A DNA stretch of 64,000 nucleotides from an uncultured Actinomycetes bacterium (GCA_963760755.1 CAVXEE010000004.1:627235-691234), one strand, 5' to 3'. Shown: positions 1 to 64,000, numbered from the stretch's first letter. Program-made: numbers and translations. The notes: a model not told the origin generated them from the sequence alone.

Positions 1-1759
1 CCCCCTTCAGGAACACGTGCCCGATCTCGAAGAGCGCCACCCGCGGCGCCGACATCGCCAGGTTACGCCGGGCGGAATGCAGCAGGCCCGGGAAGACCAG
101 CGTGCGCATCGCCGCCCACTCGGCGCTCATCGGGTTCTCGAGCTCGACCAGGTCGCGGCGGGGGTCGCCGGCCGCGAGCCGCAGCCGGTCGGGCACGCCC
201 AGATCCCACAGGGTGAGCGTCGCCGCCTCGGAGAGGCCCGCTCCGCGCAGCGCGTCGACCACGAGCCGGCGCAAGCGCTCCTCGGCGTTCAGGCGGCCGC
301 CGCCCGGGGCGCCGCCGGGCATCTCGGCCGGCACGCGCTCCATGCCCACCACCCGTGCGACCTCCTCGAACAGGTCGACCTCGCGGGTGGTGTCGGCGGC
401 GCGCCATGTCGGCACCCGCCAGCCCGCGCCGGCCCACTCGTAGCCCAGCCGCTCGAGCGTCCGGTCGACCTCGGCATCGGTGTACGGGATCCCGATCAAC
501 CGCTCGAGCCGCTCGCGCCGCAGCGGCACGACCGGCGGCTCCGGCAGGTCGCCGTGCACGTCGATCGTGCCCGGCACGAGCTTTGCGCCGGCCAGCTCGA
601 CCATCAGCTGCGACGCGAGCCGCAGCGCCTTCTCGGACAGGTACGGATCGAGCCCCTTCTCCCACCGGCTCGACCCCTCGGTGCGCAGCCCGAGCCGGAT
701 CGAGGATGCCTGCGTGGTCGGCCCGTCGAAGTTGGCGCACTCCATCAGCACGGTGGTCGTCTCGGCGGTGACCTCGCTCCACTCCGACCCCATCAGGCCG
801 GCGACGGCCGAGGGCTTCTCGGCATCGGCGATCACGAGCGTGTCGGGATCGAGCAGCCGGTCCTGGCCGTCGAGGGTCGTCACCCGCTCGCCCTCGCTCG
901 CCCGGCGGACGATGATCTCGCGGCCGGTCACCTTGTCGAGGTCGAAGGCATGCGTGGGCTCGCCGATCGCGAGCATGACGTAGTTCGTGATGTCGACGAC
1001 GTTCGAGATCGGCCGCATCCCCGCCCCCGCGATGCGCGCCTTCATCCACGCCGGCGACGGCCCCACCCGGACGTCGGTGAAGACGCGCGCGGCCCAGCGC
1101 GGGCACATGTCCGGCGCGTCGATCCGGGCGTTCACATAGTCGCCCGCCGTGCCCGCGCCGGCCGCCTCGGGCTCGTTGCCCGGCCACGGCGCCAGGTCGG
1201 TGTCGAGCACGGCCGAGACCTCGCGGGCGATGCCGTAGACGTTCTGGCAGTCGGGCCGGTTCGAGGTGATCTCGAACTCGAGCACGTCGTCGGCGATGGC
1301 GAGGTGGTCGATCAGCGCGTCTCCGACCGGCCAGTCGCCCGGCAGCAGCATGATGCCGTCGTGATCCTGGCCGAGCTCGAGCTCGCGCTCGGAGAGCATC
1401 ATCCCGTGCGACTCCACGCCGCGCAGCTTGGCCACGCGCAGCTCGGTCCCGTCCGGCAGCACGGCGCCGGGCAGGGCCACGGCCACCGTTGCCCCGGCCT
1501 CGAAGTTGCTCGCCCCGCACACGATCTGCTGCGGCTCGCCGGTGCCGATGTCGACGGTGCACAGGCTGAGCCGGTCGGCGTTGGGGTGCTGCTCGCGGGT
1601 GAGCACGCGGCCGACCCGGTAGCGGTCGAGGTCGCGGGGCACGCCGCGCCGGTGCAGCGCCTCGAGCTTCGTGCCGGTCATCGAGAGCCGCTCGCCGAGA
1701 TCGCGCGGCGGCACGTCGAACGACACGTACTCGCGCAGCCACGAGACGGGCACCCTCAT
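1..1759 (-). CDS. pheT: Phenylalanine--tRNA ligase beta subunit (3' part runs off window)
   Basis: Hand translation from ATG at 1759: MRVPVSWLREYVSFDV..., same frame still reads ALFEIGHVFLKG at the window edge; overlaps pheS stop. Confidence 0.95.
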   Translation of the reverse strand, partial: MRVPVSWLREYVSFDVPPRDLGERLSMTGTKLEALHRRGVPRDLDRYRVGRVLTREQHPNADRLSLCTVDIGTGEPQQIVCGASNFEAGATVAVALPGAVLPDGTELRVAKLRGVESHGMMLSERELELGQDHDGIMLLPGDWPVGDALIDHLAIADDVLEFEITSNRPDCQNVYGIAREVSAVLDTDLAPWPGNEPEAAGAGTAGDYVNARIDAPDMCPRWAARVFTDVRVGPSPAWMKARIAGAGMRPISNVVDITNYVMLAIGEPTHAFDLDKVTGREIIVRRASEGERVTTLDGQDRLLDPDTLVIADAEKPSAVAGLMGSEWSEVTAETTTVLMECANFDGPTTQASSIRLGLRTEGSSRWEKGLDPYLSEKALRLASQLMVELAGAKLVPGTIDVHGDLPEPPVVPLRRERLERLIGIPYTDAEVDRTLERLGYEWAGAGWRVPTWRAADTTREVDLFEEVARVVGMERVPAEMPGGAPGGGRLNAEERLRRLVVDALRGAGLSEAATLTLWDLGVPDRLRLAAGDPRRDLVELENPMSAEWAAMRTLVFPGLLHSARRNLAMSAPRVALFEIGHVFLKG

Positions 1760-2781
1760 CCGAACTGCTCCATGAAGCGCAGGTCGTTCTCCCACAGCAG
1801 GCGGATGTCGGGGATGTCGTGTCGCAGGCCGGCGACGCGCTCGACGCCCAGGCCGAACGCGAAGCCCGACACCTCCTCGGGGTCGTAGCCCTCGACGTAG
1901 GTGTACAGGTTGGGGTCGACCATGCCGGCGCCGAGGATCTCGACCCAGCCCTCGGCCTTGCACACGCGGCAGGGCGACCCGTCGCGGGCGCAGTTGAAGC
2001 AGCTCACGTCGACCTCGACCGACGGCTCCGTGAACGGGAAGAAGTGCGGCCGCAGGCGCACCTCGCGCTCGGGGCCGAAGATCGCGCGCGCGAACCCGAG
2101 CAGCGTGCCCTTGAGGTGTGCGAGCGTGATCCCGCGGTCGACGACGAGGCCCTCGATCTGCGTGAACATCGCGGTGTGGGTCGCATCCGGCGTGTCGCGG
2201 CGATAGCAGCGGCCGGCCGTCGCCATGTAGACCGGCGGCGGGCCCGCCTCCATCGTGCGGATCTGCACCGGCGAGGTGTGCGTGCGCAGCACGACGTCGT
2301 CCGAGATGTAGAAGGTGTCGGTCACCTGCCGCGACGGATGCGTCGGCGCGTGGTTCAGGGCGTCGAAGTTGTAGCGGACGAGGTCGACCTCGGGCCCGTC
2401 GGCGATCTGGTAGCCGAAGCCGACGAAGACGTCGAGGATGTCGCGCCGGGTCTGCTCGATCAGGTGGGAGTGGCCGCGCGGACGGCGCTCGCCGGGCAGG
2501 GTGACGTCGACCCGGTCGGTGCGCAGCCGCTGCTCGAGCTCTGCCTCGCCGAGCTCGGCGGTGCGCCGCTCGAGCAGGTCCTCGAGCCCGCGCCGGGCCC
2601 GGTTGAGCTCGGCGCCGCGCGTGCGCCGCTCCTCCGGCGGCAGCGATCCCAGCTCGCGCAGGGCGAGCACGAGCGGCGCCTTCCGGCCGAGGACGTCGAT
2701 CCGCACCGCCTCGAGCGCCGCCGAGTCGGCGGCGGCGGCGATGCGAGCAGAGGCGTCGGCGACCAGGGATTCGAGGTCCAT
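1756..2781 (-). CDS. pheS: Phenylalanine--tRNA ligase alpha subunit
   Basis: HPSRQVTDTFY, LRTHTSPVQIR, FPFTEPS, GFAFGLGVER motifs; start MDLESLVADA. Confidence 0.96.
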   Translation of the reverse strand: MDLESLVADASARIAAAADSAALEAVRIDVLGRKAPLVLALRELGSLPPEERRTRGAELNRARRGLEDLLERRTAELGEAELEQRLRTDRVDVTLPGERRPRGHSHLIEQTRRDILDVFVGFGYQIADGPEVDLVRYNFDALNHAPTHPSRQVTDTFYISDDVVLRTHTSPVQIRTMEAGPPPVYMATAGRCYRRDTPDATHTAMFTQIEGLVVDRGITLAHLKGTLLGFARAIFGPEREVRLRPHFFPFTEPSVEVDVSCFNCARDGSPCRVCKAEGWVEILGAGMVDPNLYTYVEGYDPEEVSGFAFGLGVERVAGLRHDIPDIRLLWENDLRFMEQFG

Positions 2782-2823
2782 CGTGGCCGGGTAGTGTACT
2801 TCCATGGTGCGATCGACCCCCGC

Positions 2824-3534
2824 GTGACCTCGGCCTACGACCGCCTCGGCCGGCGCTACGACGCCTGGTGCCGGTCGGTCACCGAGGACATCGGCTTCTA
2901 CGTCGATCTGGCGCTGGCATCGGGCGGGCCGGTGCTCGAGATCGGAGTCGGCTCGGGCCGGGTGGCGGTGCCGACCGCGCTCGCCGGTGTGCGCGTCGTC
3001 GGCGTCGACACCTCGCCGGTGATGCTTGACCTCGCGCGTGAGCGCGCCGCCCCGCACGGGGTAATCCTCGAGCTCGTCGAGGCCGATATGCGCGATCTGC
3101 CCGACCTCGGCAGCTTCGCACTCGTGACGGTGCCGTTTCGCGCCTTCCTGCACCTGCGCGACGACGGCGAGCGGCTGGCCGTGCTGCGGGCGCTGCACGA
3201 GCGCCTGCGGCCGGGCGGGACGCTCGCGTTCGACGTGTTCCATCCCGACCGGATCGACATCGCCGACACGCACGGCCGCTGGATCGAGCGCGAGCCGGGC
3301 ATCGACGAGCGGGCGTGCTGGGACGAGGCCAGGAGGCGCCTGCTGCTCTCGGTGCGGGCCGGCCGTGTCGAGGCGCAGATGGAGCTCTGGTGGGTCGATC
3401 CCGCCGGCTGGCGCGACCTGCTCGAGCGGGCCGGCTTCGAGCGGATCAGCGTCCGCGGGTGGTTCGACGGGCGGCCGCTCGAGCCGGGCGCCACGGATTC
3501 CGTCTGGTTGGCGCATCGGCGGGAAGCGCGATAG
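2824..3534 (+). CDS. Class I SAM-dependent methyltransferase
   Basis: VLEIGVGSGRV motif I, GVDTSPVML, ADMRDL, LRPGGTLAFD; GTG start inferred. Confidence 0.85.
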   Translation: MTSAYDRLGRRYDAWCRSVTEDIGFYVDLALASGGPVLEIGVGSGRVAVPTALAGVRVVGVDTSPVMLDLARERAAPHGVILELVEADMRDLPDLGSFALVTVPFRAFLHLRDDGERLAVLRALHERLRPGGTLAFDVFHPDRIDIADTHGRWIEREPGIDERACWDEARRRLLLSVRAGRVEAQMELWWVDPAGWRDLLERAGFERISVRGWFDGRPLEPGATDSVWLAHRREAR

Positions 3535-3543
3535 GGTCGTGCA

Positions 3544-4158
3544 ATGGAGCCATACCCCGTCACCTTCTCGGTCGACTACCCCGACCGTCCTTTAGACCGC
3601 CTCTCGAGCGCGCTGCGCATCTTCTGGGTGATCCCGATCGGGATCATCCTCGGCGGCCTCGACCACGCCACCGGCGGGGCGAGCAGCCACAACGGCCAGA
3701 TCGCCGCGGCCGGCGGGGCCGTCTTCGTCCCGCTCGTGCTGATGCTGCTCTTCCGGCAGAAGTATCCGCGCTGGTGGTACGACTGGAACCTCGAGCTCAC
3801 GCGCTTCTCCAACCGGGTCGGCGCCTACGCGCTGCTCATGGACGACGCCTACCCGTCCACCGACGAGCACCAGTCCGTGCACCTCGACTATCCCGAGGTC
3901 ACCGGCCCCGAGCTCAACCGCTGGCTGCCGCTCGTCAAGTGGCTGCTCGCGATCCCGCACTACTTCGTGCTCTTCTTCCTCTCGATCGGGGCGTTCTTCG
4001 TCCTCATCTTCGTCTGGTTCGCGGTCCTCTTCACGGGCCGCTACCCGCGCGGGGCGTTCGACTTCGTCGAGGGCGTGCTGCGCTGGGGAAACCGGGTGTC
4101 GGGCTACGCGTTCACGCTGGTGACGGACGTCTATCCGCCGTTTCGGCTCGCTGCCTGA
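3544..4158 (+). CDS. DUF4389-type membrane protein
   Basis: Two internal repeats (LFRQKYPRWW...RVGAYALLMDDAYP and LFTGRYPRG...RVSGYAFTLVTDVYPPF). Confidence 0.8.
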   Translation: MEPYPVTFSVDYPDRPLDRLSSALRIFWVIPIGIILGGLDHATGGASSHNGQIAAAGGAVFVPLVLMLLFRQKYPRWWYDWNLELTRFSNRVGAYALLMDDAYPSTDEHQSVHLDYPEVTGPELNRWLPLVKWLLAIPHYFVLFFLSIGAFFVLIFVWFAVLFTGRYPRGAFDFVEGVLRWGNRVSGYAFTLVTDVYPPFRLAA

Positions 4159-4922
4159 GCGCGCTGGCGCACGGCCTCGTAGAGCGCGAGGGTGGCCGCC
4201 TGGGCGGCGTTCAGCGACTCGGCGCCGGGCGCCTGGGGAATCGTGCAGACGACGTCGCACGCCTCGACCACGTCCTCGGGCAGGCCGTGCCGCTCGGCCC
4301 CGACGGCGAGCACCGTGGGACCGGTGAGGTCGGCCTCCCAGAGCGGCATCCCCTCTCCGGCGACGAGCGCGACCCGCACGCCGTCGGTCGGCAGCTCGGC
4401 GCCGGTCTCGATCGGGACGCGGAACACGGCGCCCATCGACGCCCGCACGCCCTTGCCGGCCAGTGGATCCGAGCAGCCCGGCGAGAGCGCCAGGCGGGCC
4501 GGCCCGAGCGCACCGCACGCCCGCACCACCGTGCCGACGTTGCCGGGGTCGATCACGCGGTGCAGATAGACGCCGAGCGGTGAATATGCGGGGTCAGACC
4601 CCGGATATTCACGCGGGAGCGAGGCGATGTCGTAGAGGCCGATGACGCGGGCCGGGTGGCCGAGGCCGCCCACCTCGGCGAGCAGGGCGTCGCGCACCGT
4701 CAGGACGGGGCCGCCGCGGGCAAGCCGCGCCACCAGGCCCTCGTCGGGCGGCCGGTCGGCCGCGATCAGCGTCTCGACCGGCAGGATGCCGGCAGCGAGC
4801 GCCTCCTCGACGATGTCCTCGCCCTCTGCCAGGAACTGCCCCAGGAGGCGGCGATGACGCCGGGCCTGGAGCTTGCGGGCGTGCTTCAGCCGGGCATTGC
4901 CCTGCGAGGTGATCGGCTCCAC
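4131..4922 (-). CDS. TrmH/SpoU family RNA methyltransferase
   Basis: ITSQGNARLK N-terminus, DPGNVGTVVR, RASMGAVF, GAERHGL, ESLNAAQA SPOUT motifs; follows rplT. Confidence 0.9.
   Translation of the reverse strand: MEPITSQGNARLKHARKLQARRHRRLLGQFLAEGEDIVEEALAAGILPVETLIAADRPPDEGLVARLARGGPVLTVRDALLAEVGGLGHPARVIGLYDIASLPREYPGSDPAYSPLGVYLHRVIDPGNVGTVVRACGALGPARLALSPGCSDPLAGKGVRASMGAVFRVPIETGAELPTDGVRVALVAGEGMPLWEADLTGPTVLAVGAERHGLPEDVVEACDVVCTIPQAPGAESLNAAQAATLALYEAVRQRAQAASRNGG
4580..4612. repeat. 33-bp palindromic REP-like element, copy 1 (in frame inside the TrmH-family gene)
   Basis: gtgaatatgcggggtcagaccccggatattcac; related copies at 16876 and 59817. Confidence 0.85.
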
Positions 4923-4935
4923 GGCCGGCGGGGCG

Positions 4936-5295
4936 TCATACGGCAAGCGCGGCCTTGGCGGCCTCGGCGAGGGCCCCGAAGGCCTTCGGATCCGAGACGG
5001 CGATGTCGGCCAGCACCTTGCGGTCGAGCTCGATCTCGGCCTTGCGCAGGCCGAACATGAACTGGTTGTAGCTGAGGCCGTGGCTGCGGGCACCCGCGTT
5101 GATGCGGATGATCCAGAGCCGGCGGAAGTCGCGCTTGCGGGCGCGGCGATCGCGATACGCGTACGAGAGCGACTTGAACATCTGCTCCTTCGCGTGGCGA
5201 TACGTGTTGTTCTTCAGCCCGCGGTAGCCCTTCGCCGCCTCGAGCACCTCTCGCCGCTTCTTCTTGCCGTGAACGCTGCGCTTGACGCGTGCCAT
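4936..5295 (-). CDS. rplT: 50S ribosomal protein L20
   Basis: MARVKRSV..., [33 protein letters not shown]. Confidence 0.98.
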
Positions 5296-5305
5296 CTCGG
5301 CCCTC

Positions 5306-5503
5306 CTATCGCTTTCCCAGGAGGCGCAGCGCCTCGTTTTTGTCCGCCGGAACCATCTCTTTGGTGTGGCGCTTGATCCGCCGGCGATCGGCGCTCTTGT
5401 GCTCGGCCTTGTGCGCGCGGAACGCGCGCCGACGCAGCACCTTGCCGGCCGCCGTCAGCTTGAACCGCTTCTTCGCGGCGCTCTTGGTCTTCATCTTCGG
5501 CAT
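5306..5503 (-). CDS. rpmI: 50S ribosomal protein L35
   Basis: [22 protein letters not shown]; lies between infC and rplT. Confidence 0.98.
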
Positions 5504-5516
5504 GTCCGGTTCTCCT

Positions 5517-6137
5517 TCAGGCGCCCGTGGCGGCCTCGTCGGCCGCCTCTGCGGGCGTCTCGTCGTCCGCCTTGGCGGCGGGCGTCGGCGCCACGGCCTT
5601 GTGCGGCGCCAGCATCATCACCATATTGCGTCCGTCCTGCAGCGGCTGGGACTCGATCGCCCCGAGCTCCTTCACGTCCTCGGCCAGGCGCAGGAGCAGG
5701 TCGCGACCCCGCTCCGGATGAGTCATCTCGCGCCCGCGGAACATGATCGTGACCTTGACCTTCGCCCGGCTCTTCAGGAACCGCACCACGTGACCCTTCT
5801 TGGTCTCGTAGTCGCCGATGCCGATCTTGGGCCGCAGCTTGATCTCTTTGATCGTGATCGTGGACTGATGCTTGCGCGCGAGCTTGGCCTTCTGCTCCTG
5901 CTCGTACCGGTACTTCGAGTAGTCCATCACCCGGCAGACCGGCGGCCTGGCCTCCGGCGCGACCTCGACCAGGTCGAGGTTCTTGTCCCAGGCGTACTTC
6001 TGGGCTTCGTCGGTGCTCTTGATGCCGATCTGCGAGCCGTCGTCGTCGATCAGGCGAACCTGCGGGACGCGGATGGCCTCGTTGATCCGGGTCGTCGGCT
6101 CCTGCGGCCGTTGGTCGATCTGCCTGCGGGGCCTCAA
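5517..6137 (-). CDS. infC: Translation initiation factor IF-3 (non-ATG start, exact start uncertain)
   Basis: [42 protein letters not shown]. Confidence 0.96.
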
Positions 6138-6189
6138 GACCTGCGCCTAGTCACGATCATCCTCAACCTGTGGAGCTCCTCTCCTCGAC

Positions 6190-6318
6190 ACGAAAAAATG
6201 GGTGCCTCAGGCACCCGAAATGCAGCCCCGGTCGCGGAACTGCCGCCGAACAATTCGGTTGAACCCTCCGGCATGGCGCCGGGCGGGTGAGGGGCGAGAT
6301 GCCTCTGCTTTGCCAGGC
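6190..6318 (-). promoter_or_regulatory. L20-type ribosomal protein leader with terminator-like hairpin
   Basis: Minus strand AAGCAGAGGCATCTCGCCCCTCACC resembles the 5' part of L20 leaders; hairpin CGGGTGCC-TGA-GGCACCCA followed by T6 (6193-6217); upstream of infC-rpmI-rplT. Confidence 0.65.
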
Positions 6319-6322
6319 GGTC

Positions 6323-6350
6323 AGTATAGCAACGCCCCCGGGACCGCCAA
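6323..6350 (-). promoter_or_regulatory. sigma-A-type promoter of the infC operon
   Basis: TTGGCG-16 nt-TATACT with extended -10 TG. Confidence 0.6.
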
Positions 6351-6406
6351 ATCATGCCTGGCAAGGCTTGACCATCGCGCGGTCGGTGATGCATGATCGC
6401 CGTGAA

Positions 6407-7051
6407 ATGTTCCACGACCGCACCCAGGCAGGCGCCGCCCTGGCGGCGGCGCTGCCCGACCTTCGCAAGAAGTCGAACGTGACCGTGATCGGCCTCGCCC
6501 GCGGCGGCGTCGAGGTCGCGGCCGAGCTCGCCCGCCTGCTCGACCTGCCGCTCGACGTGCTCTGCGTGCGCAAGGTGGGCACGCCCGGGCACACCGAGCT
6601 GGCGATGGGCGCCGTCGCTCCGCAGGGCGAGCGGTACACCAACCGGCGCGTCGCCGGCCGCCTCACCCAGGCCCAGGTCGACAGCGCGTACGACATCGCC
6701 ACATCCGCGGCGCGGGAGATGGACGAGCGCCTGCGCGGCGGCGTGCCGATGATGCTCGTCGGCCGCACGGCGGTGATCGTCGACGACGGCGCCGCCACGG
6801 GTGCGTCGATCCGGGCCGCCCTCGCGGCGGTGCGAAACGCCGGCGCGCGCCAGACGGTGATCGCGCTGCCCGTCCTGCCGCGCCTGGCCGTGGAGCGGCT
6901 CGAGCGCGAGTGCGATCGGCTCGTGACGCTGCGCGCGCCGCAGCGCTTCCACGCCGTCAGCCAGTTCTACGAGCACTTCGACCAGGTCACCGAGGCCCGC
7001 GTGCTCGAGCTGCTCGCCGCCGCGAAGCCGGCCGTCGAGCTGACGGTGTAA
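6407..7051 (+). CDS. Phosphoribosyltransferase-family protein
   Basis: MFHDRTQAG..., GLARGGV, VRKVGTPG, IVDDGAATGAS PRPP-binding loop, AVSQFYEHFDQV. Confidence 0.88.
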   Translation: MFHDRTQAGAALAAALPDLRKKSNVTVIGLARGGVEVAAELARLLDLPLDVLCVRKVGTPGHTELAMGAVAPQGERYTNRRVAGRLTQAQVDSAYDIATSAAREMDERLRGGVPMMLVGRTAVIVDDGAATGASIRAALAAVRNAGARQTVIALPVLPRLAVERLERECDRLVTLRAPQRFHAVSQFYEHFDQVTEARVLELLAAAKPAVELTV

Positions 7052-7086
7052 CGGCGGCGCGGTCGCACGGGCGGGACGGGGCGCGC

Positions 7087-7208
7087 CTGCCACTTGGCAG
7101 ACACGGCGGATGCCAATTGGGCGGTACGGCCCGGTGTTTACGGCGTGATCACGACCCGAACCGTGTCCGCTGCGCCAATTGGCATCCATCACAGATGCCA
7201 GTTGGCGG
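7087..7208. repeat. Compound inverted repeat built from four GCCANTTGG palindromes
   Basis: ctgccacttggcag (7087), ggatgccaattgg (7108), ccaattggcatcc (7175), tgccagttggcg (7196), between convergent genes. Confidence 0.65.
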
Positions 7209-7225
7209 ACAAGCCCACCTCCGCT

Positions 7226-7630
7226 CTAGCCCTTGCCGCCCGGCCCGCGATGGTGCTCGCGGCGCACGACGTAGGTGCCGCGCGCGCGGGTCGCGAGCAC
7301 GGGCGGGTCGAGCACGTCGGCGGCCGAGCCGCTGACGTCGGGCCGGGCCGAGATCTCCTTCCAGATCTCGAGATCGACTGTGCGGCTGGTGTTGCCCATC
7401 CGCACGATCGTGCCGGTGACGCGCACGAAGTCGCCGCCGTAGAGCGGCGCCAGGAACTCGACCTTCTCATACCCCGCGAACAGACCCTCGTCGCCGTCGG
7501 TGCGCACCGCCAGCTCGGTGACGATGTCGCCGAACAGCTCGAGGCCGTGGGCGCCGTCGACCAGATTGCCGCCGTAGTGCACGTCAGCCGCCGACAGCCG
7601 CACCCGCAGCTCGACGCTCATCCCCTCCAT
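7226..7630 (-). CDS. Hotdog-fold beta-aminoacyl-CoA ammonia-lyase (3-aminobutyryl-CoA / beta-alanyl-CoA ammonia-lyase family)
   Basis: LRVRLSAADVHYGGNLVDGA...LFGD...TEL...DGDEGLFAGY..VEFLAP..GGDF, typical of Kal/Acl; AAGGAGGAG RBS. Confidence 0.8.
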   Translation of the reverse strand: MEGMSVELRVRLSAADVHYGGNLVDGAHGLELFGDIVTELAVRTDGDEGLFAGYEKVEFLAPLYGGDFVRVTGTIVRMGNTSRTVDLEIWKEISARPDVSGSAADVLDPPVLATRARGTYVVRREHHRGPGGKG

Positions 7631-7655
7631 GCGCTCCTCCTTCCGACCGCCGCGA

Positions 7656-8584
7656 TCATACGGCGCGCACGCGGTGCACGGGGAATGCGTCCTGCATGCG
7701 GCCGTCACGGCGCCGCGCCGGCCGGGCGGCGACCAGGCAGTTGTAGACCGCCTCCTCCGCCGCCTCGTAGGCCGCGGCGAAGAGCGGCGAGAGCGCCTCG
7801 TTCGTGTACCCCTCGGCCTCGGCGACGGTGAACGCGATCCCGATCTCGCCCGAGCCGTTCGAGGCGTACGACCCCGCCCGGGCCAGGCCCAGCAGCGGCC
7901 GCAGCGCCAGCCGCCGCAGCTGCTGCGCGCCAAGTGGCGCGTCGGTGGCGCAGACGGCGATGCAGGAGCCCTCGGGTGAGACCGGCAGCGGCGCCGGGTC
8001 GAAGCGCAGGCCGCCCGACGTGAACCGCTCGCGATCGCCGAAGTTGCACATGAGCAGCACCCCCACGGTATGGCCGGAGACCAGCCGCGATGCGGTGCCG
8101 ATGCCGCCGGGGAAGTCGAAGCAGGTCATGCCGGTGCCCGCGCCGACGGTGCCCTCGGCCACGTCCTCGCCGGCGTTCGCCAGGGCAGCGTCCGCATCGG
8201 CGACCGTCACCGTGCGCGCGTCGGCCATGTCGGAGTCGTCGCACTCGCCGACGACGGGGATCACCGTGTGGTCGGGGTCGCCGCCCGCCGCGAGCACCGC
8301 CGCGTGGTAGACCATCCCGACAGCGTGCGTGCCGCACAGCCAGACCGGCGACTGGATGATCCCCCACTCGTCGATCTCGATCTTCTTCGTCAGCTCGCCG
8401 ACGCCGTTCACCGTGTCCACGCCGGCTCGCACCGGCACGCGCGGCGGCACGACCACGCTCACCCCGGTGGCCTCGCCGCTGCCGGCCTGGGCGTGGCCGA
8501 CGCGCACCCCCGGCACGTCGGTGATCGCGTTGCGGGCGCCCGTCGGGAAGAGCCCGACCGGCCCGGCGATGTCGCGCCAGCGCG

Positions 8585-8588
<4 letters not shown>
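7656..8588 (-). CDS. P1/S58 family peptidase (DmpA/BapA-like aminopeptidase)
   Basis: GARNAITDVPGVRVGH, IPVVGECDDS, EGTVGAGTGM, GGIGTASR, EGSCIAVCATDAPL, NGSGE. Confidence 0.88.
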
Positions 8589-9606
<1,018 letters not shown>

Positions 9607-9610
<4 letters not shown>

Positions 9611-10585
9611 CCGGCGACCTGCGCCGGGACGTCGTTCAGGTGGCAGGCGGCGTCGTGCGCGTCGCCGACCGAGCGCAGGACGGGCTCCTTGTCGGCGCAC
9701 CGCGAGAAGGCGGAGTCGCAGCGCGGCTGGAACGGGCAGCCGGGCACGGGCCGGTCGAGCCGCGGCGGGGCACCGGGGATCGACTTCACCTGGTCGTCGC
9801 CGTAGAGGTCGGGCGTGGCCTGGAAGAGCATGCGCGTGTAGGGATGGCGCGGGTCGTGGAAGAGCGTCTCCATCGGCCCCGACTCGGCGATCTTGCCCGC
9901 GTACATGACCGCCGCCCGGCCGCAGACCTGGGCCACGACCGGCAGGTCGTGGGTGACGAGGATCATCGACAGTCCGAGGTCGTCCGTGAGCCGCACGAGC
10001 AGGTCGAGGATCTGGGCCTGCACCATCACGTCGAGGGCGGTCGTCGGCTCGTCGGCGAGCAGCACCTTGGGGTTGCACGCGAGCGCCATCGCGATCGCCG
10101 CGCGCTGGCGCATGCCGCCCGAGAACTCGTGCGGGAAGCGGTCGGCACGCGATGCCCGAGATCCCGACCATCTCGAGGAGCTCGGCGGCCTGCGACCGGG
10201 CGGCGCGGCCCGACGCGACTCCGTGCAGCTCCATCGGCTCGACGATCTGCGAGCCGACCGTCTTGACCGGGTTGAACGCGTTCATCGCCCCCTGGAACAC
10301 CATCGCGATGTCGCGCCAGCGGTGCGGGGAGACCGACTCTTCGCCCCTCGCCATGAGATCCTCGCCATCCAGCAGCACTCGGCCGGCGACGCTCGCGCTC
10401 GACGGCAGGAGGCCCATCAGCGCCAGGATCGTGGTCGTCTTGCCACAGCCGGACTCGCCGACCAGGCCCATCCGCTCGCCCGAGCGCAGCTCGAAGCTGA
10501 CTCCGTGCACGGCGTGCAGCTCGCCGCCTTGGATGTCGAACCACACGTGCAGGTCCTCGACGCGGAGCACGGGGGTGCTGCTCAC
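9607..10585 (-). pseudogene. Oligopeptide ABC ATP-binding protein (OppD-like) with one frameshift near 10157 (pseudogene or sequencing error)
   Basis: N-half (GESGCGKTT...LLEMVGIS) and C-half (DRFPHEFSGGMRQR, DEPTTALD) lie in different frames; removing one G from TCGGGCATCG joins them. Confidence 0.75.
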
Positions 10586-11532
10586 TCGGAGTCGAGCCTC
10601 CCCCGCAACGGCCGTAGCCGGAAACGGCGCACCGACAGGTGGCCGACGCGTAGCCGCGGGTTGAGCGCGTCCTCCATCGCCTGCCCCATCATGGTCGCGG
10701 CCAGGATGACGATCGTGACGCACAGGCCGGGCGGGATGATCGCCCACCACGCCTTGTGGAACACGGCGCCGCCCGTGAGCGAGTTCTGGATCAGCCGGCC
10801 CCAGGAGATCTGCGACGGATCGCCCAGGCCGAGGAAGCTGATGTACGTCTCGGCGAAGATGGCAATGGCAATGGTCAGCACCGTGTTTGCGACCAGCAGG
10901 GGCGCCACCTGCGGGGTGATGTGCTTCCACACGAGCCGGCTATGTCCGCCCCCCAGCGCGCGAGCGCGCTTCACGTACACGCGCTCGCGCACCGATTTCA
11001 CCTGCGCCCGGATCAGGCGGGCGGTGCTCGTCCAGTAGATCAGCCCGATGATCAGGACGATGTTCACGAGGCTGCGGCCGAACACGGCTGCGGCCACGAT
11101 CATGAGCGGCACGTCGGGGATGACGAGGAAGTAGTCGGTGATCCGCATGAGGATGATGTCGGTCTTGTTGCCGAAGTAGCCCGACAGCAGCCCGATGCCG
11201 CCCCCGAGCACCATCGCCACCGCCGCGGCCGAGAACCCCACCAGCATCGACACGCGCGCCCCCGCGATCACCTCGGAGAGCATGTCGATGCCGCCGTCGT
11301 CCAGGCCGAGCAGGTGCTGGCTGCTGGGCGGTGCGTAGACGGGACCGACCTGCTGCGTCGTGCTGTAGGGCTCGAGCCATGGCGCGAATATCGCGACCAG
11401 CGTGAAGAAGATCAGGATCACAAGGCCGATCACCGCCACCCGCTGGCCGAGCAGGACCTCGCGCACGATCCCCCGCCGCTTGGCCGCCTCCTGGGGGACC
11501 GGGGCATCGACGAGCATGATCTGCTCGCTCAC
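10582..11532 (-). CDS. Peptide ABC transporter permease (OppC/DppC-like)
   Basis: HLLGLDDGGID, ARLIRAQV, YVKRARALGG EAA loop, SFLGLG. Confidence 0.92.
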   Translation of the reverse strand: MSEQIMLVDAPVPQEAAKRRGIVREVLLGQRVAVIGLVILIFFTLVAIFAPWLEPYSTTQQVGPVYAPPSSQHLLGLDDGGIDMLSEVIAGARVSMLVGFSAAAVAMVLGGGIGLLSGYFGNKTDIILMRITDYFLVIPDVPLMIVAAAVFGRSLVNIVLIIGLIYWTSTARLIRAQVKSVRERVYVKRARALGGGHSRLVWKHITPQVAPLLVANTVLTIAIAIFAETYISFLGLGDPSQISWGRLIQNSLTGGAVFHKAWWAIIPPGLCVTIVILAATMMGQAMEDALNPRLRVGHLSVRRFRLRPLRGRLDSE

Positions 11533-12503
11533 GTCGTCACCCGCGGGTCGAGCTTGAAATAGACCAGGTCGGCAACGAAGTTGGCGAAGATCACGGAAAG
11601 GGTCAGGAGCAGGAAGATGCCCTGGAGCACCGGATAGTCGCGGTGGTTGATCGCGTCGATCGTGGCCAGGCCGATGCCGGGGTAGGAGAACACGTCCTCG
11701 ACCACGATCGCGCCGGCGACGATCGTGCCGAGCGAGAGCGCGATCAGGGTCACGAGCGGCAGCATCGCGTTTCGCAGCGCGTGCTTCCAGACGATCGTCC
11801 AGTTACGCAGCCCCTTCGCCCTGGCGGTGAGCACGTAGTCCTCGCCGAGCGTCTCGAGCATCGATGAGCGCACGACGAGCGAATACTCGCCGTAGAGGCC
11901 GATGCCGAGCACGAGCGCGGGCAGGAACAGGTGGTTGATGCGGTCGCTCACGACCGCCCAGGTCGACGGCGTCGACAGGATGCCGAGCGTGTTCGACTCG
12001 ATCCCGCTCGCCGGCAGGCCGAGCGGGATCGCGACGTAGAAGATCACGAGCAGGCCGATCCACTGCGTCGGCATGGCGTAGAACGCGAGGGCGGTCCAGA
12101 GGTTGGCCGAGTCCGCGGCCGTGCCCCGCCGCCAGGCGGCCACCACCCCCGAGATGATGCCGATCACGATCGAGATCACCGTCCCGGCGACGACCATCGG
12201 CAGCGTGTTCAGGAGCGGCCCCTTGATCGCGTCCCAAACGGGCTCGTTGTTGGCCGAGGACGTCCCCAGATCCCCGTGAGCGAGCCGCTCGATGTAGATG
12301 ACGTACTGCTGCCACTTGGACTTGTCGAGGCCGTACTGCTTGACGAGCGACTCGCGGAACTGCTTCGTGCAATGGCCGCAGCGGAGGCCGGTGACCGCGT
12401 CCCCGGGAAGGGCCCGGAAGATGAGGAAGTTGAGCGTGATCGCAACGAACACCGTCACAATCGCGAACGCCGTCCGCTTGAGGACGTAGTCCATCCCCCT
12501 CAT
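11529..12503 (-). CDS. Peptide ABC transporter permease (OppB/DppB-like)
   Basis: LPGDAV, GDLGTS, EDYVLTARAKGL, HALRNAMLP, RDYPVLQG, LDPRV. Confidence 0.93.
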   Translation of the reverse strand: MRGMDYVLKRTAFAIVTVFVAITLNFLIFRALPGDAVTGLRCGHCTKQFRESLVKQYGLDKSKWQQYVIYIERLAHGDLGTSSANNEPVWDAIKGPLLNTLPMVVAGTVISIVIGIISGVVAAWRRGTAADSANLWTALAFYAMPTQWIGLLVIFYVAIPLGLPASGIESNTLGILSTPSTWAVVSDRINHLFLPALVLGIGLYGEYSLVVRSSMLETLGEDYVLTARAKGLRNWTIVWKHALRNAMLPLVTLIALSLGTIVAGAIVVEDVFSYPGIGLATIDAINHRDYPVLQGIFLLLTLSVIFANFVADLVYFKLDPRVTT

Positions 12504-12539
12504 GTCTTGGGCCCCCTCGTGCCTGGCGGGTTCAGCGGC

Positions 12540-14234
12540 TCATCCGGTCTTGTGCGGGCTCGTGTAGTAGCACTTGCAGTAGGCGTTCAGGTCCGGATAG
12601 AAGCCCGTCCACGCCTTGCTGTTGGCGGTCACGAGGGCCTCGTCCACAAGCTGGATGTAAGGCCGGTCGTGGGCCACCTCGGCCTCCATCTTCCAGACCA
12701 GCGCCTGTCGCTGCTTCGGGTTGATCAGGGTCGCCTGCTGCAGGTACTGGTTGTTGAAGAGCGGGTTGTTGTAGCCGGTGTCGTTCCAGCTGTACCACTG
12801 GTTTCGGGTCATGTAGGAGAGCTGCGCGTCCGGGTCGACGTACTCGGCCCAGTCCCACGTGGCGAAGTCGAACTTCGTGTACTTGCCGGCGGTCTCGAGC
12901 CCGTAGGCCTGGCCGCTGTCACCGCCGGCCACCTCGTTCAGCTTGATTCCGATCTTCGCCCAGTCGTTTGCGAGGATCTGGAACTGGCGGTCGCCGTTGA
13001 AGTCGAGGCTGTTCGGGACGATCACGTCGTAGACCATCGCGTGGGCGGGCTGCGCGTACTTGCCCGTCGTCGCCGGCACGATCCGCACCCCGTTCGACCC
13101 GCGCTTGTAGCCGAGCGAGTCGAGGATCTGGTTCGCCTTGGCGATGTCGAACGGGAGCGGCTTGATGGCCGGGTTCAGCCAGAACGACCCCGACTGGGCG
13201 GAGAGCATGTTCGCCCACGGCTTCGCGTAGCCGGCGTAGATCACCTTGACGATCGTGTTGCGGTCGGTGGCGTACTCGAGCGCCTCGCGCAACTTCGGGT
13301 CGAGCAGCTCGCGGTTCCTCGCCTTGAGCGGGTTGGAGTTGATCGTGATGTTCGTCACCTCGGAGCTCAGCGCCGACTGAACGTTGAACCTGCTGTCGGA
13401 CTTGAGCGAGGAGATGGCGTTGTAGGGCACCTGGTCGGCGAAGTCGATGTTGCCGGCATCCAGGTCGGCGATCATCGACGTCGAGTTCGTGTAGTAGGTC
13501 ATGGCCACGGCCTCGGCGTTCGACTTCGGCCCGTAGAAGTACGGGTTCGGCTTGTAGACCGTCGTGCCCTTGTCCTGGAACTTGGTGATCGAGTACGGCC
13601 CGCCGGCGACCGTCGGCAGGTGCTGCTCGGGCAGGAACGACTTCAGATCCTTGCCGTTGTTGCCGGCGTACTTCGACCAGATGTGCTTCGGCAGCACCCA
13701 GAACTGCTCGAGCTGGGGCAGCACGTTCGCGACCGGCTTGTCGTAGTGGATGACGACCGTGGTCGGGTTGGGCGCGTCCATCTTCGTGACGTGGGTGAGC
13801 GCTGCGGCGGTCGACGCCGTCGGCCCGGCCGCGTACTTGACGATCAGGTTGCCCGTCCAGGCCGCATCCTCCGCCGTCAAGGGCTTCCCGTCCGACCACT
13901 TGCCGCCCGGCTTCACATGGAACGTCCACGTCTTCCCGTCAGCGGAGTGCGACCAGCTGGTCGCCCAGTCGCCCTCGAGCTTCTCGCCCGGGCCGTACTG
14001 CACGAGCTGCGGGTACTCCATCACGAAGGCGTTGTAGGCCTGGCTCTCGATCGCAACGAACGGGTTCAGGGAGTCGATGTAGTTCGTCGTGCCCACCCGC
14101 AGGATCCCGCCCTTGACGACCGTGCCGCCGCCGCCGCTTCCGGCAGGGGCGGCGCCACCGCCGCCGCAGCCGGCCGCGGTCGCCACGGCGGCAATGAGCA
14201 TCGTGATCACGGCCAGCCTACGTGCGTTCATCAT
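12540..14234 (-). CDS. Peptide ABC transporter substrate-binding lipoprotein (family 5)
   Basis: Lipobox AAGC; LATSW-like segment, DGKTWTF, KWSDGKPLTAED, GGPY, LREALEYATDR. Confidence 0.92.
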   Translation of the reverse strand: MMNARRLAVITMLIAAVATAAGCGGGGAAPAGSGGGGTVVKGGILRVGTTNYIDSLNPFVAIESQAYNAFVMEYPQLVQYGPGEKLEGDWATSWSHSADGKTWTFHVKPGGKWSDGKPLTAEDAAWTGNLIVKYAAGPTASTAAALTHVTKMDAPNPTTVVIHYDKPVANVLPQLEQFWVLPKHIWSKYAGNNGKDLKSFLPEQHLPTVAGGPYSITKFQDKGTTVYKPNPYFYGPKSNAEAVAMTYYTNSTSMIADLDAGNIDFADQVPYNAISSLKSDSRFNVQSALSSEVTNITINSNPLKARNRELLDPKLREALEYATDRNTIVKVIYAGYAKPWANMLSAQSGSFWLNPAIKPLPFDIAKANQILDSLGYKRGSNGVRIVPATTGKYAQPAHAMVYDVIVPNSLDFNGDRQFQILANDWAKIGIKLNEVAGGDSGQAYGLETAGKYTKFDFATWDWAEYVDPDAQLSYMTRNQWYSWNDTGYNNPLFNNQYLQQATLINPKQRQALVWKMEAEVAHDRPYIQLVDEALVTANSKAWTGFYPDLNAYCKCYYTSPHKTG

Positions 14235-15079
14235 CTCGATCCCTCCCTCTGCAGCCGGATGGCCGCGTCATCGTGATGGTCACGGCCAGGCCGCGGCGCA
14301 CGCGCTGACAGCTCGTCGATGTGGCCGGCCACCTCCTCGACCGCCCGCTCGAGCCAGAGGCGGCCCTTCTCGACGGTGGCGACGGTCGCGTCGCCGAGCA
14401 CGCCTGACTCGGTCCACCCGCTCCACGGCCCCTTGACCGACAGTGGGCCGTCGTTCCAGTCCATCCACACGTGGTCGGAGTCCCAGTCGGGGACCTCGCG
14501 GACGGCGCGATCCATCTGCACGAGCTCCGGCCGGATCGCCAGGTAGAGCGACGTCTCGAGCTCGCAGGCATGCGCCATCCCGCCCGGGGCGTGCGAGTCG
14601 CGGGTCCGCGCCAGGAGCTCGGCCGACTCGGGGGTGCTCAGGTACCAGAACGCCGCCGCGATGGCATCGCGGCGCTCGACCATGAGCAGGCGGGCGGCCA
14701 TCTCGACCAGCGGCATGTTCGAACCATGGCCGTTGACGAACAGGATCCGCGAGAGTCCGTGCGCGAGCAGGCTGCGGCCAATGTCCAGCAGGCCGTCGAC
14801 GAACGTCTTCCAGTCGATCGTGATCGTCCCCGGAAAGTCCATGTGGTGGGGGCTATAGCCGTGCGTGACGGTCGGAAGCACGAGCGCGCGGCCCGGGCGG
14901 CGCCGCACCGCGCGGTCCGCAAGCGTCTCGGCGATCACGACGTCGGTATCGATCGGCAGGTGGTAGCCGTGGTCCTCGAGCGTCGCGACCGGGATCACAC
15001 AGACGGGATCTCGTGCGGCCCACTCGGCCACCTGCGGCCAGGTCAGCTCGGCGTACCGGTGGGTGGAAGGCTCAGGCAA
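14231..15079 (-). CDS. Creatininase / creatinine amidohydrolase family protein
   Basis: LEDHGYHLPIDTD, SPHHMDFPGT, NGHGSN, HACELETS; TTG start at 15079 inferred. Confidence 0.88.
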   Translation of the reverse strand: MPEPSTHRYAELTWPQVAEWAARDPVCVIPVATLEDHGYHLPIDTDVVIAETLADRAVRRRPGRALVLPTVTHGYSPHHMDFPGTITIDWKTFVDGLLDIGRSLLAHGLSRILFVNGHGSNMPLVEMAARLLMVERRDAIAAAFWYLSTPESAELLARTRDSHAPGGMAHACELETSLYLAIRPELVQMDRAVREVPDWDSDHVWMDWNDGPLSVKGPWSGWTESGVLGDATVATVEKGRLWLERAVEEVAGHIDELSARAPRPGRDHHDDAAIRLQREGSR

Positions 15080-16090
15080 AGGCGTAGCGTTGTTCCCGCG
15101 AGTCACAGGGATTGCCGCGACCGTAGCGGATCGCTCCCATTGTGACGTCGGCAATGCACCAAAAGACAGTCTTGCACGATGCGCCGTGCTCTGTGTGGCG
15201 GCAGAGCGAGTCCGGGGCGCCGGTGTGGTCGCTGAGCGCGTCGCGCAGGAGCTGCGGCGTGACCGGCCCGCGCTCGAGCCAGCCGCACGCCGCGCGCTGC
15301 CGTGCCTGCGAGCCCGCGGTCGCGCCCGGATCGCGCTCGTAGCGGGCCATGCGCGCGTTCGTGTAGTGGTTGGTATGGGCGAGCGTGCCGTCGGCCGGCC
15401 GCAGCAGCTCGGCGTCGGTGGCCGAGCCCTCGACGCTCACGACGCCGCCGTCGCGGTGGCTCAGGAGGTTGTTGTACGACGACGCCCGGCGCGGATGCAG
15501 CGCGGCGGCCACCGCCTCGTCGAGCGTCCGCCGGCGCAGGATGTCGCGCACGAGCAGCAGGCGGGGGATGCCGACGCGATCGTCGCTCGGAGAGAGCTCG
15601 TTGCCGGTCAGCGCCAGGCCGGCGGAGTTGAAGCCGACGCTGATCCACGGGCCGACGCCGATCGTGAGCGACGACCGGCTCGCCCTCGACGTGCCACTCG
15701 AGCGCCACCAGCTCGTCCTCGCGCTCGGGCTCGAGGTCGTTGTTGTGCGCGACCCAGACGTGCCCGTCCGCCGTCGCCGGCCCGCAGCCGACCAGATCGG
15801 AGCAGCGCCCGCGCGGGGACGGCGGCGTCGGCCCAGATCTCCTCCACCGACGCCGCGAACACGGCCAGCGGGTCGGCGCCGGCCCCCTCGGCGACGCCGT
15901 CGAGCTCCTCGACCAGCCACGGCAGGTCGGCGGCGGTCGCGTCGCGGTAGGCGACGGCCTGGGCGCGCCGCTGCGGGTCGACCGCGCCGGCATGCCGGCG
16001 GACGGCGGTCGCCGTGGCGGCACCGATCTGGATGCCCACGTCGCGGTGCGCTCCCCCCACGCGCACGAGCTCGATCCGTCTGGGCGGCAC
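15072..16090 (-). pseudogene. C45 family Ntn-hydrolase/acyltransferase split by two frameshifts (~15812, ~15670)
   Basis: Three frames give GAHRDVGIQIG...EELDGVAEGAG / GRCSDL...AHNND / GFNSAGLALTGN...HTNHY; catalytic Cys retained. Confidence 0.72.
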
Positions 16091-16134
16091 CTGCAGACTT
16101 TACGCAATCCCGGCAGCCGGTGAGGGTGAGGTGA

Positions 16135-16145
16135 ACACCTGGTGT
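16135..16145. promoter_or_regulatory. Palindrome, possible GntR operator
   Basis: ACACC-T-GGTGT between the divergent C45 and GntR genes; flanking cacctgca (16088) / tgcaggtg (16152) inverted pair. Confidence 0.3.
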
Positions 16146-16879
16146 ACGTTGTGCAGGTGTCAAGTGACGCCGCTCCCAGGTACCGCCAGGTGGCCGACGC
16201 CCTGCAGCGGCGGATCGTCTCCGGCGACCTCGAGTCGCACGACCGGCTCGCCTCCGAGCGCGTGATCGCCGACCGCTTCGGCCTCTCGCGCATGACCGCG
16301 CGCCAGGCCGTCGAGCTGCTCGTGCGCCGGGGCGTCGTCTACCGCCGTCCCGGGTCGGGCACCTTCGTCTCGCCGCCCCGGATCGAGCACACGCTCCAGC
16401 GCCTCGCCGGGTTCTCGGAGCAGATGCGCCGCCAGGGCGTCCAGCCGAGCGGGCGCGTGCTCGAGATGCGCTGCGGCGGCCGCATCGACAGCGTGGCGCG
16501 CGCGGCGCTCGCGCTCCCCGCGGGCGAGCGCGCGTGGGTGGTGCGCCGCCTGCGGTTCGGAGACGGCGAGCCGCTCCTGCTCGAGACGTTCTGGGTGCCG
16601 CGCGCCGTGTGCCCCGAGCTGTCGCGTCACGAGCTCTCCGACCGCTCGCTCTACACCGTCATGCGCGAGCGCTATGGCGTCGACCCCGTGAGCGCCGAGA
16701 CATCGCTCGAGCCCGCGGCGCTCGACCCGACCGACGCCCGTCACCTGGGGGCCCGTGCGGGCGCGCCCGCGATCCTCGTCACCCGCACGACCCGCGCCGC
16801 CGACGGGCGCGCGGTCGAGTTCGCCCGCGACCTCTACCGCGGCGACCGCGCCCGCTTCGAGCTCACGCTGCACAGCTGA
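16142..16879 (+). CDS. GntR family regulator, HutC/UTRA subfamily
   Basis: PRYRQVADAL, LASERVIADRFGLSRMTARQA, GSGTFV, C-terminal UTRA (YRGDRARF); start may be a few codons downstream. Confidence 0.92.
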   Translation: MYVVQVSSDAAPRYRQVADALQRRIVSGDLESHDRLASERVIADRFGLSRMTARQAVELLVRRGVVYRRPGSGTFVSPPRIEHTLQRLAGFSEQMRRQGVQPSGRVLEMRCGGRIDSVARAALALPAGERAWVVRRLRFGDGEPLLLETFWVPRAVCPELSRHELSDRSLYTVMRERYGVDPVSAETSLEPAALDPTDARHLGARAGAPAILVTRTTRAADGRAVEFARDLYRGDRARFELTLHS

Positions 16880-16908
16880 ATACACGGGGTCTGACCCCGT
16901 CTATTCAC
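16876..16908. repeat. 33-bp palindromic REP-like element, copy 2
   Basis: ctgaatacacggggtctgaccccgtctattcac fills the gap between convergent gntR and thrS. Confidence 0.88.
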
Positions 16909-18812
16909 TACAGGCTGCGCGAGGCGGCCTCGGCGACCAGCTCGTCGCGCACCTCGGCCAGGGCGCGGGTGCCCAGGTTGCCCTGGTCGCGGCGGCGCAG
17001 CGAGACGGTGCCCGCCTCGACCTCCTTGTCGCCCACGACGAGGATGCAGGGGGTGCGCTGGTGCTCGGCCTCGGCGATCTTCTTGCCGACCGACTCGGTG
17101 CGCAGGTCGGGCTCGGCCCGCAGTCCCGCGGCGGCCAGGTCGGCCGCGACCGAGGTGGCGTAGGCGTCGTGACGCTCGGCCACGGGCAGCACCACCGCCT
17201 GCACCGGTGCCAGCCAGAGCGGGAATGCGCCGGCGAAGTGCTCGATCAGGATGCCGATGAACCGCTCGAACGCCCCGAAGAGCGCCCGGTGCACCATCGC
17301 CGGCCGGTGCTCGGCGTTGTCGTCGCCCGTGTAGACCATGTCGAACCGCTCGGGCATCTGGTAGTCGAGCTGCACCGTCCCCATCTGCCAGGACCGCCCC
17401 ACCGAGTCGGTCATGTGCAGGTCGATCTTGGGGCCGTAGAAGGCGCCGTCGCCCTCGTTCAGCTCGTACTCCTCGCCCGCCTTCGCGAGGGCGCCCTCGA
17501 GCGCCGCCTCGGCGCGATCCCACAGGGCGTCGTCGCCGATCCGGTTCTCGGGCCGCGTCGAGAGCTCGAGCCGCACCGGCAGGTCGAAGATGCCGTAGAT
17601 GTGGCGGGCCAGCTTGAGGCAGCCGATGACCTCGTCCTCGATCTGGTCCTCGGTGCAGAAGATGTGGGCGTCGTCCTGGGTGATGTGGATCACCCGCAGG
17701 AGGCCGTGCAGCGCGCCGGACGGCTCGTCGCGGTGCACGAGGCCCTGCTCGGCCAGGCGCATCGGCAGGTCGCGGTAGCTGCGCTTGGCGGCCTGGTAGA
17801 GCTCGATGTGGCCGGGGCAGTTCATCGGCTTCACGCCGAGCGGCCGCTCCTCCTTGTGGGTGAAGAACATGTTGTCGCGGTACTTGTCCCAGTGGCCGGA
17901 GCGGCGCCAGATCTCGACCGAGTAGATGATCGGCGTGCGCACCTCGCGGTAGCCCCACTCGGCGTTGAGCTCCCGCCACAGCTTCGTGAGCTCGTTCCAG
18001 ATCACCATCCCGCGCGGGTGCCAGAACGGCGCCCCGGGCGCGACGTCCGAGGTGTGGAAGAGGTCGAGCTCGCGGCCGATGCGGCGGTGGTCGCGCCGGC
18101 GCGCCTCCTCGAGGAGATGCAGATGCTCGTCGAGGTCGGCCTGCTTGAAGAAGGCGGTGCCGTAGATGCGCGTGAGCATCGGCTTGGAGTTGTCGCCGCG
18201 CCAGTACGCGCCAGCCTGCGAGAGCAGCTTGAACGCCTTGATCGGCGCGGTCGTCTGCAGGTGCGGCCCCCGGCACAGGTCCTCGAAGTCGTCGTTGCGG
18301 TAGAGGCTGATGTCGCCGTCGGGCAGGCTCTCGGCGAGCTCGAGCTTGTAGGGCTGGTGCTCGGCCCGGAAGCGGTCGAGCAGGCCGGCCTTCTCGACGT
18401 CGTCCTCGCGCACGAACGCGGCCTTCTGCTTCAGGATCCTGTGCATCTCGGCCTCGATGCGCTCGAGGTCCTCGGGGCCGATCGGCTGCGGGAATTCGAA
18501 GTCGTAGTAGAACCCGTCGGCGATCGCCGGCCCGATGGCGATCTTGGCCTCGGGCCACAGGTGCAGGACGGCCTGGGCCATCACGTGGGCGGTCGAGTGG
18601 CGCAGCACCGCCAGGGCCTCCGGGTCGCGGTCGGTGAGGATCCGCAGCCGGTCGCCGTCACGGAGCGGCAGGCGCACGTCGCGCACCTCGCCGCCGACCT
18701 CCACGGCGACCGCGGCCTTCGCCAGCCGATCGCCGATCGCCGCGGCGGCGTCCAGGCCGCTTGCGCCGGCGGGGAGATCGAGGCCGCTGCCGTCGGGGAG
18801 GGTGACCTTCAT
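16908..18812 (-). CDS. thrS: Threonine--tRNA ligase
   Basis: MKVTLPDGS TGS domain, RHSTAHVMA, DLCRGPH, KPMNCPGH, GAFYGPKID, FPLWLAPVQ. Confidence 0.97.
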   Translation of the reverse strand: MKVTLPDGSGLDLPAGASGLDAAAAIGDRLAKAAVAVEVGGEVRDVRLPLRDGDRLRILTDRDPEALAVLRHSTAHVMAQAVLHLWPEAKIAIGPAIADGFYYDFEFPQPIGPEDLERIEAEMHRILKQKAAFVREDDVEKAGLLDRFRAEHQPYKLELAESLPDGDISLYRNDDFEDLCRGPHLQTTAPIKAFKLLSQAGAYWRGDNSKPMLTRIYGTAFFKQADLDEHLHLLEEARRRDHRRIGRELDLFHTSDVAPGAPFWHPRGMVIWNELTKLWRELNAEWGYREVRTPIIYSVEIWRRSGHWDKYRDNMFFTHKEERPLGVKPMNCPGHIELYQAAKRSYRDLPMRLAEQGLVHRDEPSGALHGLLRVIHITQDDAHIFCTEDQIEDEVIGCLKLARHIYGIFDLPVRLELSTRPENRIGDDALWDRAEAALEGALAKAGEEYELNEGDGAFYGPKIDLHMTDSVGRSWQMGTVQLDYQMPERFDMVYTGDDNAEHRPAMVHRALFGAFERFIGILIEHFAGAFPLWLAPVQAVVLPVAERHDAYATSVAADLAAAGLRAEPDLRTESVGKKIAEAEHQRTPCILVVGDKEVEAGTVSLRRRDQGNLGTRALAEVRDELVAEAASRSL

Positions 18813-18885
18813 CGCACCTTCAAGCATACAAACCAGGACGACCGGGTCGCCCCCCGCCTCGCCGCCCGCTGCTACGCTCGCGCCG

Positions 18886-20061
18886 ATGACAGCAGTGACG
18901 GCGGCGTTGGCAGTGGCGCTCGGGATCGCCGTCATCATGCTCGCCGTCGCGCGGCGCGACCGGGCGCGGGCGATGGCCGCGGCGGGGGCGACCGAGGGCG
19001 ACCTGGCCGACGTCATCTCGCGCCGGCTGCGGGCGAGTGCGCCGCGGGTCGAGCTGTCCGAGGCCCGGGCGTGGCGCGACGCCCTGATGACGGTCGTCCC
19101 GAGCCCCGTGCTCGTGTTCGACGACGACGGCCGGCTGGTGCGGGCAAACGCGCTCGCCCGGCGCGAGGCGCCGTCGCTGCTCGACCTCGCCGCCCATCCG
19201 GAGCTGGCGGCGGCGGTGCGGGCGGCCCTGGACGGTCGCGCTCCGGGCGGCGAGAACGGCCTGACCGTGTACGAGCCCGAGCGGCGCCGCTACCGCGTGC
19301 ACGTGCAGCCGTTCCGCGGCGAGACCGGCGCGCGCTGCGTCGTCGTGCTCGAGGACGAGAGCGCCGAGGCGGACTACCGCGACGCGCGGCGCCTGTTCTC
19401 GGCCGGCGTGTCGCACGAGCTGCGCACGCCGCTGCAGCGCATCCTCGGGCTCGTCGAGACGCTCGGCCTCGACCTGACCGACGACGCCCGCGCCGAGCTG
19501 ATCGCCCAGGCCCGGCTCGAGGTCGACGGCATGCGTCGCCTGATCGAGGACATGATCATGCTCGTCCAGCTCGAGAGCCACCGCTTCGACGGCGCCGTGG
19601 AGCCGACCGACATGGCCGAGGCCGTCGACGCGTGCGTGGTCCGCCACGCCGACGCCGCCCGGCTGGCGTCGATGACCCTTGCGGCGCAGGCCAACCGCGG
19701 CCTGGTGGTGGCCGTCCCCGCCCGGCTCGTCGACGCGGTGCTGGACAACCTCGTCGAGAACGCCATCCGCCACGCCGGCCAGGACGAGCGCATCGAGCTG
19801 CGCGTGCGCGGCCTCTCCGGAGCCGTCGAGCTCGTGGTGCACGACTCGGGCGGGCGGATCCCGCCCGAGCACCTAGGGCGCGTGTTCGAACGGTTCCACC
19901 GGGTCGAGAACGCCCGCTCCGGCCCGGGCACCGGCCTCGGCCTCGCCATCGTCAAGCACATCGCCGAGGAGTACGGCGGCCGCGCCACGGCCGAGTCGAG
20001 CCCGGCGGCGGGCACGACGATGCGCGTGGTGCTGCCGGCGCCGGCCGCGTTACGCGAGTGA
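18886..20061 (+). CDS. Sensor histidine kinase (PhoR/SenX3-like, PAS-HisKA-HATPase)
   Basis: VSHELRTPL H-box, NLVENAIRH, VFERFHR, GTGLGLAIVKH. Confidence 0.9.
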   Translation: MTAVTAALAVALGIAVIMLAVARRDRARAMAAAGATEGDLADVISRRLRASAPRVELSEARAWRDALMTVVPSPVLVFDDDGRLVRANALARREAPSLLDLAAHPELAAAVRAALDGRAPGGENGLTVYEPERRRYRVHVQPFRGETGARCVVVLEDESAEADYRDARRLFSAGVSHELRTPLQRILGLVETLGLDLTDDARAELIAQARLEVDGMRRLIEDMIMLVQLESHRFDGAVEPTDMAEAVDACVVRHADAARLASMTLAAQANRGLVVAVPARLVDAVLDNLVENAIRHAGQDERIELRVRGLSGAVELVVHDSGGRIPPEHLGRVFERFHRVENARSGPGTGLGLAIVKHIAEEYGGRATAESSPAAGTTMRVVLPAPAALRE

Positions 20062-20068
20062 CCCGTAC

Positions 20069-20770
20069 CTAGCCGGCGCGCTCCATCGCCTCGAACCGGT
20101 AGCCGACGCCCGGGTGCGTCTGGATGTAGGTGTGCGACGAAGAGCGCTGGTCGAGCTTCTGGCGCAGCTTGCGCACGCACACGTCGACCGTGCGGTCGCG
20201 GTAGCGGTAGGGCGTCCCCCACACCCGCTGCTGGAGCTGGTCGCGCGTGAGCGCCTTGCCCGACTCGCCGGCGAGCACCCACAGCAGCCGGAACTCGGTG
20301 CGGGTGAGGCCGGCGTCATGGCCGTCCAGGAGCGCCTGGTGCAGGTCGGCGTCGACGACGAGGCCCGGAGCCTCGACGCGGCCCGCGTCGCGGTCGGACG
20401 GCACCATCCCGGAGCGGCGCAGCGCCGCCTGCACCCGGGCGACGAGCTCGCGCATCCCGAACGGCTTGGCCAGATAGTCGTCGGCGCCGATGCGCAGGCC
20501 GTGCACCTTGTCGTGCTCGGATCCGCGCGCGCTGATCATGATGATCGGGATCGTCGCCCCCTCGGAGCGCAGCGCCTCGGTGATCCGCCAGCCGTCCTCG
20601 CCGGGGAGCATCAGGTCGATCACGGCCACGTCGGGGCGCTCGAAGCGCAGCTTGCGCAGCGCGGCGTCGCCGTTGTCGGCCCACTCGACGTCCATGCCCG
20701 CGCCGCGCAGGTGCGTCGCCATCGCGTTTGCGATGACCCGGTCGTCCTCGGCGATCAGCACCCGTGGCAT
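20069..20770 (-). CDS. OmpR/PhoB family response regulator
   Basis: MPRVLIAEDD, IDLMLP, GADDYLAKPF, LTRTEFRLL, RTVDVCVRKLRQK, GVGYRF. Confidence 0.93.
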   Translation of the reverse strand: MPRVLIAEDDRVIANAMATHLRGAGMDVEWADNGDAALRKLRFERPDVAVIDLMLPGEDGWRITEALRSEGATIPIIMISARGSEHDKVHGLRIGADDYLAKPFGMRELVARVQAALRRSGMVPSDRDAGRVEAPGLVVDADLHQALLDGHDAGLTRTEFRLLWVLAGESGKALTRDQLQQRVWGTPYRYRDRTVDVCVRKLRQKLDQRSSSHTYIQTHPGVGYRFEAMERAG

Positions 20771-20828
20771 CGGGGCGAAGGCTAGCCTGGGGCCCGGGCG
20801 GCGCGTGACGCGCCGGGCGACGGGGGAG

Positions 20829-20944
20829 TTAAAAGGATTCGCCGCCGTGGCGTGCCTTTCGTCCCCCGGTCGAACGGACTTTCGAGTCGCCTCTACGGCC
20901 CATCCGCCCGGCTTCGACCTACTCGGCTGCCCTCGGCGGCGCAC
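20829..20944 (-). ncRNA. Candidate structured small RNA (family not recognised)
   Basis: Starts just after the promoter at 20950-20978; rod fold CGCCGCCG/CGGCGGCG, GGTCGAA/TTCGACC, CGGGC/GTCCG; ends AATCCTTTT. Confidence 0.55.
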
Positions 20945-20949
20945 GGGGG

Positions 20950-20978
20950 ACATTACGGACGTCCGCGCCCGCCTGCAA
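20950..20978 (-). promoter_or_regulatory. sigma-A-type promoter
   Basis: TTGCAG-17 nt-TAATGT. Confidence 0.65.
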
Positions 20979-21090
20979 CCAGCGAATTGCCGCACTTTGC
21001 GGGGTCGTGCTCAGGGCCGAATCCGGTTTGTTCGCAAACTGCGATCTCGCCGAGCCGCATGATCCTGTGGCTGCGCCCCGCGGAGCGCGC

Positions 21091-21469
21091 TCAGAGGTAG
21101 GGCCGGGCGCGGTCGAGCACCGCGTGGTCGAGCGAGTAGGTAAGAAGCCCGGCCGCGCCGTCGGGGTCGAGCCAGGCCACCTCGTCCACGTCGTCGGCCA
21201 GCTCGGCGGCGGCGCCCTCGGCCCGCATCACGTAGTAGTGCACGCTCTTCGGGGTGCCGTCGGAGTACCGCATAGCTCACCGTGCCCAGGTCGTGCTCGA
21301 TCACCGCCCGGTGGCCGGTCTCCTCGAGCACCTCGCGCACCGCCGCCGCGGCATCGTCCTCACCCAGTTCCAGCTTGCCCTTCGGCAGCGACCAGTCGCC
21401 GCGGCGGGGACGGTGCACGACCGCGATCTTGCCGTCCCGGCGCAGCACCCCGCCGGCCGCGCGGATCAC
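21091..21469 (-). pseudogene. NUDIX hydrolase with one frameshift near 21266 (pseudogene or sequencing error)
   Basis: IRAAGGVL, DWSLPKGKLE...REVLEETG Nudix box in one frame; DGTPKSVHYYVM...VDEVAWL in the next. Confidence 0.75.
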
Positions 21470-21924
21470 TGCCGCCGGGCCGCGCTCCGCCGAGACATCA
21501 TCGTCCCGCCCCAGAAGGCGAGGCCGACGCCGCCCACGAGAACGAGCACGATGCCGGAGAAGATCCAGATCACGCCGCGGGCCCCGCCGATCAGCGCCCC
21601 GGCGACGATCATCGCGATCCCGAGCACGCCGAACGCCTGGGTGCACACGAACGGACCCGGCAGGCCCGCCGGGGTCACCGGCTGCGACGCGTCGCCGAGA
21701 CGCGACGGGTTCGCCCGGTCGAGCCGGCGGCTGCGCTCGGCCAGCCCGATCACCACGGCGAAGAACGCGGCGAAGTAGATCAGCTGGGACCAGAACGAGC
21801 CGATGTAGTCGTCCATGTATGTGAAGACGACGATCAGGGCGACCGCGGCGACGGTGCCGACCACGGCGACACCGATCGAGGTCTGCCAGGCATAGACGTT
21901 GCGCTCGCTCGACGTCCCGCTCAT
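21466..21924 (-). CDS. Hypothetical membrane protein (4 predicted TM segments)
   Basis: Four hydrophobic stretches; TACGCT-7nt-ATG start; overlaps NUDIX start. Confidence 0.7.
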   Translation of the reverse strand: MSGTSSERNVYAWQTSIGVAVVGTVAAVALIVVFTYMDDYIGSFWSQLIYFAAFFAVVIGLAERSRRLDRANPSRLGDASQPVTPAGLPGPFVCTQAFGVLGIAMIVAGALIGGARGVIWIFSGIVLVLVGGVGLAFWGGTMMSRRSAARRQ

Positions 21925-21995
21925 CGGGCGTAGCGTACACGGGCGGCCGGGGGCGCCGCGGTCGCCGCGTCCGGCCGGGCTCTAAGCTGCGCGCG

Positions 21996-23285
21996 ATGGC
22001 GCGAGTCGTGATCCTCGGTGCCGGGTTCGCCGGCGCGTACGTCGCCCGGCTGCTCGGCAAGGGCCGCTGGGAGGGCCAGGTCACGCTCGTCGACCCGCGC
22101 AACTTCATGCTCTACACCCCGCTCCTGCCCGAGGCCGCATCCGGGACGGTGGAGCCTCGCCATGTGGTCGTGCCCGTGCGGGTCATGTGCCCGCGGGCGC
22201 GGCTCGTGCTCGGCCGGGCCGAGGCGGTCGACCTCGCCGCGCGCACCGTTGCCGTGCAGCCGCCCGAGGGCGGGCCGATGACGCTCGCGTTCGACACCCT
22301 CGTGGTCGCCCTGGGCGCCGTCTCGCGCACCGCCCCGATCCCCGGGCTGCTCGAGCACGCGGTCGGGTTCAAGAGTGTCGCCGAGGCGATCTACCTGCGA
22401 AACCACGTGCTCGGCCAGCTCGAGCTGGCCGCGACAGCGGCGGACGACGCCGAGCGCCGGCGCCGGCTCACGTTCGTGTTCGTCGGCGGCGGCTACGCGG
22501 GCGTCGAGGCGATGGCCGAGCTCGAGGACCTGTCCCGCGACGCATCCCGCTACTACCCCGAGCTGCGCGGCGTCCCGCGGCGCTGGCTGCTGGTCGACGC
22601 CGCCGACCACATCCTGCCCGAGCTCGGCGGCCACCTGGGGGCGTACGCCACCGGCCAGCTCGAGCGGCGCGGGTTCGAGCTGCACCTGGCATCCGGCCTG
22701 AGGACGGTGAGCGACCAGGGCGTCGAGCTCGCCGACGGCACCGCCGTGCCCGCCGCCACGGTCGTCTGGACCGCCGGCGTGCGCCCGCGGCCGCTCGCGG
22801 CCGCGCTCGGGCTCCCGCTCGACGAGCGTGGGCGCATCCCGGTCGACCAGCACCTGCGCGTGCCGGGCCACCCCGGCGTATGGGCGCTGGGCGACGTCGC
22901 CGCCGTGCCGAACGCGGCGACGCCCGACCGCTTCGACCCGCCGACGTGCCAGCACGCGCTGCGCCAGGCCCGCCGGCTCGCCCGCAACATGCTCGCCGAG
23001 CGCGGCGGCCGGCCGCTGCGGCCGTACCGCTACCGCATGCTCGGGCAGGTGGCGACGCTCGGACGGCACAAGGGCGTCGCCGAGCTCTTCGGCGTGATCC
23101 GGCTGCGCGGCTTCGCCGGCTGGTGGGTCACCCGCACGTACCACCTGTACCAGCTGCCCCTGCTCAGCCGCAAGCTGCGCGTCGTCAGCGACTGGACGGT
23201 CGGCCTGTTCTTCCGGCGAGACGTCGCCGAGCTGGGATCGCTGGGCGAGCCGGTGCCGCTCGACCCACCGCCGGCGCCGCGCTGA
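21996..23285 (+). CDS. Type II NADH dehydrogenase-like FAD-dependent oxidoreductase
   Basis: VVILGAGFAG, YTPLLPEAASG, VGGGYAGVE, VWTAGV, WALGDVAAVP, PPTCQHA. Confidence 0.9.
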   Translation: MARVVILGAGFAGAYVARLLGKGRWEGQVTLVDPRNFMLYTPLLPEAASGTVEPRHVVVPVRVMCPRARLVLGRAEAVDLAARTVAVQPPEGGPMTLAFDTLVVALGAVSRTAPIPGLLEHAVGFKSVAEAIYLRNHVLGQLELAATAADDAERRRRLTFVFVGGGYAGVEAMAELEDLSRDASRYYPELRGVPRRWLLVDAADHILPELGGHLGAYATGQLERRGFELHLASGLRTVSDQGVELADGTAVPAATVVWTAGVRPRPLAAALGLPLDERGRIPVDQHLRVPGHPGVWALGDVAAVPNAATPDRFDPPTCQHALRQARRLARNMLAERGGRPLRPYRYRMLGQVATLGRHKGVAELFGVIRLRGFAGWWVTRTYHLYQLPLLSRKLRVVSDWTVGLFFRRDVAELGSLGEPVPLDPPPAPR

Positions 23286-24141
23286 CCGCACGGCCGGTCG
23301 ACGCGGCAAGAACAGCGGCCAGGATGACGGCGACGCCCGCGATCTGCCAGGCAGAGGGCGACTCGCCCAGGATGATGGCGCCGAAGATGACGGTGGCAAC
23401 CGGCTGCAGCGTCAGCGTGATGGCCGTGAGCGCCGCCGGCAGCCGTGTGAGCGATGCCGTGATCAACAGCCACCCGAGCACCTGCGAGGTGAGCGCGAGC
23501 AGCACGAGCCACCCGGTCGCCCGCCATCCGGGGGTCAGGTCGAGGTCGCCGATCACCGCCCCGGCCAGGAGGCACACGACCGCGCAGGCCGCCGTGGCAT
23601 CGCACAGCGCCGCGGCCGGCCGGTGGTCGCGCCCACTCTGCCGCAGGAGCAGGATGTACCCGGTGTAGGCGACGCCCGTGAGGACGCCGTAGACGACCCC
23701 GGCCCCGGGCCGCGCGCCGTAGGCGGACGCGCCGACCACTCCCGAGATCAGGACGACGCCGGCCAGCACGGCCAGGCCGGCGAGCACCGTGCGCCGGGCG
23801 GGCCGCTCGCCCCACAGCACCCATGCCGCGAGCGCCACCATGACGACCTGCGTGTTCGAGAGCACGGTCGCCAGGCCCGCGCCGATCGCCTCGATCGAGT
23901 GGTTCCAGACGATCAGGTCGGCTGCGAGCCACACGCCTGCGACCGCTGCCAGCGCCCGCTCGCGCCCGTGCGGACCCGCCGCCGGAGCGCGCCGCCGCTC
24001 GGCGCGCGCGACGAGCGCGAGCACCGGCACGGCGTACAGGCAGCGGAAGAAGGCCCCCGTCGACGGCGACACGTGCGCCAGCCGGAACAGGATGGCCGAG
24101 AACGCGATCGCAAACGCCCCGGCCGCGGCCTCGACGGCCAC
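23185..24141 (-). CDS. DMT/EamA family transporter
   Basis: ~10 TM segments, AFSAILFR, GAGLATVLSNTQ, LQPVATVIFGAIILGE; start approximate. Confidence 0.82.
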   Translation of the reverse strand: MAVEAAAGAFAIAFSAILFRLAHVSPSTGAFFRCLYAVPVLALVARAERRRAPAAGPHGRERALAAVAGVWLAADLIVWNHSIEAIGAGLATVLSNTQVVMVALAAWVLWGERPARRTVLAGLAVLAGVVLISGVVGASAYGARPGAGVVYGVLTGVAYTGYILLLRQSGRDHRPAAALCDATAACAVVCLLAGAVIGDLDLTPGWRATGWLVLLALTSQVLGWLLITASLTRLPAALTAITLTLQPVATVIFGAIILGESPSAWQIAGVAVILAAVLAASTGRAVSAAPAVGRAAPARPAIPARRRLAGRTGRPSSR

Positions 24142-24164
24142 GACCGGACGGCGGTCGTCGAGCC

Positions 24165-25106
24165 CTATGCCGCTGCCGGCTGCAGCTCCGCGCACAGCTC
24201 GAGCGCCGCGTCGACGAACGCGAGCGCCGCCGGCGAGCGGTAGCGGTCGCTGTGCCAGGCAAGGGCGATCAGGCGCGGCGGCACGCGCTCGCCGAGCTCG
24301 ATCACCGCCACCCGGCTGTCCGCCTCGTTGACGGTCAGCCGCGGCACGAGCGCGATGCCCATGCCCGCGGCCACCATGGCCTGCAAGGTGGCGTTGTCGT
24401 CGGAGCGGAACGCCATCCGCGGCTCGACGCCGGCGGCCCGCAGCCGCTCCTCGACCTGCTGTCCGCCCAGGCACGTGCGGTAGCCGACGAGCGGCATCGC
24501 CCCGATCTCGCGCAGCGTCGGCGGCGTCGTCGCGCGGGCGAGCGGCGAGTCGGCCTGCGTCAGCAGGACGTAGGGGTCGCGCACGAGCTCGACCGTGGCG
24601 ATCGCCGCGCCGGGCACGGGCAGCATCACGAAGGCGAGGTCGAGGCCGCCGTGCTCGATCTCGGCCAGAAGACCCTCGTCCTCGGCCTCCTCGAGCCGGA
24701 TCTGCACCTGCGGCCACGCCTGGGTGTAGCGGCGCAGGAGCTCGGGCAGGATGCGCGCGCCGGCGCTCTGGAAGGCGCCCACCCGCAGCGTTCCGGCCTC
24801 ACCCGACTGGAGCGCCTCCATGTCGGCGCGGGCGGCCTGGAGCCGGGCGACGATCGCCTCGGCATGCCCCAGCAGCAGCCGACCGGCCTCCGTCAGCTCG
24901 ACCGGCCTGGGGCCGCCCGGGCGCTCGATCAGCCGCGGGCCGACCAGGCGCTCGAGCGTCGCGATCTGCTGGCTGACCGCCGACTGCGTGTACCCGAGCG
25001 CCGAGGCGGCCCGCCCGAACGAGCCGTGCTCGGCGATCGCCTCGAGCGCGGCGAGGTGCCGCAGCTCCACTCCCAGCCACTGATCAGATTCCATGATGGA
25101 AACCAC
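24165..25106 (-). CDS. LysR family transcriptional regulator
   Basis: LRHLAAL...GSFGRAASALGYTQSAVSQQIATLE HTH; VAAGMGIALVP. Confidence 0.93.
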   Translation of the reverse strand: MVSIMESDQWLGVELRHLAALEAIAEHGSFGRAASALGYTQSAVSQQIATLERLVGPRLIERPGGPRPVELTEAGRLLLGHAEAIVARLQAARADMEALQSGEAGTLRVGAFQSAGARILPELLRRYTQAWPQVQIRLEEAEDEGLLAEIEHGGLDLAFVMLPVPGAAIATVELVRDPYVLLTQADSPLARATTPPTLREIGAMPLVGYRTCLGGQQVEERLRAAGVEPRMAFRSDDNATLQAMVAAGMGIALVPRLTVNEADSRVAVIELGERVPPRLIALAWHSDRYRSPAALAFVDAALELCAELQPAAA

Positions 25107-25153
25107 CGTAATATCGATTTGAACTTATGGACGTGCGCGCCGATCATAGTCGT

Positions 25154-25285
25154 ATGGGACTCATCGTGATACTCATCCTGCTGGTGGTCGTCGGGCCGCT
25201 CGCGGTGCGCTTCGGGGTCGACTCGCGACCCGCCGGGGCACGCCCCGAGGCATGGTGGCCCGGCACGCCCCGGGCCCGCCGCTAA
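25154..25285 (+). CDS. Small membrane peptide, 43 aa (not in ORF track)
   Basis: MGLIVILILLVVVGPLAVRFGVDSRPAGARPEAWWPGTPRARR*; single TM helix, divergent from LysR. Confidence 0.65.
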   Translation: MGLIVILILLVVVGPLAVRFGVDSRPAGARPEAWWPGTPRARR

Positions 25286-25301
25286 CAGGGCTGCGCCGGC
25301 C

Positions 25302-26030
25302 TCAGGCCAGGCCGAGGTAGGCCTTGCGCACGCGCTCGTTCGTGCGCAGCGACACCGCGTCATCGGTGAGCGCGACGACGCCGGTCTCGAGCACGTAGCC
25401 GCGTTTCGCGATGTCGAGCGCCATCAGGGCGTTCTGCTCGACCAGGAGGATCGTCGTGCCCTGCTGGTTGATCTCGGTGATGATCTCGAAGATGCGCTCC
25501 ACGAGCACCGGGGCGAGCCCCATCGACGGCTCGTCGAGGAGCAGGAGCTTCGGCCGGGCCATGAGCGCGCGGCCCATGGCGCACATCTGCTGCTCGCCGC
25601 CCGACAGCGTGCCCGCCTTCTGCGCCCGGCGCTCTGCCAGGCGCGGGAAGAGCCCGAAGACGCGCTCGACGTCCTCGCGCACCCCGGACTTGTCGTTGCG
25701 CTGGAACGCGCCCATCTCGAGGTTCTCGAGCACGCTCATGCGCGCGAACAGGCGCCGCCCCTCGGGCGACTGGCTGATCCCCATGCGCACGATGTCGTGC
25801 GGCGCCTCGCCGACGATGTCGGTGCCGTTGAAGAGGATGCGGCCGCGCTTCGGCCGGTTGATGCCCTGGATCGAGCGCAGCGTCGTCGACTTGCCGGCGC
25901 CGTTGGCGCCGATCAGGGTGACGATCTCGCCCTCGCGCACCTCGAGCGAGATGCCCTTGATCGCCTGGATCGTCCCGTAATACGTGTGGACGTCCTCGAG
26001 CTTGAGGAGCGGGCCGCCGTTCGTGCTCAC
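25302..26030 (-). CDS. livF: Branched-chain amino acid ABC ATP-binding protein (LivF-like)
   Basis: GANGAGKST, PEGRRLF, LSGGEQQM, DEPSMGLAP, VEQNA. Confidence 0.9.
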   Translation of the reverse strand: MSTNGGPLLKLEDVHTYYGTIQAIKGISLEVREGEIVTLIGANGAGKSTTLRSIQGINRPKRGRILFNGTDIVGEAPHDIVRMGISQSPEGRRLFARMSVLENLEMGAFQRNDKSGVREDVERVFGLFPRLAERRAQKAGTLSGGEQQMCAMGRALMARPKLLLLDEPSMGLAPVLVERIFEIITEINQQGTTILLVEQNALMALDIAKRGYVLETGVVALTDDAVSLRTNERVRKAYLGLA

Positions 26031-26833
26031 GCGCCCGCCGATCCGCCGTCGCCGGCCGAGGTGGCGCCGCTGCCGAGGTAGGCCTCGATCACGCGCTCGT
26101 CGGACTGGATCTCCTGCGGGGTGCCCTCGGCGATCTTCTGGCCGTAGTCGAGCACCGTCACCCGCTCGGAGATGCCCATGACCACCTTCATGTCGTGCTC
26201 GATCAGGAGCACGGTCACGCCGCGCTCGTCCCGCACCTTGCTGACGAACGCCGTGAACTGCGCGGATTCCTGCGGGTTCATGCCCGCGGTCGGCTCGTCG
26301 AGGAGCAGCAGCTTCGGCTCGGTGCCGAGCGCGCGCGCGACCTCGAGCCGGCGCTGGTCGCCGTATGAGAGGTGCATGGCGTAGGAGTCGTCGGCCGACG
26401 TCGGCAGCTCGCAGTAGCGCAGGAGCTCGTGCGCGCGCTCGGCCGCAGCCCGCTCCTCGCGCTTCAGGCCCGGCGTGCGGAGAACCGAGCGCACGATGCC
26501 GCCCTTGATGCGGGAGTGCATCCCCACCAGCACGTTCTCGAGGCTCGTCATCGTCGGGAACAGGCGAATGTTCTGGAACGTCCGCCCCACGCCCAGATGC
26601 GTCACCGCGTGCGGCGGCAGGCCGGCGACGTCGTGGCCGTCGAACAGGATCTCGCCGCTCGTCGGTGTGTACACCCCGGTGAGCATGTTGAAGAAGGTGG
26701 TCTTCCCCGCGCCGTTCGGCCCGATCAGGCTCACGATCGACCGACGCGGCACGACGAAGTCGACATCGTTGCAGGCGACGAGGCCGCCGAACTCCTTGCG
26801 CACCGCGCGGGCTTCGAGGAGGTTGTCGGTCAC
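26027..26833 (-). CDS. livG: Branched-chain amino acid ABC ATP-binding protein (LivG-like)
   Basis: GPNGAGKTT, RTFQNIRLF, LSYGDQRRLE, DEPTAGMN, VIEAYLG. Confidence 0.9.
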   Translation of the reverse strand: MTDNLLEARAVRKEFGGLVACNDVDFVVPRRSIVSLIGPNGAGKTTFFNMLTGVYTPTSGEILFDGHDVAGLPPHAVTHLGVGRTFQNIRLFPTMTSLENVLVGMHSRIKGGIVRSVLRTPGLKREERAAAERAHELLRYCELPTSADDSYAMHLSYGDQRRLEVARALGTEPKLLLLDEPTAGMNPQESAQFTAFVSKVRDERGVTVLLIEHDMKVVMGISERVTVLDYGQKIAEGTPQEIQSDERVIEAYLGSGATSAGDGGSAGA

Positions 26834-28050
26834 TGCTGCTCGGTCTCGTAGAGCGACCCGCCGTCGATGCCGAGCTCGAGCTCCACGCGGCGGCGCTTGC
26901 CCGGGATCAGCCCCTCGGGGCGAACCAGCATCATCACCACGATGATCAGGCCGAAGATGCCGTAGGTGTACTGGGGGACGTTGAAGCTCGTGCCGGCGAT
27001 GTTGTTCACGTTGTTGCCGACCGCCTCGAGGCCCTGGTAGTTCAGGTACGAGAGCACCGCCCCGCCCAGGCAGACGCCCCAGACGTTGCCCATCCCGCCC
27101 AGGATGACCATGCAGAGCACGGTGATCGAGATGTTGAGCGAGAAGTCGCCCGGGAACGTCGAGCTCTTGTAGATGGCGTAGAAGCAGCCGGCGCCGCCGC
27201 CGAAGAACGCGCCGATCGCGTAGGCGAGCGTCTTCGTGCGCATCAGCGGGATGCCCATGGCCGAGGCGGCGATCTCGTCCTCGCGGATGGCGACCCACGC
27301 GCGGCCGAGGCGCGAGTCGCGCAGGCGGACGCAGCAGAAGAGCGTCACCAGCACGAGCGCGAGGCCGGTCCAGTAGTAGTAGCTGTTCGCGTTGGTCACC
27401 GTGTAGTAGGCGGCGGGCAGGAACGAGAATTGCCCGTGCAGGCCGTTCCCGAACCCGAGCGCGTCGATGGGCGTCAGGCCGTTGGGCCCGTTGGTGACGT
27501 TATGGCCGAACCAGCTGTCGCCGTTGTTGACCGCCTGGGGCACGATCTCGCCGAAGCCCAGCGTGACGATCGCGAGGTAGTCGCCGCGCAGCCGCAGCGT
27601 CGGCAGGCCGATGATGATCCCGAAGAGCGCGGCGAACACGGAGCCCGCCACGAGCAGCGCCCACACGTTGATGTGGAGCCCCGGAAGCGTCGCCGGCACT
27701 GCGACCGAGAAGATGTGCACGCTGTGGGGGGCGAACTGTTCGGTGGCGAACCAACCGGCGACGTAGGCGCCCGCGGCATAGAACGCGACGTAGCCGAGGT
27801 CGAGCAGCCCGCAATAGCCGACCACGACGTTCAGGCCGAGCGCCATGATCACGTAGACGGTCATGATCACCATCGTGCCGACCGTGGGCACGAGCTGCGC
27901 GGCGGTCGACGTCGTCCCGATGAGCGACGTGAGGGTGCTGTAGTAGCTCGGGTAGAAGATCAGGAGCACGAGCACGATCAACGGGAACAGCATCCGCTGC
28001 ACCCGGGGCGGGACGCGGGACCAGGGGCCGGCGAGGCCGAGGCGCTCCAT
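26830..28050 (-). CDS. livM: Branched-chain amino acid ABC permease (LivM-like)
   Basis: GLNVVVGYCGLLDLGY, LRGDYLAIVTLGFGE, GRAWVAIREDEIAA, VILGGMG. Confidence 0.9.
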   Translation of the reverse strand: MERLGLAGPWSRVPPRVQRMLFPLIVLVLLIFYPSYYSTLTSLIGTTSTAAQLVPTVGTMVIMTVYVIMALGLNVVVGYCGLLDLGYVAFYAAGAYVAGWFATEQFAPHSVHIFSVAVPATLPGLHINVWALLVAGSVFAALFGIIIGLPTLRLRGDYLAIVTLGFGEIVPQAVNNGDSWFGHNVTNGPNGLTPIDALGFGNGLHGQFSFLPAAYYTVTNANSYYYWTGLALVLVTLFCCVRLRDSRLGRAWVAIREDEIAASAMGIPLMRTKTLAYAIGAFFGGGAGCFYAIYKSSTFPGDFSLNISITVLCMVILGGMGNVWGVCLGGAVLSYLNYQGLEAVGNNVNNIAGTSFNVPQYTYGIFGLIIVVMMLVRPEGLIPGKRRRVELELGIDGGSLYETEQQ

Positions 28051-29129
28051 CACGCCCTGTCCGCCGTCGCCTCTCCGAGCAGGCCCTGCGGCCGGAACAC
28101 GAGCACCAGGATGAGGATCGCGAAGATGATCGACTCGGTCCAGTTCGACCCCGGCGTGTGCCACGAAAGGCCCTCGTTGAAGGCCTGGATGAGGCCGATC
28201 AACATCGCCCCCAGGACCGCACCGGTGAGGTTGCCGATGCCGCCGAGGACGGCGGCCGTGAACGCGAACAGGCCGATCTGGAAGCCGAGATCAAAGCGGG
28301 TCGAAGTCTGGAACATGACGAACAGCAGGCCGGCCGCCCCGGCGAGTGCGCCGCCCAGTGCGAACGTGAACGCGATGGTGCGGTCGACGTTGATGCCCAT
28401 CATGCGGCTCGCATCCATGTCCTGCGCGACGGCGCGCATCGCCTTGCCCGCCTTCGTGTTGCGCACGAGGTAGTTCAGCAGCAGCAGCACCGGGATGGTG
28501 ATCAGGACGACGATGAGCGACTTGGCCCGGTAGGGGAAGCCGCCCACCGAGAACAGCGTGTTGGCCGGGAAGATGCTTGCGCCGGTCGCGGTCAGCGGCC
28601 GCTCCGTGAAGCCCCAGATCGCCGCACCGACGTTCTGGAGCAGGAACGACATGCCGATGGCCGTGATGAGCGGCGCCAGCTTGGGCGCGTTCCGCAGCGG
28701 CCGGTAGGCGATCCGCTCGATGGCGACGTTGAGCGCGCCGCAGAACGCCATCGCGGCGAGCAGGGCGAGAAGGACGAACGGCACGGTGACATACCAGGAC
28801 TGGGTGCCGTCGAGGCCGAGCCAGCCGTTGGCGACCGTGATCGTGACCATCGTCCCGAGCATGAACACGTCGCCGTTCGCGAAGTTGATCAGCTCGATGA
28901 TGCCGTAGACCAGGGTGTAGCCGAGCGCGACCAGCCCGTACATCGCCCCGAGCGTGATCCCGAGCAGGAACACGCTGACCACCTGACTGGGCGAGTAGAG
29001 GATGTTGCCGATCACCCACACCCCGAACAGGCCCACAACCGCGGCGCCGGCCACGCGGTTGATCTGCTTGGAGAACCGGGGGAGCGCCGCCAGGGTCGGA
29101 CGCCGCGCCGTTGTGGCGCGAGTGGTCAC
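28050..29129 (-). CDS. livH: Branched-chain amino acid ABC permease (LivH-like)
   Basis: ALGYTLVYGIIELINFA, GKAMRAVAQD, AVLGGIG, RPQGLLG. Confidence 0.9.
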   Translation of the reverse strand: MTTRATTARRPTLAALPRFSKQINRVAGAAVVGLFGVWVIGNILYSPSQVVSVFLLGITLGAMYGLVALGYTLVYGIIELINFANGDVFMLGTMVTITVANGWLGLDGTQSWYVTVPFVLLALLAAMAFCGALNVAIERIAYRPLRNAPKLAPLITAIGMSFLLQNVGAAIWGFTERPLTATGASIFPANTLFSVGGFPYRAKSLIVVLITIPVLLLLNYLVRNTKAGKAMRAVAQDMDASRMMGINVDRTIAFTFALGGALAGAAGLLFVMFQTSTRFDLGFQIGLFAFTAAVLGGIGNLTGAVLGAMLIGLIQAFNEGLSWHTPGSNWTESIIFAILILVLVFRPQGLLGEATADRA

Positions 29130-29157
29130 CTGGGACGCTCCCCCGTTGCCTCCATGT

Positions 29158-30501
29158 CTAGTGGAACGTCTCCACGAGGTTGGCAGGCGGCGTTATCACC
29201 TTGAAGGTGACCAGCTTGCCGCCCTTGGCGACGTCGACCGTCATCGTCCCCTGGTTCGTATCACCGTTCTGGTCGATGGCGAAGTTGCCGAGCACGCTGT
29301 TCGTGACCGAGACACCGAACAGCTGCTTGGCGATGTCGGGCCGCGTGCCGTCGGACGCCTTGATGGCGTTCAGCAGCACCTGAGCGGCCGCAGCCGCATA
29401 CGGCGTGTACGGATCCATGACATCCGGGTGGTACGTGTTCGTGAAGTCGGTCACGAACGTCTTGCCGGCACCCGTCAGCTGATCCGGCGGGACGCCGGCG
29501 ACCGACGCGTACAGGCCCGCGGCGTTCGCAGCGCCGGCCTCGTCGATGGTGGACTGGGTGGTGAACCCATCCGGCAGCAGCAGCTTGACCTTGCCGGTGT
29601 TCGGCCCCAGCACGGACACCTTGTCCTTGATCAGCTGGCCGCCGTTCTCGCAGATCAGACCGCCGACCATGATGGCATCGGGATGCAGCGAGCCGATCTG
29701 CTGCATCTGCGCCTGGTAGTTGGTGCCGGTCTTCGTGTTGTAGGCCGAGAAGCCGAGGATCTTGATGCCGAGCTTCTTGGCCGCGTCCTGGAAGTAGGTC
29801 GCGACGCCCAGGCCGTAGGCCTGCTTGTCGTTCAGGATGTAGACGCTCTTGATACCGAGAGACTTCGCGGTCTCGGCGAGCGCCGGGCCCTGGAAGTTGT
29901 CGGCGGCGACCACGCGTGCGTAGTTGCGCACGCCGGTCGGGTAGTACTTCTCCGGCTCACCCGGGGTCTTCGTCTTCTGCGTCAGTCCGGGCCACGTGTT
30001 GGACGGGCTGACCATGGCCACGGGGCCGCCGGCCGCGCGGTTCAGCACCGGGATCTCGAGCTCGGCACAGCCGGAGTTGAACGTCCCGATCACGCCGATC
30101 ACGGACGAGTCCTGCGCATACGCGTTGGCGTTGGCGCTGCATGTCGCCGAGTCCCACGTTCCAGCCTGGGCCGTCGAGTCGTCGCAGGCCTGGTACTGGA
30201 TCGTCATGCCGTTGATCTTGTAGTTGACCTGCTTGAGCTCGAGCTCGATTGCCTGCACCATCTGCTTCGTCTGGTGCGACGACGCGCCCTGCATCGGGAG
30301 GTCAGAGACGATCTCGTACTTCCCGCTCCCCACCGGTGCGGCGCAGGTGGACGAGTTCACGGGAGTGGCTCCGCCGCCCCCGCCTCCGCCGCTCCCACCA
30401 CCGCTGCTGCCGCCACTGCTGCTGCTACCGCAGCCTGCGGCCACGGCGAGCAGGAGCGCGACCGCCGCAACCATCACGGCGCGGCCCGGAACACTTCTCA
30501 T
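29158..30501 (-). CDS. Branched-chain amino acid ABC substrate-binding lipoprotein (LivK-like)
   Basis: Lipobox AAGC plus G/S linker; VIGTFNSGC, MVSPSNT, YGLGVA; GGAGG RBS. Confidence 0.9.
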   Translation of the reverse strand: MRSVPGRAVMVAAVALLLAVAAGCGSSSSGGSSGGGSGGGGGGGATPVNSSTCAAPVGSGKYEIVSDLPMQGASSHQTKQMVQAIELELKQVNYKINGMTIQYQACDDSTAQAGTWDSATCSANANAYAQDSSVIGVIGTFNSGCAELEIPVLNRAAGGPVAMVSPSNTWPGLTQKTKTPGEPEKYYPTGVRNYARVVAADNFQGPALAETAKSLGIKSVYILNDKQAYGLGVATYFQDAAKKLGIKILGFSAYNTKTGTNYQAQMQQIGSLHPDAIMVGGLICENGGQLIKDKVSVLGPNTGKVKLLLPDGFTTQSTIDEAGAANAAGLYASVAGVPPDQLTGAGKTFVTDFTNTYHPDVMDPYTPYAAAAAQVLLNAIKASDGTRPDIAKQLFGVSVTNSVLGNFAIDQNGDTNQGTMTVDVAKGGKLVTFKVITPPANLVETFH

Positions 30502-30587
30502 GAAATCTCCTCCCACTGCGGACGACAGACCCACTTCCGGTGGGAACCGGCGCGGGCGCGAGACGGTGTATTTACCATCACGAACGG

Positions 30588-31217
30588 ATGGGAGCAAGCG
30601 CGCCGCCCACGAATCCGATCGCTGCCTTGGAGCCTTGGCATCGCCGCGCAATGGTACTCCTCGTGGCGGTTGTCGTCACGGTCTCGGCTTGTGGATCCGG
30701 ATCGGTCGGTTCGGGATCCAATTCTGCGGTCGCCTCGGGGTGCTCGAAGACGTGGGCCGCCGGGTGGCAGAAGTGGACGGACCGGGTCGGGATGCCGGTC
30801 TGGTGCCCGGGCTGGATGCCGAGCCCGATCGACGCGATCATCCACGGCCAGTGGAACACCGCCCAGGTCGAGCAGCGCCAGTGGCAGCTCGGGTATGCGT
30901 GGCTCGAGCAGGGCCAGCTCGTGCACGTCATCTTCGAGGGCTACCCGCCGGGGACGTTTCCGCCCACCTGCGAGGGCAAGATCCCCTGCTTCGGCGGCGA
31001 GGAGGCCAAGCCGGAGACGGTCGGCGGCCACGTCGTGCACTGGTACGACCACAACCAGGCCTCGCACAGCGGCCACATCGCGGCGGTCTTCACGAGCGGG
31101 GGCAACACCTACGTCGTCAGCATCCACGTCGTCAGCCCGATCTCGACGAAGGCGATCGCCAAGCGCGACCTGCGCCACATCATCGCGTCGAGCTCGCTGC
31201 TCAAGCCCGCAGCCTGA
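30588..31217 (+). CDS. Hypothetical lipoprotein (Trp/Cys-rich)
   Basis: VSAC lipobox; GC3-biased coding frame; start 30588 or 30651. Confidence 0.65.
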   Translation: MGASAPPTNPIAALEPWHRRAMVLLVAVVVTVSACGSGSVGSGSNSAVASGCSKTWAAGWQKWTDRVGMPVWCPGWMPSPIDAIIHGQWNTAQVEQRQWQLGYAWLEQGQLVHVIFEGYPPGTFPPTCEGKIPCFGGEEAKPETVGGHVVHWYDHNQASHSGHIAAVFTSGGNTYVVSIHVVSPISTKAIAKRDLRHIIASSSLLKPAA

Positions 31218-31243
31218 GGGCGCAGTTCCCGTAGGATCGGGGC

Positions 31244-32344
31244 ATGCGGGTCTACTGGCATGACGAGGCGCTCGCGCACGACACGGGCGCAGGGATGTTC
31301 GACCAGGGGCCGTCGCCGCTGATCGAGGCCCCCGAGCTGCACCCCGAGAACACCGAGCGCATCCGCAACATCCGCTCGGCCCTGACGCACGGCCCGATCG
31401 CGCCGCAGCTCGAGTGGCACGCGGGCCGCCACGCCACCCCGGACGAGCTCGAGCTCGTCCACCCGTCCGGCTACGTGCGCTCCGTGCAGGCGGCATGCGC
31501 GGCCGGGCCGGGCCTGATCACCCAGTCGACGCCGGTCGGGCCCGCGTCGTGGGGCGCCGCCCTGGCCGCCGCCGGCACCGCGCTTGCGGCCACCGAGGCC
31601 GTGCTCGCCGGCGCGAGGATCGCCTACGCGCTCGTGCGCCCGCCCGGACACCACGCCCAGCCGGCGCAGGCCGACGGCTACTGCCTGTTCTCGAACGCGG
31701 CCCTGTGCGCGCAGCTCGCGCGCACCCGCGGCCTGGAGCGGGTCGCGGTGGTCGATTGGGACGTGCACCACGGGAACGGCACCCAGGCGTGCTTCTGGGA
31801 GCGGGCCGACGTCATCGCGATCTCGCTGCACATGGACCACGGCTCGTGGGGGCCGCACCATCCCCAGACCGGCGCGCCGGACGAGCTCGGCGCCGGCGCG
31901 GGCCTGGGCCGCAACGTGAACATCGCGCTCCCGCTCGGCACCGGCGACGAGGGCTACCGGCGGGCATGGCGGCAGGTCGTCGTGCCCGTGCTCGACGAGT
32001 TCCGGCCCGAGCTGCTCGTGATCGCCTGCGGCCAGGACGCGAGCCAGTACGACCCCAACGGCCGCATGTCGGTGACGATGGCCGGCTTCCGCGACCTCGG
32101 CGCCGCCGCCCGCGACCTGGCCGACCGCCACTGCGACGGCCGGCTCCTGCTGGTGCAGGAAGGCGGCTACGGCCGCACGTACTCGGCGTACTGCATGCAC
32201 GCCACCCTCGAAGGCGTGCTCGGCACCGGCCCGCTGCTCGACGACCCGCTCGCATACCTACCGGACGAGCCCGACCGTGCCGACGGCGCGATCGCCGCGG
32301 TGCGGGCGGCGCTTGCGCCGTTCTGGACTGGGATCGGGGCATGA
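31244..32344 (+). CDS. Class II histone deacetylase-like / acetylpolyamine amidohydrolase
   Basis: HPEN..RI, RPPGHHA, GYCLFSN, VDWDVHHGNGTQ, GQDA...DP, QEGGY. Confidence 0.92.
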   Translation: MRVYWHDEALAHDTGAGMFDQGPSPLIEAPELHPENTERIRNIRSALTHGPIAPQLEWHAGRHATPDELELVHPSGYVRSVQAACAAGPGLITQSTPVGPASWGAALAAAGTALAATEAVLAGARIAYALVRPPGHHAQPAQADGYCLFSNAALCAQLARTRGLERVAVVDWDVHHGNGTQACFWERADVIAISLHMDHGSWGPHHPQTGAPDELGAGAGLGRNVNIALPLGTGDEGYRRAWRQVVVPVLDEFRPELLVIACGQDASQYDPNGRMSVTMAGFRDLGAAARDLADRHCDGRLLLVQEGGYGRTYSAYCMHATLEGVLGTGPLLDDPLAYLPDEPDRADGAIAAVRAALAPFWTGIGA

Positions 32345-33309
32345 CCGGCGGCGAGCCGCGCTGGCTCGGGATCGAGCCCCGGCACCTGGCGACGCTGCGG
32401 GCGGTCGCACGGGCGGGGTCGTTCCGCGGCGCGGCGGCCGAGCTCGGCTACGTGCCGTCTGCGGTGAGCGCGCACGTCGGTGCGCTCGAGCGGGCCGTCG
32501 GCCGCGACCTGGTGCGGCGGCGGCGCGGCGCCGGGATCGAGCTGACCGACGCCGGCCGCGTCCTGCTCGACCACGCCGAGGCGATCCTCGGCCGGCTGCG
32601 GGCCGGCCAGGCCGACATGACGGCGCTCGACGACGCCCACGCCGCTCCGCTGCGCGTCGGCATCACCCAGAGCGTCGGCATCCGCGCGCTGCCCGACATC
32701 GTGCGCCGGTTCGGGCAGGTGTGGCCGGACGTGCGCATCGCGCCGCGCGAGTCCGAGACCGACCTCGACCTCTACGGCGGCATCGAGCAGGCCGAGCTCG
32801 ACCTGACGTTCGTCGAGCTGCCCGCGCCGCCCGGCCCGTACGAGACGCTGCCGCTGCTTGTCGACCCGTACGTGCTGATCGTGCGCAGCGACTCGCCGCT
32901 TGCGCACCGGCCCGCCTGCCCGACGCTGGTCGAGATCGGCGCGCTCGAGCTGATCGGCCACACCCAGTGCCGCGGCCTGCGCCGCGTCGAGGAGCAGATC
33001 CGCACCGCCGGCGCCGAGCCGCACTTCGCGTTCCGCTCCGACGTGAACGCCACCGTCCAGGCGCTGGTGGCTGCCGGGGTCGGCGTCGCGGTGATGCCGG
33101 GCCTGGGCTTCGACCCCGGCGACGGCCGCACCGTGGCGTTCGACCTGAGCCGAGACGTGCCGCCGCGCACGCTCGCGCTCGCCTGGCACCGCGACCGGCA
33201 CGTGACCGGGCCGATGCGGGCGTTCACCGAGGCCGCCGCCGCGGTCTTCGCCGAGCTCGCGGAGCGCTCCGGCGCCGACCGCAGGCTGCGCGCCGTTCGC
33301 GAGGCGTGA
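32341..33309 (+). CDS. LysR family transcriptional regulator
   Basis: RHLATLRAVARAGSFRGAAAELGYVPSAVS HTH; ATGA-coupled to the deacetylase. Confidence 0.9.
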   Translation: MTGGEPRWLGIEPRHLATLRAVARAGSFRGAAAELGYVPSAVSAHVGALERAVGRDLVRRRRGAGIELTDAGRVLLDHAEAILGRLRAGQADMTALDDAHAAPLRVGITQSVGIRALPDIVRRFGQVWPDVRIAPRESETDLDLYGGIEQAELDLTFVELPAPPGPYETLPLLVDPYVLIVRSDSPLAHRPACPTLVEIGALELIGHTQCRGLRRVEEQIRTAGAEPHFAFRSDVNATVQALVAAGVGVAVMPGLGFDPGDGRTVAFDLSRDVPPRTLALAWHRDRHVTGPMRAFTEAAAAVFAELAERSGADRRLRAVREA

Positions 33310-33370
33310 ACACCCCGCTCGCGGATTGGCGCTTGTCCGCGTCCGGCCGAGCGGCGAACATTGACGCCGG

Positions 33371-36300
33371 TTGGAGAATCGCGCCGACGTGGGAGCCCGG
33401 ACTCGGGCGGCATGGGCGCCGCTTCGGGTGGCGGCGGCGCGGGCGCGTGCCCGGCCGGGACGGGGCGGCCTGGTGGCGATCGGCGTCGCCGTCGCCGCCG
33501 CGGCGCTGGGCGGGGTCGTCGGCGCCTCGACGATCACCGCCGACCGCAGCCTGCGTGCCGGGCTCGAGCAGCTGCCGCTCGCCCAGCGCAGCTTCACCGC
33601 CACCTGGCTGGGGACGCCCCCGGCGGGCGGCTACGCGCGCATCGACCGGGCTGCCACCGCGGCGCTGCGCCGCCTGGGGCCGGGCCCGCCGGCGCGCACC
33701 CTCGCCTTCCCCGAGCTAAACCTCGGCGGCCGCCTGGTCGAGCTCGGCGCCGTGGACGACCCCGCCCGCTGGCTGCGGCTCGCGTCGGGGCGGCTCCCGC
33801 GCACGTGCATCCCGACCCGGTGCGAGGTGGTCGAGGCGCACGGGACGCCGGTGCGCGCCGTGTCGGAGCCGGGGCTGCGGCTGGTCGTCGTCGGCCACAC
33901 GGCGGGGCCGCTGCCGGTCAGCCTGGCGCCGCTCACGCGCAGCAGCCACCAGGACCGGGGCGGCCCGCCGCCGGTGCTGATCGCCGGCGGCGTCTCGCAG
34001 CTCTCGGCCCTGCCGGTATTCTCGGCGCTCTACCGGGCCTACGGCTGGACGACCCCGATCGATCCGCGGTCGCTGCACGACTGGCAGATCGGCGGCCTGC
34101 TCGGCCGCGAGGCTGCCGCGGCCCGCAGCGTCCGCGACCTGGGGACGCCGTTCGGCCTGACCGGGCCGACGAACACCCTGCTCGAACTGCAGCGGGAGGA
34201 CGCGATCGCGGCGCGGCGGCTGCAGCTCGTCGGGGGCGGCGCGGCGGCCCTGCTGCTCGGGTTCGTGCTGCTGGCCGCCGCGGGCCTGCGCCGCGACGCG
34301 AGCACCGAGTGGGCGCGCCTGGAACGGCACGGCGCCCGCCTCGGCCAGCTGTGGGCGTTCGCCTGGGTCGAGGCCGCCTGGATCACCTTCGTGGGAGCCG
34401 TCGTGGGCGCGCTCGTGGCGGCGGCCGGAATCGCCATCGCGGCCGACCGCGCCGGGGTGGGCGCCGCGTCCGTGCTGCGGCACACGATCTTCTCGGGCCC
34501 AGGCATCATCGCGATCACGGCCGCCTGGATCGCCGGCGCCGCGGTGCTCGTGGCCGGCGAGCGCACGGCCGGCGCCGACCTGCGCCTGGGGCCGGTGCGC
34601 GGCCTCGACGTGGCCGCGATCGCGATCGTGGGCGCCGTCGCGCTCGCCGCCGCACGCGGCAGCGCCACCTCGACATCGCTCGCCTCGGGCTCCGACCCGC
34701 TGCTCGCCCTCCTCCCCGCCCTGGTTGCGATCGCCGGCGCCATCGTCACCGCCCGCCTCGTCGGGCCGCTCCTGCGGCTGGCCGGCCGCGGCCTGCGCCG
34801 CGGCCCGCCCAGCGTGCGCCTGGCGCTCGTCTCGCTCGGCCGCGAGGGCGGCCGCCCCACCCTGGCGGCGGCGTTCCTGGTGGCGGGCATCGGCCTGGGC
34901 GTGTTCGCGGTCGCCTACCGCACGACGCTCGTGCAGGGCGAGCACGATCAGGCGGCGTTCCAGGTGCCGCTCGACTTCACCCTCTCGGAGAGCCCGGCGC
35001 TCCGGCTGCCGCTCGAGGTCGCGCCGCTGCACACCTACCGCGGCCTGGCGCCGGGCACGCGTGCGGCCCCGGTGTTCCGCTCGGGCGCGACCGCGTCCGC
35101 TCCGGGCCTGCCGGTGCAGGCAACGGTGCTCGGCGTCCCGTCCGGCGCGATCGCCGCCATCCGCAACTGGCGCAGCGACTTCGCCTCGATCCCGCAGCAG
35201 GGGGTGGCCGACGCCCTGCGGCCCGCCCGGCCGCCGATCCTGCGCGGCGCCGACCTGCCCGCCGACGCGCACGCGGTCGCGCTCGCGGTGACGACGCGCG
35301 GCCGCCCCGTCAGCCTGGTGCTCGCCGTGCGCACGCGCTCGGGCCGGTTCGACCACATCCCGCTCGGGGACACCGTGCGCGGACGCACCGAGCTCGATGC
35401 GCACCTGCCCGCGGCCGACCGCGGCGGCCGCGTGGTCGGCCTGATCGTGACGCTGCGCTTCGCCGACGCCCAGGCGCTCGCCCACCAGGGCATCGAGGGC
35501 GGCCTCACCATCGTCGCCCGCGGCCGTCTGGCGCTCGGGCCGCTGCTCGCGACCCAGAACGGCCTGCCGCTGCCGGCGCGGGTGACCGACTGGCGCACCT
35601 GGGTGGGCCGCGGCACCGCGCAGACGGCGCCCGCGACCGCCGCCGGTGCGGGCGTCCGCTACGCCCTGGACGGGAGCACGGACGGGCTCCTGCGGCCCGT
35701 GCAGCCGACCGACGGGCAGCCCGTCCCCGTCGTCGCGAGCCCCGACCTGGCGGCGCTCGCCGGCCGCGACCACGTGCTCGGGCTGACCGTCGAGGGCGTC
35801 GACGCGCTGGCGGTGCGGGTCGTCGCGGTCGCGCGCCGCTTCCCCACCGCCGGCGGGTCGTTCGTGATCGGGGACGAGGGCGAGCTGGCAACGGCGCTGA
35901 ACGCGGACGACCCCGGCGCGGGCACGCCGATCGAGCTGTGGCTGGGAGTGCGGCCGAGCGAGCGCGGACAGGTGGCGGCGGCGCTCGGGCGCAGGCCGTT
36001 CTCGGCCCTCCAGGTCAGCTCGCAGGCCGCGATCGAGGCCACCCTGGCCGCCCAGCCGCTGGCGCGCGGGCTGCTCGACGTGCTGGCGATGTCGGCGCTC
36101 CTTGCCCTCGTGCTGGGGGTCGCCGGCCTGGTGCTCGTCTGCGCGGCCGACCTGGGCGACGAGCGCGACCACCTGGTCGACCTCGAGGCGCTGGGCGTCG
36201 GCCCGGCGGCGCTGCGCAGCCACCTCGTGCTGCGCGCGGCCATCCTGGTCGTCGTCGGCATCGCCGGCGGGCTCGTGCTCGGCGCAGTGCTCGAGCGGCT

Positions 36301-36486
36301 CGTGATCGACGTCGTCTCGCTCGGCGCGGGCGCCGACACGGCCTCGCCGCCGCTTCGCAGCGTGCAGAGCGCAGGCCTGGTCGCCGCCGGCCTGGCCGCC
36401 TTTGCGATCGCCGGGCTCACGCTGGTCTGGGCGTTCGCGCGCACAGCCTTCCGCGCGCCGGTGCCGGGCCGGATCGGAGGCGGCGG

Positions 36487-36490
<4 letters not shown>
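33371..36490 (+). CDS. Large FtsX/MacB-type ABC permease
   Basis: ~1000 aa with multiple TM blocks, LERHGA and LEALGV FtsX-like motifs; coupled to the ATPase gene; start uncertain. Confidence 0.75.
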
Positions 36491-38040
<1,550 letters not shown>

Positions 38041-38074
38041 CCGGTTCCGGCGGCGGCCGCATGATGGATGTGGG

Positions 38075-39748
38075 TTGGGAATCATCCGTCACCGCCGTCT
38101 GGTCGCCGCCCTGTCGGTGCTCGCGTTCGCGAGCGCGTTCGGGCCGGGACCGGCCGCGGCCAACCTGCTGCCCAGCGGCGGGTTCGAGGGCAGCGGCTCC
38201 GGCACGCTCACCGGCTGGAAGGGCGTGCGCGCCGTCCTCACGCTGCGCCCCGACGGGCGCGGCGGCGGCCACGCCGCCCGCGTCAGCCGAAACGCGGGTG
38301 CCCGCACCTACTCGATCATCGCGGCGCCCAACCCGGCGACGGCGGTCGCCAAGCGGCTCTTCCGCGCGCGCGGCTACCTGCGCTCCGGCCGGCCGGGACG
38401 CACCGTCTGCCTCAAGCTGGTCGAGCTGACCGCGGCCGGGCGCGTCGCCGGCCAGGCATCGGGCTGCCGCGCCGCGACCGCGAAGTGGGCCGCCTTCCCG
38501 CTCGTCAGCTACACCGCAAAGCACACCGGTGACGCGATCTCGCTCCGGGCCGTCCAGACCTCGGCGGCGCGGGCGGGCGACAGCTTCCAGGTGGACGGCC
38601 TCACGCTGACTGCGCCCGGCGCGGATGCCGTCGCCCCCACCGCCCCCACGGGCCTGACGGCGCAGGCCGCCTCGGCGACGAAGGTCGTGCTCGCGTGGCA
38701 CGCAGCGAGCGACAACGATGGCGTGGCCGGGTACACCGTCTACCGCGGGGGCGTCGCGATCGCGACCACCCCGGGCGCGACGTTGACCTACTCCGACGCC
38801 AAGGCGGTGGCCGGCAAGACGTACAGCTATGCGGTCGACGCCTTCGACGCCTCGGGCAACCGGTCGCAGCGGTCGGCGGCGGTGTCGGTGACGATGCCCT
38901 CGCCCGGTGACCCCGTGATCGCCGCCGCCGGCGACATCGCCTGCGACCCCACCGCGAGCGACTTCCACGGCGGGGCCGGCACGGGGTCGGCGTGCATGAT
39001 GCGCGCGACCGCGGACATCATCGAGGGCGACCCGTCCATCGCGGCGGTGCTCGCGCTCGGCGACGACCAGTACGGCTGCGGCGGCCTCACGGCCTTCCAG
39101 CAGTCGTTCGACATCACCTGGGGCCGGTTCCTGCAGAAGATCCACCCCGTCCCCGGAAACCACGAGTACCAGACGAGCGGCGGCAGCGACTGCGCGCCGA
39201 ACGCGGCCGGGTACTTCCAGTACTTCGGCGCCGCCGCCGGCAACGCCCAGGGCGACTACGCCTGGAACATCGGCGCCTGGCACATGATCGCGCTGAACGG
39301 CGAGTGCAGCCACGTCGGCGGCTGCGACGCCGGCTCGCCGCAGGGGCAGTTCCTGCAGTCCAACCTCGGCTCGAGCACGTGCACGCTCGCCTACTGGCAC
39401 GAGCCCTACTACGACGGGTCGGGCAGCCGGTCGTCCAAGTACGCCTACTTCTGGAACACGCTCTACGCCGCCGGCGCCGACATCGTCCTCAACGGGCACC
39501 TGCACACGTACGCGCGCTTCGCGCAGCAGGACGCGAGCGGCAACGTCGACACCGCGCGCGGCGTCCGCGAGTTCATCGTCGGCACGGGCGGCGAGGACCA
39601 CGGATCGCTGAACGGGTCCACGAACCTGCAGTTCCAGGCCGCCACCTTCGGCGTGCTCGAGCTCACGCTGCACCCGGCGAGCTACGACTGGAAGTTCGTC
39701 TCGACGGCCGGCAAGACGCTCGACTCGGGCACGGCCGCCTGCCACTGA
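38075..39748 (+). CDS. Secreted metallophosphoesterase with N-terminal CBM-like and Fn3 domains
   Basis: Signal peptide; NLLPSGGFE; DAVAPTAPTGL...YAVDAFDASGNRS (Fn3); AAGDIA, LGDDQY, PGNHEY, NGHLHTY. Confidence 0.85.
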   Translation: MGIIRHRRLVAALSVLAFASAFGPGPAAANLLPSGGFEGSGSGTLTGWKGVRAVLTLRPDGRGGGHAARVSRNAGARTYSIIAAPNPATAVAKRLFRARGYLRSGRPGRTVCLKLVELTAAGRVAGQASGCRAATAKWAAFPLVSYTAKHTGDAISLRAVQTSAARAGDSFQVDGLTLTAPGADAVAPTAPTGLTAQAASATKVVLAWHAASDNDGVAGYTVYRGGVAIATTPGATLTYSDAKAVAGKTYSYAVDAFDASGNRSQRSAAVSVTMPSPGDPVIAAAGDIACDPTASDFHGGAGTGSACMMRATADIIEGDPSIAAVLALGDDQYGCGGLTAFQQSFDITWGRFLQKIHPVPGNHEYQTSGGSDCAPNAAGYFQYFGAAAGNAQGDYAWNIGAWHMIALNGECSHVGGCDAGSPQGQFLQSNLGSSTCTLAYWHEPYYDGSGSRSSKYAYFWNTLYAAGADIVLNGHLHTYARFAQQDASGNVDTARGVREFIVGTGGEDHGSLNGSTNLQFQAATFGVLELTLHPASYDWKFVSTAGKTLDSGTAACH

Positions 39749-39766
39749 GCCGGCGGCCCCGCGAGG

Positions 39767-40405
39767 TCAGTCGCCGCGGCCGGTGACGGCGAGGCGCAGG
39801 CCGAGGCCGATGAGCACCAGGCCCCCGGCGGCGGAGAAGGCCTCCATCGGGCCGCGCGAGCGCGCGAGCCACGCCCGCGCCGATCCGGCGGCGATCGCCC
39901 ACATGCTGTCGGACAGGATGGCGACCACGGCGAAGATCCCGCCCAGGGTCACGAGCTGGAGCGGCACGTGCCCGCGCGCCGGGTCGGTGAACTGCGGCAG
40001 GACGGCCGTGAAGAAGATCGCCGCCTTCGGGTTCGTCAGACCGACCGTGAAGCCCTCGCGGACGATCCCGCGCGTGCCGTTGCGCACCCGCGTGATGTCG
40101 CCCAGCTCGGCGAGCGGCCGCCGGCGGCGGATCATGCGGATGCCGAGCACGACCAGGTAGGCCGCGCCGACGAGCTTGATCGCGGTGAAGACGACCTCCG
40201 AGCGCGCGACGATCGCCCCCAGTCCGACCGCGACGAGCACGACCTGCACGAAGACGCCCGCCGTGTTGCCGAGGACGGTCGCAAGCGCGGCCCGGCGGCC
40301 GAGCGCGACACCGCGGCTGACGACGAAGAGCACGCTCGGGCCGGGGATGGCGACCAGCACGAACGCTGTCAGCGTGAACTCGAGCAGGTGATCGGTGGGC
40401 GGCAC
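39767..40405 (-). CDS. LysE/RhtB family translocator
   Basis: IPGPSV, IKLVGAAYL, GFTVGLTNPKA. Confidence 0.9.
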   Translation of the reverse strand: MPPTDHLLEFTLTAFVLVAIPGPSVLFVVSRGVALGRRAALATVLGNTAGVFVQVVLVAVGLGAIVARSEVVFTAIKLVGAAYLVVLGIRMIRRRRPLAELGDITRVRNGTRGIVREGFTVGLTNPKAAIFFTAVLPQFTDPARGHVPLQLVTLGGIFAVVAILSDSMWAIAAGSARAWLARSRGPMEAFSAAGGLVLIGLGLRLAVTGRGD

Positions 40406-40408
40406 GCC

Positions 40409-41353
40409 TTACCGTGCCTCCGCGAAGACCTCGGCCCAGTCGTCCTTCATGCTGACGACTGTCCAGCCGTGCGCCGCCGCCTCGTCCAGCGACCGCTCGG
40501 CTCCGGCCGTGTAGGCGAACTCACGCTCGGCGTCGTCGTGCAGCAGGAGCAGGCGCAGGGCCGGCCGGGAGCCGCCGCCCGCGTAGCGCAGCATCTGGAT
40601 GTCGCCGTTCGAGTTGCCGCCCGCGACGATCGGGCGGCGGCCGATCCGGCTCCAGATCCGCACCGGCTTCACCGGGCCGTCGTCGAACACGTCCATGGCG
40701 GCCTCGTACACGACCGCGCCGCCGTCGGCATCGTCGCGGTAGCGCAGCGCCGTTGCGCTGCCCACGACGCGCTCGGCCGGGATGCCGTACATCCGGCCGG
40801 TGACCGGGCGCATGAAGTCGCGGTCGCCGCCGGAGGCGATGTAGCTCACGAAGCCGGTCGCCTCGAGATGGCGCAGGAGCTCGAGCATCGGCAGGTAGCC
40901 GCAGTCCAGGAACGAGCGGCCCAGGGTCGGGTGCTCGCCCTCGTGCAGGAACGCATGCGCCGCGACCGCGTAGTCCTCGACCGCGAGCCCGGCAAACGCC
41001 TCCGTGACGCCGCGAAGCAGCACGTTCGCGTCCGCGTCGTCTCCGGCGTAGTGCTTGGTGAGGGCCGCGCCGAGCCATGCGTAGTCGTGCTCGTAGGCCG
41101 CCTGCCACGGCTGGCGGTCGCGCAGCGAGGCGTCGGCCGCCGCCATCTCGGCGAGCCGGCGCAGGATGAACCCGACCTCGATCGGCATCGGCTTCTCGCA
41201 CCAGAGCGTGCCGTCGTTGTCGAAGACCGCGACCCGCTCGTCCGGAGCGACGTAGTCCGGCCCGCCCTCCTCCGTCACACGTGCGACGAAGTCCAGGATC
41301 GCCGTCCGCGCCCGCCCTTCCCGCCAGCTCGCAAGCACCTCGTCCCCCGCCAC
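40409..41353 (-). CDS. HAD family hydrolase (nonspecific acid phosphatase-like)
   Basis: AVFDNDGTLWCEKP, IASGG, GNSNGDIQML, HDDAEREFAY, VSMKDDW. Confidence 0.88.
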   Translation of the reverse strand: MAGDEVLASWREGRARTAILDFVARVTEEGGPDYVAPDERVAVFDNDGTLWCEKPMPIEVGFILRRLAEMAAADASLRDRQPWQAAYEHDYAWLGAALTKHYAGDDADANVLLRGVTEAFAGLAVEDYAVAAHAFLHEGEHPTLGRSFLDCGYLPMLELLRHLEATGFVSYIASGGDRDFMRPVTGRMYGIPAERVVGSATALRYRDDADGGAVVYEAAMDVFDDGPVKPVRIWSRIGRRPIVAGGNSNGDIQMLRYAGGGSRPALRLLLLHDDAEREFAYTAGAERSLDEAAAHGWTVVSMKDDWAEVFAEAR

Positions 41354-41542
41354 GTCATCCCCTCTTCCCCCCGGCGTTACCGATTACGGCTCGGAACACG
41401 GAAAGCCGCGTAGGCCAACTACCCCAATCCGGCTCCCAGAGCCAGGAATCTAACACTCTCCTTACGCAATCCGCGCCGGAAGCTGCCGATGTGTGGCCTC
41501 GTTTGAGTCGTCGGAACGGCAGATCCGTAGGGAGGGTCACCA

Positions 41543-42865
41543 ATGGCGGAAGAGTCCACAGTCACACGCGCGTCGACCGGGTTCGACGAGGCGATCGCGA
41601 CGCGCACCGCGAAGATCGGCATCATCGGCCTGGGCTACGCGGGGCTGCCGCTGGCCGTCGGGTTCGCCGACTCCGGGTTCAACGTGCTCGGCATCGACCT
41701 CGACCCCGACCGGGTCGCGTCGGTCAACGCGGCCAGGTCGTACCTGACCGACATGGCCGACGGCGACCTCGCCCGCCTGGACGGCCGGGTGTCGGCCGCG
41801 ACGACCTACGATCGCGCCGACGAGGCCTCCGCCTTCATCATCTGCGTGCCGACGCCGCTCTCGAAGACGCGCACGCCCGACCTGTCCTACGTCGTCGCCG
41901 CGGTCGAGGCCGTCGCCGCGCGGCTCGTGCCCGGCCAGCTCGTCGTGCTCCAGTCGACGACCGTCCCCGGCACGACCGACGAGCTGCTCGTCTCGGCGCT
42001 CGAGCGCGCCACCGGTGGCACGGTCGGCGAGGACTTCTTCGTCGGATACGCCCCAGAGCGCGTCGACCCCGCCAACAAGGCCGGCTGGACGCTGCGCACG
42101 ACGCCGAAGCTCGTCTCCGGCGTAACCGAGGAGTGCGCGCGCCGCACCGCCCTCCTGTTCGAGCAGGTCTGCGACACCGTCATTCCGTGCGGATCGCCCC
42201 GCGTCGCCGAGCTCGCGAAGCTGTACGAGAACACCTTCCGCCAGGTGAACATCGCCCTCGCGAACGAGCTCGCCCTCATGTGCCAGCGCCTCGGCGTGTC
42301 GGCCTGGGAGGTCATCGACGCCGCGGCCACCAAGCCGTTCGGGTTCCTGCCCCACTACCCCGGCCCCGGCCTGGGCGGCGACTGCATCCCGGTCGTCCCC
42401 CACTTCCTCTCCTACCGGCTGCGCGAGTGCGGCTACCAGACACGCATGATCGACGCCGCCCACGAGATCAATACCACGATGCCCGAGTTCGTCTGCGAGC
42501 TCGTCACGCGGGCGCTGAACGACCGCGGCAAGGCGGTGCGCGGGGCGCGGATCCTGCTCTGCGGCGTCGCCTACAAGCCGAACGTCTCGGATCTGCGCGA
42601 GTCGCCGGCCCTGGTGATCTTCGAGGAGCTGCAGCGCCGCGGCGCCCAGATCGCGTTCGCCGATCCGCACGTCGCGAGCGTCACGGTCGGCAGCTACGTC
42701 TATCCGGCCGCCCCGTGGAACGCGGCGATCGTCGCCAGCGCCGACGTGGTCGTGATGCTGACGCCGCACGACGAGTTCCTGGCGGCACCGCACTGGGACG
42801 TCGCCCAGACGGTCGTCGACACCCGCAACGTCGTCGCGCCGGGCGAGGGCGTGTACCAGCTGTGA
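41543..42865 (+). CDS. Nucleotide-sugar dehydrogenase, UDP-N-acetylhexosamine (WbpA/WecC) type
   Basis: GLGYAGLP, ICVPTP, STTVPGTT, PERVDPAN, KLYENTFRQVNIA, GPGLGGDCIP, YKPNVSDLRESP; GGAGG RBS. Confidence 0.9.
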   Translation: MAEESTVTRASTGFDEAIATRTAKIGIIGLGYAGLPLAVGFADSGFNVLGIDLDPDRVASVNAARSYLTDMADGDLARLDGRVSAATTYDRADEASAFIICVPTPLSKTRTPDLSYVVAAVEAVAARLVPGQLVVLQSTTVPGTTDELLVSALERATGGTVGEDFFVGYAPERVDPANKAGWTLRTTPKLVSGVTEECARRTALLFEQVCDTVIPCGSPRVAELAKLYENTFRQVNIALANELALMCQRLGVSAWEVIDAAATKPFGFLPHYPGPGLGGDCIPVVPHFLSYRLRECGYQTRMIDAAHEINTTMPEFVCELVTRALNDRGKAVRGARILLCGVAYKPNVSDLRESPALVIFEELQRRGAQIAFADPHVASVTVGSYVYPAAPWNAAIVASADVVVMLTPHDEFLAAPHWDVAQTVVDTRNVVAPGEGVYQL

Positions 42866-44649
42866 GCCTGCGCCCCGGCAAAGAGAAGCCGGCATCGGCC
42901 GTCGGCCGCCTGTTCCAAGCCGGCTGCCTCGCCTACGGGCTCGCCATCGCCTACGACAGCGCCCGCAAGCGCCGCCTCGCCGCCCTCGAGGCGGCGGGAC
43001 GCACAGACCTGGCGGCGTTCGCGCCGCTCGCGGCCGCCGAGCCGAAGCCGGCCGTCGTTGTGCCGCGCGAGCCGCCGGCCGAGGCCGCGCAGCCCGCGGC
43101 GAGCGCCGTCGCGGTGGCCGTCGCCGCCGAGCCCGACGCCCACCCGGAGCCCGAGCCGGAGCCCGAGCCCGCGGCGTGGCCGCAGCCGTACCTGGCGCTC
43201 GTGCCGGAGCCGGCCGCCGAGCCTGCCCCCGACATCGTCTCGGCGGTCGAGCCGGCCGCCGTGTTCGAGCCGATCGACGAGAGCCGGGCCGGCCTTCCCG
43301 ACGGCCTGCGCGACTCGCTCTGGGCGCGACTGGCCATCGGCGCGATCCAGCTCGTCTGCGTTGCCTACAGCATCGTCCTGCTCTACATCGTGTGGATGGC
43401 GAAGGACATCACCGTCGCCTCGATCACCCGTGACCCGGTGTTCGGCGGCTATTCGCTCCTCGTCACCCTCTACGTGCTCGCCCGCTTCTCGATCGCCCCG
43501 TTCTACCGGTCGACGCCCGATACCGGCTACCGGCCCTCGTGCTCGATCGTGATCCCCGCGTTCAACGAGGAGGGCTGCATCGAGGCCACAATCGACGCCT
43601 GCTTCTCGGCCGACTACCCCCGGGATCAGATCGAGGTCGTCGTCGTCGACGACGGGTCGAGCGACAGCACGTGGGAGCGCATGCTCGCCAGCCGCGAGCG
43701 CTACCCGTCGCTGCTCTGCGTCCAGTTCTCGCAGAACCGCGGCAAGCGCGCGGCGATGGCCGAGGGCATCCGCCGGTCGAGCGGCGAGGTGTGCGTGTTC
43801 ATCGACTCGGACTCGGTGATCGAGTCCGACGGGCTCGCCATGATCATGGCCGACTTCCGCGACGAGCGGGTCGGCGCCGTCGTCGGCACAGCCGACGTCA
43901 TGAACAAGGCGCAGAACCTGATGACCAAGATGCAGCAGGTGCGCTACTTCTGCGCGTTTCGGGTCGTCAAGGGCTCGGAGTCGGTGTTCGGCGCCGTCAC
44001 CTGCGCGTCGGGGTGCTTCTCGGCCTACCGCCGCTCGGCCCTGCTCGAGATCCTGCCCCGCTGGGAGACCCAGCGCTTCCTGGGCCGCCCGGCCACCTAC
44101 GGCGACGATCGCGCGCTCACGAACTACATCCTGCGCAACCACCGCGTCACCTACCAGTCGCAGGCCCGCAGCCACACGCTCGCGCCGGACACGCTGAAGG
44201 CGTTCCTGATCCAGCAGATCCGGTGGCGCAAGAGCTGGCTGCGCGAGTCGCTCCACGTCGTGCGGTTCATGTGGCGCAAGCACCCCGTCGCCGCCGCGCT
44301 CACCTACCTCGGCGTGCTCTTCCCGTGGGTGGCGCCCATCGTCGCGTTCCGGTCGCTCTACTGGCACAGCATCATGACCGGCAGCCCGTGGTTCTACCTC
44401 ATGGGCGCCTACGTGATGGCACTGCTCTACTCGCTCTACTACGCCGTCTCGCGCAAGAGCCCGCTGTGGCACCACGGCATCACGTTCATCGTGATCTACA
44501 TGGCCTTCCTGGTCTGGCTCACCTACTACGCCCTGCTCACGCTGCGCAACACGAGCTGGGGCACGCGCGCCTCGACCCACACGCTCGGCGAGGTGTCGGT
44601 GACGGTGGTCGGCCCCGGTCATCCCGCCACGATCTCCGAGGCGGCCTGA
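42862..44649 (+). CDS. GT2 processive glycosyltransferase, class I hyaluronan-synthase-like
   Basis: DDGS, NRGKR, DSDS, CASG..SAYRR, GDDRALT, QQIRWRKSW, C-terminal WGTR; 2 N-terminal and several C-terminal TM helices. Confidence 0.85.
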   Translation: MSLRPGKEKPASAVGRLFQAGCLAYGLAIAYDSARKRRLAALEAAGRTDLAAFAPLAAAEPKPAVVVPREPPAEAAQPAASAVAVAVAAEPDAHPEPEPEPEPAAWPQPYLALVPEPAAEPAPDIVSAVEPAAVFEPIDESRAGLPDGLRDSLWARLAIGAIQLVCVAYSIVLLYIVWMAKDITVASITRDPVFGGYSLLVTLYVLARFSIAPFYRSTPDTGYRPSCSIVIPAFNEEGCIEATIDACFSADYPRDQIEVVVVDDGSSDSTWERMLASRERYPSLLCVQFSQNRGKRAAMAEGIRRSSGEVCVFIDSDSVIESDGLAMIMADFRDERVGAVVGTADVMNKAQNLMTKMQQVRYFCAFRVVKGSESVFGAVTCASGCFSAYRRSALLEILPRWETQRFLGRPATYGDDRALTNYILRNHRVTYQSQARSHTLAPDTLKAFLIQQIRWRKSWLRESLHVVRFMWRKHPVAAALTYLGVLFPWVAPIVAFRSLYWHSIMTGSPWFYLMGAYVMALLYSLYYAVSRKSPLWHHGITFIVIYMAFLVWLTYYALLTLRNTSWGTRASTHTLGEVSVTVVGPGHPATISEAA

Positions 44650-44651
44650 CC

Positions 44652-46382
44652 ATGCGCCACTCACGCCTCTCCCCCCGCCGCCGGTGGTTGCTCCAGAGCA
44701 TCGTCGGCCTGGTGACCCTGCCGCTCTCGGCCGTGCCGATCTGGATCTACGCCACCCACACGTCGGTCGGTCAGCTCCTGTCGATGCGGGCGCGCTACCA
44801 GTTCTTCGCCCCCTCCACGCCGTCCCTCTCCCCCGCCGCCACGGCCGCAGCCGTGGCCGACCGGCACCGCACGGTCGCGGGCGTCCCGGTGCTGCTCTAC
44901 AGCATCGGCCACCCGACCGAGTCGTTCGACGGCCGCTACGTGGTCAGCCGGGAGCACTTCGCCGAGCAGATGTGGGCGCTGCGCGACGCGGGCTACACGC
45001 CGATCAAGGTCGAGCAGCTCGCCCAGTACCTGCGCACCGGCAGCCGCACCGGCCTGCCCGCAAAGCCCGTGCTGATCACCTTCGACGACTCGAAGACCGA
45101 GGCGATGCTCCAGGCCGATCCGATCCTGTCAGCGACCGGCATGCGCGCGGTGATGTTCGTCAGCGGCGGCCACGCCTCGTCGGGGAGCCTCTTCGCCGAG
45201 CAGTGGGACAGCCTCGCCGGCTACGGGTCGAGCGGCCGCTGGGAGCTCGAGAACCGCACGAACGACCTCAGCGCTCCGACCCGCGACGGGTCGCGCCTCT
45301 CGACTCGGCTCATCGAGTCGCCGCCGAGCGAGACGACGGCCGCCTACGCCCACCGCGTCGCCTCCGACCTGGAGTCCGCGGAAGGCCAGCTCCAGAGCCA
45401 CGGCGCCGGCCATGCGATCGCATTCGCCTACCCGTACGGCAACTGGGGCCAGCACGCCCGGCCGGGGATCGCCGCGGCCCTGCGTCAGGTCGTCGGCCAC
45501 CGCTTCCGGCTCGCGTTCGACCAGGATCAGCAGTCGGGCTGGCGCCCGGTGCTCCCGGGCGACGACCGCCTCCACATCCACCGGCTCGAGGTGATGGACT
45601 GGACCGGCACCGAGCTTCTGCGCCGCCTCGACGCGGGCGCGCAGCTCGGTCAGACCGTGTTCGCCGAGCGCGGCCTCGACCACTCCTACAGCGCCCTGCA
45701 GCTGCTGCGGGCGGCCAAGGCCTACCGTTGCACCGGCGTTCCCGGCACCGTGCTCGCCGCCCCGGCGCGTGCGCCTCACGCCGTGGCGCTCTCGTTCGAC
45801 GACGGCCCCTCGGCCTACACGCCCCAGGTGCTCGACCTGCTCGAGCACGCCCACGCCCACGCCACGTTCTTCGTCTCGGCCGGCCCGCTGCACGGCCGGG
45901 GCCGGATCCTCACCCGGATGCTGGCCGACGGCGACGAGATCGGAAACGGCGGCGTGACGGCGCCGGCGCTCGCCGGCCGGCCGGCGGGGCAGACACGCGC
46001 GGCGCTGCTCGCGACCGTGCGCGCCATCCAGACCGCCGTCCCGCTCTCGCCCTGCATCGCCCGCCCGCCGCGCAGCTCCGACGCCGCGGCGCTCGCACGG
46101 ATCGCCGGCCCCCTGGGCGAGCGGGTCGCGACGTGGTCGGTCGACCCGCGCGACTTCGCCACCACCGACCCCGCGCTGATCGCCCGCCGCGTGCTGCGTG
46201 CGGTGCGGCCCGGCTCGGTCATCGCCCTGCACGACGGCGGATCCAACCGCTGGGCCACCGTGCAGGCCATCCCACGCATCCTCGCCGGACTCGCCCGGCG
46301 CGGCTACCAGGTGACCACGGTCACCGAACTCGCCCGCGACCTGGGTCACGCGCCCTCCTCGGCGCGACGCCCCGGCAACTGA
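44652..46382 (+). CDS. Tandem CE4 polysaccharide deacetylase-like protein (IcaB/PgaB-like plus NodB-like domain)
   Basis: LITFDDS...FAYPYG; ALSFDDGP...ATFFV...WSVDPRDF...IALHDGG; N-terminal TM anchor. Confidence 0.82.
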   Translation: MRHSRLSPRRRWLLQSIVGLVTLPLSAVPIWIYATHTSVGQLLSMRARYQFFAPSTPSLSPAATAAAVADRHRTVAGVPVLLYSIGHPTESFDGRYVVSREHFAEQMWALRDAGYTPIKVEQLAQYLRTGSRTGLPAKPVLITFDDSKTEAMLQADPILSATGMRAVMFVSGGHASSGSLFAEQWDSLAGYGSSGRWELENRTNDLSAPTRDGSRLSTRLIESPPSETTAAYAHRVASDLESAEGQLQSHGAGHAIAFAYPYGNWGQHARPGIAAALRQVVGHRFRLAFDQDQQSGWRPVLPGDDRLHIHRLEVMDWTGTELLRRLDAGAQLGQTVFAERGLDHSYSALQLLRAAKAYRCTGVPGTVLAAPARAPHAVALSFDDGPSAYTPQVLDLLEHAHAHATFFVSAGPLHGRGRILTRMLADGDEIGNGGVTAPALAGRPAGQTRAALLATVRAIQTAVPLSPCIARPPRSSDAAALARIAGPLGERVATWSVDPRDFATTDPALIARRVLRAVRPGSVIALHDGGSNRWATVQAIPRILAGLARRGYQVTTVTELARDLGHAPSSARRPGN

Positions 46383-46399
46383 AGGAGACACGAGACGAC

Positions 46400-48256
46400 A
46401 TGTGCGGAATCATCGGGTACATCGGGCACCGGCAGGCAATGGACGTCCTCCTCGAGGGGCTCTCGCGGCTGGAGTACCGCGGCTACGACTCGGCCGGGCT
46501 CGCGCTGCACACGGGCGACGAGGTCATGACGCGGCGCGCGGTGGGCAACCTGGCGACGCTGCGGCAGTCGATCTCGGACGCCTGGTCGGGAAACGCGGTC
46601 GCCACCACGACCGTCGCGGCCACGGCCGGCATCGCCCACACCCGCTGGGCCACGCACGGCGGCGTCACCGAGGAGAACGCGCATCCGCACGCCGACTGCG
46701 AGGGCCGCATCCATGTCGTCCTGAACGGCATCGTCGAGAACCACCGCTCCCTGCGGGAGGGGCTCGAGCTCGAGGGCTGCACGTTCACGTCCGAGACCGA
46801 CGCCGAGCCGATCGCCCACCTGATCGAGCGCCATCTCGAGACCGCCGGCAATCTGTACGAGGCCGTCCGCCGCGCCTCGCTCGAGCTCGAGGGCCACTAC
46901 GCCATCGTCGTCCTCGACCGCGAGGATCCGCAGACGCTCGTCGCGGTGCGCAAGGAGTGCCCGCTCGTCATCGGGCTCGGGCAGGGCGAGACCTTCATCG
47001 CCTCGGCCGCCGCCGCGTTCCGTGCCTTCACCGACCGCACGATCGTCGTCGCCGACGGGCAGATGGCCGTCATCACCTCGCACGGAGTCGCCCTGACCGA
47101 CGCCGCGACGGCGACCGAGATGCCGGCGCACGTCCAGCGCATCGGCTGGCTCGTCGACGACGTCGACAAGGGCCGCTACGACACGTTCATGCGGAAGGAG
47201 ATCGACGACCAGCCGGCCGCCTTCGGCACCACCGTCGCCCGCCACACCGGCGAGAGCGGCGGGTTCACGCTGGGAGACGCCGAGCCGCTGCTCGCCGCGG
47301 CCCGCCGCATCGTGATCGTCGCCTGCGGGACGTCCTACCACGCGGGCCTGCTCGGCCGCCACCTGCTGCACGGCTGGGCGCGCGTGCCCGCGCTCGTCGA
47401 GATCGCGTCCGAGTGGCGCTACTCCGACCCGGTGCTCGAGCGCGGCGACGTCGTCCTCGCGATCAGCCAGTCCGGCGAGACGCGCGACACCCTGGCCGCA
47501 CTGCGCCTGGCCGGCGAGATGGGCGTCCCGACGGTGGCGCTCACGAACGTCGAGGGCTCGCAGATCTGCGACCACGCCGACGCGGTGCTCCTGACCCACG
47601 CCGGACCCGAGATCGGCGTCGCCGCCACCAAGACGTTCACGACCCAGACCGCCCTGCTGTCGGTGCTCGCGGCGCGACTCGCGGCCAACCGCGGGATGCT
47701 CGATCCGCGCGCCCGTCGCCATCTGGCAAACCAGCTGCGGGCGATTCCCGAACTGATGACCGAGACCGTGGTACGCTCCGAGCCAGTCGCCGCCCGTCTT
47801 GGACGGCGTTGGGCGCGGGCCGGGTTCTTCTTCTACATCGCCCGCAACCTGGGTCTGCCGGTGGCCCTCGAGGGGGCCCTGAAGATGAAGGAAATCAGCT
47901 ACGTGCCGTCGGATGCCTACGCGGCCGGAGAGATGAAGCACGGGCCCATCGCGCTGCTCTCGCCGGACACGCCGACGATCGCCGTCGCAACGGGCACGCC
48001 CGTGGTCGACAAGCTCGCCTCGAACGTCGCCGAGGTGAAGACGCGCGGCTCGCACGTGCTCGCGATCGCCCCCGAGGACGATCCGCGCATGCTCGAGTAC
48101 GCCGACGAGACGGTCTTCGTCCCGGCCGTCGACTGGCGGCTGCAGCCGATCCTCTCGGTGGTGCCGCTGCAGCTGCTCGCGCTCGAGACCGCCGAGGCGC
48201 GCGGTCTGAACGTCGACCAGCCCCGCAACCTGGCCAAGACGGTGACCGTCGAGTGA
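46400..48256 (+). CDS. glmS: Glutamine--fructose-6-phosphate aminotransferase
   Basis: MCGIIGY, LEYRGYDSAG, HTRWATHG, SQSGET, GVAATKTF, KHGPIAL, PRNLAKTVTVE. Confidence 0.96.
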   Translation: MCGIIGYIGHRQAMDVLLEGLSRLEYRGYDSAGLALHTGDEVMTRRAVGNLATLRQSISDAWSGNAVATTTVAATAGIAHTRWATHGGVTEENAHPHADCEGRIHVVLNGIVENHRSLREGLELEGCTFTSETDAEPIAHLIERHLETAGNLYEAVRRASLELEGHYAIVVLDREDPQTLVAVRKECPLVIGLGQGETFIASAAAAFRAFTDRTIVVADGQMAVITSHGVALTDAATATEMPAHVQRIGWLVDDVDKGRYDTFMRKEIDDQPAAFGTTVARHTGESGGFTLGDAEPLLAAARRIVIVACGTSYHAGLLGRHLLHGWARVPALVEIASEWRYSDPVLERGDVVLAISQSGETRDTLAALRLAGEMGVPTVALTNVEGSQICDHADAVLLTHAGPEIGVAATKTFTTQTALLSVLAARLAANRGMLDPRARRHLANQLRAIPELMTETVVRSEPVAARLGRRWARAGFFFYIARNLGLPVALEGALKMKEISYVPSDAYAAGEMKHGPIALLSPDTPTIAVATGTPVVDKLASNVAEVKTRGSHVLAIAPEDDPRMLEYADETVFVPAVDWRLQPILSVVPLQLLALETAEARGLNVDQPRNLAKTVTVE

Positions 48257-49827
48257 GAGCCGGCGTGCGCCTGGCGACCGTGGCTGCCGGCGCAGCCGTG
48301 CTGCTCGTCGCCGGGTACTCGGGGGTGGCGCATGCGTCGGCGTGCAGCTCCCGCAGGGTCACGCACCTGCGCTGGAGCCGCGCGCGCGGCGCCCCCGCGG
48401 GGCTGCTGCGCTGGCGCGCTCCGGCGCACCTGCCAGCCGAGGCGGGCTACCGCGTCTGGCGCTCGGGCGCGCTGATCGGCGTGGCCCGCAGACGGCGCGC
48501 CCCTGTCCACGTCACCCCGCGGCACACCTACACCTTCTCGGTGCGCGTCGAGAACCTCGTCACGGGCCACATCTCGGCCTGCAGCGCCTCGCTGACGCGG
48601 ACGATCAACTACTACCGGCCGGGCATGGCCGGCCACCTGGTGGCGGCCAAGCCCAACGAGACGTCCGTGTTCCTGGCCTGGCGGCCGGCCCGCCGCGGCG
48701 ACGGCCGCATGGCCGGCTACCGCGTGTACCGAAACGGCGAGGTCGTGCAGCAGACGCGGCACACGCACTTCACCGCCCGCCACCTCTTCGCCGGCACGGC
48801 CTACCGGTTCTACGTGCGCGCGGTCGACACGAACGGCATCCAGGGCCGCCCCTCGCGCACCGTCCACCTGACGACGCCCACACCGCCGCTGACGACGGGG
48901 AATGCGACGGCGTTCATCCTCGAGTCCGACGGCGCCAGCTTCGCCGACCTGCAGCGCCACTACATGCGCATCGGCACGATCTTCCCGACGTACTTCAACT
49001 GCACGCCGACGGGCGGGATCATGGGGGTCAACGACCCGCTCGTCACGGGGTGGTCGCAGGAGCGCGGCATCAGCGTCGAGCCGCGGTTCAACTGCCAGAA
49101 CCAGGCCGCGCTGGTCGCGATCCTGACCAACTCGACGATCCAGCAGCACGTGATCGCCGGCCTCGTGCAGCTCGCGGTGACGAACAGCTACCAGGGCATC
49201 AACATCGACTTCGAGTCGAACAACGCGGCCCAGTACCGGAATCAGCTCACCAGCTTCATCACGAAGCTCACGACCGCCCTCCACGCCCAGGGCAAGAAGC
49301 TCTCGGTCGAGGTCTCGGCCGCCTACTACAACCAGCTCACGGGCCGGGCCGGGTTCTACGACTACCACGCGCTCGCGGCGGTTGCCGACCAGGTCGTCGT
49401 GATGGACTGGGGCAAGTCGTGGGCGACGAGCGCCCCGGGCGGCCTCGACCCGATGCCGTGGTTCTCGAGCGTGCTCGCCTATGTGCACACGATGCCCGTG
49501 GCGTCGAAGTTCACGATCGTGATGACGCTCTACGGCATCGACTGGCCCGGCGCCGGCGGCGCCGCCCACCCGGGCACGCCGCTCGAGTGGATCAACGTGC
49601 GCGCGTTGATCAACACGTACCACGCCACGCCGGTGATCGACCCGGTCGCCGACGATCCGCACTTCTCCTACGTCGACTCGGCCGGCGTCACGCACAGCGT
49701 GTGGTACTCGAACCAGCACACGATCGCCGACCGCGTCGCGCTCGCGCGCAGCTACGGCTTCGGCGCGGCGTACTGGCGGCTCGGCCGTGAGGATCCCGAC
49801 ATCTGGGGCATCCCCGACGTCGGTTGA
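48253..49827 (+). CDS. Secreted Fn3-Fn3-GH18 glycoside hydrolase
   Basis: Signal peptide, two Fn3-like repeats (GYRV...YTFSVRV / YRFYVRAVD), GINIDFE, YDYHAL, YWRLGRED. Confidence 0.82.
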   Translation: MRAGVRLATVAAGAAVLLVAGYSGVAHASACSSRRVTHLRWSRARGAPAGLLRWRAPAHLPAEAGYRVWRSGALIGVARRRRAPVHVTPRHTYTFSVRVENLVTGHISACSASLTRTINYYRPGMAGHLVAAKPNETSVFLAWRPARRGDGRMAGYRVYRNGEVVQQTRHTHFTARHLFAGTAYRFYVRAVDTNGIQGRPSRTVHLTTPTPPLTTGNATAFILESDGASFADLQRHYMRIGTIFPTYFNCTPTGGIMGVNDPLVTGWSQERGISVEPRFNCQNQAALVAILTNSTIQQHVIAGLVQLAVTNSYQGINIDFESNNAAQYRNQLTSFITKLTTALHAQGKKLSVEVSAAYYNQLTGRAGFYDYHALAAVADQVVVMDWGKSWATSAPGGLDPMPWFSSVLAYVHTMPVASKFTIVMTLYGIDWPGAGGAAHPGTPLEWINVRALINTYHATPVIDPVADDPHFSYVDSAGVTHSVWYSNQHTIADRVALARSYGFGAAYWRLGREDPDIWGIPDVG

Positions 49828-49863
49828 GAGCGGCTGAACGCCGCCCGGGGTACCGTGCGGCCG

Positions 49864-50424
49864 ATGGCCCGGATCCTGCTCGTATCGGGCAGCACGCGCG
49901 GCGGCTCGACGAACACCGCCCTGTTGCGCACCGCGGTCGCCGTTGCGCCGGCGGGGATCGAGGCCGTGCTCTACGACGGGATGACGGCGCTCCCGCACTT
50001 CAACCCGGATGACGACGCCGACCCCCTGCCCGCGGCCGTCGCCGGCCTGCGCGCCCAGGTCGGCGCTGCGGATGCCGTGCTCATCTGCACGCCGGAGTAC
50101 GCCGGGGCGCTCCCGGGGACGTTCAAGAACCTGCTCGACTGGTCGGTGGGCGGCCCCGAGATGTACGGCAAGCCGGTGGCGTGGGTGAACGCCTCCGGCT
50201 CCCCCACCCGCGCCCGTCACGCGCACGAGTCGCTCGCCACGGTGCTCGGCTACATCCACGCCGACGTCGTTGCGGACGCCTGCGTCCACATCCCGGTCGC
50301 GCGCACCACGATCGGCGCCGACGGGCTCGTCGCCGACGACGGCGTGCGCCGCCGGATCGCCACCGTGATCGAGTCGCTGGCGCGGTACGCAGCCACCCGG
50401 CCGGAGTGGGATCCGGCGGCGTAG
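49864..50424 (+). CDS. NADPH-dependent FMN reductase
   Basis: VSGSTRGGSTN, LPHFNPD, TPEYAGALPGTFKNLLDW. Confidence 0.9.
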   Translation: MARILLVSGSTRGGSTNTALLRTAVAVAPAGIEAVLYDGMTALPHFNPDDDADPLPAAVAGLRAQVGAADAVLICTPEYAGALPGTFKNLLDWSVGGPEMYGKPVAWVNASGSPTRARHAHESLATVLGYIHADVVADACVHIPVARTTIGADGLVADDGVRRRIATVIESLARYAATRPEWDPAA

Positions 50425-50437
50425 AGCCGCCAGGCGG

Positions 50438-52162
50438 CTACGGCGCCGGCAGCACCGGCGTCCCCTGCCTGCGCACTGCGGCCAGCAGGTCGGGATCCAG
50501 CCCGAGCAGGCGCAGAATTGTCGGTGCGATCTCGGTCGTCTCGACGGGCGTCGACACGCTCCCCGCCGCGATGCCCGGTCCCGCGACGATCAGGGCGACA
50601 TGCCGGTCCTGCGGGTCGTCGCCGCCGTGCTCGGCGATCTTGCCGGTGCCGCCGGTGTACACCGTCCCATGCTGGACGATGCCGACCAGATCGGGCACCC
50701 GCGCGTCGCTCCTGGCCACGCCGAAGAACGCCGGGCCGAGCTTCACCGCGCGCAGCCCCGACGCCGTGAACCCGATCGGGTCGCCCGCGTAGTTCGTCGC
50801 CGCCCCTGCCGATGCCGGCTGCGAGTAGTGGAGCAGGAAGTGGCGGGCGAACGCGAGCCCGTCCTGGCTGCGGTCCGCACGCCAGATGTACATCGCGTCG
50901 TCATCGATCGCGAAGGCAACCAGGTCGCCGCTGCCGCCGTGGGCCTGCCACGCGGCGTTGAGCGCGTCGATCACGTTGCCGTCGTCGATGCGCTTGAGCG
51001 CGGTCGTCTCGATGGGCGACTGGCCGTGCTTGGCCGAGAGGATGATCGCCGTCTCCCCCAGGAGGTGACGATCGCCGAGCTCGTCCACCATGCGGCCGAC
51101 CGAGCGGTCGACGAAGGCGAGCGAATCGCGCAGCACCGGCCCCGGCACCCAGTGCCCGTCCTCGCGGACGTACCCGCCGAGCTGGTCCGTGCCGCCGATC
51201 GGCGACGTCGGCAGCTTCTCGCCGGTCGAGACCGACTGGAAGTTCATGCCGAAGAGCGCCGGAACGCCGACGTGCGCCGTGCGGCCATGGTTCCAGCCGT
51301 CGATCTCGTTGATGACCGCCTGCACCTTGATCGCGTCGTAGAACTGCGTGTCGCGGTTGTTCGTCGTCCAGTCGCCGCTCGGACCGGCGGGCAGACTGGG
51401 GTCCGTCGTCGAGCTGTTGATCTCGGGCGTGAACAGATCGTCGATGCCGGTGCCCGCGTGGCCGGAGAGCAGCTCATACGCCGGATGCTTGTCCGACCAG
51501 GCGGTGCGCAGGCCGTGGTCGTGCGCGACCTGGAACACCGTGTTCACGCGCAGGTACTGGCGCGGGTAGACGGGCGCGCACGTCCTCGGGTCGATGGGCA
51601 GCTGGGCCGGGTCGATCATGCCTGCCTCGATCGCGGGCACGTTGCCCGGCAGCGCAAGGACGCTGCCCGGAAGGCCCGAGTACAGGTTGGGGATCCCGAG
51701 GCCGGCGTCGATCGAGTTCAGGTCGCGGTCGATGTTCTCGGCGAAGTTCACCTCGGTGCCAAGACCCGTGGTCTGCCCCGGCGTGCATGCACTCCCGGGC
51801 GGCAGCAGGCGGCGGTTGTAGCTGTCGTCGTAGTAGATGCCGGTTGTGCGAGGGTCGCCGCCCGTGACCTGGGCGACCATGCCCGGGAAGGAGTCCGACG
51901 GCACCGGCGTGACGGCGTTTCGGTACTCAGCACCGGCGCCGGCGAGCCGGGCCAGCGCGCCGCCCGGATGATGCTGCACCCACCAGCGCAGGTCGGACTG
52001 GTGCAGCCCATCGACCGAGATGAGCAGCACATGATCGACCTTGACGTGGCGGGCGGCGGGCGCGTGCCCCGCGCCCGCGGCGGCGCTCGCCGACACGGCG
52101 GCTGCGGCGCCCACCGAAAGCGCGGCCGCCGCCGCGCGCCCAACTCGACCCAGACTGAACAT
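50438..52162 (-). CDS. Secreted alkaline phosphatase superfamily / nucleotide pyrophosphatase-phosphodiesterase
   Basis: Signal peptide; VLLISVDGLH, PSDSFPG, SAKHGQSP, AEHGG...DRHV. Confidence 0.85.
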   Translation of the reverse strand: MFSLGRVGRAAAAALSVGAAAAVSASAAAGAGHAPAARHVKVDHVLLISVDGLHQSDLRWWVQHHPGGALARLAGAGAEYRNAVTPVPSDSFPGMVAQVTGGDPRTTGIYYDDSYNRRLLPPGSACTPGQTTGLGTEVNFAENIDRDLNSIDAGLGIPNLYSGLPGSVLALPGNVPAIEAGMIDPAQLPIDPRTCAPVYPRQYLRVNTVFQVAHDHGLRTAWSDKHPAYELLSGHAGTGIDDLFTPEINSSTTDPSLPAGPSGDWTTNNRDTQFYDAIKVQAVINEIDGWNHGRTAHVGVPALFGMNFQSVSTGEKLPTSPIGGTDQLGGYVREDGHWVPGPVLRDSLAFVDRSVGRMVDELGDRHLLGETAIILSAKHGQSPIETTALKRIDDGNVIDALNAAWQAHGGSGDLVAFAIDDDAMYIWRADRSQDGLAFARHFLLHYSQPASAGAATNYAGDPIGFTASGLRAVKLGPAFFGVARSDARVPDLVGIVQHGTVYTGGTGKIAEHGGDDPQDRHVALIVAGPGIAAGSVSTPVETTEIAPTILRLLGLDPDLLAAVRRQGTPVLPAP

Positions 52163-52301
52163 CTCGCACCCCTTCCGACGTTTGGCCACCTGCCGTGGGC
52201 ATCGTCGCCAGCCGGTCATCGGAGTGGGGTTGCGGATCGGTGTCCAGCCGGTGAGCAACCGGTGTAGCGGGCGGTCGCCTACGCGCCGCGGCTCTCGAAG
52301 C

Positions 52302-52862
52302 TCAGGCTCGGTGCGGGGCGCTGTGGCGAACCGCGCCGAACGCCCCCGTGAGCGACCCAAACGCGGCCACGAGCAGGCACACCCCGGCACCTGAGCCGGC
52401 GACCACGCTCGGCGCGAGCGTCGTCTCGAGCCCGGCGGCGACCGCCGCGACGGCCGTCGCGGTAATCGCGACGCCGACGAGCGCCAGAAACGGGGTTCCG
52501 AACGCGCGCGACGCCGGCAGGAAGTGGAGCCCGACCCCTGCGCACAGCCAGACCGCGATCCACGACGCGAGTCCAACCGCTGCGAGCACGGCCGCTCCGG
52601 CGCCCAGCAGCATGAGCTCGGACGCGACGATCCGGTTGTAGCGGCGGCGCACCGCGGCGTCCCACGCCGGGGCTGCCGGCCCGTCCCTGGAAGCCGCGAC
52701 GGCGAGGCCCGCCGTGGCGACCAGCAGGCCGACGACCCCCCCGACCGCGAGGGCCAGCTGCGCCGATGACGGCGCCTCGGCACGCGCCCACGCGAACCAC
52801 ATCGAGGCAAGCAGCCCCTCGATGGTCGCAGTCAACGCCCGCGTCCGTGCCGTCGTCATCAT
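52302..52862 (-). CDS. Hypothetical membrane protein
   Basis: ~6 hydrophobic segments, WFAWA, VGLHFLP; start uncertain. Confidence 0.65.
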   Translation of the reverse strand: MMTTARTRALTATIEGLLASMWFAWARAEAPSSAQLALAVGGVVGLLVATAGLAVAASRDGPAAPAWDAAVRRRYNRIVASELMLLGAGAAVLAAVGLASWIAVWLCAGVGLHFLPASRAFGTPFLALVGVAITATAVAAVAAGLETTLAPSVVAGSGAGVCLLVAAFGSLTGAFGAVRHSAPHRA

Positions 52863-53061
52863 CTTGATACCCGTGCCCATCGTCATCCCCCAGGTGGTAC
52901 TTCCCGGCCGGGCGCGGGATCCCTCTCCCCTACGAGCAGCAGCTGGATCACGATTCGCCGTGGCAGGAAGGGTGCAGGTGGCTCCCATCGCCGCGTTCGT
53001 CCAGTTCCACGCGATGGCTCTCATGCGCCGGAGAGGAACCGCCTCTTTTGCAGGGAGTTCA

Positions 53062-53134
53062 TGGGCGGTACTGGGCTCGAACCAGTGACCCCCAGCTTGT
53101 CGAGCTGGTGCTCTCCCAACTGAGCTAACCGCCC
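53062..53134 (-). tRNA. tRNA-Val(GAC), CCA not encoded
   Basis: GGGCGGTTAGCTCAGTTGGGAGAGCACCAGCTCGACAAGCTGGGGGTCACTGGTTCGAGCCCAGTACCGCCCA folds as a cloverleaf. Confidence 0.95.
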
Positions 53135-53214
53135 CATGACTGCCTGTGCAGCGCGGTGCAGGATACCGGGCGCGTACGACCGGCGGCAACACCACCCGCC
53201 TCGGGCCCCGCGGC

Positions 53215-53631
53215 TCAGTGGTGCATGATCGCGCCGCCGGGGCCGAGCACGAACGACTTCGTGTTGTCGGCGCACGTCACGGCGGGCTGGTTTCCGTAGC
53301 CGAGGATCTGACACCACACCTTGGGCGCATAGCGATGAAACCACTTGCCGGAGTGGCCGACGGTGCCGGGCTGCACCTTCGTGCCGGAGTGCGTCTCGGT
53401 GATCTTGCCGGCGGCCGAGAGGGTCATAAACGTGTGGTCGGAGTACCGCTCGCAGCGAATGCTGGCCGACGAGCCAAGCCCTGCGGAGACGGGGCCGTAG
53501 ACCACGAACCGGCAACCGACCTTGCCGGCGGCCACATGGAAGTTGCCGCTCGACGCGACAGAGGCTGCCGAGGCCGTGGCGGCCCAGACGAGCGCAGCGA
53601 TGACGAGGAGGGAGACGAGAACGCGGGTCAT
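53215..53631 (-). CDS. Small secreted hypothetical protein (4 Cys)
   Basis: Signal peptide MTRVLVSLLVIAALVWAATASA. Confidence 0.7.
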   Translation of the reverse strand: MTRVLVSLLVIAALVWAATASAASVASSGNFHVAAGKVGCRFVVYGPVSAGLGSSASIRCERYSDHTFMTLSAAGKITETHSGTKVQPGTVGHSGKWFHRYAPKVWCQILGYGNQPAVTCADNTKSFVLGPGGAIMHH

Positions 53632-53689
53632 GACATCCGTGATCGGCAGCGGGAGCGCGATCCGCTGCGCCCGATTGGGGGACCGGGGG

Positions 53690-55846
53690 TCAGATGCGCT
53701 CGAGCGGGGCGTACCCGAGCATCAGCCGGCGCTCGGAGCCGTCCTCGCGGAAGCGCACCGCGACCACGTCGCGGTCGAGGCCGATCACCGTGCCCTCGCC
53801 GAGCGTGGCGTGGCGGACGTCGTCGCCGATCGAGAGCGCCGGGACCGGCTGCTCCGGGCCGCGTGCGCCCGCCGGCGCCGGCGGCGCCTGCCAGGCCGGC
53901 GCCTTGCGCTCGCGCTCGATCTCGTCGGACGGAAGCTCGCTCAGGAAGCGCGACGGCAGGTTGTAGCCGCGCACGCCGAAGATCGTGCGTGTGTGCGCGT
54001 GCGTCAGCGTGAGCGACTGGCGGGCGCGCGTCATGCCGACGTAGCAGAGCCGCCGCTCCTCGGCCTCGTCGCCCTCGTCCAGCGAGCGCTGGTGCGGGAA
54101 CAGCCCCTCCTCGAGGCCGATCACGAACACGATCGGGAACTCGAGCCCCTTCGCGTTGTGCAGCGTCATCAGCGTCACCTCGGGCCGCGCCTCGGACAGC
54201 GAGTCGGAGTCGGAGTAGAGCGAGATCTCCTGCAGGAAGGTCGCGAGCGACGCATCCTCCTCGCCGCGGTCGACGAACTCGCGGGCGACCCCGACGAGCT
54301 CGTCGAGGTTCTCGATCCGCCCCTGCGATTCGAACGTGCGCTCGCCCTCGAGCATCGCCCGGTAGCCCGTCTGCTCCAGGATCTGCTCGAGCAGCTCCGC
54401 GGGCGTCGCCGTCGCCACCAGCTCGCGCAGCTCGGCGATCAGCGTCGCGAACTCGCGCACACGCGCGCCGGCGGCGGTGCCGAGGCCGGCCGAGCTCGAG
54501 TGCTCGATCGCCTCGAGCAGCGACCAGTTCATCTGCCCGGCGTGGGCGGCGAGCCGCTCGAGCGAGGCCGCGCCGATCCCGCGCCGCGGCTGGTTCACGA
54601 TCCGCCGCAGCGACACCTCGTCGGCCGGGTTGTGCAGCACCTGCAGGTAGGCGATCGCGTCCTTGATCTCGGCCCGCTCGTAGAAGCGGGGGCCGCCCAC
54701 GACGCGGTAGCCGATGCCCTGACGGACGAGCACGTCCTCGAGCACGCGCGACTGTGCGTTCATGCGATAGAAGACGGCGACGTCGGCCGGGCCGGCGCCC
54801 TCGTCGAGCGCGCGGCTGATCTCACCGGCCACGTAGCGGGCCTCGGAGTGCTCGTCGTCGGCCTCGACGACCCGCACCGGCAGCCCGCGGCCGAGATCGG
54901 ACCACAGCCGCTTCGGCCGCCGGTCGGGGTTGCGCGCGATCACCGCGTTCGCGGCGTCGAGGATCGCCTGGGTCGAGCGGTAGTTCTGCTCGAGCGCGAC
55001 GACCCGCGCGCCGGGAAAGTCGTGCTCGAACTCGGCGATGTTGCGGATGTCGGCGCCGCGGAACGCGTAGATCGACTGGTCGGGATCGCCGACGACGGCG
55101 ATGTTGCGGTGCTTCTCGGCCAGCACCGACAGGAGCCGGAACTGGGCGTGGTTCGTGTCCTGGTACTCGTCGACCATGATGTGGCTGAACCGCTCCTGCC
55201 AGGCGGCGCGCGCCTCGCCGTCGGCCTCGAGCAGCAGCACCGTCTGCAGGATCATGTCGTCGAAGTCCATCGCGTTGGCCGCGTACAGCCGGCGCTGGTA
55301 GAGCGTGTACACCGACGCGACCGTCTGCTCGAAGAAGTTGCCGACCTGGTCGCCGTAGGCCTCGGCCGTGAGCAGGCGGTCCTTGGCGCGGGAGATGGCG
55401 GTGTGCACGGCCCGGGGCGCGAACCGCTTCGGGTCGAGCTCGAGCTCCTCGATGCACGCCTTCACGAGGCGCACCTGGTCGGCCTGGTCGTAGATCGTGA
55501 AGCTCGACCGGTACCCGATGCGCTCCGCGTCGCGCCGCAGCAGGCGCCCGCAGGCGGCATGGAACGTCATCACCCACATCCGGCCGGCGGTGCGCCCGCC
55601 GACGAGCTGCTGCACCCGCTCCTTCATCTCGTTCGCGGCCCGGTTGGTGAAGGTGATCGCGAGGATCCCTGTCGGCTCCGCGGCGCCGGACTCGATCAGA
55701 TGCGCGACCCGGTGGGTGAGGACGCGGGTCTTGCCCGACCCGGCGCCCGCGACGATCAGCATCGGGCCGTCGGTATGCACGACGGCCTCGCGCTGCTGCG
55801 GGTTGAGCGCGTCGAGCAGAGATGTGGCGGCGCCCGCCGCGGTCAC
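53690..55846 (-). CDS. pcrA: ATP-dependent DNA helicase PcrA/UvrD
   Basis: AGAGSGKT, TFTNRAA, VDEYQDTN, GDPDQSIY, QNYRST, LHNAKGLEFP, EERRLCYVGMTRA, C-terminal Tudor-like domain. Confidence 0.95.
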   Translation of the reverse strand: MTAAGAATSLLDALNPQQREAVVHTDGPMLIVAGAGSGKTRVLTHRVAHLIESGAAEPTGILAITFTNRAANEMKERVQQLVGGRTAGRMWVMTFHAACGRLLRRDAERIGYRSSFTIYDQADQVRLVKACIEELELDPKRFAPRAVHTAISRAKDRLLTAEAYGDQVGNFFEQTVASVYTLYQRRLYAANAMDFDDMILQTVLLLEADGEARAAWQERFSHIMVDEYQDTNHAQFRLLSVLAEKHRNIAVVGDPDQSIYAFRGADIRNIAEFEHDFPGARVVALEQNYRSTQAILDAANAVIARNPDRRPKRLWSDLGRGLPVRVVEADDEHSEARYVAGEISRALDEGAGPADVAVFYRMNAQSRVLEDVLVRQGIGYRVVGGPRFYERAEIKDAIAYLQVLHNPADEVSLRRIVNQPRRGIGAASLERLAAHAGQMNWSLLEAIEHSSSAGLGTAAGARVREFATLIAELRELVATATPAELLEQILEQTGYRAMLEGERTFESQGRIENLDELVGVAREFVDRGEEDASLATFLQEISLYSDSDSLSEARPEVTLMTLHNAKGLEFPIVFVIGLEEGLFPHQRSLDEGDEAEERRLCYVGMTRARQSLTLTHAHTRTIFGVRGYNLPSRFLSELPSDEIERERKAPAWQAPPAPAGARGPEQPVPALSIGDDVRHATLGEGTVIGLDRDVVAVRFREDGSERRLMLGYAPLERI

Positions 55847-55920
55847 CCCGCGGCGCCGGACGGACGGGCTTGGGTCGGGCAGGCGCTCACCCGACGGATT
55901 CTACCGGGCCGCCCGGAGGT

Positions 55921-55949
55921 GCCGGGAGGGGCCGAGGGCCCCTCCCGGC
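55921..55949 (-). terminator. GC-rich hairpin after the 55961-56413 gene
   Basis: gccgggaggggcc-gag-ggcccctcccggc, 13-bp perfect stem. Confidence 0.6.
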
Positions 55950-55960
55950 AGGTCAGTCGC

Positions 55961-56413
55961 CTAGAGCGGCGGGCAGGACACGATGATGTGGAATCCCGCG
56001 GCCGTGAGTGCCCCCGTGGCATCGAACGTCTGCACGTAGACGCCGTTCACGTGGCCGTTGCGGCCCACGACTCCGGCGTAGCCGATCGGCGGCGTCCCCG
56101 ATGAGGTGTTCGACCCCAGGGTGACGACGTAGGCGCACTTGCGCATGCCGCGCTTGAAGAGCACCTGGTACGAGCCGGTGCCCTCCGGGGCGGATGACAG
56201 GGCGCCGTACCCGCGAGCGAGGCTGCCGTCGGCCCTCACGACCGCAAACAGCGTTGCCGCGCTGCCCTTGAACGCCGCCGCCGCAGGGGCGATCGAGGTG
56301 TTGTGCACGGCACCGGAGTTCGCCGGCGTCGACGCCCCCTGGGCGATGCCGATGCCGAGGCAGGTAGCAGCGGTCAAGACAAGCGCCCCCACCACCGCAA
56401 GCTTGTTACGCAT
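55961..56413 (-). CDS. Secreted hypothetical beta-rich protein
   Basis: Signal peptide; FAVVRADGSLARG...GSYQVLF...CAYVVTLG...FHIIVSC; AAGGAGAGAGG RBS. Confidence 0.75.
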   Translation of the reverse strand: MRNKLAVVGALVLTAATCLGIGIAQGASTPANSGAVHNTSIAPAAAAFKGSAATLFAVVRADGSLARGYGALSSAPEGTGSYQVLFKRGMRKCAYVVTLGSNTSSGTPPIGYAGVVGRNGHVNGVYVQTFDATGALTAAGFHIIVSCPPL

Positions 56414-56485
56414 CTTCCTCTCTCCTTTGTCGAGAAGCGGATCGCGGCAGATCGTACAGGTCGGTTCGCCGCCCCGACAGAACGC

Positions 56486-56517
56486 GCGACGACCCGGCCA
56501 CCCGGCCGGGTCGTCGC
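56486..56517 (-). terminator. Hairpin after the Ig-like protein gene
   Basis: gcgacgacccggcc-accc-ggccgggtcgtcgc, 14-bp stem. Confidence 0.6.
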
Positions 56518-56540
56518 AGTGTGCGGATCGGGGATCGGGC

Positions 56541-58838
56541 TCAGTGCACGCGCACCGTCACCGTGCGGCTGCGGCCGAGCGCATCGGTCGGCGTCGCCGG
56601 GGCGACGACCCGCAGGATGTAGCGGCCGGAGAGCCCGGCGACCACGGTCTTTGCGAACCGCGACCGGATGCCGAGCTGCGGCGTCGCCACGGTCTGCCAG
56701 CCCCGCGCGGTCAGGAGCTGCACCTGCACGCGCCCGCCGGGATGGCCGGGCGCGACGAACCCCGTCAGCCGCACCGCACCGCCGGGATGGATGCGGAGGT
56801 GGTCGACGGCGAGGGCGACGCGCTGGGCGACGACGACCGTCCGCGTCGCGCCGACCGCCGGGGCGGCCGTGAGGGCCGCGCGGTAGACGGTCGTGCGCAG
56901 CGGTGCGACCGACCAGGCCACCGCGCCGTCCTTGCCGCTCGTCAGGGTGCGAACGGGGCGGAACCCGGCCTGTCCGGCGGGCCGGCTCGAGATCGTCACC
57001 CGGACGCCCACGAGCGGAGTCCCATTCGCCGTGGCGACGAAGCGGACGGTGGCGCGGCCACCGGCCGTCACGGATGCCGGCGCCTGTCCCGCGAGCCTCA
57101 TCACGGCCGGGTCGGCGACCGCGAACTGCCATACCACCGGCCCGGCCACGTTGCCGGCCTTGTCGGCGACCGCCACCGAGACGGTGTGCACCCCGGCCGC
57201 GAGCGTCCCGGGGGCGTAGCGGAAGTGGCCGGCGGCGTACGTGCCCCAGGACGTCACGTCGGAGCCGTCGAGCACGACGTGGAGGGAGGCCGGATCGATC
57301 CCGGCGCCTGCATCGCTCACGTCGACGCCGATCGCCGAGGCGCCCGGCACGGTGCTGCCTGCGACGGGCGTGCCGCCGGAGATCGCAGGCGGCGTGTCGT
57401 CGCGCTCGTCGAACGACCACTGCAGCGGCGCCGACCGGTTGCCGGCCAGGTCGCTCGCGCGCACCACGACGGTGTGGTTGCCGAAGCCCAGCGGCGTGGT
57501 CGGCGTGTACGTGAAGCGCCCGCCGGCGAAGCCGCCGTGCGCCGAGACGTCGTTGCCGTCGACCGTCATCACGATCGACGCGGGGTCGACGCCGACGCCC
57601 GCGTCCGCCACCGCGACCGACAGGGCCGGCGTGGCGTCCGAGGTCGACGAGCCGTCGTCGGGCCGCACGTCGGAGAGCACGGGCGGGACGGCGTCGCGCA
57701 CCACGAAGGTCCAGAAGCCGTCGCGCACGTTCCCCGCGCCGTCGGTCGCATGCCATGTCACGGTATGCGTGCCGTAGCTCAGGTCGGAGCTCGGGACGAA
57801 CGTGGCGTCGCTGCCCGTGATCGTCATGGGCGCCCCGTCGACGCTCGCCTCGAACTGGCCGAGGCCGCTCGGGCCCGGGTCGACCGAGAACGACACCGGC
57901 ACGCGCTGGTCGGTGGTCGTGCCGGCGGGCACCATGGCCGCCGCGGTGGGCGCGTGCGCGTCGACGCGCACGGTCACGGGCGCCTGCGCCTGCTCGCCCG
58001 CCGCGTCGGCGACGGCCACGGTGAGGGTGTGGACGCCGTCGCCGAGCGCGGCCGGCGCCGTCGCCAGCTCGTGCGAGTAGGCCGTGAGGCCGGCGTGGAT
58101 GCCGCTCTGGCGCACGACGGTGTCGGTGGCAAGGGTCGCACCCGCCTGGCTCAGGCTCGCCGAGGCGACACCGGCACCGGCGTCGGTCGCGGACACGGTC
58201 AGGGCCACGGGCTGGCTCTCGTTGTGCCAGCTGCCGTCGGCGAGCGCGCCGGAGACGGCGATCGCGGGCGCCGTGTCGTCGGTGAGCCTGGCCGTGAGCG
58301 CGGTCACGCGCATGTTGTTGTTCCACTTGTCGGTGTAGTCGCGGGCGACGTCGGTCTTCAGGAACACGCCGACGACCTGGTTCCCGGCCGGGATCGTCCA
58401 GGTCTCGGACGCGTTGCCGGTCGACGGGTGGATCTGCGCCGACGCGGGGAACGACTCGCTGCGCAGGCGCGCCTTCATGTAAGCGGACGTGCCGGTGGCG
58501 GCGGTCTTGTAGCTGACGTCGAGCGAGCCGGACGCGATCGTGGTGGTCAGCGGGGCCTCCCACTGCCACCAGGCGTTGGCGAGCTTCGGCGCCTGGCCGA
58601 AGGCGAAGATGCGAAGCGGCGTCGGGCTGGGCACGTCGGCGTCGCCGCACGGGCCGGGATGCAGGCGCAGGGCGCAGCCGGCGAAGCCGGGATCGCCGGC
58701 GAACGACCAGCCGCTCGTGTCCTTCGCGGTGTCGACGGTGATCGAGTACGTCCCGGCCCGGGCGACGGCCGGGGCGAGCGCGGCCGAGAGCAGCGACGCG
58801 GCGGCTGCTGCGCTCAGCGCGAGTGCACGGAGATTCAC
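56541..58838 (-). CDS. Secreted protein with multiple Ig-like repeats
   Basis: Signal peptide; repeated G.HT..V.A.D.AGN and D.TPP motifs; AAGGA RBS with GTG start. Confidence 0.8.
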   Translation of the reverse strand: MNLRALALSAAAAASLLSAALAPAVARAGTYSITVDTAKDTSGWSFAGDPGFAGCALRLHPGPCGDADVPSPTPLRIFAFGQAPKLANAWWQWEAPLTTTIASGSLDVSYKTAATGTSAYMKARLRSESFPASAQIHPSTGNASETWTIPAGNQVVGVFLKTDVARDYTDKWNNNMRVTALTARLTDDTAPAIAVSGALADGSWHNESQPVALTVSATDAGAGVASASLSQAGATLATDTVVRQSGIHAGLTAYSHELATAPAALGDGVHTLTVAVADAAGEQAQAPVTVRVDAHAPTAAAMVPAGTTTDQRVPVSFSVDPGPSGLGQFEASVDGAPMTITGSDATFVPSSDLSYGTHTVTWHATDGAGNVRDGFWTFVVRDAVPPVLSDVRPDDGSSTSDATPALSVAVADAGVGVDPASIVMTVDGNDVSAHGGFAGGRFTYTPTTPLGFGNHTVVVRASDLAGNRSAPLQWSFDERDDTPPAISGGTPVAGSTVPGASAIGVDVSDAGAGIDPASLHVVLDGSDVTSWGTYAAGHFRYAPGTLAAGVHTVSVAVADKAGNVAGPVVWQFAVADPAVMRLAGQAPASVTAGGRATVRFVATANGTPLVGVRVTISSRPAGQAGFRPVRTLTSGKDGAVAWSVAPLRTTVYRAALTAAPAVGATRTVVVAQRVALAVDHLRIHPGGAVRLTGFVAPGHPGGRVQVQLLTARGWQTVATPQLGIRSRFAKTVVAGLSGRYILRVVAPATPTDALGRSRTVTVRVH

Positions 58839-58990
58839 GGGGGGTCCTTTCAGAGCGTGTTGCGGGGGGTTGCCCTCATCGTGTCCGCCCGGCCCGTCAC
58901 GGCTCCAGACCGGGGCCGCTGCAATTCCGCGCCGGAACTGTCACGCGCCGTGTGACATCGCACGACGCCGAGGCGCTACCCTGATCGGCC

Positions 58991-59608
58991 ATGCAGGCCG
59001 TCATCCTCTCGGAGCGCGCCCTGGCAGACACGGACGACCTCTTCGACGCCGCCGTCGGCCACGTCGTGCGCAAGCTCGGCCGGGTGAAGCCGCTCGACGC
59101 GGAGTCGCTGCCGGACGCGCGTGCGCTGCGCGTGACCGCGCTCGACCTATGGGCCGGCTCGGACGTCGGCAACTGGCGCGGCGAGCTCGCCCGCTACTAC
59201 GAGGATCACATCCCGCTGCGCCTGCGCCCGGATGCGGCGCTGAACGCCGTCCTGCGGCGGCTGCAGGGCGCCGGCGTGCGGCTCGCGTGCTGGTCGCCCG
59301 GCCCCGAGGAGACGGTGCCGATCGTGGTCCACCACCTCGGCCTCGGCCGCCGGATCGAGCGGATCGGCGTCGGCGTGACGGCCGAGGTCGCCTGCCGGCT
59401 CGCCGACGACCTGGGGACGCCGCGCGATCAGACGCTCGTCGTCGCCGAGGATGCGGGCGCGCTGGCCGACGCTGTCGAGCGCGGCCTCGCGGGAGCCGCC
59501 GCGCTCTGGGCCGGCGCGGCGCCGGAGACTCCGCCGGGGGTGACGGCGCTTGCCACCCCGTCCGACCTCGTCACGCTCGTGCTCGGAGAGGCGGTGGCGG
59601 CGTCGTGA
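58991..59608 (+). CDS. HAD-like protein with degenerate catalytic motifs
   Basis: HAD-like layout (LRPDA...LRRLQGAGVRLACWS...HHLGL) but no DxD motif. Confidence 0.55.
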   Translation: MQAVILSERALADTDDLFDAAVGHVVRKLGRVKPLDAESLPDARALRVTALDLWAGSDVGNWRGELARYYEDHIPLRLRPDAALNAVLRRLQGAGVRLACWSPGPEETVPIVVHHLGLGRRIERIGVGVTAEVACRLADDLGTPRDQTLVVAEDAGALADAVERGLAGAAALWAGAAPETPPGVTALATPSDLVTLVLGEAVAAS

Positions 59609-59814
59609 TGGACGAGGGCGACCGCCGTCTGGACATCCTGCTCGAGCGCATCGACCTGCTGCGACACGAGCTCGAGGTGATCGGCCGCCGGCTGGACGGC
59701 CTCGAGGGCCTGAACCGGATCGCAGAGGAGATGCACGACCTCAACTCCTCGCTGCAGGCGCTGGCCTACGCCGCGCTCGGCCGCCACGGGCCGGACGTGC
59801 GCCGCAAGCCCTAG
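59608..59814 (+). CDS. Small coiled-coil hypothetical protein (68 aa)
   Basis: MDEGDRRLDILLERIDLLRHELEVIGRRLDGLEGLNRIAEEMHDLNSSLQALAYAALG; TGATG coupling. Confidence 0.7.
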   Translation: MDEGDRRLDILLERIDLLRHELEVIGRRLDGLEGLNRIAEEMHDLNSSLQALAYAALGRHGPDVRRKP

Positions 59815-59816
59815 GC

Positions 59817-59849
59817 GTGAATACACGGGGTCTGACCCCGTCTATTCAC
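59817..59849. repeat. 33-bp palindromic REP-like element, copy 3
   Basis: gtgaatacacggggtctgaccccgtctattcac; 32/33 identical to copy 2. Confidence 0.88.
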
Positions 59850-60712
59850 TCCACCGTCACGCCGCGCGCGGCGACGGCGAGCGGCAGTACCCGCGCGGCC
59901 AGGCCGGTCAGGCCGGCTGCGACCCTCGCCCCCGCCCCCCGCTCGCACCACACGAGCACCGACGGCCCGGCGCCCGAGAGCGTGGCGCCGAAGGCGGGCA
60001 GGCCCGCGAGCCGTTCCCGCACCGTCGCAAGCAGCGGCACGAGCGGGGCGCGATAGGGCTCGTGCAGGCGGTCGTCGAGCGCGTCTGCGAGCGCGTCCGT
60101 GCGGGCGTGCTCGAGCGCCGCCACGAGCAGGGCTGCCCGCGCGGCGGTGTGCACGGCGTCGGCGTGCCCGACCTGGGCGGGGAGGGCCGCCCGCGCGCGC
60201 TCGGTGGCGAGCTCGTCGCCGGCGACGACGGCCACGAGGTCGACCGGCGGGTCGGCCAGCCGCAGCGCGCGCACGCCCTCGGTCCCCTCCCATGCCAGCG
60301 TGACGCCGCCGAGCAGCGCCGCCGCGACGTTGTCGGGATGCCCTTCGAGCGCGGCCGCCTGGGGCAGTGCGTCGTCGCCGCCGCCCTGCCAGGCCAGGCC
60401 GGCGGTGACGCCCGCGGCGATGGTGGCGGCGCTCGATCCCAGGCCTCGGGCGAAGGGGATCCGGTTTCGCATCTCGATCGCGAGGCCGGCCGGATCGGCG
60501 CCCGTCGCCGCGAAGGCGCGCACGAACAGGTTCGAGGCGTCCGTGGGCACGCCGGCGGCGCCCTCGCCCTCGGCGCGCACGGACACGCCGTCACCTCCGG
60601 CGGCGGAAACGGCGATCTCGTTGCGCAGCTCGAGCGCGACGGCCAGGCAGTCGAACCCCGGGCCGAGGTTGGCCGACGACGCCGGCACCGACAGCGTCAG
60701 CCGGTCAGGCAA
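59846..60712 (-). CDS. thrB: Homoserine kinase
   Basis: [46 protein letters not shown]. Confidence 0.95.
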
Positions 60713-61751
60713 CGGCCGCCTCGCCGGCGAAGGCGAGCTCCTCGAGGCGGTCGATCTGCGGCGGGCAGCGCAGGATCTCGGCCCCTTCCGCCCCGGCGGT
60801 GTCGGGATCCTTCAGGCCGTGCCCCGTGAGCACGCAGACGACGGTCGCGCCGGGCTCGACCAGGCCGTCGGCGGCCGCCTCGAGCAGCGCGCCGACCGAC
60901 GCGGCCGACGCCGGCTCGCAGAAGACGCCCTCCTCCTGGGCGAGCAGCCGGTAGGCGGCCAGGATCGTCTCGTCCGGCAGCGCCCGCACGCCCCCCGCCG
61001 ACTCCGAGATCGCCTGCAGCGCCTCCTCGAGCCGGGCCGGGTTCCCGATCCGGATCGCCGTCGCCACCGTCTCGGGATGGGCCACCGGCTTGCCGGTGAT
61101 GAGCGGTGCGGCTCCAGCCGCCTGGCCGGCCAGCATGTGCGGGGCCACGCCGAGCTCCCCGAATCCCTTCCAGTAGGCGGTGATGTTGCCGCCGTTTCCG
61201 ACCGGCAGCGCCAGCCAGTCCGGCGCGCCCCCGAGCTCCTCCACCACCTCGAACGCCGCCGTCTTCTGCCCCTCGAGCCGGTACGGGTTCACCGAGTTCA
61301 AGAGCGCGATGTCACGTCGCGAGACGAGCTCGCGGACGAGCCCGAGCGCGTCGTCGAAATCGCCCTGGACGGCGATGACGCGCGCGCCGGCGATCTGGGC
61401 CTGGGCGAGCTTGCCGCGCGCGATCGCACCCTCGGGCAGCACCACCGCGAGCCGCAGGCCGGCGCGCGCGCAGTAGGCGGCCGCCGACGCCGACGTGTTG
61501 CCCGTCGACGCGCACACGGCCTCGCTCGCGCCCTCCTCGAGCGCCTTGGAGACCGCCATCGTCATGCCCCGGTCCTTGAACGAGCCGGTCGGGTTCGCGC
61601 CCTCGTACTTCAGGTACACGTTGCAGCCGGTGTGCGCCGAGATGTACGGCGCCTCGAGCAGCGGGGTCGAGCCCTCACCCAGGGTGATGACCGGAGTCGC
61701 GGCGCTCACCGGCAGCCGGTCGCGGTAGCGCTCGATCAGCCCCGGGGGCAA
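60705..61751 (-). CDS. thrC: Threonine synthase
   Basis: [53 protein letters not shown]; start approximate. Confidence 0.94.
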
Positions 61752-61762
61752 CTGACCTGCGC

Positions 61763-62428
61763 CTACGAGGACACGGGCATCAGCACCCGTTTCAGGTCGT
61801 CCTCGGCGCCGGGCTCGAGGATCGCCATGACCAGGTCGCCCGGACGCAGCTCGGTGTCGCCGATCGCGATCTCGGCCCGGCCGTCGCGCGTCACCGAGAT
61901 CAGCCGCGACTTGCTGGGCAGGTTCAGGTCGCGCACCGGCCGGCCCGCCGCGGGCGAGCGGTCGTCGATCGCGAACTCGACGATCTCGAGGTTCTCGCGG
62001 CGCAGGTCGAGCAGGGTGACGAGCTCGTGCTCGGGCAGCTCGTGCTCGATCAGCGCGAGGATGGTGGCGGTGGCCGACACGGTCAGGCCGACACCGACCA
62101 TGTCGAAGTGCGGCTGGTTGCGCGGGTCGTTCACCCGGGCGATGCACTTGGCGACGCCGTACTTCTCCTTGGCGACCTGGCAGACGATCACGTTGTCCTC
62201 GTCGTCGCCGGTCACCGCGACCACGAGGTCGGCGCGCTCGACACCCGCCCGCTCGAGCACGAAGAGCTCGGTGGCGTCGCCGTAGCGGACGACGTGCTCG
62301 AACCGCTCCTCGAGGCGGGCGTAGCGCTCGCGGTCGTTCTCGAGCAGCGTCACCTCGTGCCCCATCTTGAGCAGCGTGCTGGCAAGGTTCGACCCCACCT
62401 TGCCGCCACCGGCGATCAGGATGTACAC
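61763..62428 (-). CDS. TrkA-family RCK protein (TrkA-N plus TrkA-C)
   Basis: [30 protein letters not shown]-terminal RCK_C. Confidence 0.9.
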
Positions 62429-62449
62429 GACTCGCCCGCCGTCGCCCTC

Positions 62450-62866
62450 TTACGCGACCCGGCCGGGGTTGTCGCAGATGGCCTGAAAGGCCGTGTCGAT
62501 CACCGCGGACGTCGCGCACACCGTCTGCAGGCCGAGCGTGCGGTAGAACGCCGCGCGGGCCGGGTCGAGCACGCGGGTGACGACGCACGGCACGCCGAAG
62601 CGCTTCTGCGCGACCTGGGCGATGACGATGTTGGTGTTGTCGCCGTCGGTGGCGATGATCGCCGCGTCGGCGCTCTCGATGCCGGCGTCGATGAGCACGT
62701 CGGTGTCGAGGCCGTGGCCCTGCAGGAAGCGGCCCGGCCAGTCCTCCGGCAGCCGCGCAAGCGCCTCGGGATCCTCGTCGATGACGGTCACGTCGTGGCC
62801 TTCCGAGGTCATCTTGAGCGCGAGCGCAGAGCCCACCCGGCCACACCCGACGATCAGCAATCTCAT
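62450..62866 (-). CDS. Short TrkA-family protein (TrkA-N only)
   Basis: [27 protein letters not shown]. Confidence 0.88.
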
Positions 62867-62934
62867 GCCATGAAGCGTACAGCCTGGGCGGGGCCTGTGC
62901 CTGCCGTGCGCACGCTTCCACTATCGTCGGGCGG

Positions 62935-64000
62935 ATGAGCGAGACACGCATCGGACTGCTGGGTTTCGGCACGGTCGGCTCGGCCGTCGGCCGGCTGCTC
63001 GGCGAGGGCGCCGAGGCGATCGAGCGGGTGACCGGCGGCCCGGTCGTCGTGGCGGCGGCGCTCGTGCGCGACCCCGCCCGCCACCCGTCCGCGCCGGCCG
63101 GCCTGCTGACAACCGAGTTCGCGCGCCTGCGCGACGATCCGTCGATCACAGTCGTGGCCGAGGTGATGGGCGGCATCGAGCCGACGCGGACATACGTGCT
63201 CGAGCTGATGGCCGCGGGCAAGTCGGTGGTGTCGGCCAACAAGCAGCTGCTCGCGCGCCACGGCGAGGAGCTCTTCGCCGAGGCCGAGCGCCGCGGCGTC
63301 CAGCTGCGGTTCGAGGCCAGCGTGTGCGCGGCGATTCCCGTCGTCAAGGTGCTGCGCGAGTCGCTGATCGTGAGCGGCGTGCACCGCATCGACGGCATCG
63401 TCAACGGCACGACGAACTTCATCCTCACCCGGATGGTCACGGCCGGCGACACCTATGTCTCGGCGCTGCGCGAGGCGCAGGAGCTCGGGTACGCCGAGGC
63501 CGACCCGACCGAGGACGTCACCGGCGCCGATGCCGCCGCGAAGATCGCGATCCTGGCGTCGATCGCGTTCCACACCCGCGTCCATACCGACGAGGTCGAC
63601 CACGTCGGCATCGACGGACTCGACCTGGTCGACGTGCGCCACGCCGCCGCGCTCGGCTACCAGATCAAGCTGATCGCCTCGGCGATGCAGGTCGATGGCG
63701 CCGTGGTCGCGCGGGTGCATCCGTGCCTGCTCGACGCCGACCACCCGCTCGCCTCGGTGCAGGGCGCCTTCAACGCGGTCATGCTGCGCGGGAGCTCGAT
63801 CCGCGAGGTGATCCTCGAGGGCCCGGGCGCCGGCGGCGAGGAGACCGCCACCGCCGTGATCGGCGACCTGCTGGCCGTGATCGGCACATCCGGCACCGGC
63901 TTCCTCCAGCACGACGGCTACTACCGCGAGCTGCACCGGCTGCCGCTCGACGAGCTCCAGAGCCCGTTCTACCTGCGCTTCGAGGTCGACGACGAGCCCG
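62935..64000 (+). CDS. hom: Homoserine dehydrogenase (runs off window)
   Basis: [61 protein letters not shown]. Confidence 0.94.

What the first reader, a model, noticed from the sequence alone, without database searches (positions are those of the whole stretch)
41543..49827. Self-contained operon for a hyaluronan-like but probably non-hyaluronan glycosaminoglycan
Seen: five tightly coupled genes (overlaps or gaps of 2-17 bp): nucleotide-sugar dehydrogenase, GT2, tandem CE4 protein, glmS and Fn3-GH18. The GT2 has class I hyaluronan synthase signatures (GKR, DSD, C.SG..SAYR, GDDR.LT, QQ.RW.KS, terminal WGTR) rather than the EDR / QRRRW of chitin synthases. Known: streptococcal hasAB pairs HAS with UDP-Glc dehydrogenase, and chloroviruses carry HAS, UDP-Glc dehydrogenase and GFAT. 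Here the dehydrogenase is the UDP-HexNAc type and the other precursor gene is GlmS, so both feed N-acetylhexosamine. Inference: a synthase-dependent polymer of GlcNAc and HexNAc-uronic acid, with a surface CE4-like scaffold and a GH18 for chain release. I do not know of this system being described in this kind of organism.
Basis: partly seen in the sequence, partly recalled or inferred. Interest (0 to 1): 0.8.

Follow-up and report, generated by a model that had tools for sequence, protein, structure and literature searches.

The report
Hyaluronan-synthase-like amino-sugar polymer operon
A soil actinobacterium carries a compact five-gene operon built around a hyaluronan-synthase-like membrane enzyme that most likely makes and exports an unstudied, probably acidic, N-acetylglucosamine-based surface polymer that is probably not ordinary hyaluronan.

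Summary
Five same-strand genes (41543-49827) with 4-bp overlaps or 2-17-bp gaps encode a UDP-HexNAc-type sugar dehydrogenase, a GT2 synthase, a two-domain CE4 protein, a second GlmS and an Fn3-GH18.

The GT2 has the class I hyaluronan synthase fold (TM 0.72-0.75). It shares GDDRxLTN, WGTR and a channel-entrance Arg with HAS but not with NodC. It forms its own clade and is not nested in HAS, NodC or PgaC.

All five genes recur in order in 7 related MAG loci; 2 more are cut by contig ends. The wider conserved core is GT2 plus a CE4-like gene (47 of 53 loci, several phyla). The dehydrogenase is adjacent in 13 of 53 loci and is always WecC/TviB-type, never HasB-type.

In this lineage both CE4 domains have lost the His-His metal ligands, so the protein is probably a non-catalytic binder. 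The GH18 keeps its D-x-E catalytic pair.

Best reading (about 0.5): a synthase-dependent polymer of GlcNAc and an N-acetyl-hexosaminuronic acid. Plain chitin-like polymer is about 0.25 and authentic hyaluronan about 0.08.

I found no published characterisation. Earlier notes of this scan describe the same core module in CPR bacteria and archaea. I rate it a new variant of a known kind.

The parts
41543..42865 (+). NDP-sugar 6-dehydrogenase of the UDP-N-acetylhexosamine (WecC/TviB/Cap5O) type, 440 aa
   Evidence: TIGR03026 392.9 bits. Best equivalog models are WecC (250 and 247 bits) and TviB (212 bits), all below their cut-offs; Ugd scores 39 bits. PDB best hits are a UDP-ManNAcA dehydrogenase (4r16, 1.2e-61) and Cap5O (4e-58). 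The tree puts it in the WecC/TviB superclade, apart from the HasB/Ugd type.
42862..44649 (+). HAS/NodC-superfamily processive GT2 synthase, 595 aa. About 150 aa of Ala/Pro/Glu-rich low-complexity N-terminus, then 2 TM helices, the GT-A domain and C-terminal TM/interface helices
   Evidence: NodC model 193 bits, cut-off 550; PgaC model 135 bits, cut-off 422. (XlHAS1 3.9e-36, CvHAS 8e-31). AF2 model pLDDT 85, Foldseek TM 0.72-0.75 to HAS. Motifs.
44652..46382 (+). Membrane-anchored two-domain CE4-like protein, 576 aa. N-domain (about 75-330) is PgaB/IcaB-like; C-domain (about 370-565) is NodB-like. Both lack the His-His metal ligands
   Evidence: PF01522 with 2 stretches. NCBIfam PgaB/IcaB hits in the N-domain and PdaB/NodB hits in the C-domain. 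PDB and motif alignments. Model and Foldseek hits to PdaC/Bc1960 and to PgaB-N/IcaB/PplD.
46400..48256 (+). Second, operon-dedicated GlmS (glutamine--fructose-6-phosphate transaminase), 618 aa, with N-terminal MCGI
   Evidence: TIGR01135 711 bits. The genome has another glmS on contig 12 scoring 770 bits. All 5 relatives tested also have two copies.
48253..49827 (+). Secreted Fn3-GH18 hydrolase of the SleL/YaaH/YdhD-like subfamily, 524 aa, with a signal-peptide-like N-terminus and catalytic D-x-E (GINIDFE)
   Evidence: PF00704 and fn3. PDB 5jh8 2.3e-28, SleL 4s3j 2.4e-22, YdhD, YaaH. D-x-E is conserved in 14 of 14 rows that cover the motif.

Best explanation
This is a synthase-dependent exopolysaccharide system.

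Step 1. The extra GlmS raises the flow of fructose-6-P into the UDP-GlcNAc pool. Shown: it is a second copy, conserved in relatives. Inferred: the flux role.

Step 2. The dehydrogenase oxidises part of that pool at C6. The product is UDP-GlcNAcA, or UDP-ManNAcA if the unlinked WecB epimerase acts first. Inferred from family placement.

Step 3. The GT2 sits in the membrane like a class I hyaluronan synthase. It polymerises UDP-GlcNAc together with the HexNAc-uronic acid and pushes the chain out through its own channel. Shown: fold, intact catalytic motifs and a HAS-like Arg at the channel entrance. Inferred: the donor pair and the linkages.

Step 4. Outside the membrane, the anchored two-domain CE4-like protein holds or guides the chain rather than deacetylating it. 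It has lost the metal-binding histidines in both domains in this lineage. It may dock on the synthase.

Step 5. The secreted Fn3-GH18, with its catalytic pair intact, cuts after GlcNAc residues to trim, release or remodel the polymer.

The product is therefore predicted to be an acidic, glycosaminoglycan-like polymer that is not hyaluronan. The system is an accessory trait, not part of the essential wall.
For: Operon structure and conservation:
- Gene junctions are tight.
- All five genes are present in order in 7 loci; L005 and L008 are cut by contig ends.

GT2:
- Best solved relatives are XlHAS1 (3.9e-36) and CvHAS (8e-31).
- The AF2 model (pLDDT 85, pTM 0.85) matches HAS structures at TM 0.72-0.75. 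BcsA scores 0.55 and chitin synthases about 0.5.
- GDDRxLTN and WGTR are shared with Bacillus HasA and chlorovirus HAS; NodC has GEDRHLT and WLSR.
- The XlHAS1 R287 position contacts GlcA-2 in the channel (PMC11750622, passages read). It is Arg in the family, in HasA and in viral HAS, but Glu in 3 of 3 NodC sequences.

Dehydrogenase:
- It is translationally coupled to the GT2.
- It lies next to the GT2 in 13 of 53 loci across Gaiellales-like Actinomycetota, Solirubrobacterales, Saccharibacteria, an IMG/VR contig and a cultured Paenibacillus.
- All of these dehydrogenases fall in the WecC/TviB superclade (SH-aLRT 99). The genome's other dehydrogenase groups with the HasB type.
- 5 of 5 cluster-linked dehydrogenases score higher on HexNAc-DH models than on UDP-Glc-DH models. 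The Paenibacillus one scores 428 bits on TviB.

Other parts:
- GlmS is a dedicated paralogue.
- CE4 His-His loss; CE4 folds confirmed.
- GH18 D-x-E conserved in 14 of 14 rows.
- Docking of the CE4 N-part on the synthase has weak support only: ipSAE 0.52 against a best of 3 controls of 0.00. In the calibration the mark was reached by 58 of 80 solved complexes and 2 of 110 mismatches, but scores of 0.60 or under by only 7 of those 80 and by both mismatches. Runs agree in at least 77% of contacts and the partner pLDDT is at least 82. My own alignments were used.
- Distribution is patchy: 26 of 151 genomes of the order, and 9 of 23 other genomes of the genus.
Against: - No chemistry exists; the composition is inferred from gene content.
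- GT2 orthologues at 61-73% identity (L010-L014) have no adjacent dehydrogenase. Elsewhere in those five genomes the best match to this dehydrogenase is 58%, 47-48% (two genomes) or only 28-32% (two genomes).
- 0 of the 33 loci L017 and L019-L050 (mostly PVC-group) have an adjacent dehydrogenase. So the synthase family as such does not require it, and the family-wide product may be a plain GlcNAc polymer.
- The residues that read the GlcA carboxylate in CvHAS (Lys of GKR, Arg of QxxRW; PMC12987647, passages read) are also present in NodC and do not discriminate.
- The dehydrogenase reaches no equivalog cut-off, so its substrate is open.
- The trees are 'quick' trees with long reference branches. 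AU tests leave the GT2 placement unresolved.
- GH18 enzymes are best known on chitin and peptidoglycan, which fits a chitin-like product just as well.
Confidence: 0.5

Rival explanations
1. The product is a plain chitin-like (beta-1,4-GlcNAc) polymer or chito-oligosaccharide, partly deacetylated in lineages with active CE4 domains. The dehydrogenase serves another glycan or an optional decoration.
For: - GT2 + CE4-like is the conserved core: 47 of 53 loci, against 13 of 53 with an adjacent dehydrogenase.
- Sister lineages L010-L013, L018 and L079 keep the TFDD and HTxxxH motifs in the PgaB-like domain.
- GH18 is the classic chitin-cleaving family, and its D-x-E pair is kept.
- The best NCBIfam model for the GT2 is NodC (193 bits).
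- GlmS feeds only GlcNAc.
- HAS enzymes can make chitin oligomers (recalled; a 1996 commentary on whether DG42 makes hyaluronan or chitin appears in the reference list of PMC7053769).
Against: - The dehydrogenase start overlaps the operon's first junction by 4 bp, and HexNAc-type dehydrogenases have been recruited next to this GT2 family in at least four separate branches of the dehydrogenase tree.
- The window's clade has lost deacetylase metal ligands in both CE4 domains.
- The GT2 shares the channel-entrance Arg, GDDR and WGTR with HAS, not with the chitin-oligomer synthase NodC.
- Similarity to eukaryote-type chitin synthases is marginal (E 4.5e-4).
Confidence: 0.25
2. The product is authentic hyaluronan (GlcA-GlcNAc), as JGI's automatic label 'hyaluronan synthase' implies. 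UDP-GlcA would come from this dehydrogenase or from the genome's second, Ugd-type dehydrogenase.
For: - HAS-like fold and motifs.
- The genome has a second NDP-sugar dehydrogenase (427 bits) that groups with the HasB-like type.
- Grouping the family with HAS is not rejected (p-AU 0.129).
- Many homologues carry the source label 'hyaluronan synthase', which is an automatic name.
Against: - The operon dehydrogenase is only 26% identical to the pXO1 HasB-like enzyme and sits in the HexNAc clade.
- No cluster-linked dehydrogenase in any lineage is Ugd-type.
- In the free tree the GT2 is outside the clade holding HasA and viral HAS.
- CE4 and GH18 partners are not found in the has loci fetched here (searches show hasA-galU-ugd and dehydrogenase-GT only).
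- GH18 is not a known hyaluronidase family (recalled).
Confidence: 0.08
3. The product is PNAG (beta-1,6-GlcNAc), as in pgaABCD/icaADBC, with the CE4 N-domain acting as the PgaB/IcaB counterpart.
For: The universally co-located CE4 domain is PgaB/IcaB-like by sequence and fold. PVC versions add TPR repeats, as periplasmic scaffolds of synthase-dependent systems do.
Against: - The GT2 is far from PgaC: the model scores 135 bits against a cut-off of 422; tblastn gives 28% identity over 40% of the query; PgaC is the long outgroup branch in the tree; and it lacks GKR, GDDR and WGTR.
- No PgaD or IcaD gene is present.
- GH18 enzymes are not known to cleave beta-1,6 links (recalled).
Confidence: 0.03

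Closest known systems
Class I hyaluronan synthase loci (Bacillus pXO1 hasA-galU-ugd fetched here; streptococcal hasABC, recalled; chlorovirus HAS with GFAT and UGDH)
   Same: A single membrane GT2 that polymerises and exports. It has the same fold (TM 0.72-0.75) and shares the GDDRxLTN, QQxRWxKS and WGTR motifs and the channel-entrance Arg. It is paired with a nucleotide-sugar dehydrogenase. Pairing with a GlmS/GFAT gene is also seen next to chlorovirus-type HAS in L081, L085 and L087; those viral proteins score 751 bits to CvHAS.
   Different: The GT2 forms a separate clade. The dehydrogenase is HexNAc-type, not HasB/Ugd-type. CE4-like and GH18 partners are added. The GT2 has a 150-aa low-complexity N-terminus. 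The product is unknown.
NodABC chitooligosaccharide system of rhizobia
   Same: A GT2 of the same superfamily next to a CE4 (NodB-like) gene. NodC is the best NCBIfam model (193 bits). GKR, DSD and QQxRW are shared.
   Different: The score is far below the NodC cut-off of 550. There is no nodA. NodC has GEDRHLT, WLSR and Glu at the channel-entrance position. The C-terminal NodB-like domain here lacks the His-His site that NodB keeps.
Fungal and algal-virus CHS8 (chitin/hyaluronan-synthase-like) - UNGD - polysaccharide deacetylase cluster
   Same: The same three functions are clustered: a HAS/CHS-like GT2, a predicted UDP-GlcNAc 6-dehydrogenase and a CE4 deacetylase. The product was also unknown in these papers (PMC5122149, PMC4059230, PMC7053769; passages read).
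   Different: Those are eukaryotic or viral genes with a QRKRW-type chitin synthase motif (PMC7053769). No homology between the two sets was tested here. They have no GlmS or GH18 in the cluster.
PNAG systems pgaABCD / icaADBC
   Same: Synthase-dependent export of a GlcNAc polymer, with a PgaB/IcaB-like CE4 domain encoded beside the synthase.
   Different: The synthase is only distantly related. There is no PgaD/IcaD. The CE4 metal site is lost here.
CE4 pseudoenzymes (Bacillus BA3943, PDB 7bkf/6hm9) and, by analogy, the non-catalytic BcsB partner of cellulose synthase
   Same: A CE4 fold without a complete catalytic or metal site. BA3943 is among the top structural matches of the C-domain. 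The protein is a membrane-anchored extracytoplasmic partner encoded directly after the synthase.
   Different: A BcsB-like role is an analogy only. Docking on the synthase has weak support only (0.52 against a best control of 0.00).

Membership tests
Class I hyaluronan synthase | GT-A domain with DxD, GDD(R), QxxRW and the WGTR gating-loop motif | tested here: met
   IDSDS, GDDRALTN, QQIRWRKS and SWGTR are present in the protein and aligned with HasA and viral HAS.
Class I hyaluronan synthase | Membrane architecture and fold of XlHAS1/CvHAS | tested here: met
   AF2 model pLDDT 85. Foldseek TMq 0.75 (8smp) and 0.72-0.74 (CvHAS), rmsd about 3.1-3.6 A over 411-423 columns. No NodC structure appeared among the PDB sequence or fold matches for comparison.
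Class I hyaluronan synthase | Phylogenetic placement inside the HAS clade | tested here: inconclusive
   In the free tree the family of 50 rows is its own clade (SH-aLRT 90), beside a clade of NodC + HasA + viral HAS (94). Holding family + HAS together is not rejected (p-AU 0.129); family + NodC is borderline (p 0.057). No vertebrate or streptococcal HAS sequences were available.
Class I hyaluronan synthase | Partner UDP-glucose 6-dehydrogenase (HasB type) supplying UDP-GlcA | tested here: not met
   The operon dehydrogenase is in the WecC/TviB superclade, 26% identical to the pXO1 HasB-like enzyme.
Class I hyaluronan synthase | Product is hyaluronan | not testable with these tools
   Needs chemistry.
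NodC chitooligosaccharide synthase (TIGR04242) | Score above the curated equivalog cut-off | tested here: not met
   193 bits against a cut-off of 550.
NodC chitooligosaccharide synthase (TIGR04242) | nodA/nodB neighbours and NodC-type motifs | tested here: not met
   There is no NodA-like gene in the operon. The motifs GEDRHLT, WLSR and 'MEY' of NodC are replaced here by GDDRALT, WGTR and 'VRY'.
PgaC/IcaA PNAG synthase (TIGR03937) | Score above the curated cut-off | tested here: not met
   134.7 bits against a cut-off of 422.3. PgaC is the distant outgroup in the tree.
Eukaryote-type chitin synthase | Full-length Chitin_synth match; EDR and QRRRW motifs | tested here: not met
   PF03142 matches only residues 302-393. 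Solved chitin synthases score E 4.5e-4 and TM about 0.5. The motifs are GDDR and QQIRW.
CE4 metal-dependent de-N-acetylase (active enzyme) | Asp-His-His metal triad (TFDD plus H-S/T-x-x-H) with catalytic Asp and His | tested here: not met
   The N-domain has TFDD but reads ENRTNDLS where L010-L013 have NHTxDLH. The C-domain has FDDGP and LHDG but reads GNGGVTAP where NodB has NHTMTHP. The fold itself is CE4.
GH18 hydrolase | Pfam score above the cut-off and the catalytic D-x-E of the DxxDxDxE motif | tested here: met
   PF00704 49 bits against 29.6. GINIDFE aligns with GINVDFE of 5jh8. D-x-E is present in 14 of 14 family rows. The upstream Asp residues of the full motif are Q and N here.
GlmS (TIGR01135) | Equivalog cut-off and N-terminal catalytic Cys | tested here: met
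   711 bits against 418. The protein begins MCGI.
UDP-GlcNAc 6-dehydrogenase (TviB/WbpA) or UDP-ManNAc dehydrogenase (WecC/Cap5O) | Equivalog-level score or characterised orthologue | tested here: inconclusive
   WecC models score 250 and 247 bits (cut-offs 750 and 459) and TviB scores 212 (cut-off 592). Only superclade membership is supported. wecB was not found in this 79%-complete MAG, but it is over the cut-off in 4 of 5 relatives.

The most novel reading that the evidence does not exclude
A third, prokaryote-wide lineage of hyaluronan-synthase-like enzymes makes a so far undescribed microbial glycosaminoglycan of alternating GlcNAc and N-acetyl-hexosaminuronic acid. A catalytically dead CE4 protein serves as an obligate extracellular co-subunit of the synthase, in the way BcsB serves cellulose synthase. 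Lineages would tune polymer charge by switching between deacetylation (active CE4, cationic) and uronic-acid incorporation (dehydrogenase present, anionic).
Probability: 0.3. Interest if true: 0.8.

Novelty: new variant of a known kind. Interest (0 to 1): 0.62.

Why it matters
Gaiellales-type Actinomycetota are common in soil metagenomes and almost none are cultured, so what they put on their surface is unknown.

This operon belongs to a large GT2 family. One search found 1611 database proteins at E <= 0.001 among the 8000 candidates scored. Automatic pipelines label these proteins 'hyaluronan synthase', yet I found no member with a determined product.

If the product is an acidic HexNAc/HexNAc-uronic acid polymer, it would be a new microbial glycosaminoglycan and a new specificity for HAS-type synthases. 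That would interest people studying soil aggregation and desiccation biology, and people engineering polysaccharides.

The same DH-GT2-CE4-GH18 arrangement lies on a megaplasmid of the cultured Paenibacillus cellulositrophicus KACC 16577. That makes the question directly testable at the bench.

Tried and rejected
- Natural GT2-CE4 fusion as Rosetta-stone evidence. The long homologues P0106 and P0107 (952 and 984 aa) have N-terminal extensions and no CE4 similarity. The long L012 frame is a spurious high-GC extension after a frame break, not a fusion.
- In-frame stops in PVC GT2 hits (errors). These were tblastn alignments running past the true stop, not recoding.
- Promoter and terminator scan of 41200-50700. 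It found 0 promoter-like sites and 1 terminator-like site on the wrong strand, no more than in shuffles, so it is uninformative.
- Viral relatives. The single-protein scan of IMG/VR found none. The alignment scan found one 59%-GC contig, L079, with DH-GT2-CE4. A motif pattern scan found 8 chlorovirus-type loci, used only as HAS references.
- Context of the closest annotated plasmid dehydrogenases (R. etli p42e, B. mycoides) gave no hint of substrate.
- Expression. No RNA holder was listed for the operon. Only soil and rhizosphere DNA runs hold 0.14-0.21 of its sampled words.
- Literature. Searches found no paper describing this bacterial family or cluster. Only open-access PMC and bioRxiv were searched, and supplements were closed, so the supplementary tables of PMC5122149 and PMC4059230 could list relatives I did not see.
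- Look-up in earlier scan findings by sequence found no look-alike window.
- L067 translated on the wrong strand gave no family hits. Its type rests.


Full report
**Observation.** The window has about 72% G+C, so long ORFs are unreliable. Third-position GC frame analysis and start-codon candidates define five + strand genes:
- a dehydrogenase, 41543-42865;
- a GT2, 42862-44649 (GTG start, overlapping the previous stop by 4 bp);
- a two-domain CE4 protein, 44652-46382 (2-bp gap);
- GlmS, 46400-48256 (17-bp gap, preceded by GAAGGAG);
- an Fn3-GH18 protein, 48253-49827 (4-bp overlap if the first GTG is used).

Pfam and NCBIfam confirm each assignment. Upstream lie LysE and HAD genes on the opposite strand, and downstream a phosphodiesterase on the opposite strand. 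An FMN reductase gene follows after 27 bp (49855-50424). It recurs downstream in only 2 of the 9 closely related loci (L003, L007), so I do not count it as part of the system.

**The synthase.** By sequence the nearest solved proteins are Xenopus HAS1 (3.9e-36) and Chlorella virus HAS (8e-31). Solved chitin synthases reach only 4.5e-4. An AlphaFold2 model of residues 149-595, built from 26 family sequences, has pLDDT 85 and pTM 0.85. It matches HAS structures at TM 0.72-0.75 and rmsd about 3.1-3.6 A. BcsA scores 0.55 and chitin synthases about 0.5.

NodC has no solved structure among these matches, so I fetched NodC from three rhizobial plasmids. I also fetched the hasA frame of Bacillus pXO1, a Lactococcus plasmid dehydrogenase-GT pair, E. 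coli PgaC, and seven chlorovirus-type HAS genes that score 751 bits to CvHAS.

In a 64-row maximum-likelihood tree (quick search, PgaC as outgroup), the window's protein and 49 relatives form one clade (SH-aLRT 90). Beside it is a clade holding NodC, HasA and viral HAS (94). Rows left out were the partial or weak hits L014, L048, L050-L058, L068 and L083. AU tests do not reject joining the family with HAS (p 0.129). They only borderline reject joining it with NodC (p 0.057). So the family is a separate branch of the HAS/NodC superfamily whose exact position is open.

Motifs sort as follows:
- GKR, DSD and QQxRW are common to NodC and HAS, so they do not discriminate.
- GDDRxLTN and WGTR are shared with HasA and viral HAS, whereas NodC has GEDRHLT and WLSR.
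- The position of XlHAS1 R287, which lies at the channel entrance next to GlcA-2 (PMC11750622, passages read), is Arg in the family and in HAS but Glu in all three NodC sequences.
- The residues that read the GlcA carboxylate in CvHAS (Lys177, Arg341; PMC12987647, passages read) are conserved everywhere, including NodC.

**Conservation of the neighbourhood.** A scan of one genome per species found 58 loci. With the Paenibacillus plasmid locus and one IMG/VR contig that makes 60, of which 53 have a GT2 match of at least 250 residues.

All five genes are present in order in 7 loci (L001-L004, L006, L007, L009). L005 and L008 are cut by contig ends. A CE4-like gene lies directly downstream of the GT2 in 47 of 53 loci: 46 by tblastn, plus L075 by annotation and Pfam. 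Of the six loci without one, L046 and L049 have under 700 bases downstream, and L016, L019, L038 and L054 have none within 4 kb.

The dehydrogenase is adjacent in 13 of 53 loci, GlmS in 9 and GH18 in 13. None of the 33 loci L017 and L019-L050 (mostly Lentisphaerota, Kiritimatiellota and Verrucomicrobiota) has an adjacent dehydrogenase. Their partner is a 1,450-1,650-residue protein joining the CE4-like domain to TPR repeats.

The cultured Paenibacillus cellulositrophicus KACC 16577 carries CE4, dehydrogenase, GT2 (40% identical), a long CE4 and GH18 on a megaplasmid. The dehydrogenase there is missing from the PLSDB gene table but is an open frame.

Within the organism's own order the GT2 was found in 26 of 151 sampled genomes, and in 9 of 23 other genomes of the genus, with several near-complete genomes lacking it (the tally includes one genome flagged unpublished). 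It is therefore an accessory trait.

**The dehydrogenase.** It scores best on UDP-ManNAc and UDP-GlcNAc dehydrogenase models, all below their equivalog cut-offs, and poorly on Ugd. Its nearest solved relatives are a UDP-ManNAcA dehydrogenase and Cap5O.

In a 29-row tree, all dehydrogenases found next to this GT2 family lie in the superclade that holds WecC and TviB (SH-aLRT 99). These are the window's clade with L016, the pair L015 + L079, L018, and the Paenibacillus enzyme. The genome's second dehydrogenase and the pXO1 HasB-like enzyme lie outside that superclade. The Paenibacillus enzyme groups with TviB (100) and scores 428 bits on the TviB model.

The cluster-linked enzymes are not monophyletic, which suggests repeated recruitment of HexNAc-type dehydrogenases.

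Against an obligate role: five genomes have a close GT2 orthologue but no adjacent dehydrogenase. Elsewhere in those genomes the best match is 58% in one, 47-48% in two and only 28-32% in two.

The WecB epimerase was not found in this 79%-complete MAG. It is over the cut-off in 4 of 5 relatives that carry the full operon. So both UDP-GlcNAc and UDP-ManNAc remain possible substrates.

**GlmS.** The genome has a higher-scoring glmS on another contig (770 against 711 bits). All five relatives tested also have two copies. The operon copy is a dedicated paralogue.

**The CE4 protein.** It has an N-terminal membrane helix and two CE4-fold domains (model pLDDT 71). Foldseek matches the C-domain to PdaC, Bc1960, chitin deacetylases and the CE4 pseudoenzyme BA3943. 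It matches the N-domain to PgaB-N, IcaB, PplD and BpsB.

Only the N-domain is the universal neighbour of the GT2. In the window's clade this domain keeps TFDD but reads ENRTNDLS where L010-L013 have NHTxDLH. The PVC versions have lost these residues too. The C-domain keeps FDDGP and LHDG but reads GNGGVTAP where NodB has NHTMTHP. With both His-His metal sites gone, the protein is unlikely to be a canonical deacetylase here.

A complex prediction of the GT2 core with residues 1-345 of this protein gave weak support only. The score was 0.52 against a best of three controls of 0.00. In the calibration the mark was reached by 58 of 80 solved complexes and 2 of 110 mismatches, but scores of 0.60 or under by only 7 of those 80 and by both mismatches. 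The runs agree in at least 77% of contacts and the partner pLDDT is at least 82. My own alignments were used.

**The GH18.** It has a signal-peptide-like start, Fn3 repeats and a GH18 domain closest to a probable chitinase (5jh8) and to the spore-cortex enzymes SleL, YdhD and YaaH. The catalytic D-x-E is present in all 14 cluster-linked sequences that cover it. From memory, SleL cleaves after GlcNAc in a heteropolymer. That would fit a GlcNAc-X repeat, but this is recalled, not tested.

**Mechanism and rivals.** The most economical reading of these parts is a HAS-type, synthase-dependent system. It would be fed by extra UDP-GlcNAc and by a UDP-HexNAc-uronic acid. A non-catalytic CE4-like binder and a trimming GH18 would act outside the cell. 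Shown: the gene order and its conservation, the HAS-like fold and motifs, the dehydrogenase type, the duplicated GlmS, the lost CE4 metal sites and the intact GH18 pair. Inferred: the donor sugars, the linkages, and the roles of the CE4 and GH18 proteins.

I put this reading at about 0.5. The main rival is a plain chitin-like polymer at about 0.25, because the family-wide core lacks the dehydrogenase. Authentic hyaluronan is at about 0.08 and PNAG at about 0.03. The remainder is an unforeseen composition.

**Comparison with what is known, and novelty.** The system works like a has operon. It fails two membership tests for class I HAS loci (clade placement is inconclusive, and the partner dehydrogenase is of the wrong type), and it fails the curated cut-offs for NodC and PgaC.

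A striking parallel is the fungal and algal-virus cluster of a chitin/hyaluronan-synthase-like gene, a predicted UDP-GlcNAc 6-dehydrogenase and a polysaccharide deacetylase. Its product was also unknown in the papers I read (PMC4059230, PMC5122149, PMC7053769; passages only).

Six literature searches found no description of the bacterial family. Supplements were closed and subscription journals are not in the library. JGI's pipeline already names many homologues 'hyaluronan synthase', which is an automatic label.

Earlier notes of this scan (AI notes, unchecked) report the same DH-GT2-CE4 core in CPR bacteria and archaea and also call it unstudied. My Saccharibacteria locus L018 falls inside the family, and to that extent it agrees with them.

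I rate the finding a new variant of a known kind.

Noticed in passing
window 49855-50424 (+): An NADPH-dependent FMN reductase gene (PF03358) lies 27 bp after the GH18 on the same strand. It recurs downstream of the cluster in only 2 of 9 related loci (L003, L007), so it is probably not part of the system.
   Followed up: partly
window 42862-43310 (+): The first 150 or so residues of the GT2 are an Ala/Pro/Glu-rich low-complexity stretch (including EPEPEPEP) before the first membrane helix. Homologues vary from about 440 to about 620 aa, and some (P0106-P0109) carry about 500-residue N-terminal extensions of unknown function.
   Followed up: partly
window 33371-38040 (+): A very G+C-rich region (77-79%) holds a protein of about 1040 aa with a C-terminal FtsX-like permease domain, followed by a protein with two ABC ATPase domains. 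It is a MacB-like exporter pair unrelated to the operon.
   Followed up: no
window 56541-58940 (-): A 799-aa protein with repeated bacterial Ig-like (Big_13) domains, probably a surface protein.
   Followed up: no
L079 (IMG/VR contig, 59% G+C), about 4600-8800: A contig filed as viral carries dehydrogenase-GT2-CE4 of this bacterial family (GT2 41-44% identical). It groups with a Saccharibacteria locus in the GT2 tree. It may be a misfiled cellular contig or a phage-borne copy.
   Followed up: partly
L081, L085, L087 (IMG/VR, 43-45% G+C): Chlorovirus-type HAS genes (751 bits to CvHAS for L084, whose row is identical to L087's in the tree alignment) have a GlmS/GFAT homologue within a few kb.
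   Followed up: partly
Genomes G110 and G155; L012 and L009: Signs of decay or assembly breaks in some copies. The G110 GT2 has an in-frame TGA. The G155 GT2 is split over two frames. The L012 GT2 loses its frame after residue 509. The L009 dehydrogenase match covers only 284 residues.
   Followed up: no
L043, L038 (PVC loci), GT2 'GKR' position: Some Kiritimatiellota and Verrucomicrobiota members read NRGLCHG instead of NRGKR. They thus lack the Lys that in CvHAS contacts the nucleotide and the GlcA carboxylate.
   Followed up: no
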